Assembly (NCBI GenBank): GCA_965202905.1 | Contig: OZ241868.1 | Coordinates: 900,879 to 964,878 of the forward strand | DNA: 64,000 bases | DNA from: Alphaproteobacteria bacterium | GTDB lineage: Bacteria > Pseudomonadota > Alphaproteobacteria > MPNO01 | Reading direction: 5' to 3' | Shown: positions 1 through 64,000 of the stretch, piece after piece | Layout: each line of letters begins with the position of its first letter | Position numbering within the stretch: the first letter of the stretch is position 1 | Translations under genes and position numbers: made by a program | Notes under the pieces: generated by a model | Databases searched by the model: none | What the model was told of the DNA's origin: nothing | Seen by the model: only the letters and a program-made list of their open reading frames with translations

Positions 1-797
1 GCGTCCTGCCGACCACGCTGTTCGCGACCATCTGCTCGACCGCGACCGCGATCGTGGCGGCCAGACTCTATGGCCGCTTCGCCGCCTCTCCGGCCGCGAT
101 CGCCGAGCGTCTAAGGCTCGAGGTCCAGCCGGCCGAAACGCCCGCAGGGGGGGACCTGCCCGCGTTCGACGCGCAAGCCGCGCAAGCCGCAAGCGAAGCC
201 TATCCGACCTGGGTTTCGGTGCTGGCGCTGGGCTTCGTCGCGGCGCTGACGCCGCTGACTATATTCTTCGGCACCCATATCTCGCCCTGGATCATCCCCG
301 GCTTGATGGTTGGCCTTCTCGGGTTCGGGGTCGTCAGGCGTGTCAGGATCTACGAGGTCTTCGTCGAGGGCGCGCGCGACGGCTTTCAGGTCGCGGTCCG
401 GATCATTCCCTACCTGGTGGCAATCCTGGTGGCGGTCGGCATGTTCCGCTCCAGCGGCGCGCTGGAGGCGCTGATCGCGGTCATCTCGCCGGTCACCTCG
501 CTGGTCGGTATGCCGGCCGAAACGCTGCCCATGGCCCTGCTCCGCCCGCTGTCGGGCTCGGGCGCCTATGGCGTCCTGGCCTCGATCATCAACGATCCGG
601 CAGTCGGCCCGGACAGCTATGCCGGATACGTCGTCAGCACCCTCCAGGGCTCGACAGAGACGACGTTCTACGTGCTGGCGGTCTATTTCGGCGCCGTGCA
701 AATCCGCCGCATCCGGCACGCGCTGGCGGTCGGGCTGACCGCCGATCTCGCCGGGATCGCCGGCGCGGTGGCGATCTGCGCCGCGCTCTACGGCTGA
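1..797 (+). CDS. Nucleoside-recognition (Gate) domain membrane protein, SpmA/SpmB-like; 5' end runs off the window
   Basis: ORF 54..797 (GTG-initiated in the track) with no in-frame stop back to position 3. Hydrophobic multi-helix protein with PGLMVGLLGFG and GAYGVLASI motifs typical of nucleoside transporter/FeoB-gate domain proteins. Confidence 0.55.
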   Translation, partial: VLPTTLFATICSTATAIVAARLYGRFAASPAAIAERLRLEVQPAETPAGGDLPAFDAQAAQAASEAYPTWVSVLALGFVAALTPLTIFFGTHISPWIIPGLMVGLLGFGVVRRVRIYEVFVEGARDGFQVAVRIIPYLVAILVAVGMFRSSGALEALIAVISPVTSLVGMPAETLPMALLRPLSGSGAYGVLASIINDPAVGPDSYAGYVVSTLQGSTETTFYVLAVYFGAVQIRRIRHALAVGLTADLAGIAGAVAICAALYG

Positions 798-1230
798 CCG
801 GCAAGCAGCGGCTGTATTGCGCAAATGAATTCGGGTAAAAAGATACGGAGCCAAAGTCGGCGCCGGCCATTATGGCCCCGCAAGTTAAAGGGGGAACAAT
901 CAAACTCCCCTGTGGCGCAATGGATTCGCGGAAGGGAGAAACCGCAAATCCGAGCTACATGACCCTTAAATGCACTTGATTTGTTAATCGCAAAATGAGT
1001 TTTGCCGGAAATATAATTAGTCTTTTTATTTCAGTGAAATAGAGGATAGCTTGTCCAGCTTGTCGCGGCCGTCGCCAGCCCGCACGACCGGATCACCTGT
1101 GACAAAATCCGAATCGGCGATCACCCACGACATCGCAGGCAGCATCAATTCGCGCCGGACCGGGCGGATCACCCCGGGACTACCGCGCGAGGCGCCGCCG
1201 AGCCGGTTCAGTGGCCTCGATCGCCGGTCT

Positions 1231-1686
1231 CTATTGGCTCCACTCGGTCAGCCTGCCTTCGGAGAAATAGGCTCGGGACATGTGGATCACGCTGTCGAAC
1301 AGGATGCCCGCGGAGAACCTTCCGTGGCGATCACGCTGTACGCAGTAATGCGGGTAGTCGCAGCCGAAGATCCACTCTTCCAACCGGAGGTTCGAGAATT
1401 TGTTGATCCGATAGGGGCGGCCCCAGGCGGCGCTGACCTCCGCCGGGGTCATCCCGATCACGAGCTTACCCGACTTGATCGCATCTATAGTCCTGGTATC
1501 GAGGCCCGGGTTTGCCGCGATGTAGTCCTGGCGGGATTCCTGCAACAGCGTCCAGTCGGATTTCAGATCGCTCACGCATCCGCCGGACACCGCCACCGCC
1601 AGTGCCGCAAGGACCGTCATCCGGATTGCCCCAAGATTCCTGTCTTGTTCCACCGTCCCAATGGCCCTGAGCTTCAGATACCGCAA
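1231..1686 (-). CDS. Hypothetical lipoprotein
   Basis: N-terminal signal peptide MTVLAALAVAVSGGC with a lipobox cysteine. Overlaps an antisense low-complexity ORF (1051..1698) that I discounted. Start is probably internal, near MTVLAALAV. Confidence 0.35.
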   Translation of the reverse strand: MRYLKLRAIGTVEQDRNLGAIRMTVLAALAVAVSGGCVSDLKSDWTLLQESRQDYIAANPGLDTRTIDAIKSGKLVIGMTPAEVSAAWGRPYRINKFSNLRLEEWIFGCDYPHYCVQRDRHGRFSAGILFDSVIHMSRAYFSEGRLTEWSQ

Positions 1687-1694
1687 ATCCCGGC

Positions 1695-3050
1695 TTAGTC
1701 GCGCCGGTCGACGAACCGCGGCGCCTTGACGCTCGCCTCGAACTCCCCGGCGAGCGCGCCGGTCTCGAGGACCACGACCTCTGGGGTGAACTCGAACGAA
1801 GCCTTGGTTCGGCGCTCGACGTCCAGGCGCTGCGCCTCGGCGTCGACGCCGCGACGGATTTCGATCGAGACCCGCATCAGGTCGAGCCCGGTCGTGTCGT
1901 TGACCAGCTCGGCCTTGAAGTCGTTGATCGCGGCGTTCTCGAACATGAAGTCCTCGAACTCCTGGTGATTGACGTTCACCCCGCGAACTTTGAAGAACCC
2001 TGCGGTCCGGTGGGCGTGGCGCAGCAGCGGGAAAACCGAGAACGGGCCGTCATCGCTCGTCACCGGGTTCATGATCACGATGTCGCCGGAATCCCAGCGC
2101 AGGAAAGGCGCACCTTCGTTGCCGAATAGGGCGGTGACCACCAGCCGGCCGGGCGTACCGTCGGGAACCGGCTTGCGGGTCTCCGGATCGAGCACCTCGA
2201 AAAATGCGAGATCCGACCAGACCCGAAAGGCCTCGCGCGAGGGTCCTTCGGCGCCCAGCATGCTGATCTCGGTCATGCCGAAGCAGTCGAAGACCCTGGC
2301 CCCCCAATCGCGCTCCAGCTTCTCGCGCTTGGCCGCCGAGCAAGGCTCGGCGGTGCACATGACGGTCCTGACCGAGCTGCCGGCAAGATCGCGCCCTTCC
2401 GCGTTGGCGAGGTTCGCCAGATGCAGGCCGTAGCTCGACATCCCCATCCACACCGTCGGCAGGAGCATCCCGATCAACTCGAGCTGCTGGGTCGAGGGCA
2501 GCGATGCGCCCGATCCGCCCCAGACTACGCCCATGCCCATGATCTCGGCCGCGCGCGCCCACACGTGGCCGGCGGGGTGGATGCCAAGCGGCATCGACAG
2601 GTGCACCTTCTCGTTCGGTCCCGGCGCCGTTCCGATCCCGGCGCAAGCGAATGTCCGGGTGAACCCGATCATGTTGTAGAGCATGTCCTCGTAGGTCTTG
2701 GGGTAGAACAGCGGCCGGCCGGTGCTGCCGCCCGAGCGCCAGTACTCGCAAATCGGCGTCTGTCCGGCGGTGCAGAAATCGGCGTAAAACGCCTCCGGCG
2801 TCATCGCGCGGAGCTGGTCCTTGTCGAGGATCGGGATTCGCGCCCACTCCTCGGGATCGTCCAGCTTGTCGAGCGCGACCGACTCCAGCCGCGGCCGCCA
2901 GTAGCTCGACCGGCGCGCCCGCTCCACGGCCACGCGCTTTCGCGTGCTCTGCAGTGCCGCGAGGTCTTCAGGGCTTGCCGGAATGCATAGCGGCAGGTCG
3001 ACGTAATGGGCCCTGCGGTGGATCCGGGCGAGATTCTCGAGCGCGCTCAT
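1695..3050 (-). CDS. Phenylacetate-CoA ligase (PaaK)/coenzyme F390 synthetase family adenylate-forming enzyme
   Basis: The track ORF 1695..3701 is over-extended. The real start is MSALENL (ATG at 3050) in an ATGA overlap with the upstream gene's stop. YWRSGGSTGRP (AMP-binding P-loop-like), PaaK-type C-terminal region. Confidence 0.7.
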   Translation of the reverse strand: MSALENLARIHRRAHYVDLPLCIPASPEDLAALQSTRKRVAVERARRSSYWRPRLESVALDKLDDPEEWARIPILDKDQLRAMTPEAFYADFCTAGQTPICEYWRSGGSTGRPLFYPKTYEDMLYNMIGFTRTFACAGIGTAPGPNEKVHLSMPLGIHPAGHVWARAAEIMGMGVVWGGSGASLPSTQQLELIGMLLPTVWMGMSSYGLHLANLANAEGRDLAGSSVRTVMCTAEPCSAAKREKLERDWGARVFDCFGMTEISMLGAEGPSREAFRVWSDLAFFEVLDPETRKPVPDGTPGRLVVTALFGNEGAPFLRWDSGDIVIMNPVTSDDGPFSVFPLLRHAHRTAGFFKVRGVNVNHQEFEDFMFENAAINDFKAELVNDTTGLDLMRVSIEIRRGVDAEAQRLDVERRTKASFEFTPEVVVLETGALAGEFEASVKAPRFVDRRD

Positions 3051-4057
3051 GCGCCGCCGCGATCCCCGCGATAGCCGAGGGCGCCGACCCAGCGCTCCTG
3101 GGCCCGGTAGCTGTCCGGCAACCGCCCGACATCTTCCTCGGCGTGCATCGCGTTCAGGCGTTCCGTCTTCCCGGCGTTCGCCTCGGGGATCTCCGCCAAT
3201 GCCTCGTCCAGCATCGCCGCATAGTCCTCGCCCACCGGACAGACGTCCTGGCAGCGCCGGCAGCCGGTGATCACCCCGGCGCCGCGCAGGATGGATTGCC
3301 AGAGATTGAAGCTGGTCTCCGAACGGATCAGGTCGAGCTGGGCGGCCCCGTCGGGCGCCTCCAGGATCTTGCCCAAATGGTCGGCGAACTGAGCGAAGCC
3401 GTGCGGCGAGCGGTACCGGTCGCAAGCCGGCCAGTCCCGGTCCCAGTGACCGACCACATCGCCCGGACAGGCCGACAGGCAGCGGCCGCATTCCGGGCCC
3501 TTGCACAGGGTCTCGGCAATCCGGGAATCGGCCTCGCAGTCGAGGCTGCACAGCACCGCCGTCAGGATCACCCGCGGCCCGAATTCCGGCGTGATGAGCT
3601 GGAGGTTGAGCCCCAGCGTGCCGAGCCCGGCCTCGACCGCGGCATGGCTGAGCGAGAGCACCGTCGTCATGTGCTGTCCCGGATCGCCGCGATAGCGCCA
3701 CGGATCGACATGGGTCGGCGGGATGATAATCGCCGGATAGCCTTGATCCTCCAGCCAGAAGACCATCTCCAGCGCGGTCTCCTCCAGCATCGTCAGCGTG
3801 ATCTCGTCGTTGTAGTACTTATGGCGCTCGTCCCAGCGGGCGATCCGCGTGGTGCCGGCGGTGTAACGCTTGGCAAGAACGATCGCCCGGCCGGCGTCGT
3901 GCTCGGTGATGTCGCTCGGCCGGCGCGGATCGCGCGGGTCGGGCGGATGAGCGTCCATCACCGCGCCGTCGGCGATGCCGACGAGATCGGCGCCGAGCGC
4001 CCGGGCCTTCTCCTTGATCGCCGCGGCATCGAGCGGGGTCTTGTAGGCGGCGACCAT
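3047..4057 (-). CDS. QueG-like (epoxyqueuosine reductase family) 4Fe-4S double-cluster protein, paralog 1
   Basis: AGLGTLGLNLQLITPEFGPRV resembles the QueG AGLGWxGKxxLLIxPExGS region. Two Cys clusters: CKGPECGRCLSACP and CRRCQDVCP. 336 aa. Stop overlaps the PaaK-like start. Confidence 0.6.
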   Translation of the reverse strand: MVAAYKTPLDAAAIKEKARALGADLVGIADGAVMDAHPPDPRDPRRPSDITEHDAGRAIVLAKRYTAGTTRIARWDERHKYYNDEITLTMLEETALEMVFWLEDQGYPAIIIPPTHVDPWRYRGDPGQHMTTVLSLSHAAVEAGLGTLGLNLQLITPEFGPRVILTAVLCSLDCEADSRIAETLCKGPECGRCLSACPGDVVGHWDRDWPACDRYRSPHGFAQFADHLGKILEAPDGAAQLDLIRSETSFNLWQSILRGAGVITGCRRCQDVCPVGEDYAAMLDEALAEIPEANAGKTERLNAMHAEEDVGRLPDSYRAQERWVGALGYRGDRGGA

Positions 4058-4060
4058 CGC

Positions 4061-5086
4061 TCAGTCCTCGCCCGCGTCTTGCCCGCGCGCGCGCTGTTCC
4101 GCCTTGAAGGCCTGGAGCTGGCGGGCGACGATTCCCTTGTAACCTTCCGGTCCGACCCAGCGCACGTTCCAGTCGTCGAGCCCGTCGATGTCCGCGCCGG
4201 CCTTGCGCGCGTCCTTGAAGCCGCGCGCCTTATCGACCTTCTCCGGCGTCTTCTCCGGGATCACCTTCTGCAGCTCCGCCAAATGAGCGTGGTAGTCGTT
4301 GCCCACCGGACAGACCGCGAGGCAGCGCGGGCAATCGCCGAAAGAACCCACCACCCGCAACAGCCCCTGCCAGAACCCGAAGATCTCGCGGTCGGCGATC
4401 CGCCGGCGCCTGGTCGCGCCGTCCGATGCGATAAAGTGCTCCCAGAACTTGAGGATGGTCGAGAAGCCGAACTCCTGGGCTTCGGTCGAGCATGCCCGCT
4501 TGTCGATGCCGAAATGGCGCACCGCATCGGTCGGGCAGGAATAGAGGCAGCGGCTACAGCTCTCGCCGATACAAACCTGCTCGGTCATCGGTCGGTCGGG
4601 CTCCAACTCGCATTCGCTCAGCACGCCGGTCAGATAAACCCGCGGACCGAACTCCGGGGTCAGGATGTTCACTTCCAGGCCGAACGTGCCGAGCCCCGCC
4701 TCTATCCCCAGATGCCTTGTGCTGAGCCGTCCGTAGGACGCGCGCTTGTAGGACCAGTCGGTTTCCTGCGCCGCGGTCACGAAGCTCGGAAAGCCGGCGC
4801 GCTCCAGCGCCTCGACCACGCGATAGGCGATCTTGTCCATACGCCGCAGCACCAGCATGTCGATGTACTGGACCGGCACGTTGGTCTTGCAGCGGAAGGC
4901 GCCGACCGGGATGCGCTGGACGATGACGACGACCGATTTCACATGCGGCGAGATCCGCTCCGGGGTCTGGGGGAACAGCGGATCCGGGGGAAAGGCGTTG
5001 AGCACCTCCGCGCTTGCGACGCCGACCAGATCGGCGCCGAAGGATTTTGCCAAGTCCTTGACTTTCCGGGCTTCCATGACAACCAC
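4061..5086 (-). CDS. QueG-like 4Fe-4S double-cluster protein, paralog 2 (tandem duplicate)
   Basis: About 40% identical by eye to paralog 1 with the same architecture (GLGTFGLEVNILTPEFGPRV; CIGESCSRCLYSCP; CPRCLAVCPVG). 3-nt gap to paralog 1. Confidence 0.6.
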   Translation of the reverse strand: MVVMEARKVKDLAKSFGADLVGVASAEVLNAFPPDPLFPQTPERISPHVKSVVVIVQRIPVGAFRCKTNVPVQYIDMLVLRRMDKIAYRVVEALERAGFPSFVTAAQETDWSYKRASYGRLSTRHLGIEAGLGTFGLEVNILTPEFGPRVYLTGVLSECELEPDRPMTEQVCIGESCSRCLYSCPTDAVRHFGIDKRACSTEAQEFGFSTILKFWEHFIASDGATRRRRIADREIFGFWQGLLRVVGSFGDCPRCLAVCPVGNDYHAHLAELQKVIPEKTPEKVDKARGFKDARKAGADIDGLDDWNVRWVGPEGYKGIVARQLQAFKAEQRARGQDAGED

Positions 5087-5190
5087 GTTGACAGCCTTCG
5101 CGCGCCCAACCTCGCACAGCCCCCGGCGGGCGGCAAGTGGCGGACCGTGCGTTTGCCCGACCGCGCCGGGCGGCGTATTTAGAATTTATA

Positions 5191-6302
5191 TGAGTGGGTT
5201 TACCGTCTCACCGCTGGCGGGCGTCGATCGGGCCGCCGGCGATCTGCGCCGCGGCCTGCCGGTTATCGTCGCCGAACCGGACAGTACGGCCGGCGTGATC
5301 GCCTTCGCCGCTGAACTCGCCTCGGCCGAACGCTTGGCCGCGCTGCGGCGCTGGGCCGGCGCGGAGCCCGATCTGACGATCACCCGCAACCGGGCGATCA
5401 CGCTGAAGATCCGGCTCTATACCCCGGACGTGGTGCGCATTCCGGTCCCCGACTGGCTGTCGGTCGAGGCGCTGGCAAGTCTGGCGGACCCGGCGACCGA
5501 TCTGTCCCAGCCGCTGCGCGGGCCGTTCGAAGCGCGCCGCGAACCGGTGCCAGAAGGGGTCCTCGCCGCGATCCGCCTGGCCAAGATCGCCCGGCTGCTG
5601 CCGGCCGTGCTCGCCGTTACGGTCGATGATCTCGACGCTTCGTTGGGCGCGCTCGCCGCATCCGTCCTGCGCACGGGCGCATCGGACATCATGGCTTATG
5701 ATGTCGCCGCGGCCTGTGCGCTGGAGCGCGTAACCTCGGCGCGGGTCCCGCTCGCCGGCGCCGAGACGACCCGGGTCGTCGCCTTCCGGCCGTCCGACGG
5801 CGGTATCGAGCACTTCGCGATCGTGATCGGCGATCCCGCGCCGCCGGGCCCGGTGCTGGCGAGGCTTCACTCCGAATGCTTCACCGGCGACCTGCTCGGC
5901 TCACTCAAATGCGATTGCGGCCAGCAGCTTCGAGGGGCCATCGCGCAGATCTCGGCCGCCGGCAGCGGCGTCCTGCTCTACCTCGCCCAGGAAGGCCGCG
6001 GCATCGGTCTGATCAACAAGCTGCGCGCCTACGCGCTGCAGGACCAGGGCTTCGACACCGTGGAGGCCAACGAGCGGCTGGGCTTCGAGGCCGACGAGCG
6101 GATCTTCCTGCCCGCCGCGGAGATGCTGCGCCGGCTGGGCTTCGTCAAGGTCCGGTTGATGACCAACAACCCGGACAAGGTCGACGGACTCGCCCATTTC
6201 GGCATCGAAGTAACCGAGCGCGTCCCCCACGCCTTCCCGTCGAACGACCACAACGCGTTCTACCTGTCCACCAAGGCCCGCAAGAGCGGCCACCTCCTTT
6301 GA
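5191..6302 (+). CDS. ribA: GTP cyclohydrolase II with a roughly 170-aa N-terminal extension
   Basis: HSECFTGDLLGSLKCDCGQQL zinc/catalytic motif and the LAQEGRGIGLINKLRAYALQDQGFDTVEAN region of GCH-II. ATG at 5191 (MSGFTV). The track ORF 4833..6302 is over-extended. Confidence 0.8.
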
Positions 6303-6339
6303 GCACCGCCAGGGCCGCCGCGATGACCGGCCAGTGTCT

Positions 6340-6601
6340 CAAGTTTGAAATCGGGAGATGTTGACAGGTAAGGCCGCGAGAACCAGCGGCAGGCCATGCA
6401 GTATCGAAGCCTTGCGAAGCATCTGACGATGAGCTGTACGCCGGCGAGATAGAGTGATGTTTCGGCGGTGGCGATGGCGGTCTCGAAGTCCTTGGCGAGA
6501 CGTGGGTTACGGTTGAACCAGGCGAAGACGCGCTCGACGATCCAGCGCCTTGGCGCCGCCTGGAAGCCGGTGGCGGTGGCGGATCGTTTGACGAATTGCA
6601 C
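6340..6601 (-). mobile_element. IS5-family transposase C-terminal remnant (pseudogene)
   Basis: RRWIVERVFAWFNRNPRLAKDFE is the signature C-terminal motif of IS5/IS427-group DDE transposases. Only about the last 85 aa are present. There is no N-terminal part, and the reading frame runs past the normal C-terminus. Confidence 0.7.
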
Positions 6602-6727
6602 GCTCCAGCGGCATACGCTTCAATGAGGTTGTCGGCCTCGAGCGTGTTGAACCCACACGCAGCCGTCTATAGTTTGGCGCGCCGCTGCTCCGCTCCAGCG
6701 GGAATACGGCTTGCCCGGAGACGATGA

Positions 6728-7609
6728 ATGCTCGGAACCCTTTTCGGCCGTTCACAACCGGACACGCTGCGATATGAAAGGACGCGCCGTTCGTACGATG
6801 AAAAGCGGGGTTACGAGCAATGGCACCGGCAATGCCGCTCGGCGTTCGGGCCTACTCCGTCGAGGAGCATTGAAGCCGCGGAGCTTGAGAAAACCGGCTT
6901 TACAAGCCTGCCGGTCCTGTCGTCCCAGCAGGCCGGCTTGGTGCTGGACCGCATGCGCGCATGTGCGAGCCCGGTAGATGCCAGGACCCGAGACTATGAG
7001 GACGTTTTTGTAATCTTCGACCGGATCATGATCGCGGAGACGTTTGAGGAGATATTCAGCGGGCCGATCGACAGGACTATCAGTGCTTGTTTCGGCTCCG
7101 AACACCTGATCTACTGGTGGACTTTGAGAAGAACCCGATCCAGGAAGATGTCGGAACGATCATTCCTGTGGCATTGCGACAAGGGTCCCTCGTCGCACCT
7201 CAAGCTTCTCTTGTACTTCAACCCGACCGCAGAGCATGGTGGCAGTACCGAGTTCGCCAACAAGGACACCACCGAGGCAGTAGGCCGAACCGGTTATATC
7301 TACGGACCGAATGCGAAACGCAGATCGGACCTCCGACCGCTAGCCGAAACAAGCGGGATCGGGTTCGAGACGACCAGGTACGACATGGCCGCCGGTGAGG
7401 CCATTCTCTTCGAACCGGCGCGGGTCCTGCATCGGGGTATTCTTCCCGTCACGGGAGAGCGATGGGTTCTGACCCTCTGCCTCGTCCCCAGCCCGTTGCC
7501 GTGGCAGACGGTCTTCGCGCGAACCGGCGGTTTCGTTGCCCACGATTTCGCTTGGCATCGTCATGCTTCGGAGTTCGCCCGACTGATCGGTCATCCGACG
7601 ACCGGGTAA
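6728..7609 (+). CDS. Hypothetical protein, possible 2OG-Fe(II)/cupin-type oxygenase
   Basis: WHCDKG ... HRG spacing resembles an HxD...H facial triad. Local GC is lower than the surroundings. Sits next to the IS remnant. Confidence 0.3.
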   Translation: MLGTLFGRSQPDTLRYERTRRSYDEKRGYEQWHRQCRSAFGPTPSRSIEAAELEKTGFTSLPVLSSQQAGLVLDRMRACASPVDARTRDYEDVFVIFDRIMIAETFEEIFSGPIDRTISACFGSEHLIYWWTLRRTRSRKMSERSFLWHCDKGPSSHLKLLLYFNPTAEHGGSTEFANKDTTEAVGRTGYIYGPNAKRRSDLRPLAETSGIGFETTRYDMAAGEAILFEPARVLHRGILPVTGERWVLTLCLVPSPLPWQTVFARTGGFVAHDFAWHRHASEFARLIGHPTTG

Positions 7610-7948
7610 TATTGAGCGGTTCGGCAAGGAGGAGCACTACGATGCTACGGAGAGTACGTAAGCTGTATGCCGGCTTTTTCGGCCGCAGCCTGATCCCCAA
7701 ACGGCGGCGGCGCGTTCACCCGAGAGGAGATCGCGCAGTACCGCGAGGTATTACGCAAGCCGCTGTTGCTCAAGGGCGCGCCGTACACACATGATGCCGA
7801 ACGCCCGACCTCGCGATCGGGTTGGAAGGCGTCGTCTGGGGCCATGACGGGCGCCAGATCGACGCCCTGCCGGTGCCGATCGACATTTGAGCGGGATGGG
7901 CCAGAGAGTAGGAGGCAACGGAAATGGTTACTCTCGTAAATAACTCCC

Positions 7949-8850
7949 TTACCGCTTCGTCCTTTTCGCGAAACCGGAAATGAGGCCGGCACTTCGGGAA
8001 ATGGAATAGAGATTCCGCATGAAACGGTACGGAAGCGGCAGACATATCGGGATCAGGAGTATTTGTAGAACCAGCCTGACAGACGACTTGCCCAGCCCGG
8101 TCAGGCTCCCGGCCCGCCGCCGGCTTTCGGGAGCGCCCTTGAGGATCCGCGCGGCGCGGCCGAGCCCTTTATCGAAGCCGTATTTCAGGACCTTGAGCGT
8201 CGTCATCCGGCCACCGTGGCCGCGCAGAACGATCGAGTTTTGCGCCAGCGCCGTGGAAATACCGGCGGCGCGGGCGCGCAGGAAAAAGTCCTTGTCTTCG
8301 CCGAGACGAAATCGGGGTCGAAATAGGGGCGCGGCAACCGCTGAAACACCTCAGCATCAATCAACACGTTGCCGGTCCCGACATGGCGCGGCAGGCCGTT
8401 CGACCTAACCTCGCCGGAAAATACCGGATCCCTGAATGCGCCCAGCGTCGCCCTGGCCCAGCCGGGCGCGGGCGCCAACGGGTCTTGCCGCCAAGCCCCG
8501 AACACGATCCCGGAATGGGTTTGATGCCGTTTCGCGAGAAGCTGTTTCAGCCAATCCGGCTCGGGCCGGTCGTCGTCGTCCAGGAAAGCGATGAAATCGG
8601 CGCCGTGTTGGAGTGCCGCCTCGACGGCAGTCCCGCGGGCGAATCCGCGGCCGCGACGAGGCTCCGGCACATAGCGGACCATCGCGCCGGCGACGCCGGT
8701 GCAGGCCGCCTCGGCGCTTGGAGGGGCGTTGTCGACGACGAAGATCGCCGGCTCCTCAATATCGCTGTAATCGAATCCCGTGATAAGCCGAAGTAGCGAG
8801 GCGAGATGCTCCGGGCGCTTATAAGTGCAGATGCAGACGGCGATTTTCAT
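7949..8850 (-). pseudogene. Family-2 glycosyltransferase with a frameshift near 8315
   Basis: N-terminal MKIAVCICTYKRPEHL ... FVVDNAP ... FLDDDD (GT2 DxD). The C-terminal part (GEDKDFFLRARAAGISTALAQNS...) continues in another frame as ORF 7949..8206. Either a genuine frameshift or a sequencing error. Confidence 0.55.
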
Positions 8851-9183
8851 GGATGGGGGATGGGGAATGCGTCACCGATAAGCAGTCGTTCGATGCACCC
8901 GATTTTAAGCCGGCAGCGGGCTGCGGGCAAGGCACCGCCTACAGGCCCACCGACCTCACCGCGCGCGGCTGAACCAGTGCCGACAGACTCCGGCCGGCAC
9001 GCACCGGCTCAACAAGCTGGGTGCAGTCAGCGGCTATCGGTCGCTGGGCAAGGCGCCTCAAGGGCCGGCGCCGGCCCCGAACTGTACGAAGCGCCAGGAC
9101 TCGTTTGACGCGGCGGATATCGTGCGGCACGGCAGGCGACATCGAAGACTGAAAACCCGACGATCCGTGCGGTGGACCTGAGG

Positions 9184-9214
9184 CACAAAAGAAGGACGGC
9201 TCGAAGAGCCGTCC
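9184..9214 (-). terminator. Rho-independent terminator downstream of tRNA-Pro
   Basis: GGACGGCTC-GAA-GAGCCGTCC hairpin followed by a U-rich run on the minus-strand transcript. Confidence 0.5.
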
Positions 9215-9232
9215 CCAAGTGTTTGAAAATAT

Positions 9233-9309
<77 letters not shown>

Positions 9310-9368
9310 TCGGCTGTGCGAACGGGTGAATCATAGCAGGTTCGGGACGGATGACAACGTCTCCGGAC

Positions 9369-9899
9369 TCAGCCGATCGCCTTGCGGAGGCTTTCCCGGA
9401 GCGATTCGATCTCGGCCAGCACGTCTTCCATCGCGGCACGGAGGGCCTCGAGTTCGCCGGTGCCGGCCGTGGGCGTCTCGACCGCCATGACCGGCGCCGG
9501 CGCGGACGGCGTGCCGGCGGGCTCCGGAGGGGGCTTGGCGCGCTGGGGCGCAGCGCGCGCATCCTCGCCCGGCCCGGCCGGGCCGCGGGCCTCCGCGTCC
9601 CGGCCGGGCGCCTTGATGCCGTCCTTGCGCAGCAGCTTCTGGACGCCTTTGATCGTGTAGCCGTCCGTATACAGCAGCTCACGAATCAAGCGCAGCAGGT
9701 CGATGTCCTCAGGCCGGTAGTAGCGCCGGCCGCCGCCGCGCTTCAGCGGCCGGACCTGGCTGAACTTGCTCTCCCAGAACCGCAGCACATGCGGCGGCAC
9801 GTCGAGGTCGCCGGCGACCTCGCTGATCGTCCTGAACGCGGTTGCGGACTTGGTCCCGCGGCGGCGTTCCGGCTCGGTCGCTTCTGCGGGTTCAGCCAT
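9369..9899 (-). CDS. MerR-family transcriptional regulator
   Basis: N-terminal HTH ([25 protein letters not shown]), Pro/Ala-rich linker, C-terminal coiled coil. Conserved position downstream of ihfA in alphaproteobacteria. Confidence 0.7.
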
Positions 9900-9911
9900 C
9901 GCCGCGATGCT

Positions 9912-10238
9912 CTAACCGTTCGCTTCGGCGCCGGAGAGGCGGGATAACGCGCCGTTGATGCGCGCCTTGAGCACGTTGGAGGCGCGGAAGACCAGCACCT
10001 TGCGCGGCATGATCGGGACCTCCTGTCCGGTCTTGGGATTGCGGCCGACGCGCTCTCCCTTCTGGCGGACCGAGAAGCTGCCGAAGGACGAGATCTTGAC
10101 CGGCTCGCCGCGCGTCAAGGTATCGGAGATCTCCCGCAGCACGGTCTCGACGAGGTCGGCCGATTCGTTCCGGGACAGGCCGACCTCCTGGTAGACTGCC
10201 TCGCTGAGCTGTGCGCGGGTTACGGTTTGTGGCGTCAT
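9912..10238 (-). CDS. ihfA: Integration host factor subunit alpha
   Basis: [31 protein letters not shown] ... [12 protein letters not shown] matches IHF/HU-fold IhfA. Start placed at ATG 10238. Confidence 0.85.
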
Positions 10239-10374
10239 TCCACTAGCCCCCATGGAATTTTGCCAAATCCTACTTCTACTGAATAAGGTAGTCAATTATC
10301 AAAGGGATAGAGCGATTGCCTAAAGTAGATCCGTGCCTGGGAATTCGGCGCTTCCGGACGGTTGCGGCGCCCGT

Positions 10375-11349
10375 CTACCAGCGCAGCAGGCTGGCGGCCC
10401 AGGTGAAGCCGCCGCCCATCGCCTCGAGCAGGCACAGATCGCCGCGCTTGATGCGGCCGTCCTCGGCCGCCTCGGCGAGCGCGAGCGGGATCGAGGCCGC
10501 CGAGGTGTTGGCATGCCGGTCGAGCGTGAGCACGAACTTCTCCATCGGCAGCCCGAGCTTCGACGCGGTGCTGTTGAGGATGCGCAGATTGGCCTGGTGC
10601 GGGACCACCCAGTCGATGTCCTGGGCCCGCAGCCCGTTGGCGTCGAGCGCCTCGCCCACCACCGAGGCGAGGTTGGTGACCGCATGGCGGAAAACCTCGC
10701 GGCCGACCATCTTCAGGTGTCCGACGGTGCGCGTGCTCGACGGGCCGCCATCGACATAGAGCAGGTCGTGGTGGCGTCCGTCGGAGTGCAGGTGGGTCGA
10801 GATCACCCCGCGGTCGGCGGCCTCGCCGTTGCCCTCCGCGGCGCGCAGGACCACCGCGCCGGCGCCGTCGCCGAACAGGACGCAGGTCCCGCGGTCCGTC
10901 CAATCGAGGATCCGGGAGAAGGTCTCCGCGCCGATGACCAGCGCGGTTCCGGCCTGGCCGAGGCGGATGAAGTTGTCTGCGACGGTGACCGCATAGAGGA
11001 ATCCCGAGCACACGGCCTGGATGTCGAAGGCCGCGCCCCTGGTCATGCCGAGCGCGCTCTGGACCCGGGTCGCGGTCGCGGGAAAGGTCTGGTCCGGGGT
11101 CGCGGTCGCCAGGACGATCAGATCGATGTCCGAGGGCTGCATATCCGCGCGGCCGAGCGCCCGGCAGGCGGCCTCGATCGCGAGGTCCGAGGTCTTCTCG
11201 CCGTCGGCCGCGATCCGCCGCTCGTGGATGCCGGTCCGCTGGATGATCCATTCATCGGAGGTATCGACCCGTTCGGCGAGCTCGGCATTGGTGACGATGC
11301 GCTCGGGGAGATAAGCCCCGCAGCCTGCAACGATGGAACGCAACACCAT
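10375..11349 (-). CDS. fabH: 3-oxoacyl-ACP synthase III
   Basis: Full-length KAS III: AVCSGFLYA active-site Cys region, HQANLRI, GGGFTW. Confidence 0.9.
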
Positions 11350-12398
11350 CAGGACGCGGCCGCGCGCGCTTCCATGGGAAGGGTCGAGCCGTTCTTGTCC
11401 AGTTCCGCGATGATCTTGTCGTTGAAGCCGTTAACCGCCATGTCGACGGCCACGCCGATGGCGTTGGCGAAGCCGAAGGCGTCCGCGCCGCCATGACTCT
11501 TGACAACGATACCGTTGAGACCAAGGAACATGGCGCCGTTGTAGCGCCGGGGATCGACGCGGGCACGCAGCTTATTGAGGCTCCGTCGTGCCAGCAGATA
11601 GCCCAGCCTGGAAGCGATCGAACTCTTGAAGGCCTTGCGCAGGAAATCAGAATAAAGCCTTATGGAACCTTCAATTGTCTTGACCGCGATATTGCCGGAA
11701 AACCCATCGGAGACGATCACGTCGACGGTGCCCTTGGCGATGTCGTCGCCCTCGACGAATCCATGGAAGCGGAACCCGCCGACCCGATCGCGCAGCCGCG
11801 CCGCGGCCTGGCGGACGGCCTCGTGGCCCTTCGCCTCCTCGGTGCCGACGTTCAGCAGTCCAACGCTCGGATCATGCCGGCCGAGCACGGTGCGGGCGAA
11901 CTCCGCGCCCATGATCGAGAACTCGATCAGGTTGTCCGCGTCGCACTCGACGTTCGCGCCCAGATCCAGCATCACCGATTCGCTGCGCTGGCTGGGGAAG
12001 ACCGCCGCCATGGCCGGCCGGTCGATGCCGGGCAGGGTCTTGAGCGTGACCTTGGCCATCGCCATCAGCGCGCCGGTGTTGCCGGCCGAGACCACACCGG
12101 CCGCCGCGCAGTCGCGGACGGCATCGATCGCAAGCCGCATACTCGACCGCTTGCCCTGGCGCAGCGCCTGGGAGGGCTTGGCGTCGGCGGTCACGACCTC
12201 TTCGGTGTGCTGAAGCGAGATCACGCTGCGCAGCTTCGGCATACGCTTCAGCAAGGGCGCAATTTTGCGCTCGTCGCCGAACAAGCCGAACCGGACGCCG
12301 GGATAGCGGCGCCGGGCGATGTTGGCTCCCTTGACCACGATCCGCGGGGCATAGTCGCCCCCCATCGCGTCGAGTGCGATCGTTAGAGGCGGGCTCAA
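11349..12398 (-). CDS. plsX: Phosphate acyltransferase
   Basis: [22 protein letters not shown] motifs. Classic rpmF-plsX-fabH order. Confidence 0.9.
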
Positions 12399-12426
12399 AG
12401 CAGCGGGACCCCCGACCGCGGGCGCA

Positions 12427-12609
12427 TCAGGCGGCGCTCGCGTCCATCACCTCGCGGCCGTCATAGTGGCCGCAGGACGGGCAGACGTGATGCGGCCGCT
12501 TGTGCTCGCCGCAATTGGCGCATTCGCCGTAGGCGGCGCTCGCCAGCCGATGGTGGGACCGCCGCATGTTGCGGCGGGATTTGGACGTTTTTCTCTTGGG
12601 AACAGCCAT
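12427..12609 (-). CDS. rpmF: 50S ribosomal protein L32
   Basis: [22 protein letters not shown] ... C-x2-C ... C-x2-C zinc ribbon. The track ORF starts 26 codons too early. Confidence 0.9.
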
Positions 12610-12696
12610 GACGACCGTCTCCATTCCATAATGTCTCGAAAGGGCGGCGCGGATAACTACCGGACTCGACAGCGACCGGCAACCCAAAGCGGAAGT

Positions 12697-13224
12697 CTAG
12701 TCCTTTCGCCATAGCCCCGCCAGCGCACGGAACGCGGTATCCGGCCTTTCTTCGCGAATCGAGCCGTATTCGGCGTTCTCCGGTGCGGCGGCGGCGGAGT
12801 CCTGCCGGGGATAGGGGTCGAGCAGCAGCGAGAACTCCCCGGCCACGATCTCGCCGATGTCGAACGTGCCGTCGGGCAGCGGCTCGAACTCGTCATCGAC
12901 CGAGATCTCGGCCGTTCCGTCGGCGTCCATTGCCTGTGCGGCGGGGCCGAAGCGGAGCGCGACCCGGTCTTCGATATGGCCGGCCACCGGCTCCAGCGTC
13001 AGAATGCAGATCTGAACGATGTCTGCCAGGATATCGGCGCTGAACATCACCTCCGACCGTCCGATTCGTTTGAGCCTGACCCGCGCGGCAAGCCTTTCGA
13101 TCGCCTCCAGGCCGAAGCGCGCAGCGAGCGCCCCGCGTTCGGCCTCGGTGGCCTCGATATCGAAGACCGCCGCATGTGCGGACAGGTCGTCGGGGTCAAC
13201 GATGCGTGAGAATTCCGCGTGCAT
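12697..13224 (-). CDS. yceD: YceD/DUF177 family protein (large-subunit ribosomal assembly factor)
   Basis: Acidic DUF177-type protein immediately upstream of rpmF, the conserved arrangement. Confidence 0.65.
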   Translation of the reverse strand: MHAEFSRIVDPDDLSAHAAVFDIEATEAERGALAARFGLEAIERLAARVRLKRIGRSEVMFSADILADIVQICILTLEPVAGHIEDRVALRFGPAAQAMDADGTAEISVDDEFEPLPDGTFDIGEIVAGEFSLLLDPYPRQDSAAAAPENAEYGSIREERPDTAFRALAGLWRKD

Positions 13225-13240
13225 GCGAACCGCCGTTCCC

Positions 13241-13792
13241 TCAGCCGACGCCGGACCGGCCGACCGGCGGCGCGAAATCGATGTCCCCATCCATCAGCCG
13301 TTCCAGCGGCTGCGCATCGACGAAATCGATCTGGCCCCGTAGATAGCGGCCCATCGCTGCGATGCAAGCCGGATCCGCCGAAGCCGTACCGTAGAGATTG
13401 CGCCCCAGCACCGCGTGCAGCGCGGAATCGTCTTCGGCCAGCCCCGACTCGTAGGCGCCGATCCGACCGTAGAACGCGCTGGCCATCGCCTTGACACGCC
13501 GGCCGACGCCGAGATCGCCGGCCCCCATCTCACGCAGGCTCCGGTCCATGTCCTCGAACATCCGATCGAACAGCGCCTGCGCCAGGTCCTTGGTCCGGTC
13601 GCGATCGAATTTGAGCCGGCGCAGGATCACGAAGGCGTGCAGCGCGATCAGTTCGAACCGGCCGTCGAGCGTGTCCGGGACCCCGGCCTGGGCGTAGAAC
13701 TCCGGCTGACGCGCCTGAACGACTACAGCGTCGTAGAGCCGTTCCGCGGGGGCGGACGGCGGAGCGCCGCGAAACAGGCCCGGCAATCTCAT
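13241..13792 (-). CDS. Ubiquinol-cytochrome c chaperone (CBP3-like) family protein
   Basis: ERLYDAVVVQARQPEFY ... DGRFELIALHAFVILRRL is characteristic of the bacterial Ubiq_cyt_C_chap family. Conserved neighbour of bamE and yceD. Confidence 0.65.
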   Translation of the reverse strand: MRLPGLFRGAPPSAPAERLYDAVVVQARQPEFYAQAGVPDTLDGRFELIALHAFVILRRLKFDRDRTKDLAQALFDRMFEDMDRSLREMGAGDLGVGRRVKAMASAFYGRIGAYESGLAEDDSALHAVLGRNLYGTASADPACIAAMGRYLRGQIDFVDAQPLERLMDGDIDFAPPVGRSGVG

Positions 13793-13886
13793 CGGTGGAA
13801 ACGCCCCCTGCCCGTGCGCTCCGGTACCGCCGGACGGAATTCCGGGTTAGAATGGCGCATCGGGTCGAACAGCATATTGAGACCGC

Positions 13887-14387
13887 GTGAGTGAAACGAA
13901 GACGATGAGAGTCCTCCCTTCGACCTTTTTGGCACGCGCTTCCGCGCTGTTGCTTGCGGTCGCCGTCTGCGGGTGCGCGCCGCAGCGGGACAACAACGGC
14001 AACATCCCACTGCCGGAAGTCGTCGAGGCAATCGAGCCGGGCAAGCATACCCGTGCGCAGATCGCCACGATGCTGGGCAGCCCGTCCACCCAATCGACCT
14101 TCCAGCAGGACCAGATCTGGTATTACATGGGCAAGCGCACCGAATCGCTGGCCTTTTTTACCCCGAAAGTGCTCGAACACAAGGTGGTCGAAATCCGCTT
14201 CGACAGCCAGGGCATCGTCAAGGAGGTCGAGCAGCACGACGCGACGACGGCAGAGAAAATTCTGCTCGTCGAGCGAACCACGCCGACCAAGGGCAATGAG
14301 TTGACCTTCATCGACCAGTTGGTCGGCAATCTGGGACGATTCAACCCGGCTGGCGGAGGCGGCAGCGACAGCCCGGGCGATCTCTGA
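13887..14387 (+). CDS. bamE: Outer membrane protein assembly factor BamE (SmpA/OmlA lipoprotein)
   Basis: Signal peptide plus Cys, GMTKAQI-like (HTRAQIATMLGSPS), QIWYYMG motif. Start may be the internal MRVLPS at 13905. Confidence 0.75.
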   Translation: MSETKTMRVLPSTFLARASALLLAVAVCGCAPQRDNNGNIPLPEVVEAIEPGKHTRAQIATMLGSPSTQSTFQQDQIWYYMGKRTESLAFFTPKVLEHKVVEIRFDSQGIVKEVEQHDATTAEKILLVERTTPTKGNELTFIDQLVGNLGRFNPAGGGGSDSPGDL

Positions 14388-14451
14388 TGGCCCCTCCCCC
14401 GCGGCCCGGGCGGACGATCTGCGATAGCCAGAGCGTCCGCCCGGCGCTCCG

Positions 14452-16560
14452 TCAGGCCGCGAGCACCGCGAGCAGCAGGATCGCCACGATGTTGATGATC
14501 TTGATCATCGGGTTCACCGCAGGACCCGCGGTGTCCTTGTAGGGATCGCCGACGGTATCGCCGGTTACCGCGGCCATGTGCGCATCGGAGCCTTTGCCGC
14601 CGTGATTGCCGTCCTCGATGTATTTCTTGGCGTTGTCCCAGGCTCCGCCACCGGAGGTCATGGACAGGGCGACGAAGATGCCGGTGACGATGGCGCCCAG
14701 CAGCATGGCGCCGACCGTGGTGAACCCAGCCTCCCGGCCGCCGACGGCGTACATGACGAAATAGACCACGATCGGCGCCAGAACCGGCAGCATCGAGGGC
14801 ACGATCATCTCGCGGATCGCGGCCCGGGTCAGCAGATCGACCGCACGGCCGTACTCGGGCCGGCTGGTGCCTTCCATGATCCCCGGGATCTCGCGGAACT
14901 GGCGCCGGACCTCGATCACCACGGCGCCGCCGGCCCGGCCGACGGCCATCATGCCCATCGCGCCGAACAGGTAGGGCAAGAGCCCGCCGATGAACAGCCC
15001 GATGACTACGAAGGGATCGGATAGCCGGAAGGTCAACTTCCCGGCGATATCGGGGAAGTAATAGCTCAGGTCCTGGGTATAGGCGGCGAACAGAACCAGC
15101 GCGGCGAGCCCGGCCGAGCCGATGGCATAGCCCTTGGTGACCGCCTTGGTCGTGTTGCCCACAGCATCCAGAAGGTCGGTATGCTTGCGGACATCCTCGG
15201 GCAGGTCGGCCATCTCGGCGATGCCGCCGGCGTTGTCGGTCACCGGCCCATAGGCATCGAGCGCCACCACCATGCCGGCGAGCGCCAGCATGGTGGTGGC
15301 TGCGACCGCGATACCGTAGAGCCCGGCCGCGAAATAGGCGACGATGATTCCGGCGCAGATCACGATCACCGGAAGCGCGGTGGCCTCGAGCGAGACCGCG
15401 AGGCCCTGGATCACGTTCGTCGCGTGCCCGGTCTCCGAGGCCTTGGCAACGCTGCGGACCGGCCGGTACTCCGTCGAGGTGTAGTATTCGGTGATCCAGA
15501 CCATCAGCCCGGTGACCACCAGGCCCACCAAGCCGCAGTAAAGCAAATCGAGCGGCGCAATCGTGCCGTCGCCGAGCGGGATCTCGGCGGTGAAGCTGCC
15601 GAACAGGAGATAGATCGCAAGTGCGATCAGGATGGCGGAGATCACGGCGCTGGCCACGAAGCCCTTATAGAGCGCGGCCATGACGTTGTTGTTCGGGCCG
15701 AGCCGGACGAAGAACGTCCCGATCACCGAGCCGATGATGCAAACCGCACCGATCGTCAGCGGCAGCGCCATCATCGATTCCTGGATCGGGCCGGTGAAGA
15801 AGATCGCGCCCAACAGCATCGTCGCGACGACGGTCACGGCGTAGGTCTCGAACAAATCGGCCGCCATCCCGGCGCAGTCACCGACATTATCGCCCACGTT
15901 GTCGGCGATCACGCCCGCATTGCGCGGATCGTCCTCGGGGATACCCGCCTCGATCTTGCCGACGAGATCCGCGCCGACATCCGCACCCTTGGTGAAAATG
16001 CCGCCGCCCAGCCGGGCGAAGATCGAAATCAGCGAAGCGCCGAAGCCGAGCGCGACCAGGGCCTCGAGGATATGGCGAAGCCCGGCCGGATCCGCCGGGT
16101 CGAAGATGCCGCGCAGGATCACATAGTAGACCACCACGCCCAGCAGCCCCAGCCCGACCACCAGCATGCCGGTGACCGCGCCGGACTTGAAGGCGATGTC
16201 GAGCGCCGGCTTCACCCCGCCGGTGCGCGCGGCGTTGGCGGTGCGCACGTTGGCCCGCACCGAGACGTTCATGCCGATATAGCCGGCGACCCCGGACAGG
16301 ATCGATCCGATGAAGAACCCGATGGCGACATAGATGTTGAGCAACAGGCCCAGGATCACGCCGACGACGATGCCGACGATGCCGATCGCGGTGTACTGGC
16401 GGTTCAGATAGGCTCCCGCACCTTCCTGAATCGCCGCGGCGATTTCGATCATTCGGTCCGTGCCGGGGCTCGCCGCCAGAATCGAACGGACGGCGTAGAG
16501 CCCGTACAAGATCGCAAGGGCGCCGCACGCGGCGACGATCCAATAGGTGGTGACCATCAT
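14452..16560 (-). CDS. hppA: Membrane-bound proton-translocating pyrophosphatase
   Basis: 702 aa, 15-16 TM helices. [36 protein letters not shown] and [14 protein letters not shown] signature motifs. Confidence 0.92.
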
Positions 16561-16733
16561 CGTCGAATAGCCTCTGTTCTGGTCGGATGCATGGCCGGTT
16601 CAGGATGCACGCGGCACGACGGATCCGGGGACTTTCTGGTGAGAGGGCACGTCTGTCGGAAATGCGCGCGGAAAATGCCAGAACTCGCCGGGCAAGGCAA
16701 CAACTCCGGCCTCACCGGCGGCCCCCGCACGGT

Positions 16734-17933
16734 CTATGCGGTACGGCCCTGCCGCGCCTGATCGAGCTTGAGCCAAAGGATCGCGCACAGGATCAGCACG
16801 ATCAGCGGGACGACGACCAGGTTGACGATGGCCCAGCCGTAGAGGTGGAGTGTGGCGCCGGAGAACACCCCGCCGATCGCGACCGAACCCCAGATGCAGA
16901 AATCGTTGAAGCCCTGGGTCTTGGCCATTTCCGAGGGCCGATAGCATTCGGTCAGCAGAGTCGTGCCGCCGATGAACAGGAAGTTCCAGCCGACGCCGAC
17001 GATGATCAGCGCGACCAGGAAGTTGAGAAATTCGATCCCGGCGAGGTTGATGGCAACGCACAGCGCGAGCAGCGAGGCGCCGGCAATCATGATGTTGGCG
17101 GCGCCGTAGCGCGCGATCAGGTGGCCGGTGAAGAAGGACGGCAGGAACATGCCGACGATGTGCGCCTGGATCACCATCGCCGAGTCGCCGAAACCGAACC
17201 CGCAATCGACCATAGCGAGCGGCGTGACGGTCATCAGGAAGGACATCACGACATAGCCCGACACCGCGCCGATGATCGCGACCAGGCATTTGGTCTGCGA
17301 CAGGATCTCCAGTAACGGCCGCTGCGGGCCGCTGCGGTCGGCCTGGCTCATCGGCGGGATGCTCAAGCGAGATGTCACCAGGCCGATCGCGACGAACAAG
17401 GCAACGACGGCGGCGAAGGTGCCAGCATAAATGATCGGATCGAATATGTCCTTGGTCAGGCGCGCCATGTTCGGACCGGTCACCCCGGCCACCACCCCGC
17501 CGGCCAGCACCAGCGAGATCGCCCGGCCGCGCATCGACGGATTGGCCGAATCGGCGGCGGCGAAGCGGAAGAACTGAGCGAAGGAGTTGAACGAGCCGAT
17601 CAGCCCGGCGCCGGCGGCGAAGAGCCAGAACGAGCCGAGGAAGATCGCCGCCGTCGCGATCACCCCACCGAGCGCGCCAATCGCGGCCCCGGTCACGAAG
17701 CCGAGCCTGCGGCCGACCCGGCGCATGTAGAACGAGGCCGGAATCGCGGTGGCCATCGTGGCGGCAAACTGGATGGCCACCGGGATGGTCGCATAGGCCT
17801 TGTCCTCGGCCAGCATGTACCCAGTCAGCGCCGCCGCGGCGATAATGGCCGAGGTGGTTGTCATGAACAGTGCCTGGCACAGGGCCAGCAGCGCGACGTT
17901 CCGATTTATACCGGCGATGTAAGACACCGGCAC
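16734..17933 (-). CDS. MFS transporter
   Basis: 399 aa, 12 predicted TM helices, MFS-type loop motifs. Confidence 0.7.
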   Translation of the reverse strand: MPVSYIAGINRNVALLALCQALFMTTTSAIIAAAALTGYMLAEDKAYATIPVAIQFAATMATAIPASFYMRRVGRRLGFVTGAAIGALGGVIATAAIFLGSFWLFAAGAGLIGSFNSFAQFFRFAAADSANPSMRGRAISLVLAGGVVAGVTGPNMARLTKDIFDPIIYAGTFAAVVALFVAIGLVTSRLSIPPMSQADRSGPQRPLLEILSQTKCLVAIIGAVSGYVVMSFLMTVTPLAMVDCGFGFGDSAMVIQAHIVGMFLPSFFTGHLIARYGAANIMIAGASLLALCVAINLAGIEFLNFLVALIIVGVGWNFLFIGGTTLLTECYRPSEMAKTQGFNDFCIWGSVAIGGVFSGATLHLYGWAIVNLVVVPLIVLILCAILWLKLDQARQGRTA

Positions 17934-18169
17934 ACACTACGCGAGCCGTTCCGGTCAGTGAACGGTCAGGTTCACGGGGCTGCCCGGCACATGCCAGCGA
18001 TCTCGGACTGCCGGACGATCGGCGATTTCACCCGATCCTTGCCGTCCCCGATGTCCTGATACGTCTCGACGCCGGTCGCCTCGGCGCTGCCGGCGGCGCA
18101 CAGCCGGCGCCACAGACGGAAACGCTTTCCCGAGCACGCCGCAGCATGGCGTAAATGCTCCAGCGCCGC

Positions 18170-19159
18170 TTAATCTCCCGGTGAGCGGGCGAAATGGCGG
18201 TAGCCGGTCCGCCGCAGAGCGAGCGGCGCGCCGCCCTCGCCCAGCACCGTCACGCCGTTGCCCGCCGTGACATGGCCGATGTGTGCCAACGGAACCGCGA
18301 GCTCCTCGGCCAACGTCCGGACCACGCCGGCGCCATCCGGCGGGACGGTGAAGACCAGCTCGTAGTCATCGCCGCCGGTGAGGATGAGGTCCGCCGCGCC
18401 GGCGCCCTTGGCCGCCGGCGACTGCGGAACCGCGGCGGCCTCGATCTCCGCACCGACGCCCGAAGCGCTGCAGATATGGCCGAGGTCCGCGACCAGCCCG
18501 TCCGAGACGTCGGCCGCGGCCGTCGCCAGCCCGCGCAGCCGCGCGCCCAACTCGAGCCGGGGCTGCGGCAGCCGGTAGCGGTCGATCAAGCAGGCGCGGT
18601 GCCGGTCCTCTGCGTCGGCGACGCCGTTGAGGATTCGCAGGCCCAGCGCCGCATCGCCGATCGTCCCAGATACGAATATGTGATCGCCGTCGCGCGCGCC
18701 CGATCGGAGGAGTGCGGTTCCCCGTTCGACATCGCCGAAGGCGGTGATAGAAAAACATGCCGGCCCCGGGGTCGCGGTGGTGTCTCCGCCCAGCAGCGAG
18801 ATCCCGAAGATCTTCTGGTCTTCGCCGAGCCCGGCGGCGAAGGAATCGGCCCAACGCGGCTCGAAATGTTCGGGCAGCGCCAAGCCCAGCAAATAGCCCC
18901 GCGGCCGCGCACCCATCGCGGCAAGGTCGGAGAGGTTCACCCGCAAAAGCTTCCTGGCCACCAGGTCGGGAAGATCGTCGGGGAGGAAATGGACTCCCGC
19001 GACCAGCATGTCGGTCGTCGCCACCAGCGTCCGGCCGGGCTCCGGCTCGATCAGGGCCGCGTCGTCGGTCAGCCCCAGCGCGCCGGCATCGCCCGCGGCG
19101 AGCGGCGCGAACAACGCCCGGATCAGCGTGAATTCATCGCGCGGCGGCCGAACCGGCAT
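18170..19159 (-). CDS. thiL: Thiamine-monophosphate kinase
   Basis: AIR-synthase-related fold (DDAALIEPEPGRTLVATTDMLVAGVHF ... GISLLGGDTT). Start at MPVRPP (ATG 19159). The track ORF to 19528 is over-extended. Confidence 0.8.
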   Translation of the reverse strand: MPVRPPRDEFTLIRALFAPLAAGDAGALGLTDDAALIEPEPGRTLVATTDMLVAGVHFLPDDLPDLVARKLLRVNLSDLAAMGARPRGYLLGLALPEHFEPRWADSFAAGLGEDQKIFGISLLGGDTTATPGPACFSITAFGDVERGTALLRSGARDGDHIFVSGTIGDAALGLRILNGVADAEDRHRACLIDRYRLPQPRLELGARLRGLATAAADVSDGLVADLGHICSASGVGAEIEAAAVPQSPAAKGAGAADLILTGGDDYELVFTVPPDGAGVVRTLAEELAVPLAHIGHVTAGNGVTVLGEGGAPLALRRTGYRHFARSPGD

Positions 19160-19673
19160 CGGCGGCGCCCTGAGAACCGGGAAACTCGCTCTCGCGCAGA
19201 CGGCGGGCCAGCCGGTCGAGCACCGCGTTGGCCATGCCGCGCTCGGCGGGCTCGAAGAAGGCGTCGGCGAGATCGACATACTCGGAAATTGCCACCCGGG
19301 CCGGCACCGCCCGTCGCGCCAGCAGCTCATAGACGCCGCCACGCAGGATGCAGCGCAACAGAAGCTCGATCCGCTCCAGAGGCCAGGTCTGCGGCAGCGC
19401 GGCGCGCAGCATGTCGTCGATCTCCTCGGATCGCGACCTGGTGCCGCGCGCGATCTCGGCAAACAGCGCCGGGTCCGGCTTGACCGGCGCTTCGTCGTCG
19501 TCGAGCACGCCGTCGCTGCGAAATTCAAGGAACTGCAGGATCACCGCATCGAGCGGCGTACCGCTGATCTCGGCCTGATAGAGTGCTTGAATGACGGCAA
19601 GGCGCGCGGCGCTCAACCTTACCGGTGGGGTTTTGGCGCTGGGCTCGGGCGCCGCCGAGCACGCCTCCGTCAT
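19134..19673 (-). CDS. nusB: Transcription antitermination factor NusB
   Basis: ARLAVIQALYQAE ... ERIELLLRCILRGGVYEL is a NusB signature. ATG 19673 overlaps the ribH stop (ATGA). A longer N-terminus to 19721 is possible. Confidence 0.8.
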   Translation of the reverse strand: MTEACSAAPEPSAKTPPVRLSAARLAVIQALYQAEISGTPLDAVILQFLEFRSDGVLDDDEAPVKPDPALFAEIARGTRSRSEEIDDMLRAALPQTWPLERIELLLRCILRGGVYELLARRAVPARVAISEYVDLADAFFEPAERGMANAVLDRLARRLRESEFPGSQGAADAGSAAAR

Positions 19674-20134
19674 CACCCGTCCAGCCCGAAGCGTCGTTTC
19701 AGGCCGATCATCGCCAGACATGCCCGGGCGGCCGCGCCGCCGCGATCCTGCTCCCGCCGCCGCGCGCGGGCCATCGCCTGATCGCCGTTCTCGCAGGTCA
19801 GGATGCCGTAACCGATCGCGAGACCGTGGACCAGCGCGAGATCCTGAAGGCCGCGCGCGCTCTCCTGGCAGACATAGTCGTAATGGGTCGTCTCGCCCCG
19901 GATCACGCAGCCCAATCCGATGAACCCGTCGAAGCGATGCGCCGCCTCGGGCCTTTGCATCGCCTCGGCGGCAAAGCGGATGGCGCCCGGTATCTCGAAG
20001 GCCCCCGGCACCACGAAGCGTTCGTAGCTTGCGCCGGCCTCCTCGAGGACCGCAGTTGCGCCGGCGACCAGTTCGTCGGCGATCGCCTCGTAGAACCGCG
20101 CCTCGACGATCATGACATGCGGGGAACCGGCCAT
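19673..20134 (-). CDS. ribH: 6,7-dimethyl-8-ribityllumazine synthase
   Basis: IVEARFYEAIADELVAGA ... VPGAFEIP ... GLGCVIRGETTHYDYV. Confidence 0.9.
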   Translation of the reverse strand: MAGSPHVMIVEARFYEAIADELVAGATAVLEEAGASYERFVVPGAFEIPGAIRFAAEAMQRPEAAHRFDGFIGLGCVIRGETTHYDYVCQESARGLQDLALVHGLAIGYGILTCENGDQAMARARRREQDRGGAAARACLAMIGLKRRFGLDG

Positions 20135-20142
20135 GACTGCTG

Positions 20143-21369
20143 CTACCCGTGCTCGGCCGCGACGGGGCGCCGTTCGACGATTCGAAGACCGTAGGCCTCC
20201 AGCCCGACGACCGCGCGCGGATGGTTCGTCAAGAGGATCATGTCGTGGACCCCGAGGTCGCGCAGGATTTGTGCGCCGACACCGTAATCCCTCAGCGCCG
20301 GCGGGCTGAAGGCGCGCTCGCCACCGGTGGTCACGCTGACCTCGAACGACGCCGCGCCGGGATCGTCGGGCAGTTCGTGGCGCTGGCGCACCTGATTGGC
20401 GAAGCTTTGCGCGTAGGAATCGCGGATCATCACCACGATCCCGCGGCCGGCCTCGCCGATCGCCCGGATGCAGGATTCCATCTCGTCGCCGCGCCCGCTG
20501 GTCTGATCGTGCAACACGTCGTCGAGCACGTTGATCGCGTGCATCCGAACCATCAGCGGATCCGACCCGGCGATGTCGCCCTTGATGAGCGCCAGGTGCT
20601 CGGCCCCGGTGATCCTGTTCACGTAGACGATCAATCGGAACTCGCCGCCATTGCGCCGCCTCACGCGGGTTTCCAGCATACGCTCGACCAAAGTGTCGTT
20701 GCGCAGCCGGTACGCGATCAGGGCTTCGATGGTGGCGATCTTGAGGCCGTGGTACTGGGCGAAGCTCACCAAATCCGGCAGCCGGGCCATGGTGCCGTCG
20801 TCCTTCATGATCTCGCAGATCACGCCCGAAGGGTTCAGACCGGCGAGCCGGGCGATGTCGACCGAGGCCTCGGTGTGGCCGGCGCGCTCGAGCACGCCGC
20901 CGTCGCACGCGACTAACGGAAAGACATGGCCGGGCGTGACGATGTCATCGGCGCCCTTGGTCGGATCGATCGCGACCGCGATGGTACGGGCGCGGTCGGG
21001 CGCGGAGATTCCCGTCGTCACCCCGTCGCGCGCCTCGATCGAGACGGTGAAGGCGGTCTGATGACGGGTCCGGTTCTGCTGGGACATCAGCGGCAGGCCA
21101 ATGGCCTCGACCCGCGGCCGGGCCATCGCCAGACAGATCAGCCCGCGCCCGTGCGTGGCCATGAAGTTGACCACCTCCGGCGTCGCCATCTGAGCCGCGA
21201 CGACCAAATCGCCCTCGTTCTCGCGGTTCTCGTCATCGACCAGAATGACGGCCCGGCCGTTTCGGATGTCCTCGATCGCCTCCTCGATCGAGGACAGATA
21301 GCCGGAGGCGTGCTCGACGGCCGCCTGGCCGATACCGGATTTCGATACGCGTTTGAGCTCATCACCCAC
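20143..21369 (-). CDS. ribB: RibBA-type protein: intact DHBP synthase domain fused to a degenerate (Cys-less) GTP cyclohydrolase II domain
   Basis: The N-terminal half has the RibB motifs ([35 protein letters not shown]). The C-terminal half aligns to GCH-II but lacks the CX2GX...CXC zinc ligands ([22 protein letters not shown] in place of HSECLTGD...C.CG). Confidence 0.85.
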
Positions 21370-21393
21370 GCGGGAACCCCTTCCCTCGATGTC

Positions 21394-21981
21394 TCAACCG
21401 CGGTCTACCAGCCTGGCGACATAGCGCGCGATGGTATCGACCTCGAAATTTACCCGGTCGCCGGCGCCGAGCCGTCCGAATGTCGTGCAGGCGCGCGTGT
21501 GGCTGATAATGTTCGCCCCGAACCGCCGTCCGTCGACCTCGTTGACGGTGAGCGACACGCCATCCAGGGCGATCGAGCCCTTCGGCGCGACATAGGCGCG
21601 GTAGCCTTCCGGCGCCTCGAAGGTGAACCTGACACTATACCCCTCGGGATCGGTGTCAAGTATCCGGGCGGTGCCGTCGACATGGCCGGAGACGATATGC
21701 CCGCCGAGCTCGTCGCCGATCCTGAGTGCGCGCTCCAGGTTGACCGAAGAGCCGACCTGCCAGTCGCCCAGCGTGGTCTTGCTCATGGTCTCGGCGGACG
21801 CTTCGACCGCGAACCAGCCCGGCCCGCGGTCGACCACCGTCAGACAGGGACCCGAACAGGCGATCGAGGCGCCGATGTCGATTTCGGCGGTGTCATAGGC
21901 GGTTTCGATCTCGACGCGGGTGTCGCCGCGCTTTTCGATAGCGCGAACCAGACCCAGATCGGTCACGATACCGGTGAACAT
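21394..21981 (-). CDS. ribE: Riboflavin synthase alpha chain
   Basis: MFTGIV ... two lumazine-binding repeats (ACSGPCLTV / GHVDG). Confidence 0.9.
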   Translation of the reverse strand: MFTGIVTDLGLVRAIEKRGDTRVEIETAYDTAEIDIGASIACSGPCLTVVDRGPGWFAVEASAETMSKTTLGDWQVGSSVNLERALRIGDELGGHIVSGHVDGTARILDTDPEGYSVRFTFEAPEGYRAYVAPKGSIALDGVSLTVNEVDGRRFGANIISHTRACTTFGRLGAGDRVNFEVDTIARYVARLVDRG

Positions 21982-22004
21982 TCTGCCTCTCGACGGGCTC
22001 GGCG

Positions 22005-23081
22005 CTATGCCGGCCGATAGGTCTCGACCAGATCCGGGCCGAGGGATCGGATCGAAATCTTGGCGAAGTCCTTCGCCGCGTCAAGCGTATCGACCCCCAG
22101 CGCCTCGACCGCCTCGCGCCCATCCCCGCCGATCAGGCGCGGCGCGCGGTACCAGATCAGCCGGTCGATCAGCCCCGCGCGCAGCAGCGATGCCGCGATC
22201 CCGGCGCCCCCTTCGACGAGGACCGAGGTGATCCCCTCCCCGCCGAGCGCCGTCAGCGCCGCCGCCGGATCGATGCGTCCGTCCTCCTGCGCGACAACTG
22301 GAAGGAATTTGACCCCGCTGCTGTCGTAATCCCGCCGGCGCCGGGCCTCCCGTGCGCGCGGCAGGATCAGCCAGGTCGGCGTCGCCGATGCGGTTGCGAT
22401 CAGATCGTGCGTCCGCGGCAGGGCGGCCGCGCCGTCGACCAGCACGCGGACCGGGCTCGCGTCCTCCAGCCCGGAGAGGCGACAGGTGAGTGCGGGGTCG
22501 TCCAGCAGCGCGGTGCGTGCGCCGATGAGGATCGCGTCGTGACGTGCGCGCAGAAGGTGAACCGATCGACGGGCGGTCTCTCCGGTGATCCACCGGCTCT
22601 CGCCGGTCCGGGTCGCAATTCGCGAGTCCAGCGTGGAGGCCAGCTTCAGGCTCACCAGCGGACGGCCGCGCGCGGTGCGCGACCGGAACCCGTCCAGGAC
22701 TCCTTCCGCCTCGCCGGCACACAGCCCGGTCTCGACGGCGACACCCGCAGCCCGCAGCTTGGCGAAGCCGCCGCCGTCGACCCGCGGGTCCGGATCGGAA
22801 ATCGCGGCGACCACGCGGGCGACGCCCGCCGCCGCCAGCGCGTCGGCGCATGGCGGGGTCTTGCCGTAATGGGCACAGGGCTCCAGGCTCACATAGGCCG
22901 TTGCGCCGGCGGCCCGGCCGCCGGCGCGCCGCAGCGCCACGGCCTCGGCATGCGGCCGCCCGCCGTCGGCCGTATGGCCGCGGCCGACGACTTCGCCGTC
23001 GGCGACGATGACGCACCCCACCGCCGGGTTGGGCCAGGCGCGGCCGAGCGCGCGGCGGGCCAACGCGATCGCCACGCGCAT
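22005..23081 (-). CDS. ribD: Bifunctional diaminohydroxyphosphoribosylaminopyrimidine deaminase / 5-amino-6-(5-phosphoribosylamino)uracil reductase
   Basis: HAE ... PCxxC deaminase motifs (RPHAEAVAL ... EPCAHYGKTPPC) and a C-terminal reductase domain. Start at MRVAIAL (ATG 23081). Confidence 0.9.
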   Translation of the reverse strand: MRVAIALARRALGRAWPNPAVGCVIVADGEVVGRGHTADGGRPHAEAVALRRAGGRAAGATAYVSLEPCAHYGKTPPCADALAAAGVARVVAAISDPDPRVDGGGFAKLRAAGVAVETGLCAGEAEGVLDGFRSRTARGRPLVSLKLASTLDSRIATRTGESRWITGETARRSVHLLRARHDAILIGARTALLDDPALTCRLSGLEDASPVRVLVDGAAALPRTHDLIATASATPTWLILPRAREARRRRDYDSSGVKFLPVVAQEDGRIDPAAALTALGGEGITSVLVEGGAGIAASLLRAGLIDRLIWYRAPRLIGGDGREAVEALGVDTLDAAKDFAKISIRSLGPDLVETYRPA

Positions 23082-23091
23082 ATGGTTCCGG

Positions 23092-23556
23092 TCATTCGTT
23101 GGCGCCGGCGCCACTCAACGTCCCGACAAAGTGCTCGAAATCGCGCGCTTCCCGGAAGTTGCGGTAGACCGAGGCGAAACGGACATAGGCGACCTGATCG
23201 AGGCCGGCGAGCGCATCCATGATCAACTCGCCGACGGCGCTGGACTCGATTTCGGTCTCGCCGGCGCTTTCCAGTCGGCGAATGATCCCGTTGATGACCC
23301 GCTCGACCCGCTCGGCCTCGACCGGCCGCTTGCGCAGCGCGATCTTCATCGACCGGGCGAGCTTTTCGCGGTCGAGCGGCTCGCGCGCGCCGCCCTTTTT
23401 GATCACCGTCAGCTCGCGTAGCTGGACCCGCTCGAAGGTGGTGAACCGCTGCGAGCAGGCCATGCAGACGCGGCGGCGGCGGATCGCGGAATTGTCTTCC
23501 GTCGGGCGCGAGTCCCTGACCTGTGTATCGTCGGATCCGCAGAACGGACAACGCAT
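23092..23556 (-). CDS. nrdR: Transcriptional repressor NrdR
   Basis: [18 protein letters not shown] ... zinc ribbon plus ATP-cone. Heads the rib operon as in many bacteria. Confidence 0.9.
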
Positions 23557-23632
23557 TCGCGCGCCTCATCCCTTATTGCGTCGACCGACGCCAACGCGCT
23601 GGCGGCCCGGAGGAAACGCCCGCGGCGACCGG

Positions 23633-24945
23633 TCATGCATCGGGGTATATCGGAAACCGTTGGCAGAGCGCCAGTACCCGTGTGCGTACCGAAGCCTCCA
23701 CCGCGCCGATCTCCCGGTCGGCGCCGGCAAGCCCATCGACGACCTCGCAGATCAGTGCGCCGACCTGCTCGAATTCCGCGATGCCGAACCCGCGGGTCGT
23801 CGCCGCGGGAGAGCCCAGGCGAACGCCCGAGGTGATCATCGGCTTCTCGGGGTCGAACGGAACGCCGTTCTTGTTGCAGGTGATGCCGGCGCGCTCCAGG
23901 CTCTGCTCGGTGAGCTTGCCGGTCAGCCCCTTGGGCCGGAGATCGACCAGCATCAGGTGAGTGTCGGTCCCGCCCGAAACGATGTCGAGCCCGCTCGCGG
24001 CCAGCCGCGCGGCGAGCGCCCTGGCGTTGGCGACCACGGCAGCCGAATAGGCCGCGAACTCCGGACGGAGCGCCTCGCCAAGCGCCACGGCCTTGGCGGC
24101 GATGATGTGCATCAGCGGCCCGCCCTGGGTGCCGGGAAAGATCGAGGAGTTCACCTTCCTGGCGATGTCCGCATCATTGGTGAGGATCATCCCGCCGCGC
24201 GGTCCGCGCAGGGTCTTGTGGGTTGTCGTGGCGACGACATGGGCGTGCGGCAGCGGGCTGGGGTGGACGCCGCCGGCCACGAGACCGGCGAAATGAGCCA
24301 TGTCGACGAAGAGGTAGGCGTCAACCGCATCGGCAATCGTCCGGAACCGCGCGAAGTCGATCACCCGCGGGTAGGCCGAGCCGCCGGCGATGATCACGCG
24401 CGGCCGGTGCTCGCGGGCCAGTCGCTCGACCTCGTCGTAGTCGATCAGCGCATCTTCGCGGCGAACGCCGTACTGGACGGCATGGAACCACTTGCCCGAT
24501 TGGTTGGGCGGCGCGCCATGGGTCAGATGACCGCCGGCGGCCAGCGACAGACCGAGAATCGTATCGCCCGGCTGGCAGAGCGCAAAATAGACCGCGTTGT
24601 TCGCCTGGGCGCCCGAATGCGGCTGCACGTTGGCGTAGGCGCAGGAGAACAGCGTCTTGGCGCGCTCACGCGCGAGCTCTTCAGCGATGTCGACGAACTC
24701 GCAGCCGCCGTAATAGCGCCGCCCGGGATAGCCTTCGGCGTATTTGTTGGTCAGCACCGAGCCGGCGGCCTGGAGAACCGCGCGCGAGACGATGTTCTCC
24801 GAGGCGATGAGCTCGATCTGGTCCTGCTGCCGCACGAGCTCGGACCGCATTGCGGCGTGCAGCTCGGGATCGCTGTCTTCGAGCGCCGCGGTGAAGAATC
24901 CGCCGAGCGATTCGGGGTCGGCGCCAGGCAGGTTCAAAGCCATGA
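23633..24945 (-). CDS. glyA: Serine hydroxymethyltransferase
   Basis: [36 protein letters not shown] ... [13 protein letters not shown]. Start at MALNLPG (ATG 24945). The track ORF is over-extended. Confidence 0.92.
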
Positions 24946-24953
24946 TCTCTCCA

Positions 24954-25424
24954 CTATGAACCGGCGGCCGGGGCGAATGCGGCCTTGGCCAGCTTGTCCA
25001 GGCGCCGACGATGGCGCCCGCCTTCGAATTCGGTCTCGAGAAACGCCGCGAGGCAGGTCCTGGCGGTCTCGTCCGAGACCCGCCTTCCTGCCAGGACCAG
25101 CACGTTGGCGTCGTTGTGCCGACGGGCAAGCCGCGCCCCCTCGGCATCATGGACCAGCGCGGCGCGAATGCCCGGGTGGCGGTTCGCGGCGATCGACATG
25201 CCGACGCCGCTGCCGCAAATCAGCACCCCCCGCTCGGAGATCCCGGCGGAGAGCCTGGCGACAAGCGCGTCCGCAAAGTCGGGATAGTCGACCGGTTGCT
25301 CGTTATCGGTCCCGAGATCCAGCACGTCCAGCCCCCGCTCGGCAAGATAAGCGTAAACCGCCTGCTTGAGCGAAAAGCCGGCGTGGTCCGCAGCCAGGGA
25401 AATCGGTTTTGCAGTCATCGTCAC
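24954..25424 (-). CDS. rpiB: Ribose-5-phosphate isomerase B
   Basis: [10 protein letters not shown] ... [17 protein letters not shown], the RpiB/LacA fold. Confidence 0.85.
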
Positions 25425-25860
25425 GTTGCGGGCTCGTGCGGGCTCGGCAGCGTGGGCGCTTGACTATCACAGCATCGGCGGGCATTCCACCCTGGCGTCG
25501 GCTATCCGTTACAGTGGACGGCCCGAACCACCGCAAGACCCGGGCGCAAGATCCCGGCTTGTCAAATCGTCGCAGATCCAACCGTTCCGATTATCTCGAA
25601 CACATATCCGCAGCGGTTATCCGCAGCGGTCCAACCCGGTCGTTTATGGCGGCCGCAAGACGTCGGGTTTTGCCTGCCTTTTCTGCCGTTTCCGCGGCGC
25701 CCGGGAAGATTGGCGCAAGAAAAGCCATCCCCTGTAACTCAGAAAAATGTTGCGCGTTGCACAATTTCTCGCGTTAAGTTGCCGGTGTAACAGAATTTGA
25801 CATCTATAGCTGTGCGTGCTACGCCTCCCAACTCTATCCGACAAGAGGGCAAACCATCAA

Positions 25861-26307
25861 ATGGTGGAAGAAGGAACAACTGTGATCGATCGGACTGAAA
25901 TGCTCCGCATGGCAGCCGATATCGTGGCCGCGTATGTAAGTAATAACACCGTGCCGGCAAATCAGGTGCCGGAAATCATCAGCGCCGTCTTTAATTCTCT
26001 GATCGGCGTCGACGGCGCCAGACCCGAACAGGCGGCGGAACCTGCGAAGCCGGCCGTGAGCATTCGGCGCTCGGTTACTCCGGACTATATCGTGTGTCTC
26101 GAGGACGGCAAAAAGCTCAAGATGCTGAAACGGCACCTGAGAGCCGCCTACGACATGACTCCCGATGAATATCGGGCCAAATGGAACCTGCCTGCGGACT
26201 ATCCGATGGTAGCGCCGAACTACGCCGCACAACGCTCGGCCTTCGCCAAGAAGATCGGGCTCGGCCGCAAGAAGGGGCAGAAGCCGCGCCGCACGCGACG
26301 CGCCTGA
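25861..26307 (+). CDS. mucR: MucR/Ros family zinc-finger transcriptional regulator
   Basis: IVAAYVSNN ... SVTPDYIVCLEDGKKLKMLKRHLRAAYDMTPDEYRAKWNLPADYPMVAPNYAAQRS is the Ros/MucR signature. Confidence 0.85.
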   Translation: MVEEGTTVIDRTEMLRMAADIVAAYVSNNTVPANQVPEIISAVFNSLIGVDGARPEQAAEPAKPAVSIRRSVTPDYIVCLEDGKKLKMLKRHLRAAYDMTPDEYRAKWNLPADYPMVAPNYAAQRSAFAKKIGLGRKKGQKPRRTRRA

Positions 26308-26400
26308 TCGGACCCGCAAACGGAATCGCGCGCGCCGGTTTCGAGGCGCGCGATTTTGATTCGGCAAAGCGCGCGCGGGCGGGACGATTCCCCGCGCGCG

Positions 26401-27000
26401 TCAGCGGCAGTCGAGGATCGCCTGGCGCAGCGCCGCGTAGTCCTCGACCGGCGGAAGATCCGGGAACTCGTCGCGTACGGCCTGGGGCGCCCGAAACAGA
26501 ATGCCGACATGCGCCGCGCCCAGCATGGCGGTATCGTTGTAGGAATCGCCCACCGCGGTGACGTGGAAATTGAGCGCCTGGAAAGCCTGCACGCTCGCGC
26601 GCTTGTGATCGGCATGGCGCAAATTGTATTCGGTGATCGCGCCGTCCCCGGCGATTGTGAGGCTGTGGCAGAACAGCGTCGGCCAGCCGAGGACGCGCAT
26701 CAACGGCCGGGCGAACTCCTCGAACGTATCGGAAAGGATCACCACCGGCCCCTGCTCGCGGAGCCAGTCGAGGAAATCCGCCGCGCCGGGCAGCGGCGCC
26801 ATGTCGGCGACGACCGCGGCGATGTCGTCCATCCCCAGCCCGTTGTCGTCCAACAGACGCAGCCGCTGGCGCATCAGCGCGTCGTAATCGGGGATGTCGC
26901 GGGTGGTCGCGCGCAGCGCCTCGATGCCGGTACGCTCGGCAAGGCCGATCCAGACTTCCGGGATCAGTACGCCTTCGAGATCGAGACAGAACAAGCGCAC
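26401..27000 (-). CDS. thrH: HAD-family bifunctional phosphoserine phosphatase / homoserine phosphotransferase ThrH-like
   Basis: MRLFCLDLEGVLIPE ... SDTFEEF ... GDSYNDTAML. ThrH-like sequence and length. Confidence 0.65.
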   Translation of the reverse strand: MRLFCLDLEGVLIPEVWIGLAERTGIEALRATTRDIPDYDALMRQRLRLLDDNGLGMDDIAAVVADMAPLPGAADFLDWLREQGPVVILSDTFEEFARPLMRVLGWPTLFCHSLTIAGDGAITEYNLRHADHKRASVQAFQALNFHVTAVGDSYNDTAMLGAAHVGILFRAPQAVRDEFPDLPPVEDYAALRQAILDCR

Positions 27001-27029
27001 GCGAAATCTACACCGTTCCCGGGGCCGCC

Positions 27030-28661
27030 TCAGACATCGGCCGGCGCCAGCGGTTCGCGGCCGCGGACCAGATCGGCCGCCTTCTCGGCGATCATGATCA
27101 CCGGGGCGTTGATGTTACCGCCCACGAGGTCGGGAAAGACCGAGGCGTCGACCACCCGCAACCCGTCGATCCCGCGCACTCTCAACTCGGGGTCGACGAC
27201 GGCCATGTCGTCACTGCCCATCTTGCAGGTCCCGGCCGGATGGTGCGCCGTCGCCGAGGTCGAGCGGATATAGGCGTCGATCCCCGCGTCGGAGGTCACG
27301 TCCGCGCCGGGATCGGTTTCGGCGACGCCGAAGCGCTTCAACTCCTCGGTTTCACCCACCTCGCGCACGCGCTTGAACCCCTCGCGGAGGATCTCGACAT
27401 CGGCGTGCTCGGACAGGAAATTCTGGAAGATACGGACCTTCTTGCGCGGATCGGCGGAGGCGAGCCTCACCTCGCCCCGGCTCTGCGGGCGCAGCAGCAC
27501 CGGACGGCACCCGAACCCGTCGGGCCAGGCGCGCCTGTATCCGGGGAACCAGGGATAGGTTTCCACCGGCAGGTCGCGGAACAGGAACTGAATGTCGGGA
27601 AGGTCCGCCTCGGGCCGGCTCTTGACGAAGGCCATCACGCCCGCGGGCAGGTCGGTCGCGGGTCCGCTGCCGGCGAGGTAGGCCCGCGGGAGGTCCATCG
27701 CAATCTGGTCGGCCCGCATTTGGGTGCGGAAGACGCCGGCTTTCTCGCGGCTGTAGTTGACGATCGCCGACAGATGGTCCTGCAGGTTCTTGCCGACGCC
27801 GGGCAGCTCGTGGACGGTCTCGATGCCGTGCTCGCCGAGCTCGTCGGGCTTGCCGATGCCCGACAGCATCAGCACCTGCGGGGAGTTGATCACCCCACCG
27901 GACAGCAGGATCTCGCGCCCGGCCCGAACCTTGTGCGGTTGCCCGTTCCGCTCGTATTCGAGCCCCGTCGCACGGCCGTTCTCGATCAACAGCCTGGTGG
28001 CGAGCGCCTTGGTGTGCAGCGTTACGTTGGGGCGACCCAGCACCGGCTTGAGATAGGCGACCGCGGCGCTGCAGCGTTTGCCGTTGCGGATGGTTTGCTG
28101 GATCCGGCAGAAGCCCTCCTGCTCGGCGCCGTTGTAGTCCTCGGTGTATTTGTGGCCGATCGCCCTGGCGCCCTCGACATAGGCATCGACGAAGTCGTCG
28201 TTATAGGTACCGGTTCGCACGGTCAGCGGGCCGCCGCCGCCGCGGTGCTCGTCCGGACCGCCCTCCCAGCTCTCGGCCTTGCGGAAATAGGGCAGCACGT
28301 CGGCATAGGACCAGCCCGGGCAGCCCTTTTGGCGCCACCGGTCGTAATCGCCCCGGTGGCCGCGTACATAGGCCATGGCGTTGATCGAAGACGAGCCCCC
28401 GATGATCCGCCCGCGGGCGCATTCGATGCTGCGATTGTCGAGGTTGGGTTCGGGTTCGGAGAAATACATCCAGTCGTGGCGGCGCTCTGCGAGCAGCACG
28501 CCCCAGCCGAGCGGGATATGAATCATCGGATCGCGATCCCAGCCGCCAGCCTCGACCACCAGCACCTGGACGTCGGCGTCCTCGCTCAGCCGGTTGGCCA
28601 GCACGCAGCCCGCCGAACCGGCGCCGATGACGACATAGTCGTAGCTGCTCCGGTCGGCCAT
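27030..28661 (-). CDS. GMC-family FAD oxidoreductase (choline dehydrogenase-like)
   Basis: YDYVVIGAGSAGCVLANRLSED (Rossmann), GGSSSINAMAY, and the C-terminal HPAGTCKMG GMC signature. Confidence 0.85.
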   Translation of the reverse strand: MADRSSYDYVVIGAGSAGCVLANRLSEDADVQVLVVEAGGWDRDPMIHIPLGWGVLLAERRHDWMYFSEPEPNLDNRSIECARGRIIGGSSSINAMAYVRGHRGDYDRWRQKGCPGWSYADVLPYFRKAESWEGGPDEHRGGGGPLTVRTGTYNDDFVDAYVEGARAIGHKYTEDYNGAEQEGFCRIQQTIRNGKRCSAAVAYLKPVLGRPNVTLHTKALATRLLIENGRATGLEYERNGQPHKVRAGREILLSGGVINSPQVLMLSGIGKPDELGEHGIETVHELPGVGKNLQDHLSAIVNYSREKAGVFRTQMRADQIAMDLPRAYLAGSGPATDLPAGVMAFVKSRPEADLPDIQFLFRDLPVETYPWFPGYRRAWPDGFGCRPVLLRPQSRGEVRLASADPRKKVRIFQNFLSEHADVEILREGFKRVREVGETEELKRFGVAETDPGADVTSDAGIDAYIRSTSATAHHPAGTCKMGSDDMAVVDPELRVRGIDGLRVVDASVFPDLVGGNINAPVIMIAEKAADLVRGREPLAPADV

Positions 28662-28829
28662 GACCCCGCCCCGCCTCGATCGCATTTGCCCAAGCATAGC
28701 AGAGCGGCCGGTCTGGCGCTATCCGGCCGCGCCCGCGCGGCAAACCGTCGCCCTGCGGACATGCGGGATGCCGGGCGATGCACGCGCGGCCTGTCTGCCG
28801 GGATCGTCCGGTCGGGCGGCAACGGTCTC

Positions 28830-29456
28830 CTACGCACCGTTGCCGGCAAGCCACGCCAGGCACTCGGCGCGCAGCGCCTCTTCCTCGGGGCTGTAGACGA
28901 CGATTGTCGGGGTCGAGGGCACACCGGTCTTCGATTGGCGGAAGCATAGAAAGCGCATCTCCGGCGGGAAGGACGACAGGTCCATGTCCTCGTAGAAGCG
29001 CGCCGGCACCGAGTGCGGCGCGACCGGGTCCATCCGGTCCTTCTCGTAGACCCCGGTCCGTCGGAACAAGCGCCAGACGCCGGCGCGCCGCTCCAGGAGA
29101 TCGAAGAACCTGAACAGCGAGGTGAAGTCGAACTCGTGGCCGTCGATGCGCGCGCGGGCATAGAGCGTCACATGGCAGCGGCTGAAGGCGCGCTCGCCGT
29201 CGATGAGGATCAGCGGCCCGGCGAAGGCATGCTTGACGTGCGCGCCCGGCGGCCGTCGCTCGGCCATCGCCTTCGAGCCGGCCAGGAAGTCGGCAGCCGG
29301 CCCTGACATCCAGGAGATGCTGATCCTCGCATCGTCGTGGAAGCACGCCGCCAGCGTCTCCCAGTCATCGGCGTCTCGTGCATGTCCCCAGCGCATCAGT
29401 AGATTGGCGATCTCATACTCATCCAGCATCGCTTGCCGAGGCGCCGCGTCCGTCAT
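28830..29456 (-). CDS. NTF2-like / SnoaL-like domain protein
   Basis: About 208 aa with an RBS (GAGAGGG) before ATG 29456. LLMRWGHARDADDWETLAACFHDDARI is typical of the SnoaL_4/NTF2 fold. Confidence 0.5.
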   Translation of the reverse strand: MTDAAPRQAMLDEYEIANLLMRWGHARDADDWETLAACFHDDARISISWMSGPAADFLAGSKAMAERRPPGAHVKHAFAGPLILIDGERAFSRCHVTLYARARIDGHEFDFTSLFRFFDLLERRAGVWRLFRRTGVYEKDRMDPVAPHSVPARFYEDMDLSSFPPEMRFLCFRQSKTGVPSTPTIVVYSPEEEALRAECLAWLAGNGA

Positions 29457-29706
29457 AGACCCTCTCTCGATTGCGCCGTCCGACGGCAACCATGCGGCAA
29501 TCATACAGCGTCGTCCCGACACGCGCAGCGCGTAAGAGCGGTGTCTTGGCCGATCGAAACGCTGTAGAGATCCCGGGCCGGACGGGCGGCCGAACGCTTG
29601 AAGCCTCCGGTCTTGAAACCGAACCCGGTTCGTTCTGAAAACACTATTTTCCAAGGGTTTCCGGGAAAAGGCTAAAGCGGCCGTTCGCCAGCGGACAGCC
29701 TCCGTT

Positions 29707-30240
29707 TTGCGAGGCCGTACATCGCCATGCGTTGCATGGTCGGGCCTGCGATCGACCGACGCACCGAGCGACGGGAAGCTTCACTGGATTCTTCGGCGAA
29801 ACAGGAACCGACGGGCGGACAGTCCCGGTTTACGGACGGCAACAACGCTACGGCAAGGAATTCAGGCGGGCGCACGGATCGTCGTGCAGGGCATGACTGG
29901 TCGCGAGGGCCGGTTGCGCGCCAACCTGATGATCCAGGCCGGCGCCGTGATCACCGCGGCGGTGACGCCGGGGCGCGATGGCGAACGGGTGCTGGACGTT
30001 CCGGTCTTCGACACCGTGGCGGCGGCAAAGCGGCGACATCCGGAGATAAACGCAAGCCTGGTCGTCGTCCCACCGGCCGCTGCGCGTGACGCCGCGCTGG
30101 AGGCGATTGCCGCGGACATCGAACTCGTCCGCCTGATGCCCGAGCGTCTGCCGCAACAAGACGCGATGGAAATCATCGCTCACGCCCGCGCGCGCCACGA
30201 TCGTGATCTGGCCCGACTCGTGATCTGGCCCGACTCGTGA
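29707..30240 (+). pseudogene. Truncated succinyl-CoA synthetase-alpha-like CoA-binding domain fragment
   Basis: ARIVVQGMTGREGR ... VTPGRDGERVLDVPVFDTVAAAK ... SLVVVPPAAARDAALEAIAADIEL aligns to the SucD N-terminal CoA-binding domain. No ligase domain follows. The frame ends inside the tandem repeat. Confidence 0.5.
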
Positions 30241-30296
30241 TCTGGCCCGACTCGTGATCTGGCCCGACTCGTGATCTGGCCCGACTCGTGATCTGG
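30201..30296. repeat. 17-bp tandem repeat, about 5.7 copies (unit GATCTGGCCCGACTCGT)
   Basis: Five perfect copies are directly visible from 30205 to 30289, plus partial flanking copies. The unit length is not a multiple of 3. Confidence 0.95.
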
Positions 30297-30329
30297 GAAG
30301 TCGCCGCGCGGACCGCCCTGGATCCCGAG

Positions 30330-30850
30330 TTCATAAGCCCGTCGACGGCGATCATCGCCGCCCTGCCCCGGGCCGCCGGGTGAAGCCGCGATCCTCGAAG
30401 CACTGCTGGAGGGGCTGCAACTCAACCAGCTCAAGATCTATGACGGGGGAGTGCTCAACGAGGGGCTCGATCGGGTGATCAGCGACAATATCCGCTTCCC
30501 CGAATCCTCGATGGGCGATCTGCCGGCGCAGGTCGCCGCCTGCCGGCTGGCGACGCGCCGACTCGACGAGCTCTGCTGGAGAAGTACGGCCCAGCCACGG
30601 TGCGCGGCGCGCTGTGGCCCATCACGGTCTGCTCGGCGGCGCGGTGGTGTTCTTCGGCCGCCACCCCGATACCGGGCGCAACTTCGTCGTCCAGAGCATC
30701 GAGGGCGGCGGCTGGGGCGATCCGCTGGACCGCGGACCCGCAAAGGGTGTCGGCAGAAACGTCTCGGAGGGCTATCTCTCGCTCGACGCGAAGATGCTGG
30801 ATGTCGATGTCGCGGCGACATCGGATCTGCGCCGGACGCGCCACCCCGCG
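30330..30850 (+). pseudogene. Hydantoinase B / 5-oxoprolinase (HyuB) C-terminal fragments split across frames
   Basis: Frame 1: GGVLNEGLDRVISDNIRFPESSMGDLPAQVAACRLATRRLDEL. Frame 2: SIEGGGWGDPLDRGPAKGVGRNVSEGYLS. Both resemble the conserved C-terminal region of HyuB-family proteins. No intact ORF. Confidence 0.5.
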
Positions 30851-30935
30851 CGCCACCCCGATGGATTGTTCGCGACCGGGTTTTGCGACATCATGAACCG
30901 TCGCCGTTGCGGCGCAACCGGCTGGAGCACATGCG

Positions 30936-31976
30936 ATGCGCATCGTCGATTCACATTTTCACTGGTGGCCGCGCTCGATCTTCGAGCAGCTGTGCAGGAC
31001 CAGCACATACCCGCGCGCCGAGGTCAATGACATCGGCGGCTATGCCTATTGGCGCCGCGAGGACAGCGCCGAGCCGCTGAACATCTGGGCCGAGTGGTTC
31101 GACCTCGACAAGCAGCTCGAGCACATGGACGGGCTCGGCCACGATGTCGATGTGGTTTGCTCGATCGGGCCTTTCTCGGTTCACTTCTCCGACATTCCCG
31201 TTGCCCGGGGCCGGGACGATGCGATGCTGTGGAACGAGGAGATGGCAGGCGCGCAGCGCAGGTTTCCCGGCCGCGTGTGGGCCAGCGCGGCCGTGCCGCT
31301 GACCGACGCCGAGGTCGCGATCGAGGTCCTCGATCATGCGATCAACGACCTCGGCCTCATGGGAGTCAACCTGCCGGGCAGCGTCGGCGGCGACCCGCGC
31401 ATCGACGCCGATCGGCTCGAGCCGTTCTACGCCCGGGTCGAGGAGCTCGGCATTCCGATGTTCCTGCACCCGACCGACGCCATCTTCCAGGATATGCTCC
31501 AGGGCTATGATGGGGCGCTGCATCTCAGTCTTGGCCGCGTCATCGAGCTCAGCGTCGCCGCGTCGCGGCTGATCTTGTCGGGAACGCTCGAACGCCATCC
31601 CGATCTGACGGTCGTGATGTCCCATACCGGCGGCGCTTTGCCCTACCAGTCCGGCCGCATGGACAAGAACGGCAAGGCGGCAAGGCTGGCCAAGCCGCCC
31701 AGCGCCTATATCCGGCAGATGTACAGCGACACCGTCTCGCCCCATATGGCGGGCATCAAGTTCGCGATCGAATATTTCGGCGTCGACCGGGTGATGTACG
31801 GCAGCGACTACCCGTGCTGGAGCCCGGCGGACGCGCTGCGGTATTTCGATGAAGTCGGGCTGCCGTCCGAGGATCGGGAGAAGATCCTCAACACCAACGC
31901 GCGGCGCATTCTCGGGCTGCGCGACCCGGCGGCGCCGGGCGTTCGGCAGGACGCGAGAGATCCCGCTTTCGTATAG
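30936..31976 (+). CDS. Amidohydrolase-2 (ACMSD-like metal-dependent hydrolase/decarboxylase) family protein
   Basis: DSHFHWW ... HP ... SHTGG ... YGSDYP metal-ligand pattern of the amidohydrolase_2 family. Confidence 0.7.
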   Translation: MRIVDSHFHWWPRSIFEQLCRTSTYPRAEVNDIGGYAYWRREDSAEPLNIWAEWFDLDKQLEHMDGLGHDVDVVCSIGPFSVHFSDIPVARGRDDAMLWNEEMAGAQRRFPGRVWASAAVPLTDAEVAIEVLDHAINDLGLMGVNLPGSVGGDPRIDADRLEPFYARVEELGIPMFLHPTDAIFQDMLQGYDGALHLSLGRVIELSVAASRLILSGTLERHPDLTVVMSHTGGALPYQSGRMDKNGKAARLAKPPSAYIRQMYSDTVSPHMAGIKFAIEYFGVDRVMYGSDYPCWSPADALRYFDEVGLPSEDREKILNTNARRILGLRDPAAPGVRQDARDPAFV

Positions 31977-32158
31977 GAAAACCGGCTCGCGAAGGAGCCT
32001 CCGCGCCTCGCACGGGCCTGGATCGAGGGTAGGCAGGCCGACGCGGCTGCGCGGGTGGACGCTGCATCGGAAACTTTATTAGAATACCGACCGCGCTCTG
32101 GGCGCCAATTCGCATATTGGCGCCCGACCCGGTTGCGGAAAGAGTGGTGTTTCAACTC

Positions 32159-32248
32159 GGATGGGTGGCCGAGCGGTTGAAGGCGCCGGTCTTGAAAACC
32201 GGCAGGCGCGCAAGCGTCTCGTGGGTTCGAATCCCACCCCATCCGCCA
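32159..32248 (+). tRNA. tRNA-Ser (anticodon UGA)
   Basis: 90-nt class II tRNA with a long variable arm. Anticodon loop CTTGAAA, GGTTCGAATCC T-loop, CCA end. Confidence 0.85.
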
Positions 32249-32271
32249 TTATCCTGTAGCGAACCCGAGAT

Positions 32272-32305
32272 AAGGCTCCTGATTGGGGCCTTTTTCTTTT
32301 TGTTT
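32272..32305 (+). terminator. Rho-independent terminator after tRNA-Ser
   Basis: AAGGCTCC-TGATT-GGGGCCTT hairpin followed by TTTTTCTTTTTGTTT. Confidence 0.6.
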
Positions 32306-32654
32306 CAAAGGCGTTTAGCAGAGGCGCCCGAACCTCCGAGACTGGCGCAGCACCGCATTTCGGCCTCTGAACCGCTTTCGTCTCAAACTGGGCGAACCTC
32401 GCCCGGCCCGGTTCGGCTTCGTGAAGTTCAAATTTTTCAACGGGTTTCGCAGGTTGCTCAACGGCGCATTCAGCAGGCATCCTTCCGGTTGGCGTGGCCG
32501 CCCAGAGAACGCGCAGCAGGCATATTCCAGGGAATGCGCGCGTAGCCCGTCGTTATGCTGGCGACTTGGGCAAGCCGCCGATCGTCCGGTCCGCCTGTCG
32601 TAGCCCCGAGCACAACCGCGCCGACGGCGGCGTAACCCGTCTTTCGTCAAGGAG

Positions 32655-33182
32655 ATGGGCACGTCCTACGGGGAGTTCCTGACCCCCGCCAAGGCGAAGA
32701 TCGCCGCCGGCGCGCCGCGCCACGCCATGACGGACCCCGAGCTCGTATCCGTCTATGCCTACACCACCTCTGACACCAGGTGGGGATACAGCCCCCTCAA
32801 CGAGGCGCTGCGTTCGGGCGACGAAGCGCGGATCGCAAACGTGGAAAACTACCGCGACACCCTCAACGCGGCGCTCGCCAGGCTGCCCGACCAACCCGGC
32901 ACGGTGAAGCGTGGAGCCATGCTTCCGGAGTCGGTCCTGGAGCGATATTCGGTCGGCGCCGTCGTCACCGAGGATGCCTTCACCAGCACTTCCACCGGCC
33001 CGGGGTTCTCAGGACCCCATCGGTTCCTTATATATTCCAGGCACGGGAAGCGGATCGAACCCTATTCGGCTCACCCCAGTGAGCACGAGGTGCTGTTCGC
33101 TGCGGGAACAAGGTTCGAGGTCTATGAGATCAAGCCCGGCGATGGCGGACAAGTGACCATATATATGGAAGAGATCGAGTGA
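32655..33182 (+). CDS. Stand-alone ADP-ribosyltransferase-fold toxin domain protein (C3/SpvB-like R-S-E class)
   Basis: 175 aa. AGGAG RBS 7 nt upstream. An in-frame stop at 32601 excludes a longer N-terminus. Motifs: VYAYTTSDTRWGYSPLNEALRSG (YxYT ... Y..LN..LR helix), Arg in VKRGAM, STS in DAFTSTSTG, ExE in SEHEVLF. The spacing is similar to SpvB/C3 catalytic residues. Confidence 0.6.
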   Translation: MGTSYGEFLTPAKAKIAAGAPRHAMTDPELVSVYAYTTSDTRWGYSPLNEALRSGDEARIANVENYRDTLNAALARLPDQPGTVKRGAMLPESVLERYSVGAVVTEDAFTSTSTGPGFSGPHRFLIYSRHGKRIEPYSAHPSEHEVLFAAGTRFEVYEIKPGDGGQVTIYMEEIE

Positions 33183-33460
33183 TGCCGACGATGGCGAATT
33201 TGACACCAGAGCAGAAGCGCAGACTGGAGGAGTTGAGGCGGGTGGCCAAGGAGGCCGAGAACCTGCCGCCGCCGTCGGCCGAGTTCCAGGCCAAGATGGA
33301 CGACCAAGCCCTCACCAACTACATCCTCTCTCAACCCGGACCCGCGCGGGACGCCTATCTCAAGATCACCACCATGCCCCGCGACCAGTTCGAGGCCGAG
33401 TTCGCCGACGTCCTCAACGCCAACGCCTACGACGAGGACGAGGACGCCGCCGACGGCTGA
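33182..33460 (+). CDS. Small acidic protein, putative immunity/antitoxin for the upstream ART toxin
   Basis: The start (GTG 33179 or ATG 33182) overlaps the toxin stop codon. 92 aa with an acidic C-terminus (YDEDEDAADG). No recognisable enzymatic motif. Confidence 0.45.
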   Translation: MPTMANLTPEQKRRLEELRRVAKEAENLPPPSAEFQAKMDDQALTNYILSQPGPARDAYLKITTMPRDQFEAEFADVLNANAYDEDEDAADG

Positions 33461-33641
33461 TCCGCACGGCTCGATTTTCCCCGCCGGAACCACCCCTCCG
33501 AACGCCCCGGATTTACCGCCGTTTCAGCACCCCTGAAACGCCCCGAAATTCCCCCTGCAAGCCCGGATTCGCAAAGACTTTCCGCCGCCCCTCCCCCTCC
33601 CCCGCTCGAAGCATCTGGACGGCGCCGCCCTCGACATTGCC

Positions 33642-34052
33642 ATGGCGAACCACGACCCAGTCGCCTTCGAGGCGGCCGCGCGCGAAGTCGGGTTCCCTGG
33701 TTTCGGCTTCTACCCGCGCTCGGGTTTCATGCATGTCGACCTTGGTCCCGCGCGCCAGTGGGGCGAGCGCTTTCCGGTCCGGGAGACGGCATTTGCAGCC
33801 GAGACGCCGCCCGCGCGCGAAGTGCTGGCCGACAACCGCACCATGAAGAGCGGCGGAGCGGCCGGCTTCGCGACGCTGGGTGCTGCGGGCGCCGAAGTCG
33901 CGCGGAGCGTCCTGGCCGAGACGCAGACAACCATCCTGCCGCTCGTCCCGTATCTCGACACGCTGCGCCGGGTGTTCATCGCCGTGGCGCTTGGCGGGAT
34001 CACGGTCACGCTCTGTGCCCGGCTCGGCGATTGGAAGCAGAGGCGGCGATGA
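33642..34052 (+). pseudogene. Peptidase M15 / DUF882 (YcbK/MepK-like) family C-terminal fragment
   Basis: SKHLDGAALDIA ... GFGFYPRSGFMHVDLGPARQW matches the zinc-binding H-x6-D and SGFVHVD motifs of the DUF882/M15 family. Homology continues upstream of the ATG to a stop at 33534. The N-terminal roughly 120 aa are missing. Confidence 0.45.
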
Positions 34053-34217
34053 TTGGCGCGCTCTTCACGGCGTTCGCCGCCAGCCCGTGGATGCGGGCGG
34101 CGCTGCGCTACGGCGGCCCATCGTGCTCGCGGCGTTCCTGTTTCTGCTTCGCACTTCGGCGCTCCGGTGAGCGCGCCGGACGACTGGCGGAACGCCTCGA
34201 AAGCACGGAGAAGGTCA

Positions 34218-34667
34218 ATGATGTCCAACGCCAGATGCTGGGCGCTACGGCTCGCCGTCCTCGCGATCGCGACGACCTCGCTAACCGGCTGCACGACGGG
34301 CGTTTCTAAGCCGCGCATTGCCATCGTCTGCCTGCCCCTGGTCGAGTACAGTCGGGAGTTTCAGGCGCGCGCGGCCGAGGATCTCGCGCAGCTGCCGGAA
34401 GGGTCTGCCATTGCCGAAATGCTCGCCGACTACAGCGTCATGCGGGATCGGCTCGGGTGTGTCGGTGATGTTGCTGCTTGCACAAGAGGATTCTCACGCC
34501 ATTCTTTGTTCGAGCCGGTGCTTGCGCTTAGGCCAATCGGGCAGGACGCGATCCAACAGTTCAAAAAAATCTGGTCCGTGGTGCGGCACCGCGATGTGGC
34601 AGAGCTCGTGCGTGATGACGTAGTCAATCGCGTCCATGGGCGCCTCGATCAGACGGCGATTGAGTAG
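34218..34667 (+). CDS. Hypothetical lipoprotein (uncertain)
   Basis: MMSNARCWALRLAVLAIATTSLTGC signal peptide plus lipobox. The 3' 170 bp overlap the YgjP-like gene antisense, so this may be a spurious GC-rich ORF. Confidence 0.3.
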   Translation: MMSNARCWALRLAVLAIATTSLTGCTTGVSKPRIAIVCLPLVEYSREFQARAAEDLAQLPEGSAIAEMLADYSVMRDRLGCVGDVAACTRGFSRHSLFEPVLALRPIGQDAIQQFKKIWSVVRHRDVAELVRDDVVNRVHGRLDQTAIE

Positions 34668-35210
34668 AAGACGCGATGCCGGCGACATCGAACCCCACCG
34701 CTGCCGAAATTGGCGCACGATCAAACCCTTGGGGCGGAAGTCGTCAGGCACCGGGAAGCGCAGAAGGTTGACTTCCAGGCGCTCGGCGAATTTCGCATGT
34801 GCCCGCTGTCGATACCAAGCCTCGACGAGCTCGCGCGTGACCTCGGACCTCTCCGGCCTATGAGTTTGGACGACGATGAAGCCACGGACGAGCTTCACCG
34901 TCGCCTGGACGTGGGGCACTACCTTCAACCGATACTGGCGTCCGAGATAAAGATGGGTCTCGCCCGCCACATATTGGCGATCCGGGGTGCGCGGAAGGAA
35001 CTGGATGAAATAGCGCTGCTGACGCCGGATCCAGGCTGCGCGCTTGCACACCTTCTCCTCGATTGCCGCCAGCGGAGCATCCTGCGGGGCGGCGATGACA
35101 ACGGAAGCATCAGGCTCGACAGCGATTTCCAGTGTCGTCCGTTCACGGCGCACAATGGCGAAGTCGATCCTGTGTTCACCGTACTGGACGCTGTGTCGTT
35201 CGGTCTTCAT
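34494..35210 (-). CDS. YgjP-like M48-family metallohydrolase (DUF45)
   Basis: VQYGEHRIDFAIVRRERTTLEIAV N-terminus and a C-terminal HELCH zinc motif (ITHELCHIAVPHHG). This family is commonly adjacent to type I R-M hsdR genes. Confidence 0.7.
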   Translation of the reverse strand: MKTERHSVQYGEHRIDFAIVRRERTTLEIAVEPDASVVIAAPQDAPLAAIEEKVCKRAAWIRRQQRYFIQFLPRTPDRQYVAGETHLYLGRQYRLKVVPHVQATVKLVRGFIVVQTHRPERSEVTRELVEAWYRQRAHAKFAERLEVNLLRFPVPDDFRPKGLIVRQFRQRWGSMSPASRLLLNRRLIEAPMDAIDYVITHELCHIAVPHHGPDFFELLDRVLPDWPKRKHRLEQRMA

Positions 35211-38200
35211 CCCGGAAACCGCGCCCGCGCAAGGTCCATGATCTTGAGCTCAAGGTCGTCCATCACCTCTACTGGCAATGCGATGCCACGTTCATCGCGA
35301 AGGATGTCGAAGAAATAGTCGTCGATAGCGTCGCGCATCTTGTTCTGAGCGATGTCGTTGGACCAGACATCGACGATGTGATGGGACTTGATGACGTCGA
35401 TGATCGTGAGCCCGATGGACGCGACTTCATCCGCCTCAATGGGTTCGCCGTCATCGGTCGCGAGTAAGCCTTCAAGGATCCCAAAAAACGCCTGCCCATC
35501 GTCGTTGCCTCTGATCGCATCCGGCACCTCGCGACCCCGGTCCTTGCGCGCGACCTTGCTCGCCAGATCGACAACGTTCTTGAGGTAGTCCCGTTCGGAG
35601 ATCCGTTTGGCTCGGTAGTCGCGGATGGTCTCCTCCAGCAACTCGGAGAACTTCCGGTAGAAGGTCGGGTCCTCCTCCATCTTTTCGGTGATAGTCCGCC
35701 GTGTCGCGCTGGCGATCCGGTCCGCCCTTGACGCCTCGGAGACGCCCGTTTCCTCCACCACGGCTTTCAGCGCGTCCGGGTCGTTGATGTTGACCATCTC
35801 GATGATCGTCTCGGTCGGCATGGCAACCACATGGTCGTCGAGCAGCTTCTGAATCTTCGGCTCGAACTCCTTGACGTCGATGGTCTCCTGGTAGCGCAGC
35901 TGGACCGAGCGCCGCAGTTCCGAAAACTGCTTCCAGTCCCGCTTCATGGCATCGATCTTCGACTCGTCGAAGACGCCGAAGAGCTTGTCCGACGATAGCG
36001 AAATATGTAGGCAGCGGCTGAACGCCTTCAGCCGTTCATAGAATTCCTGCCGGATCGCCTCGTCGGCCAGGAACTGCTCGAACTGCTCCATATCCTTCTT
36101 GTTCTTGACCGGCTTGAACAGGTCCCAGAGCTGATCGTGCAACTGGGGCAGCCTCCGGATTTCCTCGCGCATGTCGTGGACCGTGTCGGCGAGATCGTCG
36201 GCATCAAAGCCCTCAAAGGCGCTATAGGTCGTCAGCGCCGTGTCCAGTTCTCCGAGCAGCCCCTCATAGTCGATGATGAAGCCGAACTGCTTCTCGGTTG
36301 CGCCGTCTTCGTAGAGCCGGTTCACGCGGGCGATTGCCTGCAGCAGGTTATGTTCGCGCAGCGACTTGCAGACATAGAGCACGGTATTGCGCGGCGCATC
36401 GAAACCGGTCAGCAGCTTCGAGACGACGATGAGGACTTCCGGATCGCCGGACCCTTTGAACGCCTCGATGATCTGCCGTGTGTATTCGTCCTCGGTCTTG
36501 TACCTGGCCATCATCTGCGCCCAGAACCCACGCACGAGGTCCTTCGATTCCTTGTCAACCTCCTCGTTGCCCTCGTTGTCATCGGGAGGAGAGATGACGA
36601 TTTCGCTGGTGACGTGCCCGATCTCGTCGAGCACTTCCTTGAAGCGGACGGCTGCTGCCTTGGACGGCGCCACGAGTTGGGCCTTGAACCCAGTGCCCTG
36701 CCAGTGCTGGCGAAAATGCTCCGAGATGTCGAAGGCTTTCGCCCGGATTGCCTGCCCCGTTTTCGACAGGGCGTCCATGCGCGAGAACTTGCGCTTCAGG
36801 TCGGACTTCTGGCTATCGGTCAGGCCTTCGCTGATCTTGTCGAACCACTTGTCGATCACGCCGCCATTGACCTGCTGCTCGACGAGGCGGCCCTCATAGA
36901 GGAGCGGCACGACGGCTCCATCAGCAACAGCCTCGTCAATCGCGTATTTGTGGACCAAGCCGCCGAAGGTCGAGAGCGTATTCTTCTCCTTCTTCAGGAG
37001 CGGCGTTCCGGTGAAGCCGAGATAGCAGGCCTTCGGCAGCAGCCGGCGCATCCGCGTAGCGAACTGGCTGTGACCGCCATAGCGGCCGGTCTGCGAGCGA
37101 TGGCTTTCATCGACCAGGACGAACACGTTGGCGTCCTCGTCGACATCTTCGGCGGCTTTGGCTGCCGTATCGAACTTGTTGATGATGGTCGTCACGAGCG
37201 GTGTCCGGTTGCGGATCAGCTCGATCAGATGGGCCCCGCTAGTCGCCCGCACGGGTTCCAGTTCGCAGGACTTGAACGTGTCCTTGATCTGCTTGTCGAG
37301 ATCGTCGCGGTCGGTGACGATAAGGATGCGCGGATTGGGAATGGCCTTGTCGAGCGCAAGGGATCGACCCAACATCACCATGGTCAGGGACTTGCCCGAC
37401 CCTTGAGTGTGCCAGATTACACCGCCCTTGCGCCGGCCGTCGAGGTTGAACTGGCGGACACGCTCGACAGCCTTGCGGATCCCAAAGAACTGCTGGTGGC
37501 GCGCGACCTTGCGGGCGCCGCCATCGAACACTGTGAAACGACGGATCAGATCCAGTAGGCGTTCCGGCCGACACAGCGCATGAATAGCGCGGTCCTGCGC
37601 GGTGATCGCGCGCGGCCCCTCGGCTGCAAGCGCCTCGAAATGGTCACGCGCGAAGGCGAAGTCGCCCGAGAAGACCGCATCAGCCTCAGCCCCCGTGAGA
37701 GGCCGATTGGCTAGGGGATCGATGTACTCGTCCCGGTCTTCCTCATCCCACCACATTTGCCAGAACTGCCGCGGTGTGCCCACGGTGGCGTACCGCGCCT
37801 CGACTCGGTTCATGACCATGAGAATCTGCGCGAAGTGGAATAGCTGCGGGATGTTGTCTTCGTTCTGATAGCCGATCAGCTGGCTACCAGCCTTCTTCAG
37901 GCTCTCGGTCGGCCGCTTGTTCTCGATCACCAGAAACGGGATGCCGTTCACATAGGCGACAATATCGCACCGCTTGGTTTGGGTGCTGGCCGTGCGCTCG
38001 ACGGAAAGCTCGGCCGTCACGTGATAGACGTTGTTCGCTGGCGTCTCCCAATCGATGTAGCGGAACGAATAGGACTTGGAGTCCCCCTGGATCGTCTTGG
38101 TGATAGTCGTGCCAAGGACGAGAGTGTCGTAGATGTCCTGGTTGGTGCCGCGCAGGCCCTTTTGCCGGTCGGGCGTGGGCTTCAGTCGGCGAATAGCCTC

Positions 38201-38422
38201 ATGCGCATCCTCGAGGTCGAAGGGATAGTCCCGCCCCCGATGGGTAAAGCTGTTGATCTTCAAGAGATGGTCGGCAAGGATGTCGTCGAGCACCACGTTG
38301 CGCAGACGGCCACCGCGCAGACGCACTGCCTCGGCCTGGGACAGCGGCGTGAACCCCAGCGCCACCAACAGCTGCAGGGCGGGGATCTGGGACTGATGTT
38401 TCTCGGCGGCGTCGAAGGTCAT
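35207..38422 (-). CDS. hsdR: Type I restriction enzyme R subunit
   Basis: N-terminal nuclease region (CDIVAYVNGIPFLVIENKRP), SF2 helicase motifs (HTQGSGKSLTM, DESHRS, FTGTP), C-terminal HsdR domain. Start at MTFDAAEK (ATG 38422) overlaps the upstream stop (ATGA). Confidence 0.9.
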   Translation of the reverse strand: MTFDAAEKHQSQIPALQLLVALGFTPLSQAEAVRLRGGRLRNVVLDDILADHLLKINSFTHRGRDYPFDLEDAHEAIRRLKPTPDRQKGLRGTNQDIYDTLVLGTTITKTIQGDSKSYSFRYIDWETPANNVYHVTAELSVERTASTQTKRCDIVAYVNGIPFLVIENKRPTESLKKAGSQLIGYQNEDNIPQLFHFAQILMVMNRVEARYATVGTPRQFWQMWWDEEDRDEYIDPLANRPLTGAEADAVFSGDFAFARDHFEALAAEGPRAITAQDRAIHALCRPERLLDLIRRFTVFDGGARKVARHQQFFGIRKAVERVRQFNLDGRRKGGVIWHTQGSGKSLTMVMLGRSLALDKAIPNPRILIVTDRDDLDKQIKDTFKSCELEPVRATSGAHLIELIRNRTPLVTTIINKFDTAAKAAEDVDEDANVFVLVDESHRSQTGRYGGHSQFATRMRRLLPKACYLGFTGTPLLKKEKNTLSTFGGLVHKYAIDEAVADGAVVPLLYEGRLVEQQVNGGVIDKWFDKISEGLTDSQKSDLKRKFSRMDALSKTGQAIRAKAFDISEHFRQHWQGTGFKAQLVAPSKAAAVRFKEVLDEIGHVTSEIVISPPDDNEGNEEVDKESKDLVRGFWAQMMARYKTEDEYTRQIIEAFKGSGDPEVLIVVSKLLTGFDAPRNTVLYVCKSLREHNLLQAIARVNRLYEDGATEKQFGFIIDYEGLLGELDTALTTYSAFEGFDADDLADTVHDMREEIRRLPQLHDQLWDLFKPVKNKKDMEQFEQFLADEAIRQEFYERLKAFSRCLHISLSSDKLFGVFDESKIDAMKRDWKQFSELRRSVQLRYQETIDVKEFEPKIQKLLDDHVVAMPTETIIEMVNINDPDALKAVVEETGVSEASRADRIASATRRTITEKMEEDPTFYRKFSELLEETIRDYRAKRISERDYLKNVVDLASKVARKDRGREVPDAIRGNDDGQAFFGILEGLLATDDGEPIEADEVASIGLTIIDVIKSHHIVDVWSNDIAQNKMRDAIDDYFFDILRDERGIALPVEVMDDLELKIMDLARARFPG

Positions 38423-39267
38423 TGCGTACCCTCCGAAAACAGCCCGGAGAGTGATGCCCGCGCGGCGACGACATTGATGTTGGCTTTGATAATGCGATCG
38501 AGGTCGCTGCCATCCGTGTAGATGGCGGGTGCAACGCAATGGACCCTGCCATCATTGATGTAGTTGTCGGCCTTATCGCGCGCGCCCTTGGTGTGGGGCT
38601 TGAAGACGGCCACCGAAAGCCCGCCCTGTTCCTTGACGAGTCGAAAGCACGGGATATCGGTCGGGCCGTCGCCGATGAACACCATGTTCTCGAAGGGCAC
38701 GGGCCGGTCACGCTTCTCGACGAACTGGTTGATCTTGCTGTTGTCGCTCAGGTCGAGAGCGCCCTTGTTGATGCGGAACAGATATTGCGTCTTGGTCGTG
38801 TAGTTCACGGCGAGCGCCGGCCAGGTGGCGACGCCGTTCGGGTCGAAGATGAACCTCGACGCATAGACCTGGGCGAACTTGGAAGCGATCGGCGTGCCGG
38901 CGAAGATCTCGGCATTCCCCGACGAGACGAGGTAATGTTGAACGCGGACACCCCGCACCTTGCCATAGCCGGTGATGCGGTCGAACCACTCTTCGACCCC
39001 ATCAAAAAGCTGGATGGTCTTGCCCCGTGCTTTGAAATCGTCCCGCCGCACCGGAACTTTGGCCGCGGCCGCCTTGCTCAGCATCAGGTTCATGTAGACA
39101 AGCACTTCGTCCGCCTTATGCTCCTTGGTCAGGTGCTTTACCTCGGCCCAGAACTCCTTCGGTTTCATGCCGATGTCGGGCAGGAACTGGTGTTCCGGCA
39201 TGTTGCCGTTCGCCAACGTGCCGTCGAAGTCGTAGGCGATCGCCATTTCGATGTATTTCTTAGCCAT
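38419..39267 (-). CDS. HAD-superfamily phosphatase-like protein embedded in the type I R-M operon
   Basis: HAD motif I DFDGTL, motif II SSG, motif IV GDGPTD. RBS (GGAGAG) 12 nt after the hsdS stop. Its stop overlaps the hsdR start. Confidence 0.6.
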   Translation of the reverse strand: MAKKYIEMAIAYDFDGTLANGNMPEHQFLPDIGMKPKEFWAEVKHLTKEHKADEVLVYMNLMLSKAAAAKVPVRRDDFKARGKTIQLFDGVEEWFDRITGYGKVRGVRVQHYLVSSGNAEIFAGTPIASKFAQVYASRFIFDPNGVATWPALAVNYTTKTQYLFRINKGALDLSDNSKINQFVEKRDRPVPFENMVFIGDGPTDIPCFRLVKEQGGLSVAVFKPHTKGARDKADNYINDGRVHCVAPAIYTDGSDLDRIIKANINVVAARASLSGLFSEGTQ

Positions 39268-39279
39268 ACGATCTCTCCT

Positions 39280-40539
39280 TCAGACGGCGACGCGCCATTC
39301 GCCCGTCAGCAGCTTCTGCATCAGGCCGCGTTTCTGGCGGGTGAACAGGTCGATCTCCGCTTCGATGGCGGCGAGTTCGGCCCACGATACTTCCACCACC
39401 TCGGCGATGGCGGATTGCTCGGCTGGATCCATCGGCAGGTGCAATTTGCCTTCGAGGAAGCGGCGATTGGTGATTGCGATGGTGTTCTTTGCGCCCTTTT
39501 GCACAAGCGGGTGCAGGTAGTTGCGCACCGCGACGGGGGACTCGAACAGGGCATCGAGGATCACGCCGAGCGCGCGGGTCGCCGGGGCGAATACACCGTA
39601 GAGCGGCGAGACGATTACCTCTTGCGAAATCTTGCTCTGCTTGATGATGCCTAGCGGGAAATCTCCGGTCGGGCTCTTGGTGTAGACGATATCGCCGGGC
39701 AGAACGCGGTTGTAGTGACCGGTTTCGGCAGCAGCGAAGGATCGTCCAAGGTGCTCGATCTGATTGACCATGCCTTTGTGGACCGAGACAGAGAACACTT
39801 CCTCTGCACCGGTCCCTTGCAGCCTGTGTTCGGTAAGCATCTCGCCCAGAGCCACATCGCGCCATTCATCCGTCTGACCGGGTAGCCGTGTGCGCCCTGT
39901 GAACAGATGAGTGCGCATCCAGATGCGGCGCCGAAGGTTTGCCGCCCGCAGCGTCTCCAGCTTCTCGATGGCCTCGTCCCATGTCCACAGGATATCGGCG
40001 ATCTTGCGTTGTTCGGGGAGTGGTGGAAGCGGGAGCGGACAGTGCTTGCGGAACTCCGTCGGATTAATGTTCGCTTGGCTCACCCCGCGAGTTGAAAGGC
40101 GCTTCAGTGCCGTTTGGGCGATGGCGGTATTTAGCCAGTAGTTCACATATTCTGGATCGGCTTTCTCGCGATCAACGTCGAGCCTGACGAGATAGGACGC
40201 GAATACAGCTTGAGAGTCTTCTCTGACTATTCCCGCCTTGCCAACGAGGTCAGCACTGTTGGTTCGATTGAGAAGTATATCTCCACGCCGAAGTTGCATA
40301 CCTGTCCAATCAGCTCCGCCGTCATCGACAGTAGCTAGGCCGATCAGATTTACAGATCCGTTGTTGAGATCGCGCATCCCGACTATGGGCGTGTTACCGG
40401 TGGAATCGCCGGGCTCGCTTAGACCATATTGCGTGCCCAGCAGAGCGTTTCCAACGGACACGAGGCGCCAGTCATCGGGCAACTCGCTATCGAAAAGAGA
40501 GCGGGTAAAGGCAGATTGATGGTTCTTTCGCTTAAGCAT
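39280..40539 (-). CDS. hsdS: Type I restriction-modification specificity subunit (two target-recognition domains)
   Basis: Conserved HsdS repeats (LPLPPLPEQRKIADIL ... central coiled coil ... second TRD ... QKRGLMQKLLTGEWRV). Start at MLKRKN (ATG 40539). Confidence 0.85.
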   Translation of the reverse strand: MLKRKNHQSAFTRSLFDSELPDDWRLVSVGNALLGTQYGLSEPGDSTGNTPIVGMRDLNNGSVNLIGLATVDDGGADWTGMQLRRGDILLNRTNSADLVGKAGIVREDSQAVFASYLVRLDVDREKADPEYVNYWLNTAIAQTALKRLSTRGVSQANINPTEFRKHCPLPLPPLPEQRKIADILWTWDEAIEKLETLRAANLRRRIWMRTHLFTGRTRLPGQTDEWRDVALGEMLTEHRLQGTGAEEVFSVSVHKGMVNQIEHLGRSFAAAETGHYNRVLPGDIVYTKSPTGDFPLGIIKQSKISQEVIVSPLYGVFAPATRALGVILDALFESPVAVRNYLHPLVQKGAKNTIAITNRRFLEGKLHLPMDPAEQSAIAEVVEVSWAELAAIEAEIDLFTRQKRGLMQKLLTGEWRVAV

Positions 40540-41548
40540 CGTTGCGCCCCTTCTTCCGCCCCTTGGCGACCTTCTCCATCTTCTCCAGCCGGGCGATGTC
40601 ATCCGCGTCCGCCGCCAGCGCCTCGGCGGCACGGCGGTTGGCGTCGAATGCCTCAAGTCGCTCGATGGCCAGCTTCTGGGCTATGTCCATCCGCAACCGC
40701 CCGGCATGGGTCAGCACGTCACGTTCGTTAAAGGAGAGGAAGGCGTCGAGTTTGTCGGCCCATTCGGCCATGGTAACCGGCCGACGGCGCTTCGCCTGAT
40801 CCTCCGCATAGTCGAGGTACATCACGACGATGCGGTTGAGCTCCTCGACCTCTTCGGCCTTGAGATAGTTTTTGGCGGTGCCGACATCGCCCTTGCGCAC
40901 GACCGAGCCTTTCCAGCTGGTCAGGCCCATATTGGGTGCTCTGGGGTTGCTGCGGCTTTCGATCAGCTCGGCAGCCGTCTTGCCCGTGACCGCCCAGAGC
41001 ATCTTGTTCTGCACCTTCTTAAAGAACGCCTGCGCCTGTTCGGACGTCTTGTCGTAGTCGATGGCGGTCGTGTAGAGGTCGCGCACCTTCTGGTAGAAGC
41101 GCTTCTCCGAAGCGCGGATGTCCCGGATGCGGGCAAGCCATTCGTCGAAATAGTCCCATTGCTCGGCTTGGCTAAGCCGGGCATCGTCCATGGCGAAACC
41201 CTTGACTAGGTATTCGCGCAGGACGGTTGTGGCCCAGCGGCGGAACTGGGTGCCGCGCGCCGAGCGAACCCGGTATCCGACCGCCAGAATGGCGTCCAGA
41301 TTGTAGACCTTCGTGCGGTAGGCCTTGCCGTCCGAGGCAGTTGTCAAGGATTCCTTGACAACTGCCTCGGCCGTCAGCTCCCCCTCTGACAGGATGTTGT
41401 TGATGTGCAGGCTGACGTTTTGCTTGGAGGTGTCGAACAGCTCGGCCATCTCCAGCTGGGTCAGCCAGACCGTGCCATCGATGGCGCGCAGGCCGATGGT
41501 CGCTGCGCCATCGTCGGTGTTGTAGAGGATCAGTTCGCCTTCAGACAC
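40532..41548 (-). CDS. rhuM: RhuM-family virulence/defence-associated protein
   Basis: LEMAELFDTSKQNVSLHINNILSEGEL ... VGYRVRSARGTQFRRWATTVLREYLVKGF ... RIRDIRASEKRFYQKVRDLYTTAIDYD ... MYLDYAEDQAKRR matches the RhuM family nearly motif for motif. Typical position between hsdM and hsdS. Confidence 0.8.
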   Translation of the reverse strand: MSEGELILYNTDDGAATIGLRAIDGTVWLTQLEMAELFDTSKQNVSLHINNILSEGELTAEAVVKESLTTASDGKAYRTKVYNLDAILAVGYRVRSARGTQFRRWATTVLREYLVKGFAMDDARLSQAEQWDYFDEWLARIRDIRASEKRFYQKVRDLYTTAIDYDKTSEQAQAFFKKVQNKMLWAVTGKTAAELIESRSNPRAPNMGLTSWKGSVVRKGDVGTAKNYLKAEEVEELNRIVVMYLDYAEDQAKRRRPVTMAEWADKLDAFLSFNERDVLTHAGRLRMDIAQKLAIERLEAFDANRRAAEALAADADDIARLEKMEKVAKGRKKGRNDA

Positions 41549-43058
41549 CGACGCCCAGCTCCTTCAGATAGCCAGCCATGCGCCCGCGCACCTCAGCCAA
41601 CTCGATCTCGATCGTGTTGATCTGCTTCTGCAGGGCGGCGACGTCGATTTCCTCCTCCGGCTCGAAGGTGTCGACGTAGCGGGGGATGTTGAGGTTGAAG
41701 TCGTTCTCGGCGATCTCCTCCGGGCTGGCGCGGTGCGCGTATTTCTCGATCTCCGCCCGCGAGGCATAGGTTTCCAGCACCTTGGTGATATGCGCCTCGT
41801 CCATCACGTTCTGGGTCTTGCCCGGCGTGAACTCCTTGCTGGCGTCAATGAACAGGATGTCGCGCCGATCCTCATTTGCGCCGCCCTGTTCACGGGAGCG
41901 GTCGAAGACCAGAATAGCCACCGGAATGCCCGTGGTCGTGAACAGGTTGGCGGGCAGCCCCACCACCGCGTCGAGCAGGTTTTCTTCGATCAGCGCTTGC
42001 CGAATCCGCCCCTCGGCTCCGCCCCGGAACAACACGCCATGCGGAACGATGACGGCCGCCCGGCCGCTCTGGCGCTTGGCGATCTCGATCATGTGGGTGA
42101 TGAAGCCGTAGTCGCCCTTGGACTTCGGCGGGATGCCACGCCAGTAGCGCTTGAACTGGTCGGTGTCCGCGTTTTCCGCCCCCCATTTGTCGAGGCTGAA
42201 CGGAGGATTCGCCACCACCACGTCGAACTTCATCAGGTGATCGCCCTCGACCAGAGCGGGGCTGTTGAGCGTGTCGCACCACTCGATGCGCGCGGCGTCC
42301 TTGGCGTGGAGAAACATGTTCATCCGCGCCAGCGCCCATGTCGCGCCGTTCACTTCCTGGCCATAAAGGGCGAAGTTCTCGGACCCGACTTCCTCGGCCG
42401 CCCGGATCAACAGCGAGCCGGACCCGCAGGCCGGGTCGCAGATCGTATCACCCGGCTTGGGTGCCGCCAGTTTCGCCAGCAGGCGGGAGACGGCGGAGGG
42501 CGTGTAGAACTCGCCGGCCTTCTTGCCCGCATCGGACGCAAACCGCGAGATCAGATAGATGTAGCATTCGCCGATGATGTCCTCGGTCACCCGCGAAGGG
42601 CGCAGGTCGAGCGCGGGCTTGGCGAAATCTTCCAGCACGTTCTTGAGGCGACGATTGCGGTCCTTGACGCGCCCGAGATTGGCCTCGGAGTTGAAGTCGA
42701 TGTTGCGGAACACCCCTGCGAGCTTGGCGCGGTTGGTATCTTCGATCCGCTCCAGCGCGATATTGATCCGCTCACCGATATCGGGCACGTTCCGCGCTTC
42801 ATAAAGATCGTAGAAGCTGGCGCCTTCATGGAGGACGAAACGCTCGCGCTCCAGCCTGCGGCGGATCCGGGTTTCGTCCCTGCCATACTGCTTGCGGTAA
42901 GTTTCGAGGTGATCGTTCCAGTGGTCAGAGATGTACTTCAGAAACAGCATCACAAGGATGTAGTCCTTGTACTGTCCGGCATCGACGACGCCCCGAAAAG
43001 TGTCGCAAGCGGCCCAGGCCGTCTGGTTGACCTGTTGCTGGGTGAGTTGGTCGGTCAT
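41541..43058 (-). CDS. hsdM: Type I restriction-modification DNA methyltransferase subunit
   Basis: N-terminal HsdM_N, SAM motif DPACGSGSLL, catalytic NPPF (VVANPPFS), C-terminal helical domain. Confidence 0.9.
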   Translation of the reverse strand: MTDQLTQQQVNQTAWAACDTFRGVVDAGQYKDYILVMLFLKYISDHWNDHLETYRKQYGRDETRIRRRLERERFVLHEGASFYDLYEARNVPDIGERINIALERIEDTNRAKLAGVFRNIDFNSEANLGRVKDRNRRLKNVLEDFAKPALDLRPSRVTEDIIGECYIYLISRFASDAGKKAGEFYTPSAVSRLLAKLAAPKPGDTICDPACGSGSLLIRAAEEVGSENFALYGQEVNGATWALARMNMFLHAKDAARIEWCDTLNSPALVEGDHLMKFDVVVANPPFSLDKWGAENADTDQFKRYWRGIPPKSKGDYGFITHMIEIAKRQSGRAAVIVPHGVLFRGGAEGRIRQALIEENLLDAVVGLPANLFTTTGIPVAILVFDRSREQGGANEDRRDILFIDASKEFTPGKTQNVMDEAHITKVLETYASRAEIEKYAHRASPEEIAENDFNLNIPRYVDTFEPEEEIDVAALQKQINTIEIELAEVRGRMAGYLKELGVGV

Positions 43059-43660
43059 TTGGACGTCCTTTCCTGCCTCGTCTTGGGACGCATCCTGCTC
43101 GCTTGCTCGACGAGGATCAGGCTCATCATCTTTCTTCGTATCTCGGCGGCGAGTTGAGACAGCTCCCGCTCCCGCTCGGCCAGCGCATCGACCGCGACTA
43201 TTCTTCTCTGTGTCTCGATGTCTGGGACATCGAGTTCGAGGTCATCAAGGCTGGATCGGGGGATCATCCGGATGTTCGTGCCACATGCCGCGACATCGAA
43301 GTGGCGCTGCGCCGGGGGCTGGTTGATCGCCCATGCTAGATACTCGGGCGTCACGACATCACGGTTCGGACGCAGCACCATCAGAGGGAGCACTGCAAGG
43401 GCGGGCTCCTGCAGACGCTCGTCCAGAGCGGAGGCCGTGTTGCGCTCACCCCGCGAGCGGAACACCACATCGCCGGCGCGAACGAAATAGCGGTCCGCCA
43501 AGTCTCCCAGCTGGACGCGGGTGAGGCGCTCCGGATCGAAGAGGCCGTCGGGGGAAATGTCCCGCAACTGGATTGCGAGCATACCCCCGACGGTCGTCGG
43601 CTCCAGTCTGCCGCGAGCGGTATAGCCGGTATGGATGGCACAGGCGTCAGCGAGGCGCAT
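43055..43660 (-). CDS. Single-TRD (half) HsdS-like specificity protein
   Basis: About 200 aa, with one target-recognition domain plus a conserved C-terminal coiled-coil region (RRIVAVDALAERERELSQLAAEIRRK). Overlaps the hsdM start. Start placed at MRLADAC (ATG 43660). Confidence 0.6.
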   Translation of the reverse strand: MRLADACAIHTGYTARGRLEPTTVGGMLAIQLRDISPDGLFDPERLTRVQLGDLADRYFVRAGDVVFRSRGERNTASALDERLQEPALAVLPLMVLRPNRDVVTPEYLAWAINQPPAQRHFDVAACGTNIRMIPRSSLDDLELDVPDIETQRRIVAVDALAERERELSQLAAEIRRKMMSLILVEQASRMRPKTRQERTSK

Positions 43661-43666
43661 CGAAAT

Positions 43667-43692
43667 TTCTCTGTAACTCTCTCTACAGAGAA
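43667..43692. promoter_or_regulatory. Perfect 9-bp inverted repeat (TTCTCTGTA-N8-TACAGAGAA) 7 nt upstream of the half-hsdS start
   Basis: Directly visible palindrome in the leader of the half-hsdS/hsdM operon. Candidate operator or RBS-occluding hairpin. Confidence 0.4.
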
Positions 43693-43813
43693 TAAGCGCG
43701 CGCAAGCCTGCTGTCAATGCTGAAAAGCGGCGCAAGCCCGCGCCGACGGACGCCGACCGAACGTCCGAGCGCTTCCGCGGCGCCCGACATGCGTAATCGC
43801 GGTTGGAGCGCGG

Positions 43814-44311
43814 TTAGTTAGCCGCGCGGCTCTCGACCAGATCGAGGACGGCGCGGACCATGTTGACGTAGCCGGTGCAGCGGCACAGGTGACCGCTCAG
43901 CATGTCGCGCAGATCCGCCTCGCCCGGCGCCGGGTTCTCCTCGAGATAGGCGCTGAGCGACATCAGGATACCGGGCGTACAATAGCCGCATTGCAGGCTG
44001 TGATGCTTGCGGAAGGCCCGTTGCAGATCGTTGAGTTCGCCATCGGCCGACGCCAGGCCTTCGGCGGTCTCGACGGTCTTGCCGTCGGCCTGGACGGCGA
44101 GGGTGAGGCAGGCGCGGGCCGCCTGTCCGTCGATCCGGACCGTACACGCCCCGCACACGCCATGCTCGCAGCCGACATGGACGCTGGTCAGCCCGAGCTC
44201 GTGCAGCAGAAAATCCGTCAGCAACATGCGCGGCTGGGCATGGCCCGCGACGCTCCGGCCGTTCAGCGTGAAGGCGACCCTGTGCCGGGCGTTGCGGTCT
44301 AGCTTCGGCAT
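43814..44311 (-). CDS. (2Fe-2S)-binding small subunit of a molybdenum hydroxylase (CoxS-like)
   Basis: CEHGVCGACTV and CGYCTPG ... HLCRCTGY, two [2Fe-2S] motifs. Start MPKLDRN (ATG 44311). Confidence 0.85.
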   Translation of the reverse strand: MPKLDRNARHRVAFTLNGRSVAGHAQPRMLLTDFLLHELGLTSVHVGCEHGVCGACTVRIDGQAARACLTLAVQADGKTVETAEGLASADGELNDLQRAFRKHHSLQCGYCTPGILMSLSAYLEENPAPGEADLRDMLSGHLCRCTGYVNMVRAVLDLVESRAAN

Positions 44312-45126
44312 GACTTGGCCTCTTCGATCGCGCGGCGGCCCAGCCGGCGCACCAGCTCGCGGCGGTAGCGCGCGGTCGCGTGCAGATCGTCGTAGCCGCC
44401 GAGCTCCCAGGCGAAGGCGTTCAGGGCCTCGTCGAGATCGCCGCCTTCCAGCATCGGCCAGTCCTTGACCGCCGGCCGGTCGGCGACGCCGCCGACGCCC
44501 AGCCGAAGACGATCCGACGAGGCGACGGCGGCCAGCGCGACGATGGCGAAATCGCCCCGGCGCCGGGCCATTTCGACGAACGCATACCCCTCGCCCGGGC
44601 GGGCGACGGGATAGCGCGCGGCGACGAGGATCTCGTCCGCGCGCCTGGCGGTCGTCAGCATACCGGTCTGGAAATCCGCCGCCGCCAGCACGCGCTCGCC
44701 AGACGCGCAGCGCAGCACCACCTCGCCGCCCAGCGTCGCCAGGCACAGCGGCAGTTCCGAGCTCGGGTCGGCATGGACCAGGGAGCCGCAGACCGTGCCG
44801 CGGCTCCGCGTCTGGTAATGCCCGACATGAGGCAGCGCCTTGGCCGCCAGCGGCAGGCGCGCGGCAAGCTCCGGCCAGCGCTCGAGCGCGCACTGGCGCG
44901 CGCCGGCGCCGATCTCGACGGTCTCGCCGTCGAGCCTGATGTAGGACAGCGACTCGACGCCGGAAATGTCGACCAGGATCCCGGGCTCGACCAGGCGGAA
45001 GTTGAGCATGGGCATCAGCGACTGGCCGCCGGCGAGGACGCGCGCGTCCTCGCCGCCATTCGCAAGCCCGGCAACCGCCTCCTCGACCGTCTCGGCGCGC
45101 AAATAATCGAACGCACACGGTTTCAT
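44299..45126 (-). CDS. FAD-binding medium subunit of a molybdenum hydroxylase (CoxM-like)
   Basis: MKPCAFDYLRAETVEEAV ... AGGQSLMPMLNFRL FAD-binding PCMH domain. Start ATG 45126. Confidence 0.8.
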   Translation of the reverse strand: MKPCAFDYLRAETVEEAVAGLANGGEDARVLAGGQSLMPMLNFRLVEPGILVDISGVESLSYIRLDGETVEIGAGARQCALERWPELAARLPLAAKALPHVGHYQTRSRGTVCGSLVHADPSSELPLCLATLGGEVVLRCASGERVLAAADFQTGMLTTARRADEILVAARYPVARPGEGYAFVEMARRRGDFAIVALAAVASSDRLRLGVGGVADRPAVKDWPMLEGGDLDEALNAFAWELGGYDDLHATARYRRELVRRLGRRAIEEAKSCRS

Positions 45127-48100
45127 CGCCCGAGCCCCAGCGCAGCCAAAAGCCGTTGCCAGACGGGCTGCGCAGGCGGCGCAGGCGCCGCTTCCCCGCC
45201 GCCTTCCCTGCCATCCCCGCCTGCCCTGCCATCGCCGCCGCCGACCTGCGCGCCCAGCCGCTGAAAGAACTGGCGGACCAGCGCCCGGGCGGCGCCTTCC
45301 AGCATGCGCCCGCCGACCGCGGCCACGGCGCCGGAGATCCCGACGGTGTATTCGTAGGAGACCCGCGTACCGCCGTCGGCCGGCGCGAGCCGCACCCGCC
45401 CTTCGCCTTGCGAGGAGCCGAGCGGTCCGGCGAGATCGCCGGAAATCCGCGCGGATTTCGGCGGATCCAGCTCCGACAGGCTGACATTCGCCTTGAACTT
45501 TCCGCGCACCGGCCCGGCGCCGAGGCTCGCCTCGGCGCGGTAGCTGTTCTCGGCCACGAGGCGAAGCGCGTGGCACCCGGGGATCACGGCGGCAAGCTTG
45601 TCGGGGTCGAGCAGTGTCCGCCAGACCTCCTCCGGCCCGGCGGGGAGCACGGTCTCGCCGGAACCCGCCAGCACATGACCCGCGGCCTTCTCCGCACCGG
45701 CCGGCTCCGCCCGGCCGGCCGGCGGCGGCGGTTCTTCAGCATGGATCAGCGCGCTGACGCCGGCGGGAGTCAACGGCAGGGTGACGTTCTCGACATCGAG
45801 CGCATCGCATACCGCGTTGGCGATGCAGACCGGCGTGGACATGCAGTTGCCCTCGCCGATCCCCTTGGCGCCCAAAGGCGTCAGGAGCGACGGCGTCTCC
45901 ATGTGCAGGATCACCGGCTCGGGCACCTCCCAGGACGTCGGAACCAGATAGTCGGCGAAGGTGCCGGTCAGAAAGCTGCCGTCCTCGCCATAGGCGAACT
46001 CCTCGTAAAGCGCGCAGCCGACGCCCCAGGCGAACGCGCCATGAATCTGGCCGTCGGCGAGCAGCGGGTTCAGGAGCTTGCCGGAATCGTGCATCGTCAC
46101 ATATTTGTCGATCCGGATCTCGGCCGTGTCGCGGTCGACCTCCACGCCGCAATAGTCGAAGACGAAGCCGTAGGTCAGCGAGGAGTTGATCTGGTCGGAA
46201 TCGTTGGGCGGCTCCATTTCCGGCGGCGACCAGGAGCCGGTCTCGCGAACGCCGGGCTCCATCCCGTCGGGCAGGTTGCCCGGCGTCCAATGGGCCGCGC
46301 CCGCGGCACGGTAGAGATCGATGGCGTTCTCCGGGTTGTCCGCGGCGAAGATTTTTCCCCCGGCGAACGTGAGGTTTTCGGCCGGCGCGTTCAGCGTCTG
46401 GCTCGCGATCCGGGCGAGCTTGGTGCGCGCCTTCTTGGCCGCGATGTCGGCCGCGACAGCGGTGGACGACGAGAACCGGGAGGAATAGTTACCGGTCGCG
46501 ATCGACCAAGCGTCCTTCGCGGTGTCGTGCTCCAAATTGACGTGGATGTTTTCGGGCCTGAGTCCCAGATTGTCGGCGACGATCTGGGACAGCACCGTCA
46601 TGTGGCCCTGGCCCTGCGGAATCGAGTCGGCCGTGACGTTGACGGCGCCCAGCGGGTCGACGTTTACGGTGGCGTTCGAGACCGCCCCCCCCTTGGGGTT
46701 CCGACGGCGCTCCTCGCGCGGCAGGATGTTGCTGAGATAGCCCATGTTGGACTGCGCCGGCTCGACGATCACGGCGTAGCCGACGCCGTAGAGCCGGCCC
46801 TCCTCGCGCGCCTCATCGCGCCGGCGCTTGAGATCGTCCAGCCCGCCCTGCGCCGCGCCGAGATTCACCGCCCGGGGAAAATCGCCCGAATCGAGCAGCG
46901 CCCCCGCGGCGGCGCGGTAAGGAAAGACCCCGGCCGGAACCAGGTTGCGGGAGATCACATCCAGGGGATCGAGCCCCAGCTCGACCGCGACGCGGTGGAC
47001 CAGCCGCTCGATGGCGTAATACATCTGCGGCCCGCCGAAGCCGCGGACCATCGCCGACGGGCACTTGTTGGTCATCACCACGCGGTTGGTGACCGCGAGG
47101 TTCCTGATGTCGTAGGCGCCGGTCAAGACGCCGTGCATACGGTAGAGCGGCCCCGGCATCGGCGCGCGCAGGAAGGCGCCGTAGTCGTCGAGCTGGTCGA
47201 AGCGGAAGGCCGTGATCTCGCCATCGGTCTTGACCGCGGCCGCGATCTCGATCACCCGGTTGGGCGCGGCGCTGGCGGCGCTGAGATGTTCGAGGCGGTC
47301 TTCGACCCATTTGACCGGCCGGCCGGCGACCTTGGAGGCCAGCCCCATCAAGACGACATAGGGAAAGATCTGTACCTTGACCCCGAAGCCGCCGCCGGAA
47401 AAGTTGGGCGTGCGCATGCGAAGCCTGGAGCTGGAGACCCGGAGCGCCTTCGAGATCACCGTATGGGTCGTATAGGGACCCTGAAAGTTCGAGGCCACGT
47501 CGTAGGATCCGGTCGCCGGGTCGTAATCCGCGGTCACCACATAGCCTTCGAGCGGGGTCTGGGAATTGCGCGGGTAGGAGATCTTGAGCCTGACCGTCCG
47601 GTCGGCCTCGGCGAACGCCTTGTCCGGGTCGCCGTAGACGAAGTCGCGCGTGGACACGACATTGCTGCCGACTTCCTCATGGACCAGCGGCGCGCCTTCG
47701 GCAGCCGCCTCTTCGGCGTCGACAGCGGGCTCGAGCGCGCGGTACTCGACCTCGATATGGGCCAGCGCATCCTCGGCCTGGTAACGGTCGCCCGCCAGCA
47801 CGAGGGCCACCGGCTCTCCGACATAGCGGACCCGGTCGACCGCAAGCGCCCATTGCAGCATCGGCTGGCGCAGGACGATCAGGAACGGATCGGAGATCTC
47901 CTTCAGCTCGTCCCCGGTCAACACCGCGGCGACGCCGGGCCGCGCCTTCGCCCCGGCGGTCTCCAGCGAGACGATCTCGGCATGGGCATGGGGCGAGCGC
48001 AGGATCGCGGCGTGCAGGGTCCCCGTCCGGGTCGGCAGATGGTCGGAGAACATCGCCCGACCGGTCAGCAGCGCCGCATCCTCGACGCGCTCGACCGCCC

Positions 48101-48137
48101 GACCGACGAACGTTTCGCGCTCAGCCTGTTCGGTCAT
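45123..48137 (-). CDS. Molybdopterin-binding large subunit (CoxL/xanthine dehydrogenase family) fused to a C-terminal CoxG-like SRPBCC domain
   Basis: 1004 aa. Aldehyde oxidase/xanthine dehydrogenase a/b hammerhead and MoCo-binding domains (GGGFG, GEPVALVLA), then a roughly 200-aa SRPBCC/CoxG-like tail. Confidence 0.85.
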   Translation of the reverse strand: MTEQAERETFVGRAVERVEDAALLTGRAMFSDHLPTRTGTLHAAILRSPHAHAEIVSLETAGAKARPGVAAVLTGDELKEISDPFLIVLRQPMLQWALAVDRVRYVGEPVALVLAGDRYQAEDALAHIEVEYRALEPAVDAEEAAAEGAPLVHEEVGSNVVSTRDFVYGDPDKAFAEADRTVRLKISYPRNSQTPLEGYVVTADYDPATGSYDVASNFQGPYTTHTVISKALRVSSSRLRMRTPNFSGGGFGVKVQIFPYVVLMGLASKVAGRPVKWVEDRLEHLSAASAAPNRVIEIAAAVKTDGEITAFRFDQLDDYGAFLRAPMPGPLYRMHGVLTGAYDIRNLAVTNRVVMTNKCPSAMVRGFGGPQMYYAIERLVHRVAVELGLDPLDVISRNLVPAGVFPYRAAAGALLDSGDFPRAVNLGAAQGGLDDLKRRRDEAREEGRLYGVGYAVIVEPAQSNMGYLSNILPREERRRNPKGGAVSNATVNVDPLGAVNVTADSIPQGQGHMTVLSQIVADNLGLRPENIHVNLEHDTAKDAWSIATGNYSSRFSSSTAVAADIAAKKARTKLARIASQTLNAPAENLTFAGGKIFAADNPENAIDLYRAAGAAHWTPGNLPDGMEPGVRETGSWSPPEMEPPNDSDQINSSLTYGFVFDYCGVEVDRDTAEIRIDKYVTMHDSGKLLNPLLADGQIHGAFAWGVGCALYEEFAYGEDGSFLTGTFADYLVPTSWEVPEPVILHMETPSLLTPLGAKGIGEGNCMSTPVCIANAVCDALDVENVTLPLTPAGVSALIHAEEPPPPAGRAEPAGAEKAAGHVLAGSGETVLPAGPEEVWRTLLDPDKLAAVIPGCHALRLVAENSYRAEASLGAGPVRGKFKANVSLSELDPPKSARISGDLAGPLGSSQGEGRVRLAPADGGTRVSYEYTVGISGAVAAVGGRMLEGAARALVRQFFQRLGAQVGGGDGRAGGDGREGGGEAAPAPPAQPVWQRLLAALGLGR

Positions 48138-48287
48138 CTCACCCTTCCCGCAGGCGGTCGCCCCAGCATGTGGCTAGGCATTGGGCATCTCCGAATCGAG
48201 CGATTCCCGCTCCGAGAGTGAACTGGACGCCGGCCCATTTGAATAAACAACCATAACCCAACTCGTCACACATTCCTTACGTATAGA

Positions 48288-48962
48288 TCATTGATGCGCA
48301 GGTAGATCATCAATGCGCAGGTATTCTCCCTCTTTGGACTGCTTCTCGTCCTTCTGACACCGGGTGATCTTACGAAGGCCTTTAGGAAGGGGGAGCTCTA
48401 ACCAAAGAGGCCGACCGTTCGGCTTCATCCAACTTGGCCAATCTCCGTGGTAAATGCGTTCGGACTCTCGGGGAGACATCAACACCAAATGCGGCACTAC
48501 AAGGTCTACGCCCGGTCCGTCTTTTCGGAAGATGTGTTTCAGACGCTTGACCTTAGATAGCAACTGTTTGTTTGTCCAGCCCGTGTCCCCCTTCGCTTCG
48601 ATAAGCATGAGGTGTGTTTTGTGATCGCTTTCATTCTGAAAACCTATGAGCAGATCTATATCCCGATGGTTCGCTTTAAAAAGCTCTAGATTTTTGTTGC
48701 AAATCAGGCCCGGCGCCGGATCATTTTCCGACAGACGATTTTTTTCCGCCAGATAGAGTGCGACTTGGATCCAATCCAGGTGGTAGTCCATAGCAACAAA
48801 CGCGTTGTCTGGAACTGAGATATTCAGAATTTGTTCCAATTTTCTTCTAAATTCAGGATCGAGACAGAAAGCCTCTACACCCAACGCTCTACTTAGGAGG
48901 ATGAAGCGCTCCTTTCGATTGAACGACTGGAGGTGTTCGATAATTTTTGGCGCTGGCTGCAT
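48288..48962 (-). CDS. Hypothetical protein with a PD-(D/E)xK nuclease-like motif, in a low-GC insert
   Basis: Only convincing ORF in a roughly 48% GC segment inside about 68% GC DNA. DIDLLIGF ... THLMLIEAKGD resembles the PD-(D/E)xK core (D ... ExK). Confidence 0.45.
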   Translation of the reverse strand: MQPAPKIIEHLQSFNRKERFILLSRALGVEAFCLDPEFRRKLEQILNISVPDNAFVAMDYHLDWIQVALYLAEKNRLSENDPAPGLICNKNLELFKANHRDIDLLIGFQNESDHKTHLMLIEAKGDTGWTNKQLLSKVKRLKHIFRKDGPGVDLVVPHLVLMSPRESERIYHGDWPSWMKPNGRPLWLELPLPKGLRKITRCQKDEKQSKEGEYLRIDDLPAHQ

Positions 48963-49651
48963 CTAAACCACCTATACTAGAGCGGACGGGATGTCCGCTT
49001 ACCCAGCCAAGCACACGCAGCGCGTGCTTCAACGCCCTCCGGCGACTTCCGCATCCAGCTCATCTCAACTCATACCGCCTCTCGTGGCGAACGTCCCGCC
49101 GGACGACATTATCGAAAAACTCCGCGAACCGGCCCGTCCCGAAGGCTCGAAGGCCGGCCCATCCCGAAGGAAATGTATCGGAACCAGCACATGGGGGGCA
49201 AGAGCGGCGGCGAAGCGTTTGAGGTCGGCTTCAGGACCCTGCGCGAACGATCCTGCTTCAGACAGCCCTCCCCCATCGAATAGGCGAGCGCGCGGCCCCG
49301 GCGTCGGCGCGCAGAGCATCGGCGCGCGCAGGAAGGCGCCGCAGTCGTCGAGCTGGTCGAAAATGGTCCTGGTGGGGGTACGAGACCAGCACGCCCGAGA
49401 GGCTGTCGTCATGTTCCCGGAATCCGGAAACCGCCGGCGGCAGGCTTTCGCGCGCACCCTCGTCGTCGGGCGCGTCGAGCGGCAGGCCGACATCGAGCGC
49501 AAGGCGTTTGCCTCGACTGTGCCTCGACTTCGATGCACGCGGCGACGATCGTCGGGCGGCTTGCCCACAAGCGCCCGACGGGACAGGATACCCTGGTATC
49601 TTCGTGCTGCAATATCTTCGCGCTGCAATCGCCGGTCGGGCGGGAGGGACG

Positions 49652-51232
49652 ATGAAGGATAACACCGTGATCGTCGACAAATCGGTGAGCCCGTCCGCGC
49701 TCGACTTCGCGCCGGTCTTCAACGTTGCGGTCCCGTTCATCGACCGCCATCTGGACGAAGGGCGCGCGGACAAGACCGCCATTCGCACGGCCGAGGACTC
49801 GCTTACCTATGCCGGGCTCGCCGGGCGAGTGAACCGGTGCGGCAACGTCGTCCTGGGGCTCGGAATAGAAGCGGGCGAGCGGGTTCTGATGGTAATCAAG
49901 GACTGCCCCGACTTCGTTTGCCTGTTTTTCGGGGCCATCAAGGCCGGCGCCATCCCCGTCCCGGTCAACACGCTGCTGCGCGCCGCGGACTACGCATTCC
50001 TGATCGAGGATTCCCGGTGCGCCGCGCTGGTCTACAGCCCGGAATTCGCAGACACAATCGAATGCGCCCTGGCCGGGGCGAGTCACGCGCCCAGGCATAC
50101 GATCCCGACCGAGGGCGCGGGCGGGCTGACGGGGATGATGGACGAGGCCGCCGCCGATCTGGAGCCGGCCCCGAGCGCGCCCGGGGACGACTGCTTCTGG
50201 CTCTATTCGTCGGGCTCGACCGGCAACCCGAAGGGCGTCGTCCACGCCCATCGCGACATGGTGTGCACGTCGGAGCGCTACGCCGTGGCCGCCACCGGCC
50301 TGCGCGAGGACGACATCGTCTATTCGGTCAGCAAGCTGTTCCATTCCTACGGCTTCGGCAACGCGATGACGTTCCCGCTTTGGGCGGGCGCTGGCATCGT
50401 CCTGAGCGACCGCCGGGTCTCGCCCGAGATGACTTTCGAGATCATCGAGGCGTTCCGGCCGACCGTTTTCTACGGCGTGCCGACGCTCTATGCGCAGCAG
50501 CTTCGGGCGATGGAGACCGCGAACCCGGACCTGTCGTCCCTGCGCCTGTGCATCTCCGCCGGCGAGGCCCTGCCGGCCGACGTGCTGCGGCGCTGGACCG
50601 GGCGCACCGGCGTGCTGATCCTCGACGGGCTCGGTTCGACCGAGATGCTGCATATCTTCATCACCAACACCGAGGCCGATCACAAGCCCGGCGCCTCGGG
50701 CCGCGTGGTGCCGGGCTACGAGGTCAGGATCGTCGACGAGCACGGCGAAACGGTTCCGCGAGGCGAGATCGGCGGCGTCCACGTCAAGGGCGAATCGGCC
50801 GCCAGCCGCTACTGGAACGACCCCGGGAAGACCGCGGGCACCATGCTGGGCGAATGGCTGAACACCGGCGACATGTACTACCAGGACGAGGACGGTTATT
50901 TCATCAACTGCGGCCGCGGCGACGACATGCTCAAGGTCGGCGCCTTGTGGTGCTCGCCCTTCGAGATCGAAGCCGCGCTGATCGAGCACGCCAAGGTTCT
51001 GGAGGCTGCGGTCGTCGGCCGCGCCGACGAGGACGGGTTGATCAAGCCCGAGGCGTTCGTGGTCCTCAACGACGCCGGCGACGCCGGCGAGGACATGGCC
51101 CACGATCTGCGCGAGCATTGCCGGGACAGGCTCGCCCGCTACAAATACCCGCGCTGGTTCACCTTCGTGGACGAACTGCCCAAGACCGCGACCGGCAAGA
51201 TCCAGCGCTTCCGGCTGCGCGCCGAAGGCTGA
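49652..51232 (+). CDS. Benzoate-CoA ligase family (aromatic acid:CoA ligase)
   Basis: 526 aa. AMP-binding motif YSSGSTGNPKGV, YGVPTLY, GDMYYQDEDGYFINCGRGDDMLKV, C-terminal KTATGKIQR. Close to BadA/BclA-type ligases. RBS GGAGGG. Confidence 0.8.
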   Translation: MKDNTVIVDKSVSPSALDFAPVFNVAVPFIDRHLDEGRADKTAIRTAEDSLTYAGLAGRVNRCGNVVLGLGIEAGERVLMVIKDCPDFVCLFFGAIKAGAIPVPVNTLLRAADYAFLIEDSRCAALVYSPEFADTIECALAGASHAPRHTIPTEGAGGLTGMMDEAAADLEPAPSAPGDDCFWLYSSGSTGNPKGVVHAHRDMVCTSERYAVAATGLREDDIVYSVSKLFHSYGFGNAMTFPLWAGAGIVLSDRRVSPEMTFEIIEAFRPTVFYGVPTLYAQQLRAMETANPDLSSLRLCISAGEALPADVLRRWTGRTGVLILDGLGSTEMLHIFITNTEADHKPGASGRVVPGYEVRIVDEHGETVPRGEIGGVHVKGESAASRYWNDPGKTAGTMLGEWLNTGDMYYQDEDGYFINCGRGDDMLKVGALWCSPFEIEAALIEHAKVLEAAVVGRADEDGLIKPEAFVVLNDAGDAGEDMAHDLREHCRDRLARYKYPRWFTFVDELPKTATGKIQRFRLRAEG

Positions 51233-51329
51233 GCCGCGGCGGCAATGAAACCGGGGCGGCCCGCGAAGGCCGCCCCGAATCGTTCGTCCGGCGAAGTTCG
51301 TCCGGCGAGGGTCCTGGTCTTCCGCCGGA

Positions 51330-52922
51330 CTACCTGCCGGTGCGCGCGAGGCTGTGGACCCAGCCCTTCATGCGCGACCTGGCGTTGTCGATCTGGTCCT
51401 CCGAGAAGAAGTCCGACAAGGTCACCTTCTCGATCGGATAGACCGGGCGCAGGAAGTCGCTCTCATAGCCGAACGGAACCGTGGCGTCGATGCCCATGCC
51501 GCCTTCGAACATGGTGTTCGAGGCCGTCCATTCCTTGTCGCCGGCAGTCATGCGCTCCGCAGGCATGAAGGTCTGGCCGCGTCCGCCGGGGAGCGGATTG
51601 AGAATGTCGGTCTTCGGGTTGACGCGGGTGGTCAGGCACCACATCACGTCGTCCATGTCGTAGGGATCGGTGTCCTCGGAGACCGCGATGCACAGGCGCG
51701 AGCCTTGCGAGGTCGCCAGGATCGCGGCCATGAAATTGCGCTGCCAGCCCTCGTCCAGCCGGTTGCGCTTCTTGACCTGGATGATCCCGCCGCCCCAGTC
51801 GGTCATGCAGTAGGGGATGACGCAGTCCTGGATGATGCCGGGCTGCATGCGCTCGCACAGCTCGAACATCGCCGCTTCGCGCACCGTGGTGTCGATGTTG
51901 TGGTCATCCAGCGTGTGCACGCCGAGCGCAAAGATGATCGGCTTGGTCTCGGGCTTGCGCATGGTCACCGCGGTGACGTGGAATGTGGGCGCCTTGTAGG
52001 CCTTGCCCATGTAGCCCGCCCATTCGGGATGGAAATGGAAGCGACCCTGGACGCCGGCCTCCTCCGCCTCGCCGGTCTCGTAGCGCCGGTCGCGCGGGTT
52101 GACGTAGCCTTCCAGCACCAGCTCGCAATCGGCCAGCGCCAGCGCATCGACCGTGCGCGCCTTGACCATGCGGACCGGCTGGCCCTGGACGGCGCCGGCG
52201 ATGCCGATCTCGTCGCAGCCCTGGGGCAGGATCACATAGTCGAAGCCCGCGCCGGCGAGAAGGGTGCAGGACGGCGGCACGCCGAAGCACATGGTGATCG
52301 GCACCGGCTTGTCGTCCTTGTAGTGCTTGGAGACGACCTGCCACATGTGCGAACCGGGCGAAATCTGGAAGGTTCCGACATTGCCCCAACGGAAGTTCAT
52401 CCGGTTGTAGCCGAGATCGGAGCCGCCATCGAAATACTCGCCGGTGATCACCCGGTTGCCGGAGCCGACCGTCAACTCGGGCTCATAGGTGGTATGGCGG
52501 ATCGGCACCATGAACTCGTTGACGTCGGCCGGGTTCTCGATCACATGCTCCTGACACGGCGCCTCGTCCTGAGAGATCGTCACCGGGGGCAGCGGATGCG
52601 ACAGCGCGTAAGCGAGCTTGCGCGTGCGGTCCGTGTCGTCGGCCCAGCCGAACATCTTGTTGATCACCGAGATGTCGCCGAACAGATTGGTGATCAGACG
52701 GTGGTTGGGCTTGCCCTTGACGTTATTGAACAGGATCGGGCAGCCGCCATCCATCTGCTTCTGGATCGCGGTCAGTTCGAGGTCGGGATCGACCTGCTTG
52801 TCGGTCTCGATCAGATCGCCTTCCGTCCTCAGCCAATCCAGGGTGTTGCGCAGGTCGAAGATCGCCTCGGGCGGCGCCCCGAGTGCTTCCTTTGCAGCCG
52901 TGCTCATCAGTCTCTCCTTCAA
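51330..52922 (-). CDS. UbiD-family (prFMN-dependent) decarboxylase
   Basis: 530 aa with the UbiD fold signature regions (e.g. GGRGQTFMP, the metal/prFMN-binding E ... region). Confidence 0.75.
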   Translation of the reverse strand: MKERLMSTAAKEALGAPPEAIFDLRNTLDWLRTEGDLIETDKQVDPDLELTAIQKQMDGGCPILFNNVKGKPNHRLITNLFGDISVINKMFGWADDTDRTRKLAYALSHPLPPVTISQDEAPCQEHVIENPADVNEFMVPIRHTTYEPELTVGSGNRVITGEYFDGGSDLGYNRMNFRWGNVGTFQISPGSHMWQVVSKHYKDDKPVPITMCFGVPPSCTLLAGAGFDYVILPQGCDEIGIAGAVQGQPVRMVKARTVDALALADCELVLEGYVNPRDRRYETGEAEEAGVQGRFHFHPEWAGYMGKAYKAPTFHVTAVTMRKPETKPIIFALGVHTLDDHNIDTTVREAAMFELCERMQPGIIQDCVIPYCMTDWGGGIIQVKKRNRLDEGWQRNFMAAILATSQGSRLCIAVSEDTDPYDMDDVMWCLTTRVNPKTDILNPLPGGRGQTFMPAERMTAGDKEWTASNTMFEGGMGIDATVPFGYESDFLRPVYPIEKVTLSDFFSEDQIDNARSRMKGWVHSLARTGR

Positions 52923-53186
52923 GCGTCCCCAAGGGCCGCGTTATTCGGCGGCCGGGGCGGTTCGTTGCCGCGTTAATCGGCGGCGGAAACGAGCGACGGG
53001 TTGTCAGAACCCACCGCAACGCGCTTTCGCTGTCCGGCCTGGCGCTCGAGCCGAGCCGGACGGCGACCGGACACTACCCGGCCGAACCCATAAAGGCAAA
53101 GTCTGGCCGGCGACCCGGCCAGACTTCGTTTCGATCGCAACGAGCGTGAATCGCTATGTCCGCAGCGCGTCAGGGTCCGCAGCGCG

Positions 53187-54782
53187 TCAGGCGCTCGCAT
53201 GGCCCCGCCGCCAGATCTCCTTGAGATCCTCGCGGCGGACCTTGCCGCGGTCGTTCTTGGGCAGGGACTCAACGAAATAGACCGCTTTCGGCGCCCGGTA
53301 TTCGGGCATGGTCCCGGCGCAATGGCCCCTGATCTCGTCCTCGTTCGGCGCTTCGCCCGCCCGCGCGACGACGTAGCACACGACCTCTTCGCCATAGATG
53401 GAATCCGGCACGCCCACGGCCGCGGCCTCCAGCACCTTGGGGTGGCGCAGGACCACGTTGTCGATCTCATTGGGCGAGATGTTGACCCCGCCGCGGATAA
53501 TCAGGTCCTTGAGCCGGCCGGTCACGGTGACGAACCCCTCCTCGTCCATCACCGCAAGATCGCCGAGATGGATGCGGCGGCCCCGAAGGTCTTCCCATTC
53601 CCCGTCCGCGGAGATCGAGGCGACCGCGCATTGCGGCCCGCCCAGCGTCACCTCGCCCTCGATCCCGGGCGGGCACGGATTGCCGTCCGCATCGACGATC
53701 AGGAATTCCTGGTGCCTGGCCGGCGGGCCCACGGTGCCCTTCTTCTTGTAGTAATGTCGGTTGCCGCACACCCAGCCGCCCTCCGAGGAGCCGTAGAACT
53801 GGATCACCGGGATGCCGTAGGTGTCCTCGAACTGCCGCCAGCGTTCCGGCGTCAGCGGCGCGGTGCTCGAACTCATCAGCCGCAGGGTCGGCAAATCCTT
53901 CGCCGTCACGTCCGCCGGCTCGTTGAGCAGCATGTTGATCACGGTCGGGATGCCGACCGAGAAGGTGATGCCGTGGGTCTTGATCCAATCGAAAAAACGG
54001 CTGGCCGAGAACCGCCTGGCGAAGTAGAGCGTACAGCCGGTCTGCATCCACGGCAGCAGGCTCAGCCCCTGCGCCGAATTCCAGCCGAAGGAGCGGTATT
54101 CCAACGTCCGGTCGTTTTCGGTCAGCCCGAGAAAATCGATCGAGGACAGGCCGAAGAGCCAGTGGCCGAGCTGGTCGCAGACGAAGAGCTTGGGCTTGTC
54201 GGTGGTGCCGGATGTGCAATAGACGCTGCCGATATCCTCGGGCGCGTTCTCGACGCCCCGTTCGGGCGACGCCGGACCGGCCGCAACCCGGGCGAAGAAC
54301 TCCCCGGAATCCGGGTCGCCCCCGGCATCGGGACGCCAGGTCGAGAAGACCATGATCTCGCCGCCGACCCCCCCGGTCATGCGCGGGCCGTCCATGTCCT
54401 GGTGCCAGAGCGTCAGCTTGGGCGTCAGCCTCTGCAGGATCTCGGCGACATAGGCGATGTTCATCTCGACATTGAGCGGGCAGATCACCGCGCCGGCGCG
54501 CCAGATCCCCATCCACAGGATGATCTTCTCCAGCCTCTCGTCGCACAGCACGGCAACGTTGTCGCCCTTGCCGACGCCGCGCCCGGCCAGGAAGTTCGCG
54601 ATGCGGTTGACTTCGGCGTGGAGCTGGCCGAACGTGATCGAAGTGTCCTGGTCGAGGTCGTAAAGCGCGGTCTTGTCCGGGTCGCGGGCCTTGTAGCGGT
54701 CGAGCAGCGCCCGCACCGATTGGAAGGGAATCGCGAGGTCGTGCTCCGCTCCCGGTTCGGTCCCACCCACTTTTCGCGCCAT
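53187..54782 (-). CDS. AMP-dependent synthetase/ligase (acyl-CoA synthetase family)
   Basis: YCTSGTTDKPK (A3 motif), YGSSEGG, GDLAVMDEEGFVTVTGRLKDLI, KNDRGKV. Start MARKVGG (ATG 54782) with a GAGGAG RBS. Confidence 0.8.
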   Translation of the reverse strand: MARKVGGTEPGAEHDLAIPFQSVRALLDRYKARDPDKTALYDLDQDTSITFGQLHAEVNRIANFLAGRGVGKGDNVAVLCDERLEKIILWMGIWRAGAVICPLNVEMNIAYVAEILQRLTPKLTLWHQDMDGPRMTGGVGGEIMVFSTWRPDAGGDPDSGEFFARVAAGPASPERGVENAPEDIGSVYCTSGTTDKPKLFVCDQLGHWLFGLSSIDFLGLTENDRTLEYRSFGWNSAQGLSLLPWMQTGCTLYFARRFSASRFFDWIKTHGITFSVGIPTVINMLLNEPADVTAKDLPTLRLMSSSTAPLTPERWRQFEDTYGIPVIQFYGSSEGGWVCGNRHYYKKKGTVGPPARHQEFLIVDADGNPCPPGIEGEVTLGGPQCAVASISADGEWEDLRGRRIHLGDLAVMDEEGFVTVTGRLKDLIIRGGVNISPNEIDNVVLRHPKVLEAAAVGVPDSIYGEEVVCYVVARAGEAPNEDEIRGHCAGTMPEYRAPKAVYFVESLPKNDRGKVRREDLKEIWRRGHASA

Positions 54783-55102
54783 CGACTCACTCCTCGAACC
54801 GTCCCTGAACCATGCGCACGCGCCGAGAACCATGCACACGCGCCGAGTGAAGCGATAGTCCGTAGGGCGCCGAGCGCGGTCAAGCATGTCGCGGCCCTTC
54901 GGAATCGGGCTCGTTCGAGGCTTTCTTGGCGCTCTTGGCGATGATAGTTTAACCGATCTTTCGCTGTGGCGGCGCGCCGCGTCGGGCCGATGTCCGCCTC
55001 ATGGAACCAGTCGGTCGACGCGCCCGGTGGATCGTTTCACCGTGCGCCGTCCACTGAACCGGACGCCGCCGAGAGCGGCCCGGCAAGATCGGAGGCAAAG
55101 CG

Positions 55103-56101
55103 ATGCGCGCAGTGGTCGTCGAGGAATTCGGCCCGCTCGAGAATCACAGGCTCAAAGAGGCGCCCGACCCCGAGCCCGGACCGCAGGAAGTCCTGATCGA
55201 CATCCATGCCATCGGCGTGAACTTCCCCGACACCCTGATGATGCAGGGGCTTTATCAGACCAGGCCCGATCGCCCGTTCGTGCCGGGCCGGGACGCCGCG
55301 GGCGTCGTCACGGCGGTCGGCGAGAAGATCACCAAGGTCAGGACCGGCGACCGGATCGCCGTCATGGTCCCGATCGGCGCCTATGCCGAGAAGGTCGTGG
55401 CGCCGGAATCGCGCTGTTTCCCACTGCCCGACGGCGTCGATTTCATCACCGGAGCCGGGATGACGACCATCTACAACACGGCCTATGTGTCCCTGATGAT
55501 CCGCGGGCAGTTCCAGCCGGGCGAGACCGTACTGGTGCTGGGCGCCTCGGGCGGCGTCGGGCTCGCCGCCGTCCAAATCGCCAAGGCCAAGGGCGCAATC
55601 GTGCTCGCGGCCGCCACCTCCGAAGAGAAGGCCGCGCTGGCCAAGGCCAACGGCGCGGACCATACGATCGACCTGTCGGTCGGCGACCTGCGCGAGGGGC
55701 TTCGCGAGCAGGTCTTCGCCGCAACCGGCGGGCGGGGCGTGGACATCGTTCTCGATCCGGTCGGCGGTGATGTGTTCGATGCGGCCATCCGCACGCTTGC
55801 CTTTGCCGGCAGGATCGTCGCCATCGGGTTTGCGGCGGGCCGGATCCCCGAGGCCAAGGCCGGATATTTCAACGTCAAGAACCTGACTTTGGCCGGCGTC
55901 TCGCTCGACCTGCACTTCCGCTACATGCCCGAGACCATGGAGAAGGTCGTCGCCGAGGTGATGGACATGTGCGTCAAGGGCGAGATTCGCCCGGAGATCA
56001 CCGCCACCCACAAGCTGGAGGATTTCCAGCAGGCGATTGCGCTATTCGGCCAGCGCAGGGCCGTCGGCAAAACGGTGCTGACCACGGGCAAGGCCGGCTG
56101 A
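55103..56101 (+). CDS. NADPH:quinone oxidoreductase / zinc-type MDR family
   Basis: GVNFPD, GASGGVGLAAVQIAKAKGA Rossmann motif. Confidence 0.8.
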   Translation: MRAVVVEEFGPLENHRLKEAPDPEPGPQEVLIDIHAIGVNFPDTLMMQGLYQTRPDRPFVPGRDAAGVVTAVGEKITKVRTGDRIAVMVPIGAYAEKVVAPESRCFPLPDGVDFITGAGMTTIYNTAYVSLMIRGQFQPGETVLVLGASGGVGLAAVQIAKAKGAIVLAAATSEEKAALAKANGADHTIDLSVGDLREGLREQVFAATGGRGVDIVLDPVGGDVFDAAIRTLAFAGRIVAIGFAAGRIPEAKAGYFNVKNLTLAGVSLDLHFRYMPETMEKVVAEVMDMCVKGEIRPEITATHKLEDFQQAIALFGQRRAVGKTVLTTGKAG

Positions 56102-56123
56102 GCCGGTCGCCGGGCCGGCGTCG

Positions 56124-56831
56124 ATGGCGGCCCGCGGCCCCAGGATCGAGCAGGTCGACGCGCTCCTCGACGCGGCGAGATCGCGCGGCGCGCGGACGCT
56201 GTCCGAATACGACAGCAAGCTCGTCCTGGCCGCCTATGGCGTCCCGGTGACCCGCGAGATTCCGGTCAACGGGCTCGGCGAGGCCAGGACGGCGGCGCGG
56301 ACGCTCGGCCGCCCGGTCGTTCTGAAGGCCTGCGGGGCGGACGCCGCTCACAAGACAGAACAAGGGCTGGTCGCGCTCGATCTCGGCACCGACAAGGCGC
56401 TCGCCGAAGCCTTTCGCTCAATCAAGGCGCGCGCGGGACCGGCGTTCAGCGGCGGCTTTCTCGTTCAGGAGATGGTCAAGGGCGAGCGCGAGTTTGCGAT
56501 CGGCATGATCCGCGATCGGCAGTTCGGCCCATCGGTCATGTTCGGCCTCGGCGGGATTTTTACCGAGGTCCTGCAAGACGTGGTCTTCCGCGTCGCGCCG
56601 GTGCGCAAACGCGACGCGCTGGACATGCTGGGAAGCATCCGCGCGCGCAAGCTGCTGGACGCCATCCGCGGCATGCCGGCGGTGGATTGCAACGCGCTTG
56701 CCAGATCCATCGTCGCGCTCGGCAGGATCGGCCTCGATCATCCGGGAATCGAGCAGATCGATGTGAATCCGATGATCGCGCGTGGGGCGGATCCGGTGGC
56801 GGTCGACGCGCTGATCGTGCTCGGCCGGTGA
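56124..56831 (+). CDS. Acyl-CoA synthetase (NDP-forming) beta/ATP-grasp domain protein
   Basis: SEYDSKLVLAAYGVPV ... PVVLKA ... ATP-grasp_5-type pattern as in acetyl-CoA synthetase (ADP-forming) beta subunits. Only 235 aa, so it may be a stand-alone domain. Confidence 0.55.
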   Translation: MAARGPRIEQVDALLDAARSRGARTLSEYDSKLVLAAYGVPVTREIPVNGLGEARTAARTLGRPVVLKACGADAAHKTEQGLVALDLGTDKALAEAFRSIKARAGPAFSGGFLVQEMVKGEREFAIGMIRDRQFGPSVMFGLGGIFTEVLQDVVFRVAPVRKRDALDMLGSIRARKLLDAIRGMPAVDCNALARSIVALGRIGLDHPGIEQIDVNPMIARGADPVAVDALIVLGR

Positions 56832-56900
56832 TGTCGGCGATGGCCCGCCGACGATGGCCGGGTGACGGCCCGGCGGCGATGGGAGCGGCGATGGGAGATG

Positions 56901-57347
56901 CAAACGATGACAAATGACGCCGATGCAAGGCGGGCGGCGCTCGCGGCGCTGGTGGTCGACTTCACCGAGGCCTTCAACCGCGAAAACATCGACGAGGTGA
57001 TGTCGTATTTCGCCGTCGATGCGATCTATGACGAGTTTCACGGCGAGCGCCACCAGGGCGTCGAGGCGATTCGCGCGGCCTTTGTCCCGCAGTTCCGCGG
57101 CGATTACGGCAGGATGCGGTTTCACAGCGAGGACATGTTCCTCGATGTCGCGGCCGGAAAGGCGATGATCCGCTGGTTGCTGACCCTGGAGACCCCCGAC
57201 CGCGCCGGCGGCTGGCGCGGCCTCGACCTCCTCCATTTCGAGGACGACAAGCTCAAGGAGAAGCACACCTACGCCAAGGCCAAGGTGCCGCTGATCGAGG
57301 CAAAGGAGGACTCCGCGCGGGTGCGCGAGGCGCTCGAAACCACCTGA
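56901..57347 (+). CDS. NTF2-like (SnoaL-like) domain protein
   Basis: ALVVDFTEAFNRENIDEVMSYFAVDAIYDEFHG is typical of a SnoaL-like polyketide-cyclase fold. Start at MQTMTND. Confidence 0.55.
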   Translation, partial: QTMTNDADARRAALAALVVDFTEAFNRENIDEVMSYFAVDAIYDEFHGERHQGVEAIRAAFVPQFRGDYGRMRFHSEDMFLDVAAGKAMIRWLLTLETPDRAGGWRGLDLLHFEDDKLKEKHTYAKAKVPLIEAKEDSARVREALETT

Positions 57348-57360
57348 GCGATCGCCGGTT

Positions 57361-58254
57361 TCAGAGGACGTCTGCGTCCAGAAACGCCTTCACGATCCCG
57401 ACGATCGCTTTTGGATCGGCCAGATGCGGGAAATGGCCGACGCCCGGAAGCAGGCGCGCCTTTGCGTTGGGGACCGCGCGGCCGATCGACCCGATCTGGA
57501 CCGGCAGCCCGTACTCGTCCTCGCTGCCGTGGATGACGAAAAGCGGCTTTACGATCGCTGCGATCTCGCGGGTGACGTCCCAGCCCGCACCGAAGGCGCG
57601 CGACCACGTTTCCACCCAACCCTCCAGCAGCGCGGCCCCCTTCTCGCCGTGGAACCGGGGGATCCATGCCGGAACGTCGTCCTCGTCCAGGCATTTTCGC
57701 AGACGCCGGAGCTGGCCGGCGGTCGCGGCGTCGCCGTGGACATGGGCCGATATGCTGACCAGACCGCGCAGGCCGGCGGGATCGGTCGCGCCGTGCAGGA
57801 GCGCGATCGTCCCGCCGTCGCTGTGGCCGATCACGACGTGATCGTCGATGCCCGCCGCCGCCAGCACCCTGGGCAGGCGTTCGGCCGCATCCGCCATGAG
57901 AAAATCCGGGAACGCGGCGCGGGCGTCGGAACGGCCGTACCCCCAGCGGTCATAGGCGAACGCGCCCAGACCGGTCTCCTCGGCCAGCAGGCGCGGAAAG
58001 GCGCGCCAAGTCTCGATACTGCCCAGCCCGTCGTGCAGAAACACCAGCACCGGCGCGCCGGCAACCGGCGCCCGCGGCCATTCGGCGTAGAGCCGTGCGC
58101 CGTCGACCTCCAGAAATCTTCCCTGCAGCACGATCGCTTCGGTTTCCGCCGACGGGTGCGCGGCGGCCCCTGGTGGGCCGCAATCTTCTGCATGGCGGCC
58201 TTGGCCCGCGGCTGGGCCATGTCGATTTCGGGCAGCGAAAGCTCGCGCGGGCAC
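57361..58254 (-). CDS. Alpha/beta-hydrolase fold protein
   Basis: VLVFLHDGLGS ... GHSDGG nucleophile elbow ... GSEDE ... GHFPH. The N-terminal start is uncertain (no ATG near the expected position). Confidence 0.7.
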   Translation of the reverse strand: MPARAFAARNRHGPAAGQGRHAEDCGPPGAAAHPSAETEAIVLQGRFLEVDGARLYAEWPRAPVAGAPVLVFLHDGLGSIETWRAFPRLLAEETGLGAFAYDRWGYGRSDARAAFPDFLMADAAERLPRVLAAAGIDDHVVIGHSDGGTIALLHGATDPAGLRGLVSISAHVHGDAATAGQLRRLRKCLDEDDVPAWIPRFHGEKGAALLEGWVETWSRAFGAGWDVTREIAAIVKPLFVIHGSEDEYGLPVQIGSIGRAVPNAKARLLPGVGHFPHLADPKAIVGIVKAFLDADVL

Positions 58255-59121
58255 CGGGCGCGCTCAAGCTCCCACGCGATGACCGCCGCGCGGACTTTGA
58301 GCGCATTTCTCACCTGCTCGTGAATCAGCGACTGGGGCTGACTGATCAGACCGTAGACCGTGGTCGATCTCGTCGACGACCGGACCCGGCGCCATCAGGC
58401 GAACGCCCTGCGGTATGCGCATGATCGGCCGCTCGGACGGGCTGCTACCCTGCCAGCGGAAGACCATGAGGATGTCATAGTTCGGCCGCTCCGGGGCTTC
58501 GAGCGGCGATCGCATTGGTAGTCGATCGTCACCCGATGGCCGCGCCGACGGAACAAATCGGTGGCTGACCGAGAGACCCGGCTCGATGTGTCGCCCTCCA
58601 TCCGCACCCGGACGCCCTCGGTCCTGCCGAGCGCACACGAACATAAGGTGTGTGTCAGGGTTTCGCCCTTGGCCATTGACGCCATTGACGACATTCCCAT
58701 GGGCTTGGCGTCGGAGATTGCCCCGATGGCGTGACAGGCCAGTCGACAGGACATGTCGGTGCGGGTCGAAGGCTGATCGAAAATCAGTGCGATCGGGACG
58801 CCAGCGGCAGACGCCGGGCGGTCGATCAACGGAAAGATCTCATCGGGGCCATACATCATATTGGCTTTATATTGGCTTTGGACTGGGCGCCGAGCGACCG
58901 GACGGCGCAATGGCGTCCGGCCCGCGCGGTCTGTGGAACTGGGGAGGATCGTCGGGACAGGCGGGGACCGGGATACCGAATTCCTCGCGCCCGGGGGCGG
59001 TGAGCGCGATCCAAACGACCGGAAACCCCGAAACGTCCATGGGTGGCGAGGCTACCCGGCGGCCCTGGAATCGGCTACTGATTAATAGATACCGCGAGAG
59101 CGATTCGAGGGAGACGCCGCG

Positions 59122-60291
59122 ATGACATCCGAACCGCACAACAGGCGGCCCCGCGCCGTCATGGCGGCGCTTGCGTTGTGTCTTGCGGTCCTGTTGCGCC
59201 CGGCGCCGGCGTCATCGCTCGAGACCACCGCCAGACATGCGATCCTGGTCGATGCCGAAACCGGTACGGTACTGTTGGAGCGCGAGGCCGACGAGTCGAT
59301 TCCGCCGGCATCGATGAGCAAGCTGATGACCGTCTACATGGCCTTCGAGCGGCTCAAGGACGGCAGCCTGAACATGGACGACAAGTTCCTGGTCAGCCGC
59401 AAGGCCTGGCGCAAGGGCGGCTCGAAAACGTTCGTGATGGTCAAAAAGCATGTGAGCGTGGAGGATCTCCTGCGCGGCATCATCGTCCAATCCGGCAACG
59501 ACGCCTGCATCGTGCTGGCCGAAGGACTCGCCGGCAGCGAGGAACGCTTCGCAGAGCAGATGACCCGGCGCGCGCGCGAGATCGGTCTGCGCCACAGCAG
59601 GTTCCGCAATGCGACCGGCTGGCCCGAGGACGGCCACCTGATGAGCGTTCGCGACATCGCGACCCTGTCGCAGCGCATCATCGAGGAGTTTCCCGAATAC
59701 TACCCGATGTTCGCCGAAAAGAGGTTTAGTTTCGGCGGCATCAGGCAAGGCAACCGCAACCCGCTGCTTTACGGCGATATCGGGGCCGACGGGCTCAAGA
59801 CCGGGCATACCGAAGCGGCCGGTTACGGCCTCGCCGGCTCCGCCGTGCGCGACGGGAGGCGGATCGTCATGGTCATCGCCGGGCTGAGCAGCGTGCGCGA
59901 GCGGACGCAGGAATCGTTCCGCCTCATGGAAATCGCCTTCAGCCGCTTCCGCAACTATACCCTGTTCGCAAAGGGGGCGGTGGTGGGCGAGGCCGGCGTC
60001 TGGCTGGGCAAGCGGGATTTGGTGCGCCTGGTCGCCGCGCGGGACGTCAAGATCACCCTGCAGCGCGACGCCCGCCCCGAGCTGAAGGCGGTGATCGCCT
60101 ATAGCGGACCGATACCCGCCCCCATCGAGCCGGGCGACCCGGTCGCCCGGCTCGTGGTCACGGCGCCGGACTTCGAGACGCTCGAAATTCCGTTGCTTGC
60201 CGACGAGGCCATCGACAAGCTCGGCCCCTTCCGGAGACTCGGCCCGGCGATCGAATACCTCCTCTGGGGCGAACCGGCCGTTCGCCGGTAG
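59122..60291 (+). CDS. dacC: D-alanyl-D-alanine carboxypeptidase (PBP5/6-like, peptidase S11)
   Basis: Signal peptide, SMSK active-site motif (PASMSKLMT), SGN (VQSGNDA), KTGHT (LKTGHTEAAG). Confidence 0.85.
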   Translation: MTSEPHNRRPRAVMAALALCLAVLLRPAPASSLETTARHAILVDAETGTVLLEREADESIPPASMSKLMTVYMAFERLKDGSLNMDDKFLVSRKAWRKGGSKTFVMVKKHVSVEDLLRGIIVQSGNDACIVLAEGLAGSEERFAEQMTRRAREIGLRHSRFRNATGWPEDGHLMSVRDIATLSQRIIEEFPEYYPMFAEKRFSFGGIRQGNRNPLLYGDIGADGLKTGHTEAAGYGLAGSAVRDGRRIVMVIAGLSSVRERTQESFRLMEIAFSRFRNYTLFAKGAVVGEAGVWLGKRDLVRLVAARDVKITLQRDARPELKAVIAYSGPIPAPIEPGDPVARLVVTAPDFETLEIPLLADEAIDKLGPFRRLGPAIEYLLWGEPAVRR

Positions 60292-60455
60292 CCTTCCGCC
60301 GGCTTGCCGTCGATCATCTCCAGCCGGTCCTCGCCGCAAACAGCGCGCCGGCGACGACACACGGCGCGTCGGCTTGCCCATGCGCGGACCGCGATGCTAG
60401 CCTGAGCCTGCGGACCCAGGGGTTCGACCGAACGCATGATGGGGAGGAATAAGCG

Positions 60456-61427
60456 ATGAGGATCAAGACGTTGGCCTTCGCGGCCCTGGTCCTGCTGATG
60501 CCCGCGCTCGCTGCACCTGAGGCCAAGACGCTCAAGGTCGCCCTGGTGCTGCCGGGTCCGATCACCGACGGGACCTTCAACTCGGCCGCCCACAAAGGCA
60601 TCGAGATGGCCAGGAAGAACTACGACATCGCCGTCTCGATGCAGGAGAACACCTCGGTCGCAGCAATTGACGAAGCGCTGATCAACTACGGGCGCGCCGG
60701 CTACGACGTGGTCATCGCCCACGGGTTCCAGTTCGCCGAGTCCGCGGGGAAAATCCATAAGCAGTTCCCCAAGACTTGGTTCCTCGTGACGATGGTCAAG
60801 ACATCGGCGTCGCCGAACCTCGCCTCGCTCGACGTGCGGCTGGGCGATGCCGGCTATGTCGGCGGCGCGCTGGCGGCCCTGGTCAGCAAGACCGGAGTGA
60901 TCGGCACCGTCGGCGGCATCCCGGTCCCGGTCATCCAGGAATACGCCGATGGCTTCGAGCGGGGCGCCAAGCGCATGCGCCCGGACATCCAAGTGCTTTC
61001 CGCCTATGTCGGCTCGTTCACCGATGCGGCCAAGGGCAAGGAGATCACCGTGGCCATGATCGAGCGCAAAGCCGACGTGGTGACCGCGCAGGGCAACGAA
61101 TCGGTGATGGGCACCATCAACGCAGCCAAGGAAGCAGGCGTGATGGCGATCGGCACCTTCTTCGATTCCGCCGCGCTCGCGCCCGATACCATCGTCAGCA
61201 CCGCGCTGGTCAACATGGATGTCGCGATCGACCATGTGCTGGGCAAGGTGGTCGACGGCAGCATCGAGCCGAAGAACTATCTGCTGGGCTTCAAAGAGAA
61301 CGCGCTCGACCTCGCGCCGTACTACAAGTTCGAGAACAGGATCCAGGATGCCGACAAGCGGAAGATAAAGCAACTCATCGCCGACATCGTTGCGGGCAAG
61401 GTCGAGGATCTGCCAAAGATCCGCTGA
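60456..61427 (+). CDS. BMP-family ABC transporter substrate-binding lipoprotein
   Basis: Signal peptide. PGPITDGTFNSAAHKG and the Bmp/PnrA-family periplasmic-binding fold. Confidence 0.8.
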   Translation: MRIKTLAFAALVLLMPALAAPEAKTLKVALVLPGPITDGTFNSAAHKGIEMARKNYDIAVSMQENTSVAAIDEALINYGRAGYDVVIAHGFQFAESAGKIHKQFPKTWFLVTMVKTSASPNLASLDVRLGDAGYVGGALAALVSKTGVIGTVGGIPVPVIQEYADGFERGAKRMRPDIQVLSAYVGSFTDAAKGKEITVAMIERKADVVTAQGNESVMGTINAAKEAGVMAIGTFFDSAALAPDTIVSTALVNMDVAIDHVLGKVVDGSIEPKNYLLGFKENALDLAPYYKFENRIQDADKRKIKQLIADIVAGKVEDLPKIR

Positions 61428-61454
61428 TCCGGGCCGGCTCCGGACCCCGATAGT

Positions 61455-61469
61455 CCCCCCCCCCCCCCC
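61455..61469. repeat. Homopolymeric C15 tract
   Basis: 15 consecutive C residues in the convergent intergenic region between the BMP-family gene and the MBL hydrolase gene. Confidence 0.95.
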
Positions 61470-61521
61470 AAGGGCCAGGCGCAAGGGGCGGATCGGCCTC
61501 GATGCGGGCCCGTATCGGCCG

Positions 61522-62400
61522 TCAATCCCCGATGTAGCGGAAGGCGAATGCGTCGCCTTCCGGGACGATGTGGCCGGCGCTCGGATTCGGGAAGTGGGAC
61601 GGCAGGATCGTCACGTCGGTCTCGGCGTAGCGCTCGAGGAAGGCCCTGCGGGTAAAACGCGCTGCCTCCCGGTCGGCGCAGGCGATCGTGCTCCAGTCCG
61701 GGATATGGCACTGAATCATGTGGTGCATCATGTCGCCGCAGAGCAGCGCCTCATCCCCGCCCGAGGCGATGCGCAGCCCGACTTGGCCCGGCGTGTGGCC
61801 GGGCAGCGGTTCGAGGGTGACGCCGTCCTCGATCTGATGGTCCATCTCGACCAATAGTTCCCGCTTGGCCTCGAGGATCGGCGCCACGCTGTCGGCGACA
61901 TAGTCGCCGGTCCGCGTCATCAGCCCCTCTCTGGACTGTTCGAGCCAGAAGTCGAGCTCGGTGCGGGCAAAGATGTACCTGGCGTTGGGAAAGGTCGGCA
62001 CCCAGCGGCCGTCCTCCAGCCTGGTGTTCCAGCCGACGTGATCGACGTGAAGGTGGGTACAGAGCACGAAATCGATGTCTTCCGGGCGCGTTCCGGTGGC
62101 TAGAAACCGATCCATCCAGGGGAACTCGGCCTCGTTGAAAAACGCGCGGTTGCGCGGCTTATCGTTGCCGACACAGCTATCGACCAGGATCGTGTGACGC
62201 GGCGTCTTTATCAGGAATGCCTGGATCGCGATCACTACCAGCCCGGTGTCGGCCCGATAGTGGCGCGGCGCCATCCAGCCGACATGCGGAGCGATGGCCG
62301 TTTCGTCCCAATCCGGGAAGAATTCCGTCGCCTTCAGGAGCGGCATCTCCATCTCGACGATCCGAGTGAGGCCGATCTCGCCGAAGCTGAAGTCGTACAT
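61522..62400 (-). CDS. MBL-fold metallo-hydrolase (lactonase-like)
   Basis: HLHVDHVGW (HxHxDH) and downstream His/Asp ligands. Start MYDFSFG (ATG 62400). The track ORF is over-extended. Confidence 0.8.
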   Translation of the reverse strand: MYDFSFGEIGLTRIVEMEMPLLKATEFFPDWDETAIAPHVGWMAPRHYRADTGLVVIAIQAFLIKTPRHTILVDSCVGNDKPRNRAFFNEAEFPWMDRFLATGTRPEDIDFVLCTHLHVDHVGWNTRLEDGRWVPTFPNARYIFARTELDFWLEQSREGLMTRTGDYVADSVAPILEAKRELLVEMDHQIEDGVTLEPLPGHTPGQVGLRIASGGDEALLCGDMMHHMIQCHIPDWSTIACADREAARFTRRAFLERYAETDVTILPSHFPNPSAGHIVPEGDAFAFRYIGD

Positions 62401-62597
62401 GGCCGCCGCCCTTTCCCTGTAGTGGCGCGCAAGCTTAACAGGTGCGAGGCGCATCATGGCAACCGGCCGCCTGTCGTTCGTCCGGAGCAACCTCCGGTTT
62501 CCGGGCTTCGGCCTTGCGATGCGGGATGGAGCGGCGCCGGACGCTCGTCCATGATATCGTCGGAGTGAGTTCGAATTCATCCAGGGAGGACCAGGCG

Positions 62598-63176
62598 ATG
62601 GCAAACGAGATGCACACGCCGAGCAAGGAAGAGATCGAGTCCAGGATCGGCCGCTATACCGATCTCCAGGCCATGTCGACCGCCGGAGACCTCGGCTGGG
62701 TCGGCCAAGCGGCGATGGACGTCTTCTACGCCCGCAAGATCATGCCGGTGATCCTGGACGATACCAAAAACCCGTTCGGCAAAATCGCGCCGATCTTCGG
62801 CGCCGCCGGGGCTACCATGTTCATCTCGATCATGCCGCCGGGCCAGGGCCCTTGCCTGCATTCGCACAACACTACCTTCGAGACTTTCATGGTGCTGGAA
62901 GGCAAGATCGAATATCACATCGGCGATCCGGTCGAGCATCGGGTGACGCTCGAAAAATTCGACACCTTCTCCTGCCCGCCCCGGGTCTATCGCGGCTTCC
63001 ACAACGTCGGGGATACCGACGCCGTCCAGCTCACGGTGATCACCGGCGCCGGCGAGAACCGGGACGACGTTTCGATCGCTGGCTCGATCGTCCAACAGGT
63101 CGAGCGCGACTTCGGCAAGGAGATCGTCGATGCGTTCGCCGGCGTCTTCACCATCGATCCGCCGGTCGAGGCCTGA
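62598..63176 (+). CDS. Cupin-domain protein
   Basis: GPCLHSHNTTFETFMVLEG ... two-motif cupin pattern. RBS AGGGAGGA upstream of ATG 62598. Confidence 0.6.
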   Translation: MANEMHTPSKEEIESRIGRYTDLQAMSTAGDLGWVGQAAMDVFYARKIMPVILDDTKNPFGKIAPIFGAAGATMFISIMPPGQGPCLHSHNTTFETFMVLEGKIEYHIGDPVEHRVTLEKFDTFSCPPRVYRGFHNVGDTDAVQLTVITGAGENRDDVSIAGSIVQQVERDFGKEIVDAFAGVFTIDPPVEA

Positions 63177-63195
63177 CAGGCAAGGGGCATTTTCG

Positions 63196-64000
63196 ATGGC
63201 CAAGCCGAAGATCGCCCATCTCACCGGGCCCAACGCGACGATCCAGAACAGCCCGCCGCTGGTCACCTCGAACAAGGCGCGCGCACAGCACGGCCTGCCG
63301 CTGATCGCCGATGAGGACGGCGCGCCGGTGCGATTCGACGTGCTGCGCACGCAGCGGCTGGCGGCGCCGGCGACGGTCTATGTCGAGCAGTTCAGCGCCC
63401 ATCCGCTGGAGCGCGATGCGGCCGCACTCTACGCCCCGCCGGACGGCTATATCGATGCCGGCGGGACCTTCCACGAGGCCCGGCAGAGCGAGGCCGACAA
63501 ACCGGTCTACAAGATCGAACTCAAGCCGGAGGACGGCGTCTATCCCCTGCCCTACATGGCGCGTCAGGCCGACGGCAGCGCCTGGGAGGACGACTGCGCG
63601 TTCCCCGGCGCGCCGGCCGGGAAGTCGCGCCAAGCCTACTACCCCGACGGCTCGCGGCTGTTCGAGGAGGTCGACCGGCTGGGCGTCGGCATGTTCGGCG
63701 AAGGCAGCCTGATCTCGCGCATGGCCGATGTCGATTTCTACCGGATCATCCCGCCGGGCGGCTACACCAAGGGCCTGCCCGCGGCGGAACGGACCGATAT
63801 CGGCGAAGGCGACATCCCGCCCGAGGTGATGGGCCGGGACTTCTTCGCCTATCGGCCGGTCCATCTTGCTGCCTCACCGGCGCGCCAGGCGATGGCGTCG
63901 GTGGTCAACCGGGTCCAGGAGATCCTGGATTCCAGCGAGTATCTGGGCGCAATCTGGACCCAGGGCAGCCCGCGCATCGAGGAGACCGTCTATTGGTTCA
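63196..64000 (+). CDS. Asparaginase-family protein; 3' end runs off the window
   Basis: An open frame from ATG 63196 to the window end (absent from the ORF track because it has no stop). N-terminal KPKIAHLTGPNATIQ resembles the asparaginase KP.IAILATGGTIAG region. LGAIWTQGSPRIEETVYWF at the end resembles the G[TV]VVTHGTDTMEETAYFL motif. Confidence 0.45.
   Translation, partial: MAKPKIAHLTGPNATIQNSPPLVTSNKARAQHGLPLIADEDGAPVRFDVLRTQRLAAPATVYVEQFSAHPLERDAAALYAPPDGYIDAGGTFHEARQSEADKPVYKIELKPEDGVYPLPYMARQADGSAWEDDCAFPGAPAGKSRQAYYPDGSRLFEEVDRLGVGMFGEGSLISRMADVDFYRIIPPGGYTKGLPAAERTDIGEGDIPPEVMGRDFFAYRPVHLAASPARQAMASVVNRVQEILDSSEYLGAIWTQGSPRIEETVYWF

Follow-up and report, generated by a model that had tools for sequence, protein, structure and literature searches.

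Organization of the locus

The window, a 64,000-nucleotide stretch of DNA, carries on its minus strand three tightly packed genes, here referred to as A, B and C, and divergent from them ribA. The features considered below are:

4061–5077, minus strand: gene A, encoding a 338-aa protein predicted to fold like the class-III cobalamin/[4Fe-4S] reductases
4640–4717, minus strand: residues 121–146 of A (RHLGIEAGLG...TPEFGPR), a block of the corrinoid-binding domain that A has in common with QueG and RDHs in alignments to 5d08 and 4uqu
4307–4573, minus strand: ferredoxin-like domain of A with eight Cys in the QueG-type two-[4Fe-4S] pattern
3047–4057, minus strand: gene B, encoding a 336-aa paralog of A and probable second subunit
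3236–3505, minus strand: ferredoxin-like domain of B with eight Cys, conserved across B orthologs
1695–3050, minus strand: gene C, a 451-aa adenylate-forming (acid-CoA) ligase of the PaaK clade
5078–5207, no strand assigned: A–ribA intergenic region of 130 bp, presumed by position only to hold the A-B-C promoter
5208–6302, plus strand: ribA, divergent from A

Gene A had been listed as 4061–5086; its start was re-set to the ATG at 5077, which is the start of all orthologs, and the resulting 338-aa protein is 100% identical to P0001. A and B are separated by a 3-nt spacer (TGA-GCG-ATG), the stop codon of B and the start codon of C share the sequence ATGA, and the three genes are translationally coupled. 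A preceding sequence-only reading of the locus had described such a minus-strand trio with 3-nt and ATGA junctions next to a divergent long ribA, and both parts of this description agree with the coordinates and the junction sequences. Neither an Rfam riboswitch nor a match to the sigma-70 consensus was found in the A–ribA intergenic region, and the surroundings of the locus yielded no cob or btu genes and no cobalamin riboswitch.

Two paralogous proteins of the class-III cobalamin/[4Fe-4S] superfamily

A and B are paralogs with 37% identity over 331 aa (E = 2e-55). Their core block reads RHLGIEAGLG...TPEFGPR (A) or SHAAVEAGLG...TPEFGPR (B), and both have the cysteine series C-x4-C-x2-C-x3-CP, a lone Cys, and C-x2-C-x3-CP (C169, C174, C177, C181, C196, C249, C252 and C256 in A; C185, C190, C193, C197, C212, C266, C269 and C273 in B). 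Paralogy, a GLG..G...PEFG core and two Cys clusters had been proposed from the sequence alone, and alignment and motif inspection lead to the same result. Among B orthologs all eight cysteines are invariant. Among A orthologs five are invariant and three are kept at 90% or more, and in a second alignment of 59 family members C169–C196 are invariant with the other three retained in 55–56 of the 59. The first spacing is x4, where QueG has x2. R121 of A aligns with Arg141 of Bacillus subtilis QueG and is kept in 47/59 family members; the role of this Arg and the QueG pattern C188...C247, ligating two [4Fe-4S] clusters, are taken from PMC5175355. Of the three genes, A is conserved best, with a median identity of 76% among 154 orthologs. 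Within both proteins, ortholog comparisons show the strongest constraint in the N-terminal domains, which keep blocks shared with QueG and the reductive dehalogenases (RDHs); the motifs of the strongly constrained B domain are invariant. Domain searches of A and B (each ~337 aa) gave no additional domain, and none for the binding of NAD(P)H or flavin, and a twin-arginine motif is absent from their N-termini, MEARKVKDLAKS and MVAAYKTPLDAA.

The fold was examined with an AlphaFold (AF2) model of A (pLDDT 92.1); B is grouped with A on the strength of their 37% identity and of the B-family profile matches. In a Foldseek search with this model, the best 46 PDB matches were all QueG, PceA/RDH or NpRdhA (E 8e-11 to 3e-6, probability 1.00), followed by CblC. 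With single sequences the best matches are QueG (TIGR00276 at 9.6e-14, 5d08 at 6e-11), whereas the family profile matches an RDH (8q4h, 1.4e-28) and QueG (5d08, 4.1e-28) over profile positions 3–206, its matches to class-III structures spanning 1e-28 to 7e-16. The B-family profile gives 8e-10 for 8q4h and 5e-8 for 5d08. By fold and Cys pattern, A and B belong to the class-III cobalamin/[4Fe-4S] superfamily of QueG and the RDHs, but they are members of neither named family. Against TIGR00276 they score 51.1 bits (A) and 34.3 bits (B) where the cut-off is 200, with matches confined to model positions 129–207 (A; residues 119–199) and 136–195 (B) of 337. Against TIGR02486 (RdhA) they reach 30.6 and 25.1 bits with a cut-off of 160.35, while the RdhA-like gene of related loci, used as a control, scores 203.6 bits. 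The two proteins had been called QueG-like. The assignment to an Fe-S, putatively B12-dependent class stands, but the label is too narrow, because both the family profile and Foldseek place the RDHs as close as QueG.

With QueG (TIGR00276; 5d08, 5d6s), A and B share the predicted corrinoid-binding domain fold, the eight cysteines arranged for two [4Fe-4S] clusters, the AGxG...TPE(F/Y)G block, the cytoplasmic location and, in A, the equivalent of Arg141. They differ in being a pair of paralogs, probably subunits of one enzyme, where QueG is a monomer, and in travelling with a ligase. As the sequence-only reading had noted, the C-terminal HEAT-like tRNA-binding domain of QueG (Leu257–Leu385 in B. 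subtilis) is missing: no sequence alignment passes the CxxCxxxCP motif, and A ends ~80 residues after it with a tail of four predicted helices in the AF2 model, the global TM-score to QueG being only 0.47. In the alignment, the catalytic Asp134 of QueG is replaced by Ser114 in A. The Asp-Tyr-His motif (D104-Y105-H106 in B. subtilis) is absent, A having PVQYIDM and B HKYYNDE. Judged from motif position and predicted secondary structure, Tyr71 of A and Tyr82 of B may be the conserved class-III Tyr.

The likeness to RDHs (PceA/RdhA, 4uqu and 8q4h; NpRdhA, 4ras and 6zxu) is as strong as that to QueG and extends over the fold and the redox chain. Respiratory RDHs have a Tat signal and an RdhB anchor, neither of which accompanies A and B, and no rdhB-like gene is conserved near the triad. 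Catabolic RDHs, like A and B, lack the Tat signal; the self-sufficient ones carry a fused NAD(P)H reductase module (PMC10463259), and this module is absent from A and B. Related loci do have a bona fide RDH (c4, 204 bits), encoded by a gene of its own that does not occur in this window. Furthermore, dehalogenases are a divergent multigene family, whereas A and B are one highly conserved orthologous pair. A more distant match is MMACHC/CblC, which has the same corrinoid-binding fold as A (E = 3.5e-4 and TMt 0.45 in Foldseek). Unlike A, CblC lacks a ferredoxin domain, and it handles the corrinoid as substrate rather than cofactor (PMC4646009).

The ligase and the conserved triad

C matches PF00501 at 5.7e-15 in Pfam and the PaaK structures 4r1l (1.9e-26 over residues 26–449) and 2y27 (6e-25), and its ANL motifs SGGSTGRP, FGMTE, SGD, KVRGVNV and VKAPRF (P-loop A3, A5, A7, A8 and the A10 Lys) are intact. 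It remains well below every curated equivalog cut-off, including those of the PaaK models NF041878 (144.4 bits, cut-off 700) and TIGR02155 (105.2 bits, cut-off 646.3), and forms an orthologous group of its own. C, which resembles PaaK structures over its full length, is an adenylating ANL ligase of the PaaK-like clade and not PaaK itself, in line with the earlier placement in the PaaK family. This clade also holds CoA-independent ligases such as NatL2 and AjiA1, the structures of which match C at ~1e-19, and the BagE/FevW match is 79 bits; by HMM and PDB searches, C is nearer to PaaK than to these enzymes. Its family membership and its CoA-enzyme neighbours suggest that C forms a CoA thioester. 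Substrates known for the PaaK-like clade include aryl-acetates, naphthoate and branched acids of small size (PMC8388817).

In a survey of related loci, the trio recurs in 160 independent loci, and for this reason the arrangement is not a product of chance. B follows A in 134/134 loci and C follows B in 104/111, and many uncultured bacteria of soil and sea keep the trio. Two proteins, P0121 and P0122, are natural fusions of the N-terminal half of A and the C-terminal half of B. The first, a distant fusion, is divergent to a C ortholog (43% identical); no ligase is adjacent to the fusions P0122 and P0322. At exceptional loci C is replaced by another source of aryl-acyl-CoA, such as a different PaaK-like ligase in one locus (L068) and IorAB in another (L070). 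We found no curated family or paper that describes an A-B-C module, and the initial impression that the triad fits no recognised pathway agrees with this, as it matches none described. The three outcomes named in that reading as refuting it, namely membership of A and B in canonical QueG, a standard PaaK and a triad that is not conserved, all turned out the other way.

Only A, B and C are universal to the loci, and no single type of neighbour exceeds ~25%. The variable neighbours belong mostly to CoA and aromatic-acid catabolism. A CoA-metabolism neighbour is present in 54/160 loci, enoyl-CoA hydratases (ECH) in ~32, PaaA-like diiron proteins in ~21, 4HBT thioesterases in ~18 (in one lineage from soil, immediately behind C) and binding proteins of Liv-type ABC transporters in 37; IorAB also occurs. 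No biosynthetic genes are conserved around the triad. This context is suggestive of catabolism rather than decisive.

Discussion

Our preferred reading, which we consider about as likely as not, is that A and B form a heteromeric corrinoid/Fe-S reductase acting on an acyl-CoA that C makes in a catabolic route. The two proteins would be subunits of a cytoplasmic class-III cobalamin-family reductase, in each of which a corrinoid-binding alpha/beta domain at the N-terminus precedes a ferredoxin domain that holds two [4Fe-4S] clusters. Because both subunits keep the constrained cofactor domain, the complex would probably contain four clusters and have room for at most two corrinoids. C would adenylate a carboxylic acid, most likely aromatic or aryl-alkanoic and often imported by a Liv-type ABC transporter, and convert it into the CoA thioester. 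Low-potential electrons would reach the corrinoid by way of the clusters, and the corrinoid in its Co(I) state would perform a two-electron reductive elimination on the acyl-CoA; the product may be handed to enoyl-CoA-hydratase-type enzymes or freed by a 4HBT thioesterase. If this is true, the triad is a small peripheral catabolic module. The chemistry we would name first is a QueG-type deoxygenation of an epoxy- or hydroxy-acyl-CoA to an unsaturated or aromatic acyl-CoA, a preference that we hold weakly and regard as doubtful; next comes an RDH-type dehalogenation of a halogenated aryl-CoA, which we consider unlikely.

The invariable order of A and B, the A-B fusions and the constrained N-terminal domain of B argue for a heteromer. 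Coupling to the ligase is supported by the position of C after B, the coupled junctions, the occurrence of P0121 beside a C ortholog and the replacements of C at L068 and L070. The missing twin-arginine signal fits a cytoplasmic enzyme, and the intact ANL motifs of C, with the A10 Lys, fit a competent ligase. A corrinoid in A and B is putative, with indirect support from the conserved block shared with the superfamily and from the Arg141 equivalent; cobamide binding in the class-III family comes without a diagnostic sequence motif (PMC4646009). Several observations count against the proposal: the fold is related to flavin-binding nitroreductase-like folds, Asp134 is Ser in A, the Asp-Tyr-His motif is absent, cob and btu genes and a riboswitch are missing nearby, two A-B fusions have no adjacent ligase, the PaaK clade includes CoA-independent ligases, and the conservation of A is unlike the usual diversity of dehalogenases.

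The logic of the proposed route has precedents. In the CoA-dependent dehalogenation pathway for 4-chlorobenzoate, a ligase, a dehalogenase and a 4HBT thioesterase act together, such that the acid is converted into its CoA ester, a ring substituent is removed and the ester is hydrolysed. The dehalogenase of that pathway is a hydrolytic crotonase-fold enzyme, whereas the middle enzyme here has a B12/Fe-S reductase fold, and a thioesterase is found at only the ~18 triad loci mentioned above. Supply of a B12 enzyme with a CoA ester by a ligase of the same clade as C is seen with the PaaK-like 2-hydroxyisobutyrate-CoA ligase, whose product goes to a B12-dependent acyl-CoA mutase; the partner of C would be a B12 enzyme of another class.

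The alternative that survives best, though we find it distinctly unlikely, is that A and B are corrinoid-free poly-ferredoxin carriers that act as the reductase component of a PaaA/BoxB-like diiron acyl-CoA oxygenase or of another partner, with the B12-like domain as a scaffold. The two-[4Fe-4S] pattern of each subunit and the PaaA-like neighbours would fit such a role, as would the cluster at L068, which has two PaaA-like genes, two ECH genes, the PaaK-like ligase and an ORF that resembles a Rieske ferredoxin when read by eye, and in which no PaaE- or BoxA-type reductase is obvious. However, most loci are without an oxygenase neighbour, the domain searches of A and B gave none that binds NAD(P)H or flavin, and the supposed scaffold is the most constrained part of both proteins and keeps the QueG/RDH blocks and, in A, the Arg141 equivalent.

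It is very unlikely in our view that the triad is biosynthetic, with C as a CoA-independent ester or amide ligase of the NatL2/AjiA1/BagE type and A and B tailoring a metabolite or a cofactor, possibly a corrinoid as CblC does. The matches of C to these ligases and the fold shared by A and CblC are compatible with this, and the high conservation suggests one ubiquitous substrate. The neighbours are nevertheless catabolic CoA enzymes, thioesterases and uptake systems rather than conserved biosynthetic, cob or btu genes, and C itself is closer to PaaK.

The sequence-only reading considered a route that modifies a small molecule or a nucleoside. In the nucleoside case, A and B would be extra copies of QueG or QueG-like nucleoside/tRNA enzymes, and the operon would serve nucleoside or deazapurine-type modification, maybe tied to ribA and a nucleoside-recognition (Gate-domain) membrane protein. 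We regard this as highly improbable, and nothing in the analysis supports nucleoside modification. QueG gives the best single-sequence matches, the orthologs carry the label "epoxyqueuosine reductase QueG" in JGI annotations, and ribA lies near the triad in 37/160 loci and the Gate-domain protein in ~11. Against this, the bit scores of A and B come to about one quarter of the QueG cut-off at best, alignments never reach the tRNA-binding region, Asp134 and the Asp-Tyr-His motif are missing, and the family is equally close to RDHs. The near-constant partner is moreover a ligase that needs a carboxylate, and to our knowledge the known queuosine substrates offer none for it to activate. The linkage to ribA and the Gate-domain protein is confined to Alphaproteobacteria and varies in distance. 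The divergent ribA looks like a housekeeping gene tied to the triad by synteny, because it passes the curated GTP cyclohydrolase II (GCHII) model while the GCHII domain of the RibBA encoded in the rib operon of the same window is degenerate.

Finally, it is hardly credible that C is the ordinary phenylacetate-CoA ligase of a cell whose paa pathway lies elsewhere in the genome, with A and B as unrelated neighbours: PaaK models are the best named matches of C and sources label its orthologs "phenylacetate-CoA ligase", but its TIGR02155 score is far below the cut-off, no paaABCDE homolog was found in the 64-kb window, and its group travels with A-B, also beside the distant fusion, with a start codon that here overlaps the stop of B.

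Organization of the operon

The three genes form a compact unit on the minus strand:
4061-5077, minus: gene A, 338 aa from the ATG at 5077
3047-4057, minus: gene B, 336 aa, a paralog of A
1695-3050, minus: gene C, 451 aa, the ligase

The sequence-only reading had described two tandem QueG-like reductases coupled to a PaaK-like ligase, and its gene arrangement, strands and junctions proved correct in every particular. The stop of A and the start of B are separated by a 3-nt spacer (TGA GCG ATG), the stop of B and the start of C overlap in ATGA, and A and B share 37% identity along their entire length (E = 2e-55). The ATG at 5077 is the start of A in every ortholog, where the ORF list instead has a GTG at 5086, and one related protein (P0001) is 100% identical to A. 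A and B both lack a twin-arginine signal and any other obvious signal sequence. A scan for promoters and terminators yielded nothing useful, and no cobalamin, FMN or other riboswitch was found in positions 1-10000 of the window or in five distant loci. A 742-aa ORF on the plus strand (2954-5182), antisense over A and B, is a typical high-GC shadow ORF. Immediately downstream of C lies a lipoprotein-like ORF (1231-1686, minus strand; lipobox LAVAVSGGC) with no match in Pfam or NCBIfam and no counterpart in any of 80 related genome loci; it was excluded from the module because it is not conserved in any related locus.

Conservation, pairing and fusion

Relatives of A are numerous, with approximately 1,800 clusters at E <=1e-5, the best 120 of which are at least 78% identical, and some 90%-identity clusters of A-like proteins hold hundreds of member sequences. 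Their source labels are "hypothetical", "ferredoxin" or an automatic "QueG". A scan of species-representative genomes gave 80 loci, all from metagenome-assembled genomes (MAGs), in Defluviicoccus, Rhodospirillales, other Alphaproteobacteria, Burkholderiales and other Betaproteobacteria. A metagenome scan added 80 further loci from marine, soil, peat and groundwater samples; it was run with a narrow alignment and gave A orthologs only, the contexts of distant relatives coming from few loci. Closed MAG chromosomes on which the triad is located include OZ220750.1, OY730228.1 and OZ244980.1. A tblastn search of A against plasmids found no plasmid copy.

The sequence-only reading had made its proposal depend on conservation of the triad, and conserved it is: B follows A in all 134 loci with room (of 160), and C comes after B in 104 loci of 111. 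Relative to the window proteins, the median identity over the 160 loci is 76% (A), 68% (B) and 60% (C). C is missing from seven loci, among them L066, L068, L069 and L070. In L068 (betaproteobacterial MAG, 2387-12225), a different, closer-to-canonical PaaK-like ligase takes the place of C, and the A-B cluster contains two PaaA-like diiron proteins, two enoyl-CoA hydratases (ECH), TetR, an ABC transporter, a Rieske ferredoxin-like ORF (recognized by eye, not with Pfam) and a caprolactamase/acetophenone-carboxylase-like subunit, overall a Paa/Box-like set that shows no reductase of PaaE or BoxA type. The PaaA-like protein and the transporter recur in L066 and L069. L070 has MarR together with IorA and IorB; the function of the IorAB family is to produce aryl-acetyl-CoA and reduced ferredoxin.

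In some relatives A and B are fused. Among roughly 2,100 representatives at 50% identity, P0121 and P0122 (670 and 678 aa) have an A-type N-terminal half (52-53% identity) and a B-type C-terminal half (49-50%), and P0322 is a third such fusion. P0121 and a 431-aa ligase are encoded divergently; this ligase matches C from end to end at 43% identity, showing that the association outlives a change of gene architecture. No ligase is adjacent to P0122 or P0322, and P0122 is divergent to an ECH. More distant relatives (~30% identity, often 260-340 aa) can likewise stand in tandem as paralogs, without a ligase. One locus has three paralogs in a row (L091:7001-9954), and P0256 (L089:7176-9560) is a 794-aa triple fusion beside a URO-D-like gene and an FAD oxidoreductase. 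Multi-paralog assemblies thus appear to be a trait of the family, ligase coupling being specific to the A/B subfamily. In L019 (7722-8648) and about ten other Rhodospirillales loci, a third paralog of 308 aa is found just downstream of C, often with a transglutaminase-like protein and a 110-aa protein of no assigned family; it scores 27 bits with the QueG HMM and its first Cys motif is altered.

A and B have the class-III B12 fold but are neither QueG nor RdhA

In Pfam, A and B show weak 4Fe-4S motifs and nothing else. The NCBIfam QueG model scores 51 bits with A and 34 bits with B (cut-off 200) and the model for reductive dehalogenases (RDH) 31 and 25 bits (cut-off 160), in both cases over the central block only. 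A single-sequence search of the PDB found QueG (6e-11) and PceA (2e-7). The far more sensitive family profile, made from 36 diverse members, matched the RDH 8q4h (1.4e-28), Bacillus subtilis QueG 5d08 (4.1e-28), PceA (2.4e-22) and NpRdhA (7e-16), the QueG match spanning the whole cobalamin-binding domain and the first Fe-S motif; a profile of B orthologs retrieved the same structures. An AF2 model of A based on a 59-sequence alignment that included 27-55%-identical representatives reached a pLDDT of 92.1 and a pTM of 0.89; a shallower alignment (19 sequences, mostly >78% identical) gave a pLDDT of only 56 and was not used. In a Foldseek search of the PDB, the best 46 matches of the model were all QueG, PceA/RDH or NpRdhA (E 8e-11 to 3e-6), followed by human MMACHC (CblC). 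These are precisely the proteins that PMC4646009 and PMC5175355 assign to the "class III" B12 fold.

The cysteines of A (C169-x4-C174-x2-C177-x3-C181 ... C196 ... C249-x2-C252-x3-C256) have the same pattern in B and reproduce the ligand pattern of QueG (C188...C247) apart from the first spacing. Across orthologs, all eight are invariant in B, and in A five are invariant and three conserved to at least 90%. R121 of A aligns with QueG Arg141, located beneath the corrin, and is retained in 47 of 59 family members; B has Ser at this position. One Tyr above the corrin is common to all class-III enzymes. Candidates are Y71 of A (PVQYIDM) and Y82 of B (HKYYNDE), at the start of a long helix and conserved in 33 of 59 family members. 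HMMER instead puts the QueG DYH against the middle of the long helix of A, and it is on motif and secondary-structure arguments that Y71 and Y82 could be the shared Tyr. The N-terminal domain of B contains long invariant stretches (RHKYYNDE, PPTH.DPW.Y), which argues that B is not a decayed copy.

A and B are neither QueG nor RdhA, since their scores fall well short with both curated models, and the concern that they might be redundant canonical queG copies can be set aside. The C-terminal HEAT-like, tRNA-binding domain of QueG had been noted as missing, and indeed no alignment of A or B reaches it; both proteins end approximately 80 residues past the last Cys motif, in a tail that is helical in the model of A. 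QueG Asp134 corresponds to a Ser of A, and neither A nor B contains the D-Y-H motif. A QueG-like role on a nucleoside, one of the routes first suggested for these genes, is therefore most improbable. Related Defluviicoccus loci encode a bona fide RDH (204 bits) as a separate gene that is not found in this window. In L003 (1817-3154) and other Defluviicoccus-like loci, this is a catabolic-type RDH (TIGR02486, 203.6 bits) approximately 5 kb upstream of the triad, in a block with an Amidohydro_2 protein, RidA, an EamA transporter, a CoA transferase and an ECH; the whole block is missing from the window.

Gene C encodes a ligase of the PaaK clade

In line with its initial description, C belongs to the PaaK clade of adenylate-forming enzymes. 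It matches PF00501, aligns over its full length with the PaaK structure 4r1l (1.9e-26) and also with structures of 2-hydroxyisobutyryl-CoA synthetase, AjiA1 and NatL2, and contains the P-loop, A5, A7, A8 and A10 lysine motifs. Against curated equivalogs it stays far below the cut-offs (PaaK, 105 bits vs 646; haloarchaeal PaaK, 144 vs 700), so that C is very unlikely to be a plain PaaK. The best 120 relatives of C are all single-domain proteins of 367-480 aa, none fused to other domains, and are named only "AMP-binding" or "phenylacetate-CoA ligase family".

Gene neighbourhood

Neighbours were counted from -5 to +8.5 kb at the 160 loci, with ORFs chosen by a GC3-GC2 criterion because a longest-ORF rule picks antisense ORFs in genomes of such high GC content. 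A, B and C are the only universal genes, and at least one CoA-metabolism neighbour is present at 54 loci.

Neighbours of the triad at 160 loci
Liv-type periplasmic binding proteins with ABC partners: 37
Enoyl-CoA hydratases: ~32
PaaA/PaaC-like diiron proteins: ~21
Second acyl-CoA synthetase directly upstream: 20
4HBT thioesterases (in one soil lineage directly after C): ~18
Rieske dioxygenase subunits: 10
Family-III CoA transferase: 10
IorAB; thiolase with ChsH2-type OB-fold protein: a few

The gene ribA is near the triad at 37 of the 160 loci, all alphaproteobacterial. Two relevant genes are found in the window:
5208-6302, plus: "long RibA", 364 aa, passes TIGR00505 (211.7 bits vs 205.85)
20143-21369, minus: RibBA of an nrdR-ribD-ribE-ribBA operon, cyclohydrolase domain degenerate (71 bits)

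These scores suggest a division of labour, the stand-alone ribA encoding the real RibA. The "long ribA" is thus most likely a housekeeping gene and its adjacency inherited synteny. As probable synteny, both ribA and the Gate protein, a nucleoside-recognition membrane protein near some alphaproteobacterial triads, were rejected as functional partners.

Possible function and significance

Within a known class of enzymes the triad forms a new branch, putatively heteromeric and coupled to a ligase; it is neither an artefact nor a redundant queG. We see about an even chance that A and B constitute a cytoplasmic heteromeric corrinoid/Fe-S reductase acting on a CoA thioester made by C, the three genes forming a compact catabolic module. 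C would turn an acid, presumably aromatic or aryl-alkanoic, into its thioester with CoA as the likely acceptor, and A/B, with bound cobamide, would then reduce it.

A further possibility, which we regard as somewhat unlikely, is that A and B are the first representatives of a third functional branch within the class-III cobamide enzymes, an obligate heteromer with a corrinoid site in each paralog that would carry out a previously unknown acyl-CoA reduction on one ubiquitous substrate. The reaction could, for instance, be B12-dependent deoxygenation of a ring-epoxy or hydroxy acyl-CoA, reductive loss of another substituent, or aryl-CoA reduction, and its users would be aerobic Alpha- and Betaproteobacteria that are abundant in soil, ocean and wastewater and for the most part uncultured. 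The class-III fold has two known chemistries, epoxide deoxygenation and dehalogenation. We lean slightly towards a QueG-type deoxygenation to an unsaturated or aromatic acyl-CoA, rather improbable as this specific proposal may be, because ECH and PaaA-like neighbours are commonest and because a lone orthologous pair of such high conservation points to one ubiquitous substrate, whereas dehalogenase families are usually diverse and multi-copy. Dehalogenation is nevertheless a live option, as in one lineage the ligase-reductase-4HBT thioesterase layout follows the same logic as the CoA-dependent 4-chlorobenzoate pathway. A role in biosynthesis or corrinoid processing, or one in electron transfer only, appears very unlikely.

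No entry in Pfam, NCBIfam or the PDB covers A, B and C, and literature searches on QueG-like proteins with PaaK, on class-III enzymes and on Defluviicoccus with dehalogenase found no description of the module. A paper of 2021 (PMC7585037) counts only two groups as class-III B12 enzymes, the reductive dehalogenases and their relatives, the epoxyqueuosine reductases. The QueG structure paper explicitly foresaw possible further families hidden among genes with ferredoxin-like modules (PMC4646009). The module described here, a strictly paired and sometimes fused heteromer with tight coupling to a ligase, is a candidate family of this kind, both concrete and abundant. If it carries out a new cobamide-dependent reaction on CoA esters, the reductive chemistry of B12 would be widened, carbon turnover by uncultured Proteobacteria of soil and sea would gain a step that requires B12, and the widespread automatic labels "QueG" and "ferredoxin" would be corrected. 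As the module is small and self-contained, the question is directly testable by heterologous expression. Other class-III enzymes have already been produced in a host that takes up cobamides (PMC7585037).

Other features of the window

Between ribA and tRNA-Pro(GGG) (9233-9309), the stretch 6260-9309 has a GC content of 0.59-0.63 vs ~0.68 elsewhere and holds an IS5-like transposase fragment (6260-6601), a 293-aa ORF without annotation (6728-7609) and a truncated glycosyltransferase (8203-8850). Genes that follow C in related loci (GMC oxidoreductase, HAD hydrolase, Ros/MucR) are here at ~24.6-28.7 kb, indicating that the window is rearranged around the operon. A second, separate cluster of CoA/aromatic-acid type (45123-56831) encodes a 1004-aa xanthine-dehydrogenase-family molybdoenzyme fused to CoxG, two AMP-binding acyl-CoA synthetases, a UbiD-family decarboxylase (51330-52922), a zinc-type dehydrogenase and an ATP-grasp_5 protein. 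The minus strand also carries a type I restriction-modification system (35207-43058; HsdR of 1110 aa, HsdM of 505 aa, the intervening ORFs presumably including HsdS) and an H+-translocating pyrophosphatase (14452-16560; PF03030, 882 bits).

Follow-up and report, generated by a model that had tools for sequence, protein, structure and literature searches.

A probable 5'-truncated MuF-type ADP-ribosyltransferase gene and its presumed immunity gene beside a tRNA-Ser gene of an alphaproteobacterium

The island at the tRNA-Ser gene

The stretch of DNA analysed here, 64 kb in length and called the window throughout, contains an island of about 11.5 kb whose left edge is a tRNA-Ser gene (Table 1). 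The first protein-coding genes behind the tRNA are a pair of open reading frames (ORFs). Judged from its sequence and its structural model, the first of them (32655-33182) is predicted to encode a complete R-S-ExE ADP-ribosyltransferase (ART) domain. The second encodes a small acidic protein. The stop codon of the first and the start codon of the second share one nucleotide (TGATG). Sizes, positions and overlap of the two ORFs are as described in the initial annotation, and so is the distance of about 400 bp from the tRNA gene: the ATG of the ART ORF lies 407 bp 3' of the end of tRNA-Ser. An AAGGAG sequence directly abuts this ATG with zero spacer, and a scan of 32200-33700, tuned to E. coli-type promoters, gave no promoter of the sigma-70 type. 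Given the missing spacer and the lack of such a promoter site behind the terminator of the tRNA, the ART ORF is probably silent or only weakly expressed.

Table 1. Features of the island and methods by which they were recognised
Feature	Position in window	Strand	Basis or remark
tRNA-Ser (anticodon UGA)	32159..32248	+	ARAGORN; Rfam tRNA 61 bits; left edge of island
Terminator-like hairpin and T-run	32272-32292		follows tRNA-Ser
Region homologous to MuF::ART genes including the part before the ATG (probable gene remnant)	32640..33182	+	tblastn, Pfam, PDB, PHROG
ART ORF, 175 aa	32655-33182	+	ORF listing; begins with ATG
Small acidic ORF, 92 aa from ATG	33182-33460	+	ORF listing; 93 aa from GTG at 33179
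Phage peptidase fragment (DUF882/M15-type) without the first ~88 residues	33642..34052	+	
Remainder of island: YgjP metallopeptidase, type I R-M, RhuM, PDC-S34	34494..43735	-	Pfam, PADLOC, composition, ORFs
hsdR	35207-38539	-	type I R-M
PDC-S34 candidate defence gene	38419-39267	-	PADLOC
hsdS	39280-40656	-	type I R-M
RhuM	40532-41548	-	
hsdM	41541-43058	-	type I R-M
half-hsdS	43055-43735	-	type I R-M

The pair is followed by a peptidase gene fragment, which matches phrog_17373 'peptidase' (E 3e-59) over profile positions 89-223 of 224, has a Pfam Peptidase_M15_2 match at its C-terminal end only and is about 72% identical at the nucleotide level to the peptidase gene of Rhodobacter phage RcHartney. 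The neighbour of the pair is another, separate phage gene truncated at its 5' end, which agrees with a phage remnant at this site.

Over most of its length the island has a GC content of 0.58-0.64, as against 0.655 for the whole window, and core cox-type dehydrogenase genes return at about 43.8 kb. The island carries no integrase, as annotated, and the tRNA-Ser 3' end is not repeated as an att site elsewhere in the window; informative long repeats flanking the pair were likewise not found. Neither protein of the pair matched a PADLOC defence model, and Rfam recognised only the tRNA between 31.8 and 34.6 kb. There are no T6SS genes among the annotated island genes (32.2-43.8 kb) and no PAAR/VgrG or other T6SS domain in the ART protein. 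A second ART-like piece (42527-42261), which tblastn found with the ART N-terminus (28%, E 0.001), lies inside hsdM and was taken as a chance match.

The ART domain and its full-length relatives

The ART ORF scores above the gathering cut-offs of PF01129 (39.3 bits; cut-off 22.3) and PF03496 (ADPrib_exo_Tox, 29.6 bits; cut-off 23.4). Its best sequence match in the PDB is Tre1 (6DRE_B/6DRH_B; E 5e-17, 29% identity). Residues R86, S111-T-S and E143-H-E145 align with the Tre1 motifs RG, STS and EAE, and R86, S111, E143 and E145 are unvarying across the family alignment. The AF2 model (pLDDT 79.7) reached a Foldseek TM of 0.83 to 6DRH, followed by XopAI (TM 0.79) and then by Vis, HopU1, ExoS, C3 and SpvB. 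The ordered R-S-E signature that the initial annotation had read from the letters is borne out by these results, and the Pfam and AlphaFold/Foldseek comparisons that it proposed both led to ART families. The likeness to SpvB and C3 which it saw has to be revised: Tre1, XopAI and Vis are the nearest structures, SpvB and C3 being remoter members of the same fold. The ExE motif, together with Tre1 and the phage toxin Bxa discussed below, suggests specificity for arginine, and by its sequence the domain would be an active enzyme with a protein target.

Searches with the ART domain led to phage head genes. The closest homologs are the C-terminal domains of Phage_Mu_F fusions of 636-887 aa in the head modules of Mu-like prophages, and the best of 2734 ART relatives in an unbiased search was a MuF::ART protein of 696 aa (P0028). 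Phage_Mu_F is present in five of the ten closest long ART relatives. Among the 75 top relatives the ART domain ends at most 25 aa from the C-terminus in 64, and 43 are at least 350 aa long. Phage_Mu_F (PF04233) was detected in the proteins of loci L003/L004 (76 bits), L010 and L011 and in P0028, P0030, P0048, P0053 and P0062. PHROG matches of the ART are the C-termini of long head or virion proteins, and in cultured phages the domain lies inside genes named 'morphogenesis' or 'minor head protein'. The clade of MuF::ART proteins is alphaproteobacterial, with one locus from a gammaproteobacterial MAG.

The best-defined counterpart is a Phage_Mu_F::ART protein of 694 aa (L003), to residues 515-694 of which the window ART is 59% identical over 181 aa (tblastn). 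In L003 and L004 the gene order is terminase, Portal_Mu, MuF::ART, small gene, Mu protease and gpT, and L011 and the IMG/VR viral contigs L008 and L009 show the same arrangement. The homology in the window begins at 32640, five codons before the ATG, and then ends; across the ATG, SFVKEMG stands against AFVKELG. At the DNA level similarity to the prophage loci is limited to 32643-33441 according to blastn, which alone was used because high-GC noise dominated the tblastx comparison with the loci. Since homology to longer proteins continues past the ATG, the N-terminus of the window ART is a mark left by truncation rather than an original start. The initial annotation had taken an in-frame stop 18 codons upstream (TAG, 32601-32603) to exclude a longer N-terminus. 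This stop does rule out a longer present-day ORF; as a statement about the native protein the claim does not stand.

No MuF-like sequence was found anywhere in the 64-kb window by tblastn, and the ART ORF has no Phage_Mu_F match. Since its homologs have this domain, the window ORF is to be read as a fragment derived from a MuF toxin, not as a MuF toxin itself. Between the MuF and ART domains the full-length proteins contain an unannotated central domain of about 250 aa, which has no Pfam match and no sequence match in the PDB. Sliding-window identity of the full-length proteins revealed no sharp boundary near residue 515, where a cassette junction would lie.

The small gene and the truncation series

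The 92-aa protein is acidic (pI 4.3), with 19 Asp and Glu against 10 Lys and Arg. Its AF2 model (pLDDT 84.7) is all-helical, with five helices and a disordered Asp/Glu tail. Searches of Pfam, NCBIfam and PADLOC gave no match above threshold, and Foldseek gave no PDB match at E <5, in line with the earlier description of an acidic protein of no recognisable fold. Pfam matches to HTH, RHH or AbrB are lacking and no DNA-binding domain was detected; Pfam and other profile searches revealed no ARH or macro domain either.

We found 21 homologs of the small protein. One of them, P0013 (63%), is encoded directly after the 694-aa Phage_Mu_F+ART protein of L003/L004. In L003/4/5, L006, L007, L008/9, L010, L011 and L013 the small gene directly follows the MuF::ART gene or its remnant, overlapping or abutting it. 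Conservation of the downstream ORF beside ART homologs, on which the initial annotation had made its pairing depend, is thus seen at 10 loci, where the position of ART domain and overlapping small gene is kept. The identities of the two proteins rise and fall together across loci, and beside remoter viral ARTs unrelated small ORFs come next instead. The small gene is intact where the ART is down to 51 codons (L007) or missing (L012). In L001, which was found through the ART, it is degenerate, and the L002 gene is weakly related to the family (hhalign E 1.3e-3). Every locus to which the small protein led has the small gene by construction, so that its seemingly constant retention is partly an ascertainment effect.

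Counted on the 694-aa MuF::ART, the 5' truncations of the different loci end at residue 91 (L010, with IS21 upstream), 419 (L013, which also has a frameshift), 433 (L001), 515 (window), 531 (L006) and 644 (L007, the ART of 51 codons), while L012 retains the small gene alone, without a toxin fragment. For the source genome three paralogs of the small gene and two ART fragments are reported; its further copies include P0002 (87%), P0008 (91%) and P0009 (75%). Over about 93 aa the sequence of P0002 is almost that of the window ART, and its last ~20 aa diverge. Other orphan copies sit amid housekeeping genes, far from phage.

Some regularities of these remnants are noteworthy. The window ORF of 175 aa is intact, has an ATG start and retains all catalytic residues, which counts against a mere remnant; the catalytic motifs are also preserved in the L006 and L013 remnants. 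At least three representatives (P0034, P0045, P0066) start at the same conserved Met as the window ART, and P0031, P0052 and the ORFs of L006 and L013 start at a second conserved Met. Such recurring starts are more regular than expected from random deletion alone and likewise count against a remnant. The conserved Met at the ART boundary could be a natural internal start or a processing site releasing free ART.

Origin of the pair and comparison with known systems

We show here that the pair is homologous to the 3' end of MuF::ART loci, that it is truncated, and that its two genes are syntenic and co-diverge with those of the relatives. Homology, truncation, the small DNA match and the truncation series together identify a 5'-truncated MuF polymorphic toxin with its presumed immunity gene. 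Most likely the pair is a remnant of about 0.8 kb (32640-33460) of a Mu-like prophage, made up of the 3' end of a MuF::ART gene and the small gene. One alternative of the initial annotation, in which an orphan effector/immunity cassette had become separated from its delivery system, was therefore essentially right, the relatives being phage-capsid MuF fusions; the lost delivery system is the capsid, by way of the MuF domain, rather than the T6SS, T7SS or CDI systems in which it proposed to look. Its other terms, a novel type II-like ART toxin-antitoxin and a minimal stand-alone module, do not fit a 5'-truncated copy whose closest homologs are Phage_Mu_F fusions.

In the intact system the N-terminal MuF domain would target the protein into the capsid, as proposed in the MuF toxin literature, and the toxin would enter the host cytoplasm along with the phage DNA. 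The C-terminal R-S-ExE ART would then mono-ADP-ribosylate arginines on host proteins. The small acidic protein, whose gene would be translationally coupled to that of the toxin, would attach to the ART within the cell or lysogen that makes it and cover the active site, in the way that Bsi acts on Bxa. The window copy has lost residues 1-514, with MuF and central domain, and the remaining prophage; its ART domain is complete but starts at an internal Met. By analogy, the 92-aa protein is presumed to be the cognate immunity protein of the ART.

Two other origins of the pair have to be weighed against a prophage remnant. The ART of 175 or 151 aa might be translated alone and checked by the small protein; domesticated in this way, the pair would act much like a type II system, as a module for addiction or abortive infection which makes the defence island more stable. 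The intact ORF with every catalytic residue, the overlap of the genes, the motifs preserved in L006 and L013, the recurrence, among unrelated genomes, of short ORFs beginning at one or other of the two conserved Mets and the location of the pair in a defence island would all suit such a module. It is nevertheless improbable: an open frame of 175 codons is weak evidence at 65% GC, where spurious ORFs of more than 100 aa are abundant, homology goes upstream past the ATG, the AAGGAG has no spacer and the E. coli-type scan gave no promoter-like site past the tRNA terminator. Moreover, the 5' end points differ among loci, L013 is frameshifted and the ART is almost lost in L007 and L012; in homologous loci the ART is not an autonomous full-length gene (C-terminal in 64 of 75), no DNA-binding domain was detected in the small protein, and PADLOC was empty for the pair. 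The pair might also be a reservoir cassette of the kind seen in CDI, Rhs and Maf systems, from which recombination could give a full-length MuF gene of the same genome another toxin/immunity type. Its layout is typical of polymorphic-toxin cassettes (PMC3482391), the same genome holds more copies, and the confinement of the P0002 divergence to the last ~20 aa suggests mosaic exchange. We regard this origin as very improbable, as a full-length MuF gene is absent from the 64-kb window, upstream homology amounts to only 5 codons, the full-length proteins diverge gradually without a sharp constant/variable junction, all cassettes found are of one toxin type, and the other orphans lie amid housekeeping genes far from phage.

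Concerning the small protein, a role other than immunity is unlikely. It would then be a phage accessory factor, such as a protein that chaperones MuF::ART or adapts it for packaging, or else an unrelated moron, and would hitch-hike neutrally in the window. Its fold has no functional or structural precedent, the immunity role is argued from position and analogy, its retention is partly due to ascertainment, and L001 shows that the gene can degenerate. Against this stand its overlapping or abutting the toxin stop in every locus examined, its co-divergence with the ART, its replacement by unrelated small ORFs beside remoter ARTs and its survival in L007 and L012, and many immunity proteins share its small size and acidity, with Bsi as a precedent. 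As a presumed immunity gene, it could be the part of the remnant likeliest to keep a function, neutralising the ART of related phages or a leaky remnant product. We consider it rather unlikely that selection maintains the intact gene for protection from phages or their effectors, as an orphan rescued from a decayed Mu-like prophage and directed against the capsid-delivered ART of superinfecting relatives. Its setting includes at least three paralogs in the genome and a defence island with type I R-M and PDC-S34. If true, such immunity-gene capture would protect the host from effectors that phages inject, and would be a cheap defence if it is selection that retains the orphan genes.

MuF polymorphic toxins have been surveyed before; 14% of them are ARTs, delivery by the capsid has been hypothesised, and those with known domains are mainly from Firmicutes (PMC5576092; PMC3482391). 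The full-length homologs described here resemble them in having an N-terminal Phage_Mu_F and a C-terminal ART and in lying in a head module beside the portal gene, with a small gene downstream (Jamet et al. 2017, PMC5576092; Zhang et al. 2012, PMC3482391). They differ by the unannotated central domain and by their alphaproteobacterial host range. An alphaproteobacterial MuF::ART clade is thereby added to toxins previously thought to be mostly of Firmicutes. The window copy differs further in that MuF domain and prophage are gone and that it adjoins tRNA-Ser, a truncated peptidase gene and type I R-M. The word 'orphan' is absent from the main text of the 2017 survey (PMC5576092), and orphan remnants are not described there by that name. 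The present loci form a series of independent 5' truncations sparing the small gene. An apparent new minimal ART toxin-antitoxin is reassigned here to the phage MuF polymorphic toxins, and such remnants can mislead annotation.

A characterised precedent for the pairing is Bxa of the Bacteroides stercoris prophage PhiBxa, a MuF::ART which modifies arginine and which a small protein, Bsi, neutralises (Alexei et al. 2024, PMC11699363). Both systems consist of a MuF::ART with a small adjacent gene, and Bsi is non-enzymatic and modelled as occluding the active site (PMC11699363). Unlike in the Bxa/Bsi/BAH system, no gene for a BAH- or Tri1-like ADP-ribosylhydrolase lies beside the window pair or the full-length homologs (L003-L013). 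Bsi and the 92-aa protein are compared by position and presumed role only; the latter's fold has no PDB match, and the host phylum differs. The small helical acidic proteins form a new candidate immunity family, without a Pfam model or structural relative.

Tre1-Tri1 of the Serratia proteamaculans T6SS (6DRE, 6DRH) provides the closest solved ART, with a common R-S-ExE triad. Tre1 works between bacteria as an arginine ART, with FtsZ R174 (PMC8120803) and other proteins as its targets; it is delivered by the T6SS via PAAR, whereas the window pair has no PAAR or T6SS link. Its immunity protein Tri1 combines a DraG-like hydrolase with an N-terminal extension that occludes, and the window pair has no hydrolase. 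The orphan toxin-CT/immunity modules of CDI, Rhs and Maf loci likewise consist of a 5'-truncated toxin C-terminus followed by an intact immunity gene, with several copies per genome. The window pair differs from them in not being arrayed behind a full-length toxin gene (64-kb window), in having almost no upstream homology and in coming from a decayed prophage, not from a secretion-system locus.

Phage T4 Alt is a capsid-packaged R-S-E ART which is injected with the DNA and modifies R265 of RNA polymerase alpha as well as MazF. By description it is alike, in that an R-S-E ART encoded by a phage travels in the head and is delivered at infection. It differs in having no MuF fusion and no immunity gene, T4 being virulent.

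An ADP-ribosyltransferase ORF with an overlapping small gene

As described in the initial annotation, two ORFs lie next to tRNA-Ser, the stop codon of the first and the start codon of the second having one base in common (TGATG). The assignment of the 175-aa product to the ADP-ribosyltransferases (ARTs) is solid. In Pfam, the ORF scores 39.3 bits against PF01129 (gathering cut-off 22.3) and 29.6 bits against PF03496 (gathering cut-off 23.4); in NCBIfam it matches XopAI only, below threshold. The best solved relative in a PDB sequence search is 6DRE_B/6DRH_B (E 5e-17), with whose RG, STS and EAE motifs R86, S111-T-S and E143-H-E145 align. Both 6DRE and 6DRH are Tre1-Tri1 entries. An AF2 model (pLDDT 79.7) superimposes on 6DRH with a TM of 0.83, followed in order by XopAI, Vis, HopU1 and ExoS, with C3 and SpvB further down. 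Pfam scores, Tre1 alignment and predicted fold therefore bear out the R, STS and ExE motifs read from the sequence earlier; as nearest likeness, SpvB and C3 are replaced by Tre1, XopAI and Vis. Tre1 is an arginine ART of Serratia proteamaculans which modifies R174 of FtsZ (PMC8120803). The ART domain in the window is complete. Its expression signals look poor, since AAGGAG directly abuts the ATG without a spacer and a scan of the region for sigma-70-type promoters found no promoter-like site 3' of the tRNA terminator. The ATG lies 407 bp from tRNA-Ser, and an in-frame TAG is located 18 codons 5' of it.

Features of the window
Feature	Position	Strand	Remark
tRNA-Ser(UGA)	32159-32248
Terminator-like hairpin	32272-32292
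ART ORF	32655-33182	+	175 aa
Small gene	33182-33460	+	92 aa counted from ATG
Truncated phage peptidase	33642-34052		separate phage fragment, next ORF after the pair
ORF with lipobox-like 'LTGC'	34053-34667	+	phrog_26778 (E 1e-13, unknown function)
PDC-S34 candidate defence gene	38419-39267	-	282-aa HAD-like ORF; PADLOC PDLC05002, E 5e-120
Direct repeat, 46 nt (98% identical)	47156-47201 and 49316-49361		flanks low-GC (0.53) segment
ORF between the repeats	48288-48962	-	224 aa

Probable origin in a Mu-like prophage

Homologs in a word-indexed search were few (6 for the ART, 21 for the small protein). The origin of the pair was settled by the genomic context of P0013, a small-protein homolog of 63% identity, whose gene sits after that of a 694-aa protein with Phage_Mu_F at its N-terminus (76 bits) and an ART at its C-terminus (MuF::ART). 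The Mu-like prophages L003 and L004 show the order Gp27, terminase, Portal_Mu, MuF::ART, small gene, Mu protease and gpT, an arrangement shared by locus L011 and by two viral contigs from IMG/VR (L008, L009). With residues 515-694 of the 694-aa protein, the window ART shares 59% identity. Because this homology starts at 32640, which is five codons 5' of the ATG (SFVKEMG vs AFVKELG), and goes no further upstream, the 'initiator' Met comes, as judged from the alignment, from the interior of a longer ancestral protein. Nucleotide similarity to the prophage loci is confined to 32643-33441, and neither flank matches. The pair is very probably a truncated MuF::ART gene with its partner gene; it is a remnant, lacking the delivery part, of a known kind, the MuF toxins. 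The initial annotation is confirmed in its observation and upheld in part of its interpretation: its reading as an orphan effector/immunity cassette cut off from a delivery system holds, that system being a phage capsid, and a novel type II-like toxin-antitoxin is not supported.

The ART was also traced independently of the small protein. An exhaustive HMMER search yielded 2734 relatives, the best being a 696-aa MuF::ART (P0028). Among the best 75, 64 have the ART at most 25 residues from the C-terminus, and 43 measure 350 aa or more. Phage_Mu_F is present in five of the ten closest long relatives, one of these a Portal_Mu-MuF-ART fusion. Cultured Xanthomonas, Pseudomonas and Variovorax phages carry the domain at 33-38% identity in genes annotated as morphogenesis or minor head proteins, and in PHROG it matches best to the C-terminal ends of families labelled 'virion structural protein' and of head-protein families. 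In eight of ten more distant viral loci found via the ART, the domain ends an ORF of 573-1151 aa; the position 3' of it in these loci is taken by unrelated small ORFs or by the head gene that comes next, and the window small-protein profile matched none of these downstream genes. ART and small-protein identities co-vary across five loci, which, together with the unrelated ORFs beside distant ARTs, fits a co-evolving toxin-immunity pair.

P0048 (1020 aa) holds Portal_Mu, Phage_Mu_F and ART in a single polypeptide and is either a real portal-MuF-toxin fusion or the product of an assembly in which a stop or a frameshift was missed. Between MuF and ART, the full-length MuF::ART proteins share a conserved central domain of ~250 aa, in which motifs such as 'DVWLANWDAVGTGLDNVV' occur (L003 7917-10001, protein residues ~250-510; also in L009, L010 and L011); the domain has no match in Pfam or among PDB sequences.

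T4 Alt enters the host cell with the phage DNA. For intact MuF toxins, the picture drawn from PMC5576092, PMC3482391 and PMC11699363 is similar: the MuF domain is thought to direct the protein to the capsid, and it has been proposed that the phage DNA brings the toxin with it into the host cell. An ExE-type ART would modify arginines on host proteins, and the small protein, translated together with it, would keep it blocked in the cell that makes it, in the way that Bsi blocks Bxa.

Remnants with different cut points and the small acidic protein

Truncation points, given as the first residue of the 694-aa protein to which a locus shows homology
Locus	Homology from residue	Remark
L010	91	IS21 inserted upstream
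L013	419	frameshift; between greA and amidohydrolase gene
L001	433
L002	458 or earlier	contig end cuts locus; truncation therefore not established
Window	515	after tRNA-Ser
L006	531	among metabolic genes
L007	644	51 ART codons remain
L012		toxin fragment absent; small gene stands alone

The small gene is intact across these loci except in L001, where a fragment with the 'DQALTN' motif alone remains; the overlapping 96-aa ORF of L002 is no more than a remote relative (hhalign E 1.3e-3). That the small gene is so constant is due in part to ascertainment, since most loci were found through the small protein. The protein is acidic (pI 4.3) and belongs to no family in Pfam, NCBIfam or PADLOC. Its AF2 model (pLDDT 84.7) predicts five helices and a disordered Asp/Glu tail, and a PDB fold search with this model gave no match. 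We lean towards an immunity function, and any function that survives in the pair most likely lies with the small gene. As modestly new elements we count the alphaproteobacterial MuF::ART clade, the recurrent survival of the small gene and the small protein itself as an uncharacterised candidate immunity family. For the source genome, another ART fragment, P0002 (87%), is reported, as are two further small-gene paralogs, P0008 (91%) and P0009 (75%).

At least three unrelated short ORFs (P0034, P0045, P0066) have exactly the conserved start Met of the window ORF, and a second conserved Met, in 'HGMTDPEL', is the start of P0031, P0052 and the L006 and L013 ORFs. These shared starts may reflect only gene callers picking conserved Mets within remnants; alternatively, the Mets could lie at a real domain boundary, an internal start or a site of processing. 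Along the full-length proteins, no sharp recombination junction can be seen.

In L011 (6285-6620), a Mu-like head module made up of Gp27, terminase, portal, MuF::ART and the small gene stops abruptly right behind the small gene, with hydantoinase genes beyond; this prophage is cut on its 3' side, and the boundary is the one at which the window remnant ends too. L012 also holds a DruA-domain (Druantia-type) protein (9038-10699, minus strand) and a D12 methyltransferase (7137-7955, minus strand) resembling one that lies 3' of the small gene in L003 and L004, where the prophage is intact.

The surrounding defence island

The neighbouring truncated phage peptidase, the defence genes and the low GC (mostly 0.58-0.64 vs 0.655 for the window overall) place the pair amid phage debris on that edge of a ~11.5-kb defence island which faces the tRNA. 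The peptidase ORF lacks ~88 N-terminal residues (phrog_17373 positions 89-223 of 224), and its DNA is ~72% identical to the peptidase gene of Rhodobacter phage RcHartney. The ORF 3' of it may derive from a phage lysis cassette, as a spanin-like remnant. Beyond the peptidase follow a YgjP peptidase, a type I R-M system with RhuM, and a very strong PDC-S34 match between hsdR and hsdS, hence a candidate defence gene embedded in the R-M operon. The island has no integrase, and a search for an att repeat found none. Core cox-type dehydrogenase genes start again near 43.8 kb.

A weak ART-like match at 42261-42527 (minus strand; tblastn 28% over 93 aa, E 0.001, ART N-terminal helical region) lies inside hsdM and was judged to be due to chance. 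The 224-aa ORF between the 46-nt repeats has no match in Pfam or PHROG, and the repeat-flanked segment could be a small insertion beside a cox-type dehydrogenase gene.

Follow-up and report, generated by a model that had tools for sequence, protein, structure and literature searches.

A HAD-superfamily phosphatase gene as exchangeable PDC-S34 cargo, and candidate second defence layer, of a type I restriction-modification cassette

The 282-aa HAD-superfamily phosphatase gene located on the minus strand between hsdS and hsdR of a type I restriction-modification (R-M) operon (38419–39267 in the window, i.e., the whole 64,000-nt stretch of alphaproteobacterial DNA that was analyzed) is very probably an exchangeable cargo gene of the PDC-S34 family, not an R-M subunit. 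The gene has a clear anatomy and family membership, sits in a slot whose contents are exchanged among related cassettes, and accompanies R-M genes of types I, III, and IIG, being found by itself too. The overall explanation that we favor, with a probability of roughly 0.45, is that this mobile PDC-S34 cargo supplies a predicted nucleotide phosphatase as a second defence layer.

The operon comprises seven genes, all on the minus strand (i.e., half-size hsdS, hsdM, RhuM, hsdS, HAD, hsdR, and YgjP). Its first gene encodes a half-size HsdS-like protein with a single target-recognition domain (43055–43660; PADLOC Specificity_I profile PDLC03199, E = 3e-21), shares 4 nt with the start of hsdM, and is kept upstream of hsdM in related loci. 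Its start at 43660 was derived from a 606-nt plasmid homologue (labeled "restriction endonuclease subunit S" in RefSeq), while the longest ORF reaches 43735. The hsdM gene (41541–43058) encodes the N6-adenine DNA methyltransferase subunit (PF02384, E = 4.5e-100; PF12161; TIGR00497 at 288.8 bits for a cut-off of 242.75). Embedded between hsdM and hsdS, with an 8-nt overlap with each neighbor, lies a RhuM-family gene (40532–41548; PF13310, E = 8e-107) that matches PADLOC candidate PDC-S05 (E = 9e-145) and is found in some related cassettes only. For the hsdS specificity gene (39280–40539; PADLOC Specificity_I, E = 8.4e-53; PF01420), the ATG of MLKRKNHQ... was taken as start, in line with the 8-nt overlap pattern of RefSeq plasmid homologues. 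Beyond the HAD gene, hsdR (35207–38422; TIGR00348, E = 1.3e-135; PF18766, PF04313, and PF22679) encodes the 1071-aa restriction/translocase subunit, and its end overlaps by 4 nt with the last gene of the cassette, which encodes a YgjP/SprT-like zinc metallopeptidase (34494–35210; PF01863, E = 1.6e-51) and comes after hsdR in almost every related cassette. The G+C content of the cassette in the window is 0.58–0.62 (vs. 0.66–0.72), and the cassette-bearing stretch begins beside a tRNA-Ser gene; the borders of this island were searched for direct repeats of the att type, and none was found.

The HAD ORF, for which the initial annotation gave no strand and which lies on the minus strand, is real and intact as described there, with its neighbors set by the Specificity_I and TIGR00348 matches. 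At the hsdS–HAD junction the minus strand reads TGA (the hsdS stop codon)-AGGAGAGATCGT-ATG, leaving a gap of 12 nt (39268–39279) that by direct reading of the sequence carries the HAD Shine-Dalgarno element. While the annotated ribosome binding site is thus present in this gap, its placement 12 nt after the stop was slightly off, since the AGGAG motif begins right at the hsdS stop codon, 7 nt before the HAD ATG. At the other end, the HAD stop codon overlaps the hsdR start codon as ATGA (38419–38422), just as described before, and a GGAGG motif is situated inside the HAD 3′ end, 7 nt upstream of the hsdR start. This hsdR start is supported by HsdR tblastn alignments in many related loci, whose first aligned residue is residue 1 and lies right where HAD ends. 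With this layout, the HAD gene would be co-transcribed and co-translated with the R-M genes, probably with neither side requiring the other.

The hsdS–HAD–hsdR arrangement recurs in ca. 21 of 80 genome loci, in 17 of 77 metagenome loci, and on three plasmids, and is therefore not a chance layout. The metagenomic sample consisted of 77 cassettes whose HsdR is 78–97% identical and whose upstream sequence is long enough to score the slot between hsdS and hsdR. With 17 occurrences, the HAD gene is not present whenever the cassette is, and the slot is empty in five cassettes, where hsdS abuts hsdR at 6–12 nt. Counted as gene clusters, the other slot contents are Shedu (12), KwaA plus KwaB (Kiwa; 5–6), a PD-T4-6-like kinase (8), DUF2188 (PDC-S16) plus DUF4917 (PDC-S21) (10), DUF3800 types (11, 5, and 4), and DUF6119 (5); mixed contents such as Shedu plus HAD are seen as well. 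The earlier view of the gene as an integral member of the operon rather than a passenger thus stands as far as co-orientation and translational coupling are concerned, but not as to indispensability, given the empty slots and the other cargo elsewhere; HAD is, as noted there, no standard R-M subunit.

The 4-nt overlap with hsdR is found in all 12 metagenome loci in which HAD is the last cargo gene. However, the ATGA coupling to hsdR is also seen with the kinase, with one DUF3800 cargo, and with two short unannotated ORFs (52 and 63–65 aa), and is therefore a property of the slot, not of HAD. Two small ORFs overlapping hsdR (S9 and S11) were considered as relics of a HAD C-terminus and rejected, as they show no similarity to it. 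Since HAD variants of 46–52% and of 76–89% identity share the same slot in cassettes whose HsdR is 79–84% identical, repeated capture of HAD genes is indicated. The gene is very probably a self-contained, horizontally mobile PDC-S34 cargo in a recombination-prone "defence slot" of a widespread type I R-M cassette. The anatomical result is the firmer one, i.e., a widespread R-M cassette with a defined hsdS–hsdR slot in which defence genes are swapped while the coupling to hsdR is kept.

These data also bear on the possibility that HAD is an accessory to R-M, either dephosphorylating N6-methyl-dAMP from methylated DNA (so that this nucleotide is not re-used and does not trigger m6dAMP-sensing suicide) or modulating HsdR. 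HAD nucleotidases clearing modified nucleotides exist, such as cN-IIIB for m7GMP, and the HAD protein shows a fold match to cN-IIIB. The gene moreover follows R-M enzymes of type I, of type III, and of the Eco57I-like kind, all of which have adenine-methyltransferase-type domains in common (N6_Mtase, N6_N4_Mtase, and Eco57I), and its translational coupling to hsdR is tight. A precedent is the HAD protein MisB, which clears basal m6dAMP in the Metis system (10.1101/2025.11.05.686725). Nevertheless, cassettes with HsdR 93–97% identical lack HAD or carry other cargo, unrelated cargo is coupled to hsdR in the same way, and many loci retain HAD while having no R-M gene; the HAD protein furthermore belongs to PF12710 where MisB belongs to PF13419, and its operon has no MisA or PUA-Cal partner. 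An accessory role as a whole is therefore quite improbable, and modulation of HsdR in particular, as proposed by the initial annotation, appears unlikely from the comparative data.

As to family, the HAD protein matches the PADLOC profile PDLC05002 of PDC-S34 over nearly its whole length (E = 5.3e-120, 398 bits; residues 4–275 vs. profile positions 3–274 of 284), with PDLC05000 and PDLC05001 matching too. PDC families were defined by "guilt-by-embedding" in type I R-M, BREX, and DISARM loci (Payne et al. 2024, 10.1101/2024.01.29.577857), and the HAD gene is embedded in just this manner, i.e., on the same strand between hsdS and hsdR with the short gap and overlap described above. It shares with PDC-S34 the single-gene format, the size of ca. 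280 aa, the nesting in a type I R-M operon, and the full-length HMM match, and no structural difference from the family was seen. The suggestion of a novel system accordingly did not hold up, because the family is already present as PDC-S34 in PADLOC-DB v2, stemming from the same study (bioRxiv 10.1101/2024.01.29.577857). The gene adds one more example of a PADLOC candidate that is already catalogued and whose anti-phage activity is only predicted. No experimental test of PDC-S34 was found in the literature, and the name itself was found neither there nor in those parts of the supplementary tables of Payne et al. that were accessible, where Table S8, as far as available, gives the PDC naming scheme only. 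What is added to PDC-S34 here is its interchange in the slot with Shedu, Kiwa, the kinase, DUF4917, DUF3800, and DUF6119, and its presence after type III and IIG R-M genes and in non-defence contexts.

Co-expressed, independent genes nested among hsd genes are known from the PrrC anticodon nuclease, Shedu, Kiwa, and RhuM/PDC-S05, of which Shedu and Kiwa sit in the very same hsdS–hsdR slot of sister cassettes, and PrrC is nested, with few exceptions, in type I R-M loci (Payne et al. 2024, 10.1101/2024.01.29.577857). In contrast to HAD, none of these is a phosphatase, as they are nucleases, membrane sensors, or proteins without an assigned function. PrrC is moreover regulated by the R-M complex, while no evidence of such regulation was seen for HAD.

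Beyond the cassette, the PDC-S34 family is spread over many phyla. A collection holding one genome per species contained at least 571 matching stretches, and family representatives numbered 472 at E ≤ 1e-30 and 2,766 at E ≤ 1e-3. The family is also carried by conjugative or mobilizable plasmids, and on plasmids HAD adjoins Shedu as well. The gene lies downstream of type III Mod-Res genes at two loci (L048 and L057) and of an Eco57I-like type IIG enzyme at another (L058), and at two further loci (L011 and L012) it is kept beside an N-terminal remnant of hsdM, with no hsdR found. A tblastn search of 50,697 phage records returned a single partial match, in an unannotated 5-kb fragment, so HAD is not a phage gene. 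The family is not confined to R-M genes, since ca. 50 of the 80 genome loci are without the type I cassette and place HAD near NrdJ, UDG-LigT-AlkA, HTH-M78, or metabolic genes. (Gene calling in the fetched loci was crude, using longest ORFs weighted by GC3, and five loci without a HAD gene call were classified by tblastn only.) Among 117 neighbors scanned, lying up to two genes away in loci without the type I cassette, most were ordinary metabolic or transport genes.

Such contexts would suit a non-defence passenger, i.e., an accessory or housekeeping phosphatase of metabolites or nucleotides (balancing pools or clearing damaged nucleotides) that was swept into an R-M recombination hot spot and confers no phage resistance. 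Homologues are indeed found directly downstream of nrdJ, in a conserved amidohydrolase-UDG-HAD-LigT-HhH-GPD-Ffh synteny in Dehalococcoidia, beside PTS/PfkB genes in Bartonella, and in the company of TctC, permease, and aminotransferase genes, and a more distant homologue (38% identity) from Vescimonas lies among housekeeping genes, amid divIVA, ROK-family, and ppdK genes. That the product is a single-domain enzyme without a sensor, and that PDC status is based on guilt-by-embedding only, points the same way. However, the slot otherwise carries validated defence genes (Shedu, Kiwa, and the PD-T4-6-like kinase) and other PADLOC candidates, divergent HAD variants were repeatedly captured into it, HAD recurs downstream of three R-M types, and high conservation across phyla is combined with a patchy spread on plasmids and islands. 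A mere passenger is thus possible yet somewhat doubtful, and a defence role for the HAD gene, as first proposed, is a reasonable guess.

The HAD motifs reported earlier are indeed intact in the sequence, with motif I (DFDGT) at residues 13–17 (nt 39217–39231), motif II (SSG) at residues 115–117 (nt 38917–38925), and motif IV (GDGPTD) at residues 199–204 (nt 38656–38673). Across 93 homologues of 43–89% identity, D13, D15, T17, S115, G199, D200, G201, and D204 are invariant. Motif I thereby retains its nucleophile and general acid/base aspartates (D13-F-D15-G-T17, with D13, D15, and T17 in 93/93), motif II has S115 in 93/93 and S116 in 91/93 and sits at the end of the predicted strand E107–118, and motif IV retains its Mg2+ ligands (G199-D200-G201-P-T-D204). 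K159, K168, and R188 are invariant as well, and K185 is present in 48/93; since residues 150–180 are modelled with low confidence, the motif III Lys/Arg is not fixed to one residue (K159 or K168). In total, 63 alignment columns are at least 97% identical (including D13, D15, T17, S115, K159, K168, R188, D200, and D204), and the active site is intact and under strong purifying selection. Further invariant residues of aromatic or basic character are F39, W40, Y58, W94, F95, H111, W149, F164, and R165.

Profile placement succeeded at the level of PF12710 (HAD, clan HAD; 36.9 bits for a cut-off of 27, E = 6.5e-9), with PF00702 as the only other Pfam match at E ≤ 0.01. A finer placement was not obtained, as no Pfam match at E ≤ 0.01 to the cytosolic 5′-nucleotidase III (UMPH-1) family was found (the structural-alignment identity being 14%) and the family alignment, run as a profile against PDB sequences, matched neither a HAD enzyme nor a nucleotidase, giving only two spurious matches (haemoglobin and an Argonaute). 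The match to the NCBIfam HAD-IB profile (TIGR01488) spans the whole profile (residues 10–211 vs. positions 2–177 of 177) at 20.9 bits, below its cut-off of 45. The AF2 model (pLDDT 85.7, pTM 0.86) shows a Rossmannoid core with a five-helix cap between motifs I and II. Foldseek returned 99 PDB chains at E ≤ 1e-3, and among the matches listed all were HAD-type enzymes or engineered derivatives; a BFVD search of viral structures gave generic, low-TM HAD matches only. The best solved folds, all distant, were cN-III 2jga (E = 3.6e-10; TM 0.54–0.56), cN-IIIB, and phosphoserine phosphatase 1f5s (TM 0.48/0.61), with 7zeh as a further match. The cN-III and cN-IIIB enzymes (NT5C3A/B) and the HAD-IB-type phosphoserine phosphatase share with HAD the Rossmannoid core and helical C1 cap, cN-III also being of similar length, yet they are only 14–20% identical to it, and none of their families was matched at the sequence level. 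Compared with cN-III and phosphoserine phosphatase, HAD further contains an extra, highly conserved insert at ca. residues 138–190 (WPALAVNYTTKTQYLFRINKG) without a confident structural counterpart, of which residues 149–168 are the most conserved stretch of the protein yet the least confidently modelled.

A C1 cap encloses the HAD active site and favors small substrates, while protein- and polynucleotide-directed HAD enzymes are cap-less. On the basis of the model, the product would be a Mg2+-dependent HAD phosphohydrolase that is catalytically competent and bears a helical C1 cap, an architecture expected to serve small phosphorylated metabolites rather than proteins or nucleic-acid ends. 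End-healing by a PNKP-like DNA/RNA 3′-phosphatase, hinted at by the UDG-HAD-LigT-AlkA neighborhood, was rejected as such enzymes are cap-less and the predicted model has a large C1 cap. The same predicted cap argues against HAD being a protein phosphatase that frees R-M proteins, or further DNA-binding proteins of defence, from phosphates added by phage kinases (such as the T7 kinase), thereby restoring their activity. Some HAD enzymes are protein phosphatases, and the HAD gene lies immediately before hsdR; the T7 kinase, moreover, disarms defences and phosphorylates a broad set of host proteins that bind DNA (PMC13645617). Nevertheless, the closest folds are small-molecule phosphatases, and the cassette can be without HAD, which is also found away from defence genes, making such a counter-counter-defence role very improbable.

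For the favored second defence layer, the most likely role would be an R-M-independent protection via dephosphorylation of a nucleotide-type substrate, with a (deoxy)nucleotide needed by the phage or a modified or damage-derived nucleotide as candidates. The nucleotide lead comes from the NrdJ-(DUF2188)-HAD neighborhoods (in three to four Alphaproteobacteria) and the UDG-HAD-LigT-AlkA neighborhoods (in eight Dehalococcoidia), and from precedents in validated defence systems, whose HAD partners act on deoxyadenine nucleotides. Counting against a nucleotidase is the weakness of the cN-III fold match (TM about 0.54 at 14% identity). We tentatively infer from these data both a nucleotide substrate and an anti-phage effect, although a defence enzyme acting on nucleotides falls somewhat short of an even chance.

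The precedents are MisB of Metis, which converts m6dAMP into m6dA (10.1101/2025.11.05.686725), and a PUA-Cal-HAD protein converting dATP into dADP (10.64898/2026.01.15.699771). In PUA-Calcineurin-CE-HAD (DefensePredictor's DS-9B), the HAD partner is MisB. The two studies give this partner different reactions, with both substrates (m6dAMP or dATP) being deoxyadenine nucleotides tied to adenine methylation. Like the HAD protein described here, MisB is a C1-capped HAD-superfamily phosphatase in an anti-phage locus. In contrast, MisB is a PF13419 (HAD_2) protein by its paper's description (10.1101/2025.11.05.686725) and part of a two-gene effector complex, whereas HAD is a PF12710 protein and stand-alone cargo; none of the seven genes of its operon encodes a calcineurin-like MisA or PUA-Cal partner (i.e., a metallophosphoesterase).

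A point against the favored reading is that the HAD protein is single-domain and has neither a sensor nor a regulatory part by which a constitutive phosphatase might recognize infection. One conceivable but unlikely reading is that PDC-S34 acts as a sensor-less, "substrate-gated" nucleotide phosphatase, whose preferred substrate appears during infection only and whose activity blocks nucleotide recycling or modified-DNA synthesis, thereby specifically backing up adenine-methylating R-M (types I, III, and IIG) against restriction-escaping phages. Candidate substrates would be m6dAMP or other dNMPs set free by phage shredding of the host's methylated DNA, or modified dNMPs specific to the phage, e.g., hydroxymethyl-dCMP. 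Should the defence role prove true, a very small phosphatase of a single domain would confer protection without an obvious sensor, and PDC-S34 would help to settle what HAD enzymes do in immunity, a role that according to DefensePredictor "remains unknown".

Domain fusions among 150 family representatives were scattered (HTH plus HNH, resolvase, DUF5655, and DJ-1/PfpI) and gave no consistent functional hint, and some may be gene-call fusions; some representatives carry an unannotated C-terminal extension of ca. 100–140 aa. Besides the hsdS–hsdR slot, a convenient "expression socket" provided by nature, from which more candidates (e.g., DUF3800, DUF6119, and the DUF2188-linked pairs) could be mined, the cassette has another slot, which is situated between hsdM and hsdS and is occupied by RhuM.

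The 282-aa HAD ORF (38419–39267) lies between hsdS and hsdR of the type I R-M operon, as the initial annotation had placed it and as the ORF listing and the profile matches of its neighbors bear out. The seven cassette genes are all located on the minus strand, in the order of a half-size, single-domain hsdS-like gene (43055–43660; PADLOC Specificity_I, E = 3e-21), hsdM (41541–43058; PF02384, E = 4.5e-100), a RhuM-family gene (40532–41548; PF13310, E = 8e-107; PADLOC PDC-S05, E = 9e-145), hsdS (39280–40539; PADLOC Specificity_I, E = 8e-53), the HAD ORF (PF12710; PADLOC PDC-S34), hsdR (35207–38422; TIGR00348, E = 1e-135), and a YgjP/SprT-like zinc metallopeptidase gene (34494–35210; PF01863, E = 1.6e-51). 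Their junctions are overlaps of 4–8 nt, with as sole exception the 12-nt gap between hsdS and the HAD ORF (minus strand, TGA-AGGAGAGATCGT-ATG), in which the Shine-Dalgarno AGGAG begins directly past the hsdS stop and is separated from the ATG by 7 nt. At its other end, the HAD ORF overlaps hsdR through a stop/start ATGA (38419–38422), with a GGAGG 7 nt upstream. Both the RBS and the stop/start overlap described earlier thus exist, and the description of the locus needs correcting only in strand (i.e., minus) and in the wording of the RBS position, which is at the hsdS stop rather than 12 nt after it. Judging from the sequence, the HAD gene is firmly predicted to be co-expressed with the R-M system.

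The cassette is situated in a stretch (~32300–43800) starting at a tRNA-Ser(TGA) gene (32159–32248, plus strand), with a G+C content of 0.58–0.62 over ~34.5–43.5 kb vs. 0.66–0.72 outside. No integrase or att-like direct repeats were found around this tRNA-Ser-adjacent stretch. The HAD ORF is exchangeable and mobile, its homologues being carried on plasmids and the present copy on this lower-GC island; in a search of phage sequences, homologues were essentially absent.

The hsdS–hsdR interval (the slot) was surveyed in 80 metagenome contigs with HsdR N-termini 78–97% identical to that of the window, 77 of which had enough upstream sequence (loci L085–L164; e.g., L093:4575–5983, L134:2402–3499, L163:4913–5983, L156:2573–4324, and L098:502–1356). 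HAD was present in 17 of these 77 cassettes, and five had an empty slot, with hsdS abutting hsdR at a gap of 6–12 nt. After clustering and annotation of the slot ORFs, the other contents were, as gene-cluster counts, Shedu (12), KwaA and KwaB of Kiwa (5–6), a Ser/Thr kinase with hits to PD-T4-6 and mad6, accompanied by a partner of 165 aa (8), DUF2188 (PDC-S16) with DUF4917 (PDC-S21) (10), three groups of DUF3800 (11, 5, and 4, one being PDC-M04A), and DUF6119 (5), next to mixtures (e.g., Shedu and HAD, HAD and DUF3800, DUF2188 and HAD). DUF6119 and two of the DUF3800 types gave no match in the PADLOC search and are therefore further candidates. Even cassettes with HsdR 96–97% identical to that of the window carried either HAD, Shedu and DUF3800, Kiwa, or DUF4917. 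Moreover, HAD variants of only 46–52% identity are found in the same slot as those of 76–89%, in cassettes with HsdR 79–84% identical, which indicates that HAD has been captured repeatedly.

The ATGA overlap with hsdR was present in all 12 loci having HAD as the last cargo gene. It was likewise seen in 8/8 kinase cases, in four of the 11 loci whose cargo is the most frequent DUF3800 type, and with two short ORFs lacking annotation, which are the final ORF in ten loci. Since this overlap is common to unrelated cargo, translational coupling is a property of the slot and not evidence for HAD as a subunit. The view of the gene as an integral operon member rather than a passenger consequently finds no support, and HAD is very probably an exchangeable PDC-S34 cargo, not an R-M subunit.

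Homologues were also scanned in one genome per species, yielding at least 571 matching stretches in Alpha-, Beta-, Gamma-, and Deltaproteobacteria, Acidobacteria, Chloroflexota, Nitrospirota, Chlorobi, Chlamydiae, and Bacteroidales. Among the contexts of the best 80 loci, the same cassette with an hsdS-HAD-hsdR arrangement recurred in ~21, and four retained cassette remnants only (L009, L011, L012, and L053). HAD further followed type III Mod-Res genes (L048 and L057) or an Eco57I-like type IIG gene (L058), was paired with Shedu (L003, L009, and two plasmids), or had an XRE-HTH/M78 peptidase gene (six loci) or DUF2188 (seven loci) upstream, the latter directly. In the HAD tree, R-M-embedded copies fall in several separate clades, interleaved with other contexts. 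Two Entotheonella genomes carry an intact HAD immediately downstream of an hsdM N-terminal remnant (residues 1–67, ~69% identical; L011:7767–7966 and L012:7766–7966), with hsdS and hsdR absent; HAD seems to have been retained after loss of the R-M genes.

These contexts bear on whether HAD could be an R-M accessory, e.g., clearing m6dAMP or modulating HsdR. All HAD-associated R-M types have adenine-methyltransferase-type domains, and MisB of the validated Metis system dephosphorylates m6dAMP (10.1101/2025.11.05.686725). Nevertheless, such a role is improbable: there are sister cassettes without HAD and HAD copies without R-M genes, the protein belongs to another Pfam family than MisB, and no MisA/PUA-Cal partner is present. 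A non-defence passenger has in its favor the many ordinary neighborhoods of HAD homologues, which include varied metabolic genes; its company in the slot and its repeated capture argue against this, and we consider it unlikely. In Bartonella apis and B. apihabitans (L021 and L028), HAD (65–67% identity) is flanked by PfkB-PTS sugar genes and a histidine-phosphatase gene, with a Cas9 gene 2–3 genes downstream.

Along its whole length, the protein matches PADLOC family PDC-S34 (PDLC05002, E = 5.3e-120; PADLOC-DB v2.0.0), making the locus, by its sequence, a fresh instance of a catalogued candidate. Such 'phage defence candidate' (PDC) families stem from a 'guilt-by-embedding' study, in which genes collected from within type I R-M, BREX, and DISARM loci yielded 145 curated, purely predicted candidates (Payne et al., 10.1101/2024.01.29.577857). 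With defence genes in R-M operons being a known phenomenon, the suggestion of a novel system does not stand; the present analysis contributes an explicit map of the slot as a site where cargo is exchanged, and shows HAD to be associated with R-M genes of three types. Our literature search found no experimental test of PDC-S34, and RefSeq labels the plasmid homologues 'HAD family hydrolase', nothing further.

In the profile search, the protein scored as a PF12710 member (36.9 bits vs. a cut-off of 27), with HAD-IB matched only below threshold in NCBIfam. The motifs DFDGT (residues 13–17), SSG (115–117), and GDGPTD (199–204) are all present, and 63 columns are ≥97% identical among 93 homologues (43–89% identity), including D13, D15, T17, S115, K159, K168, R188, G199, D200, G201, D204, and many aromatic cap residues. 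The protein is hence predicted to be enzymatically active, its pocket being under tight constraint. The AlphaFold2 model (22 input sequences; pLDDT 85.7, pTM 0.86) has a Rossmannoid core with a helical C1 cap between motifs I and II, and a second insert (residues ~138–190), modelled at low confidence, in which conservation within the family peaks (WPALAVNYTTKTQYLFRINKG). Sequence and model together firmly support a predicted HAD phosphohydrolase that is intact, strongly conserved, and C1-capped. C1-capped HADs act on small-molecule substrates, while protein- or polynucleotide-directed HADs are cap-less. This capped architecture disfavors a protein phosphatase countering phage kinases, a role that T7 kinase work (PMC13645617) suggests and that we regard as highly improbable.

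The top Foldseek match in the PDB was cytosolic 5′-nucleotidase III (2jga, E = 3.6e-10, TM 0.54), with cN-IIIB, a Salmonella HAD that is uncharacterised, and phosphoserine phosphatases ranking next. Identity was 14–21% throughout and a PDB sequence-profile search with the family returned no HAD, placing it remote from every structurally characterised HAD. Its likeness to both cN-III and MisB is one of general chemistry and fold, without family membership by sequence.

The nrdJ-(DUF2188)-HAD neighborhood occurs in Alphaproteobacteria. In Dehalococcoidia, HAD (55–59% identity; ~8001–8830 in L041, L043, L045, L046, L054, L059, L062, and L074) belongs to a chromosomal gene block that is conserved (aldehyde dehydrogenase-?-amidohydrolase-UDG-HAD-LigT(2H phosphoesterase)-HhH-GPD glycosylase-Ffh) where the LigT start coincides with the HAD stop, suggesting a role in nucleotide or nucleic-acid damage processing in that lineage. 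Together with the nucleotidase-type fold matches and defence-system precedent, the nrdJ and UDG/LigT/AlkA neighborhoods point to a substrate that may be nucleotide-like. In another validated system, the phosphatase of PUA-Cal-HAD turns dATP into dADP (10.64898/2026.01.15.699771), and the role of the HAD in system DS-9 of DefensePredictor was noted as unknown (PMC13092281). We favor, at a probability of roughly 0.45, a second-layer nucleotide phosphatase independent of R-M, which would add protection beyond R-M by dephosphorylating a nucleotide; defence through nucleotides is as such a tentative component. The main weakness of this favored reading is that the protein carries no sensor domain. 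This difficulty would vanish if the substrate arose in infected cells alone, a novel reading that we consider improbable.

Elsewhere in the operon, the RhuM gene overlaps hsdM and hsdS by 8 nt each, occurs in some sister cassettes but not in others, and is located after HAD instead in L047 and L050–L052; the hsdM–hsdS interval is a second variable slot. The half-hsdS upstream of hsdM and the YgjP/SprT-like gene, which closes the cassette with a 4-nt overlap with the hsdR stop, are kept in nearly all related loci. The DUF2188 protein (72–102 aa; L047:7757–7990, L052, L061, L076, L078, L079, and L136, also L094, L097, and others) lies directly upstream of either HAD or DUF4917, which gives it the look of an adaptor or regulator that is portable and common to unrelated cargo. 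Finally, just past the tRNA-Ser, a 175-aa ADP-ribosyltransferase-like gene (32655–33182, plus strand; PF01129, E = 5.9e-10; PF03496) and a 93-aa acidic ORF matching no family (33179–33460, plus strand) overlap by 4 nt and may form a toxin/immunity pair.
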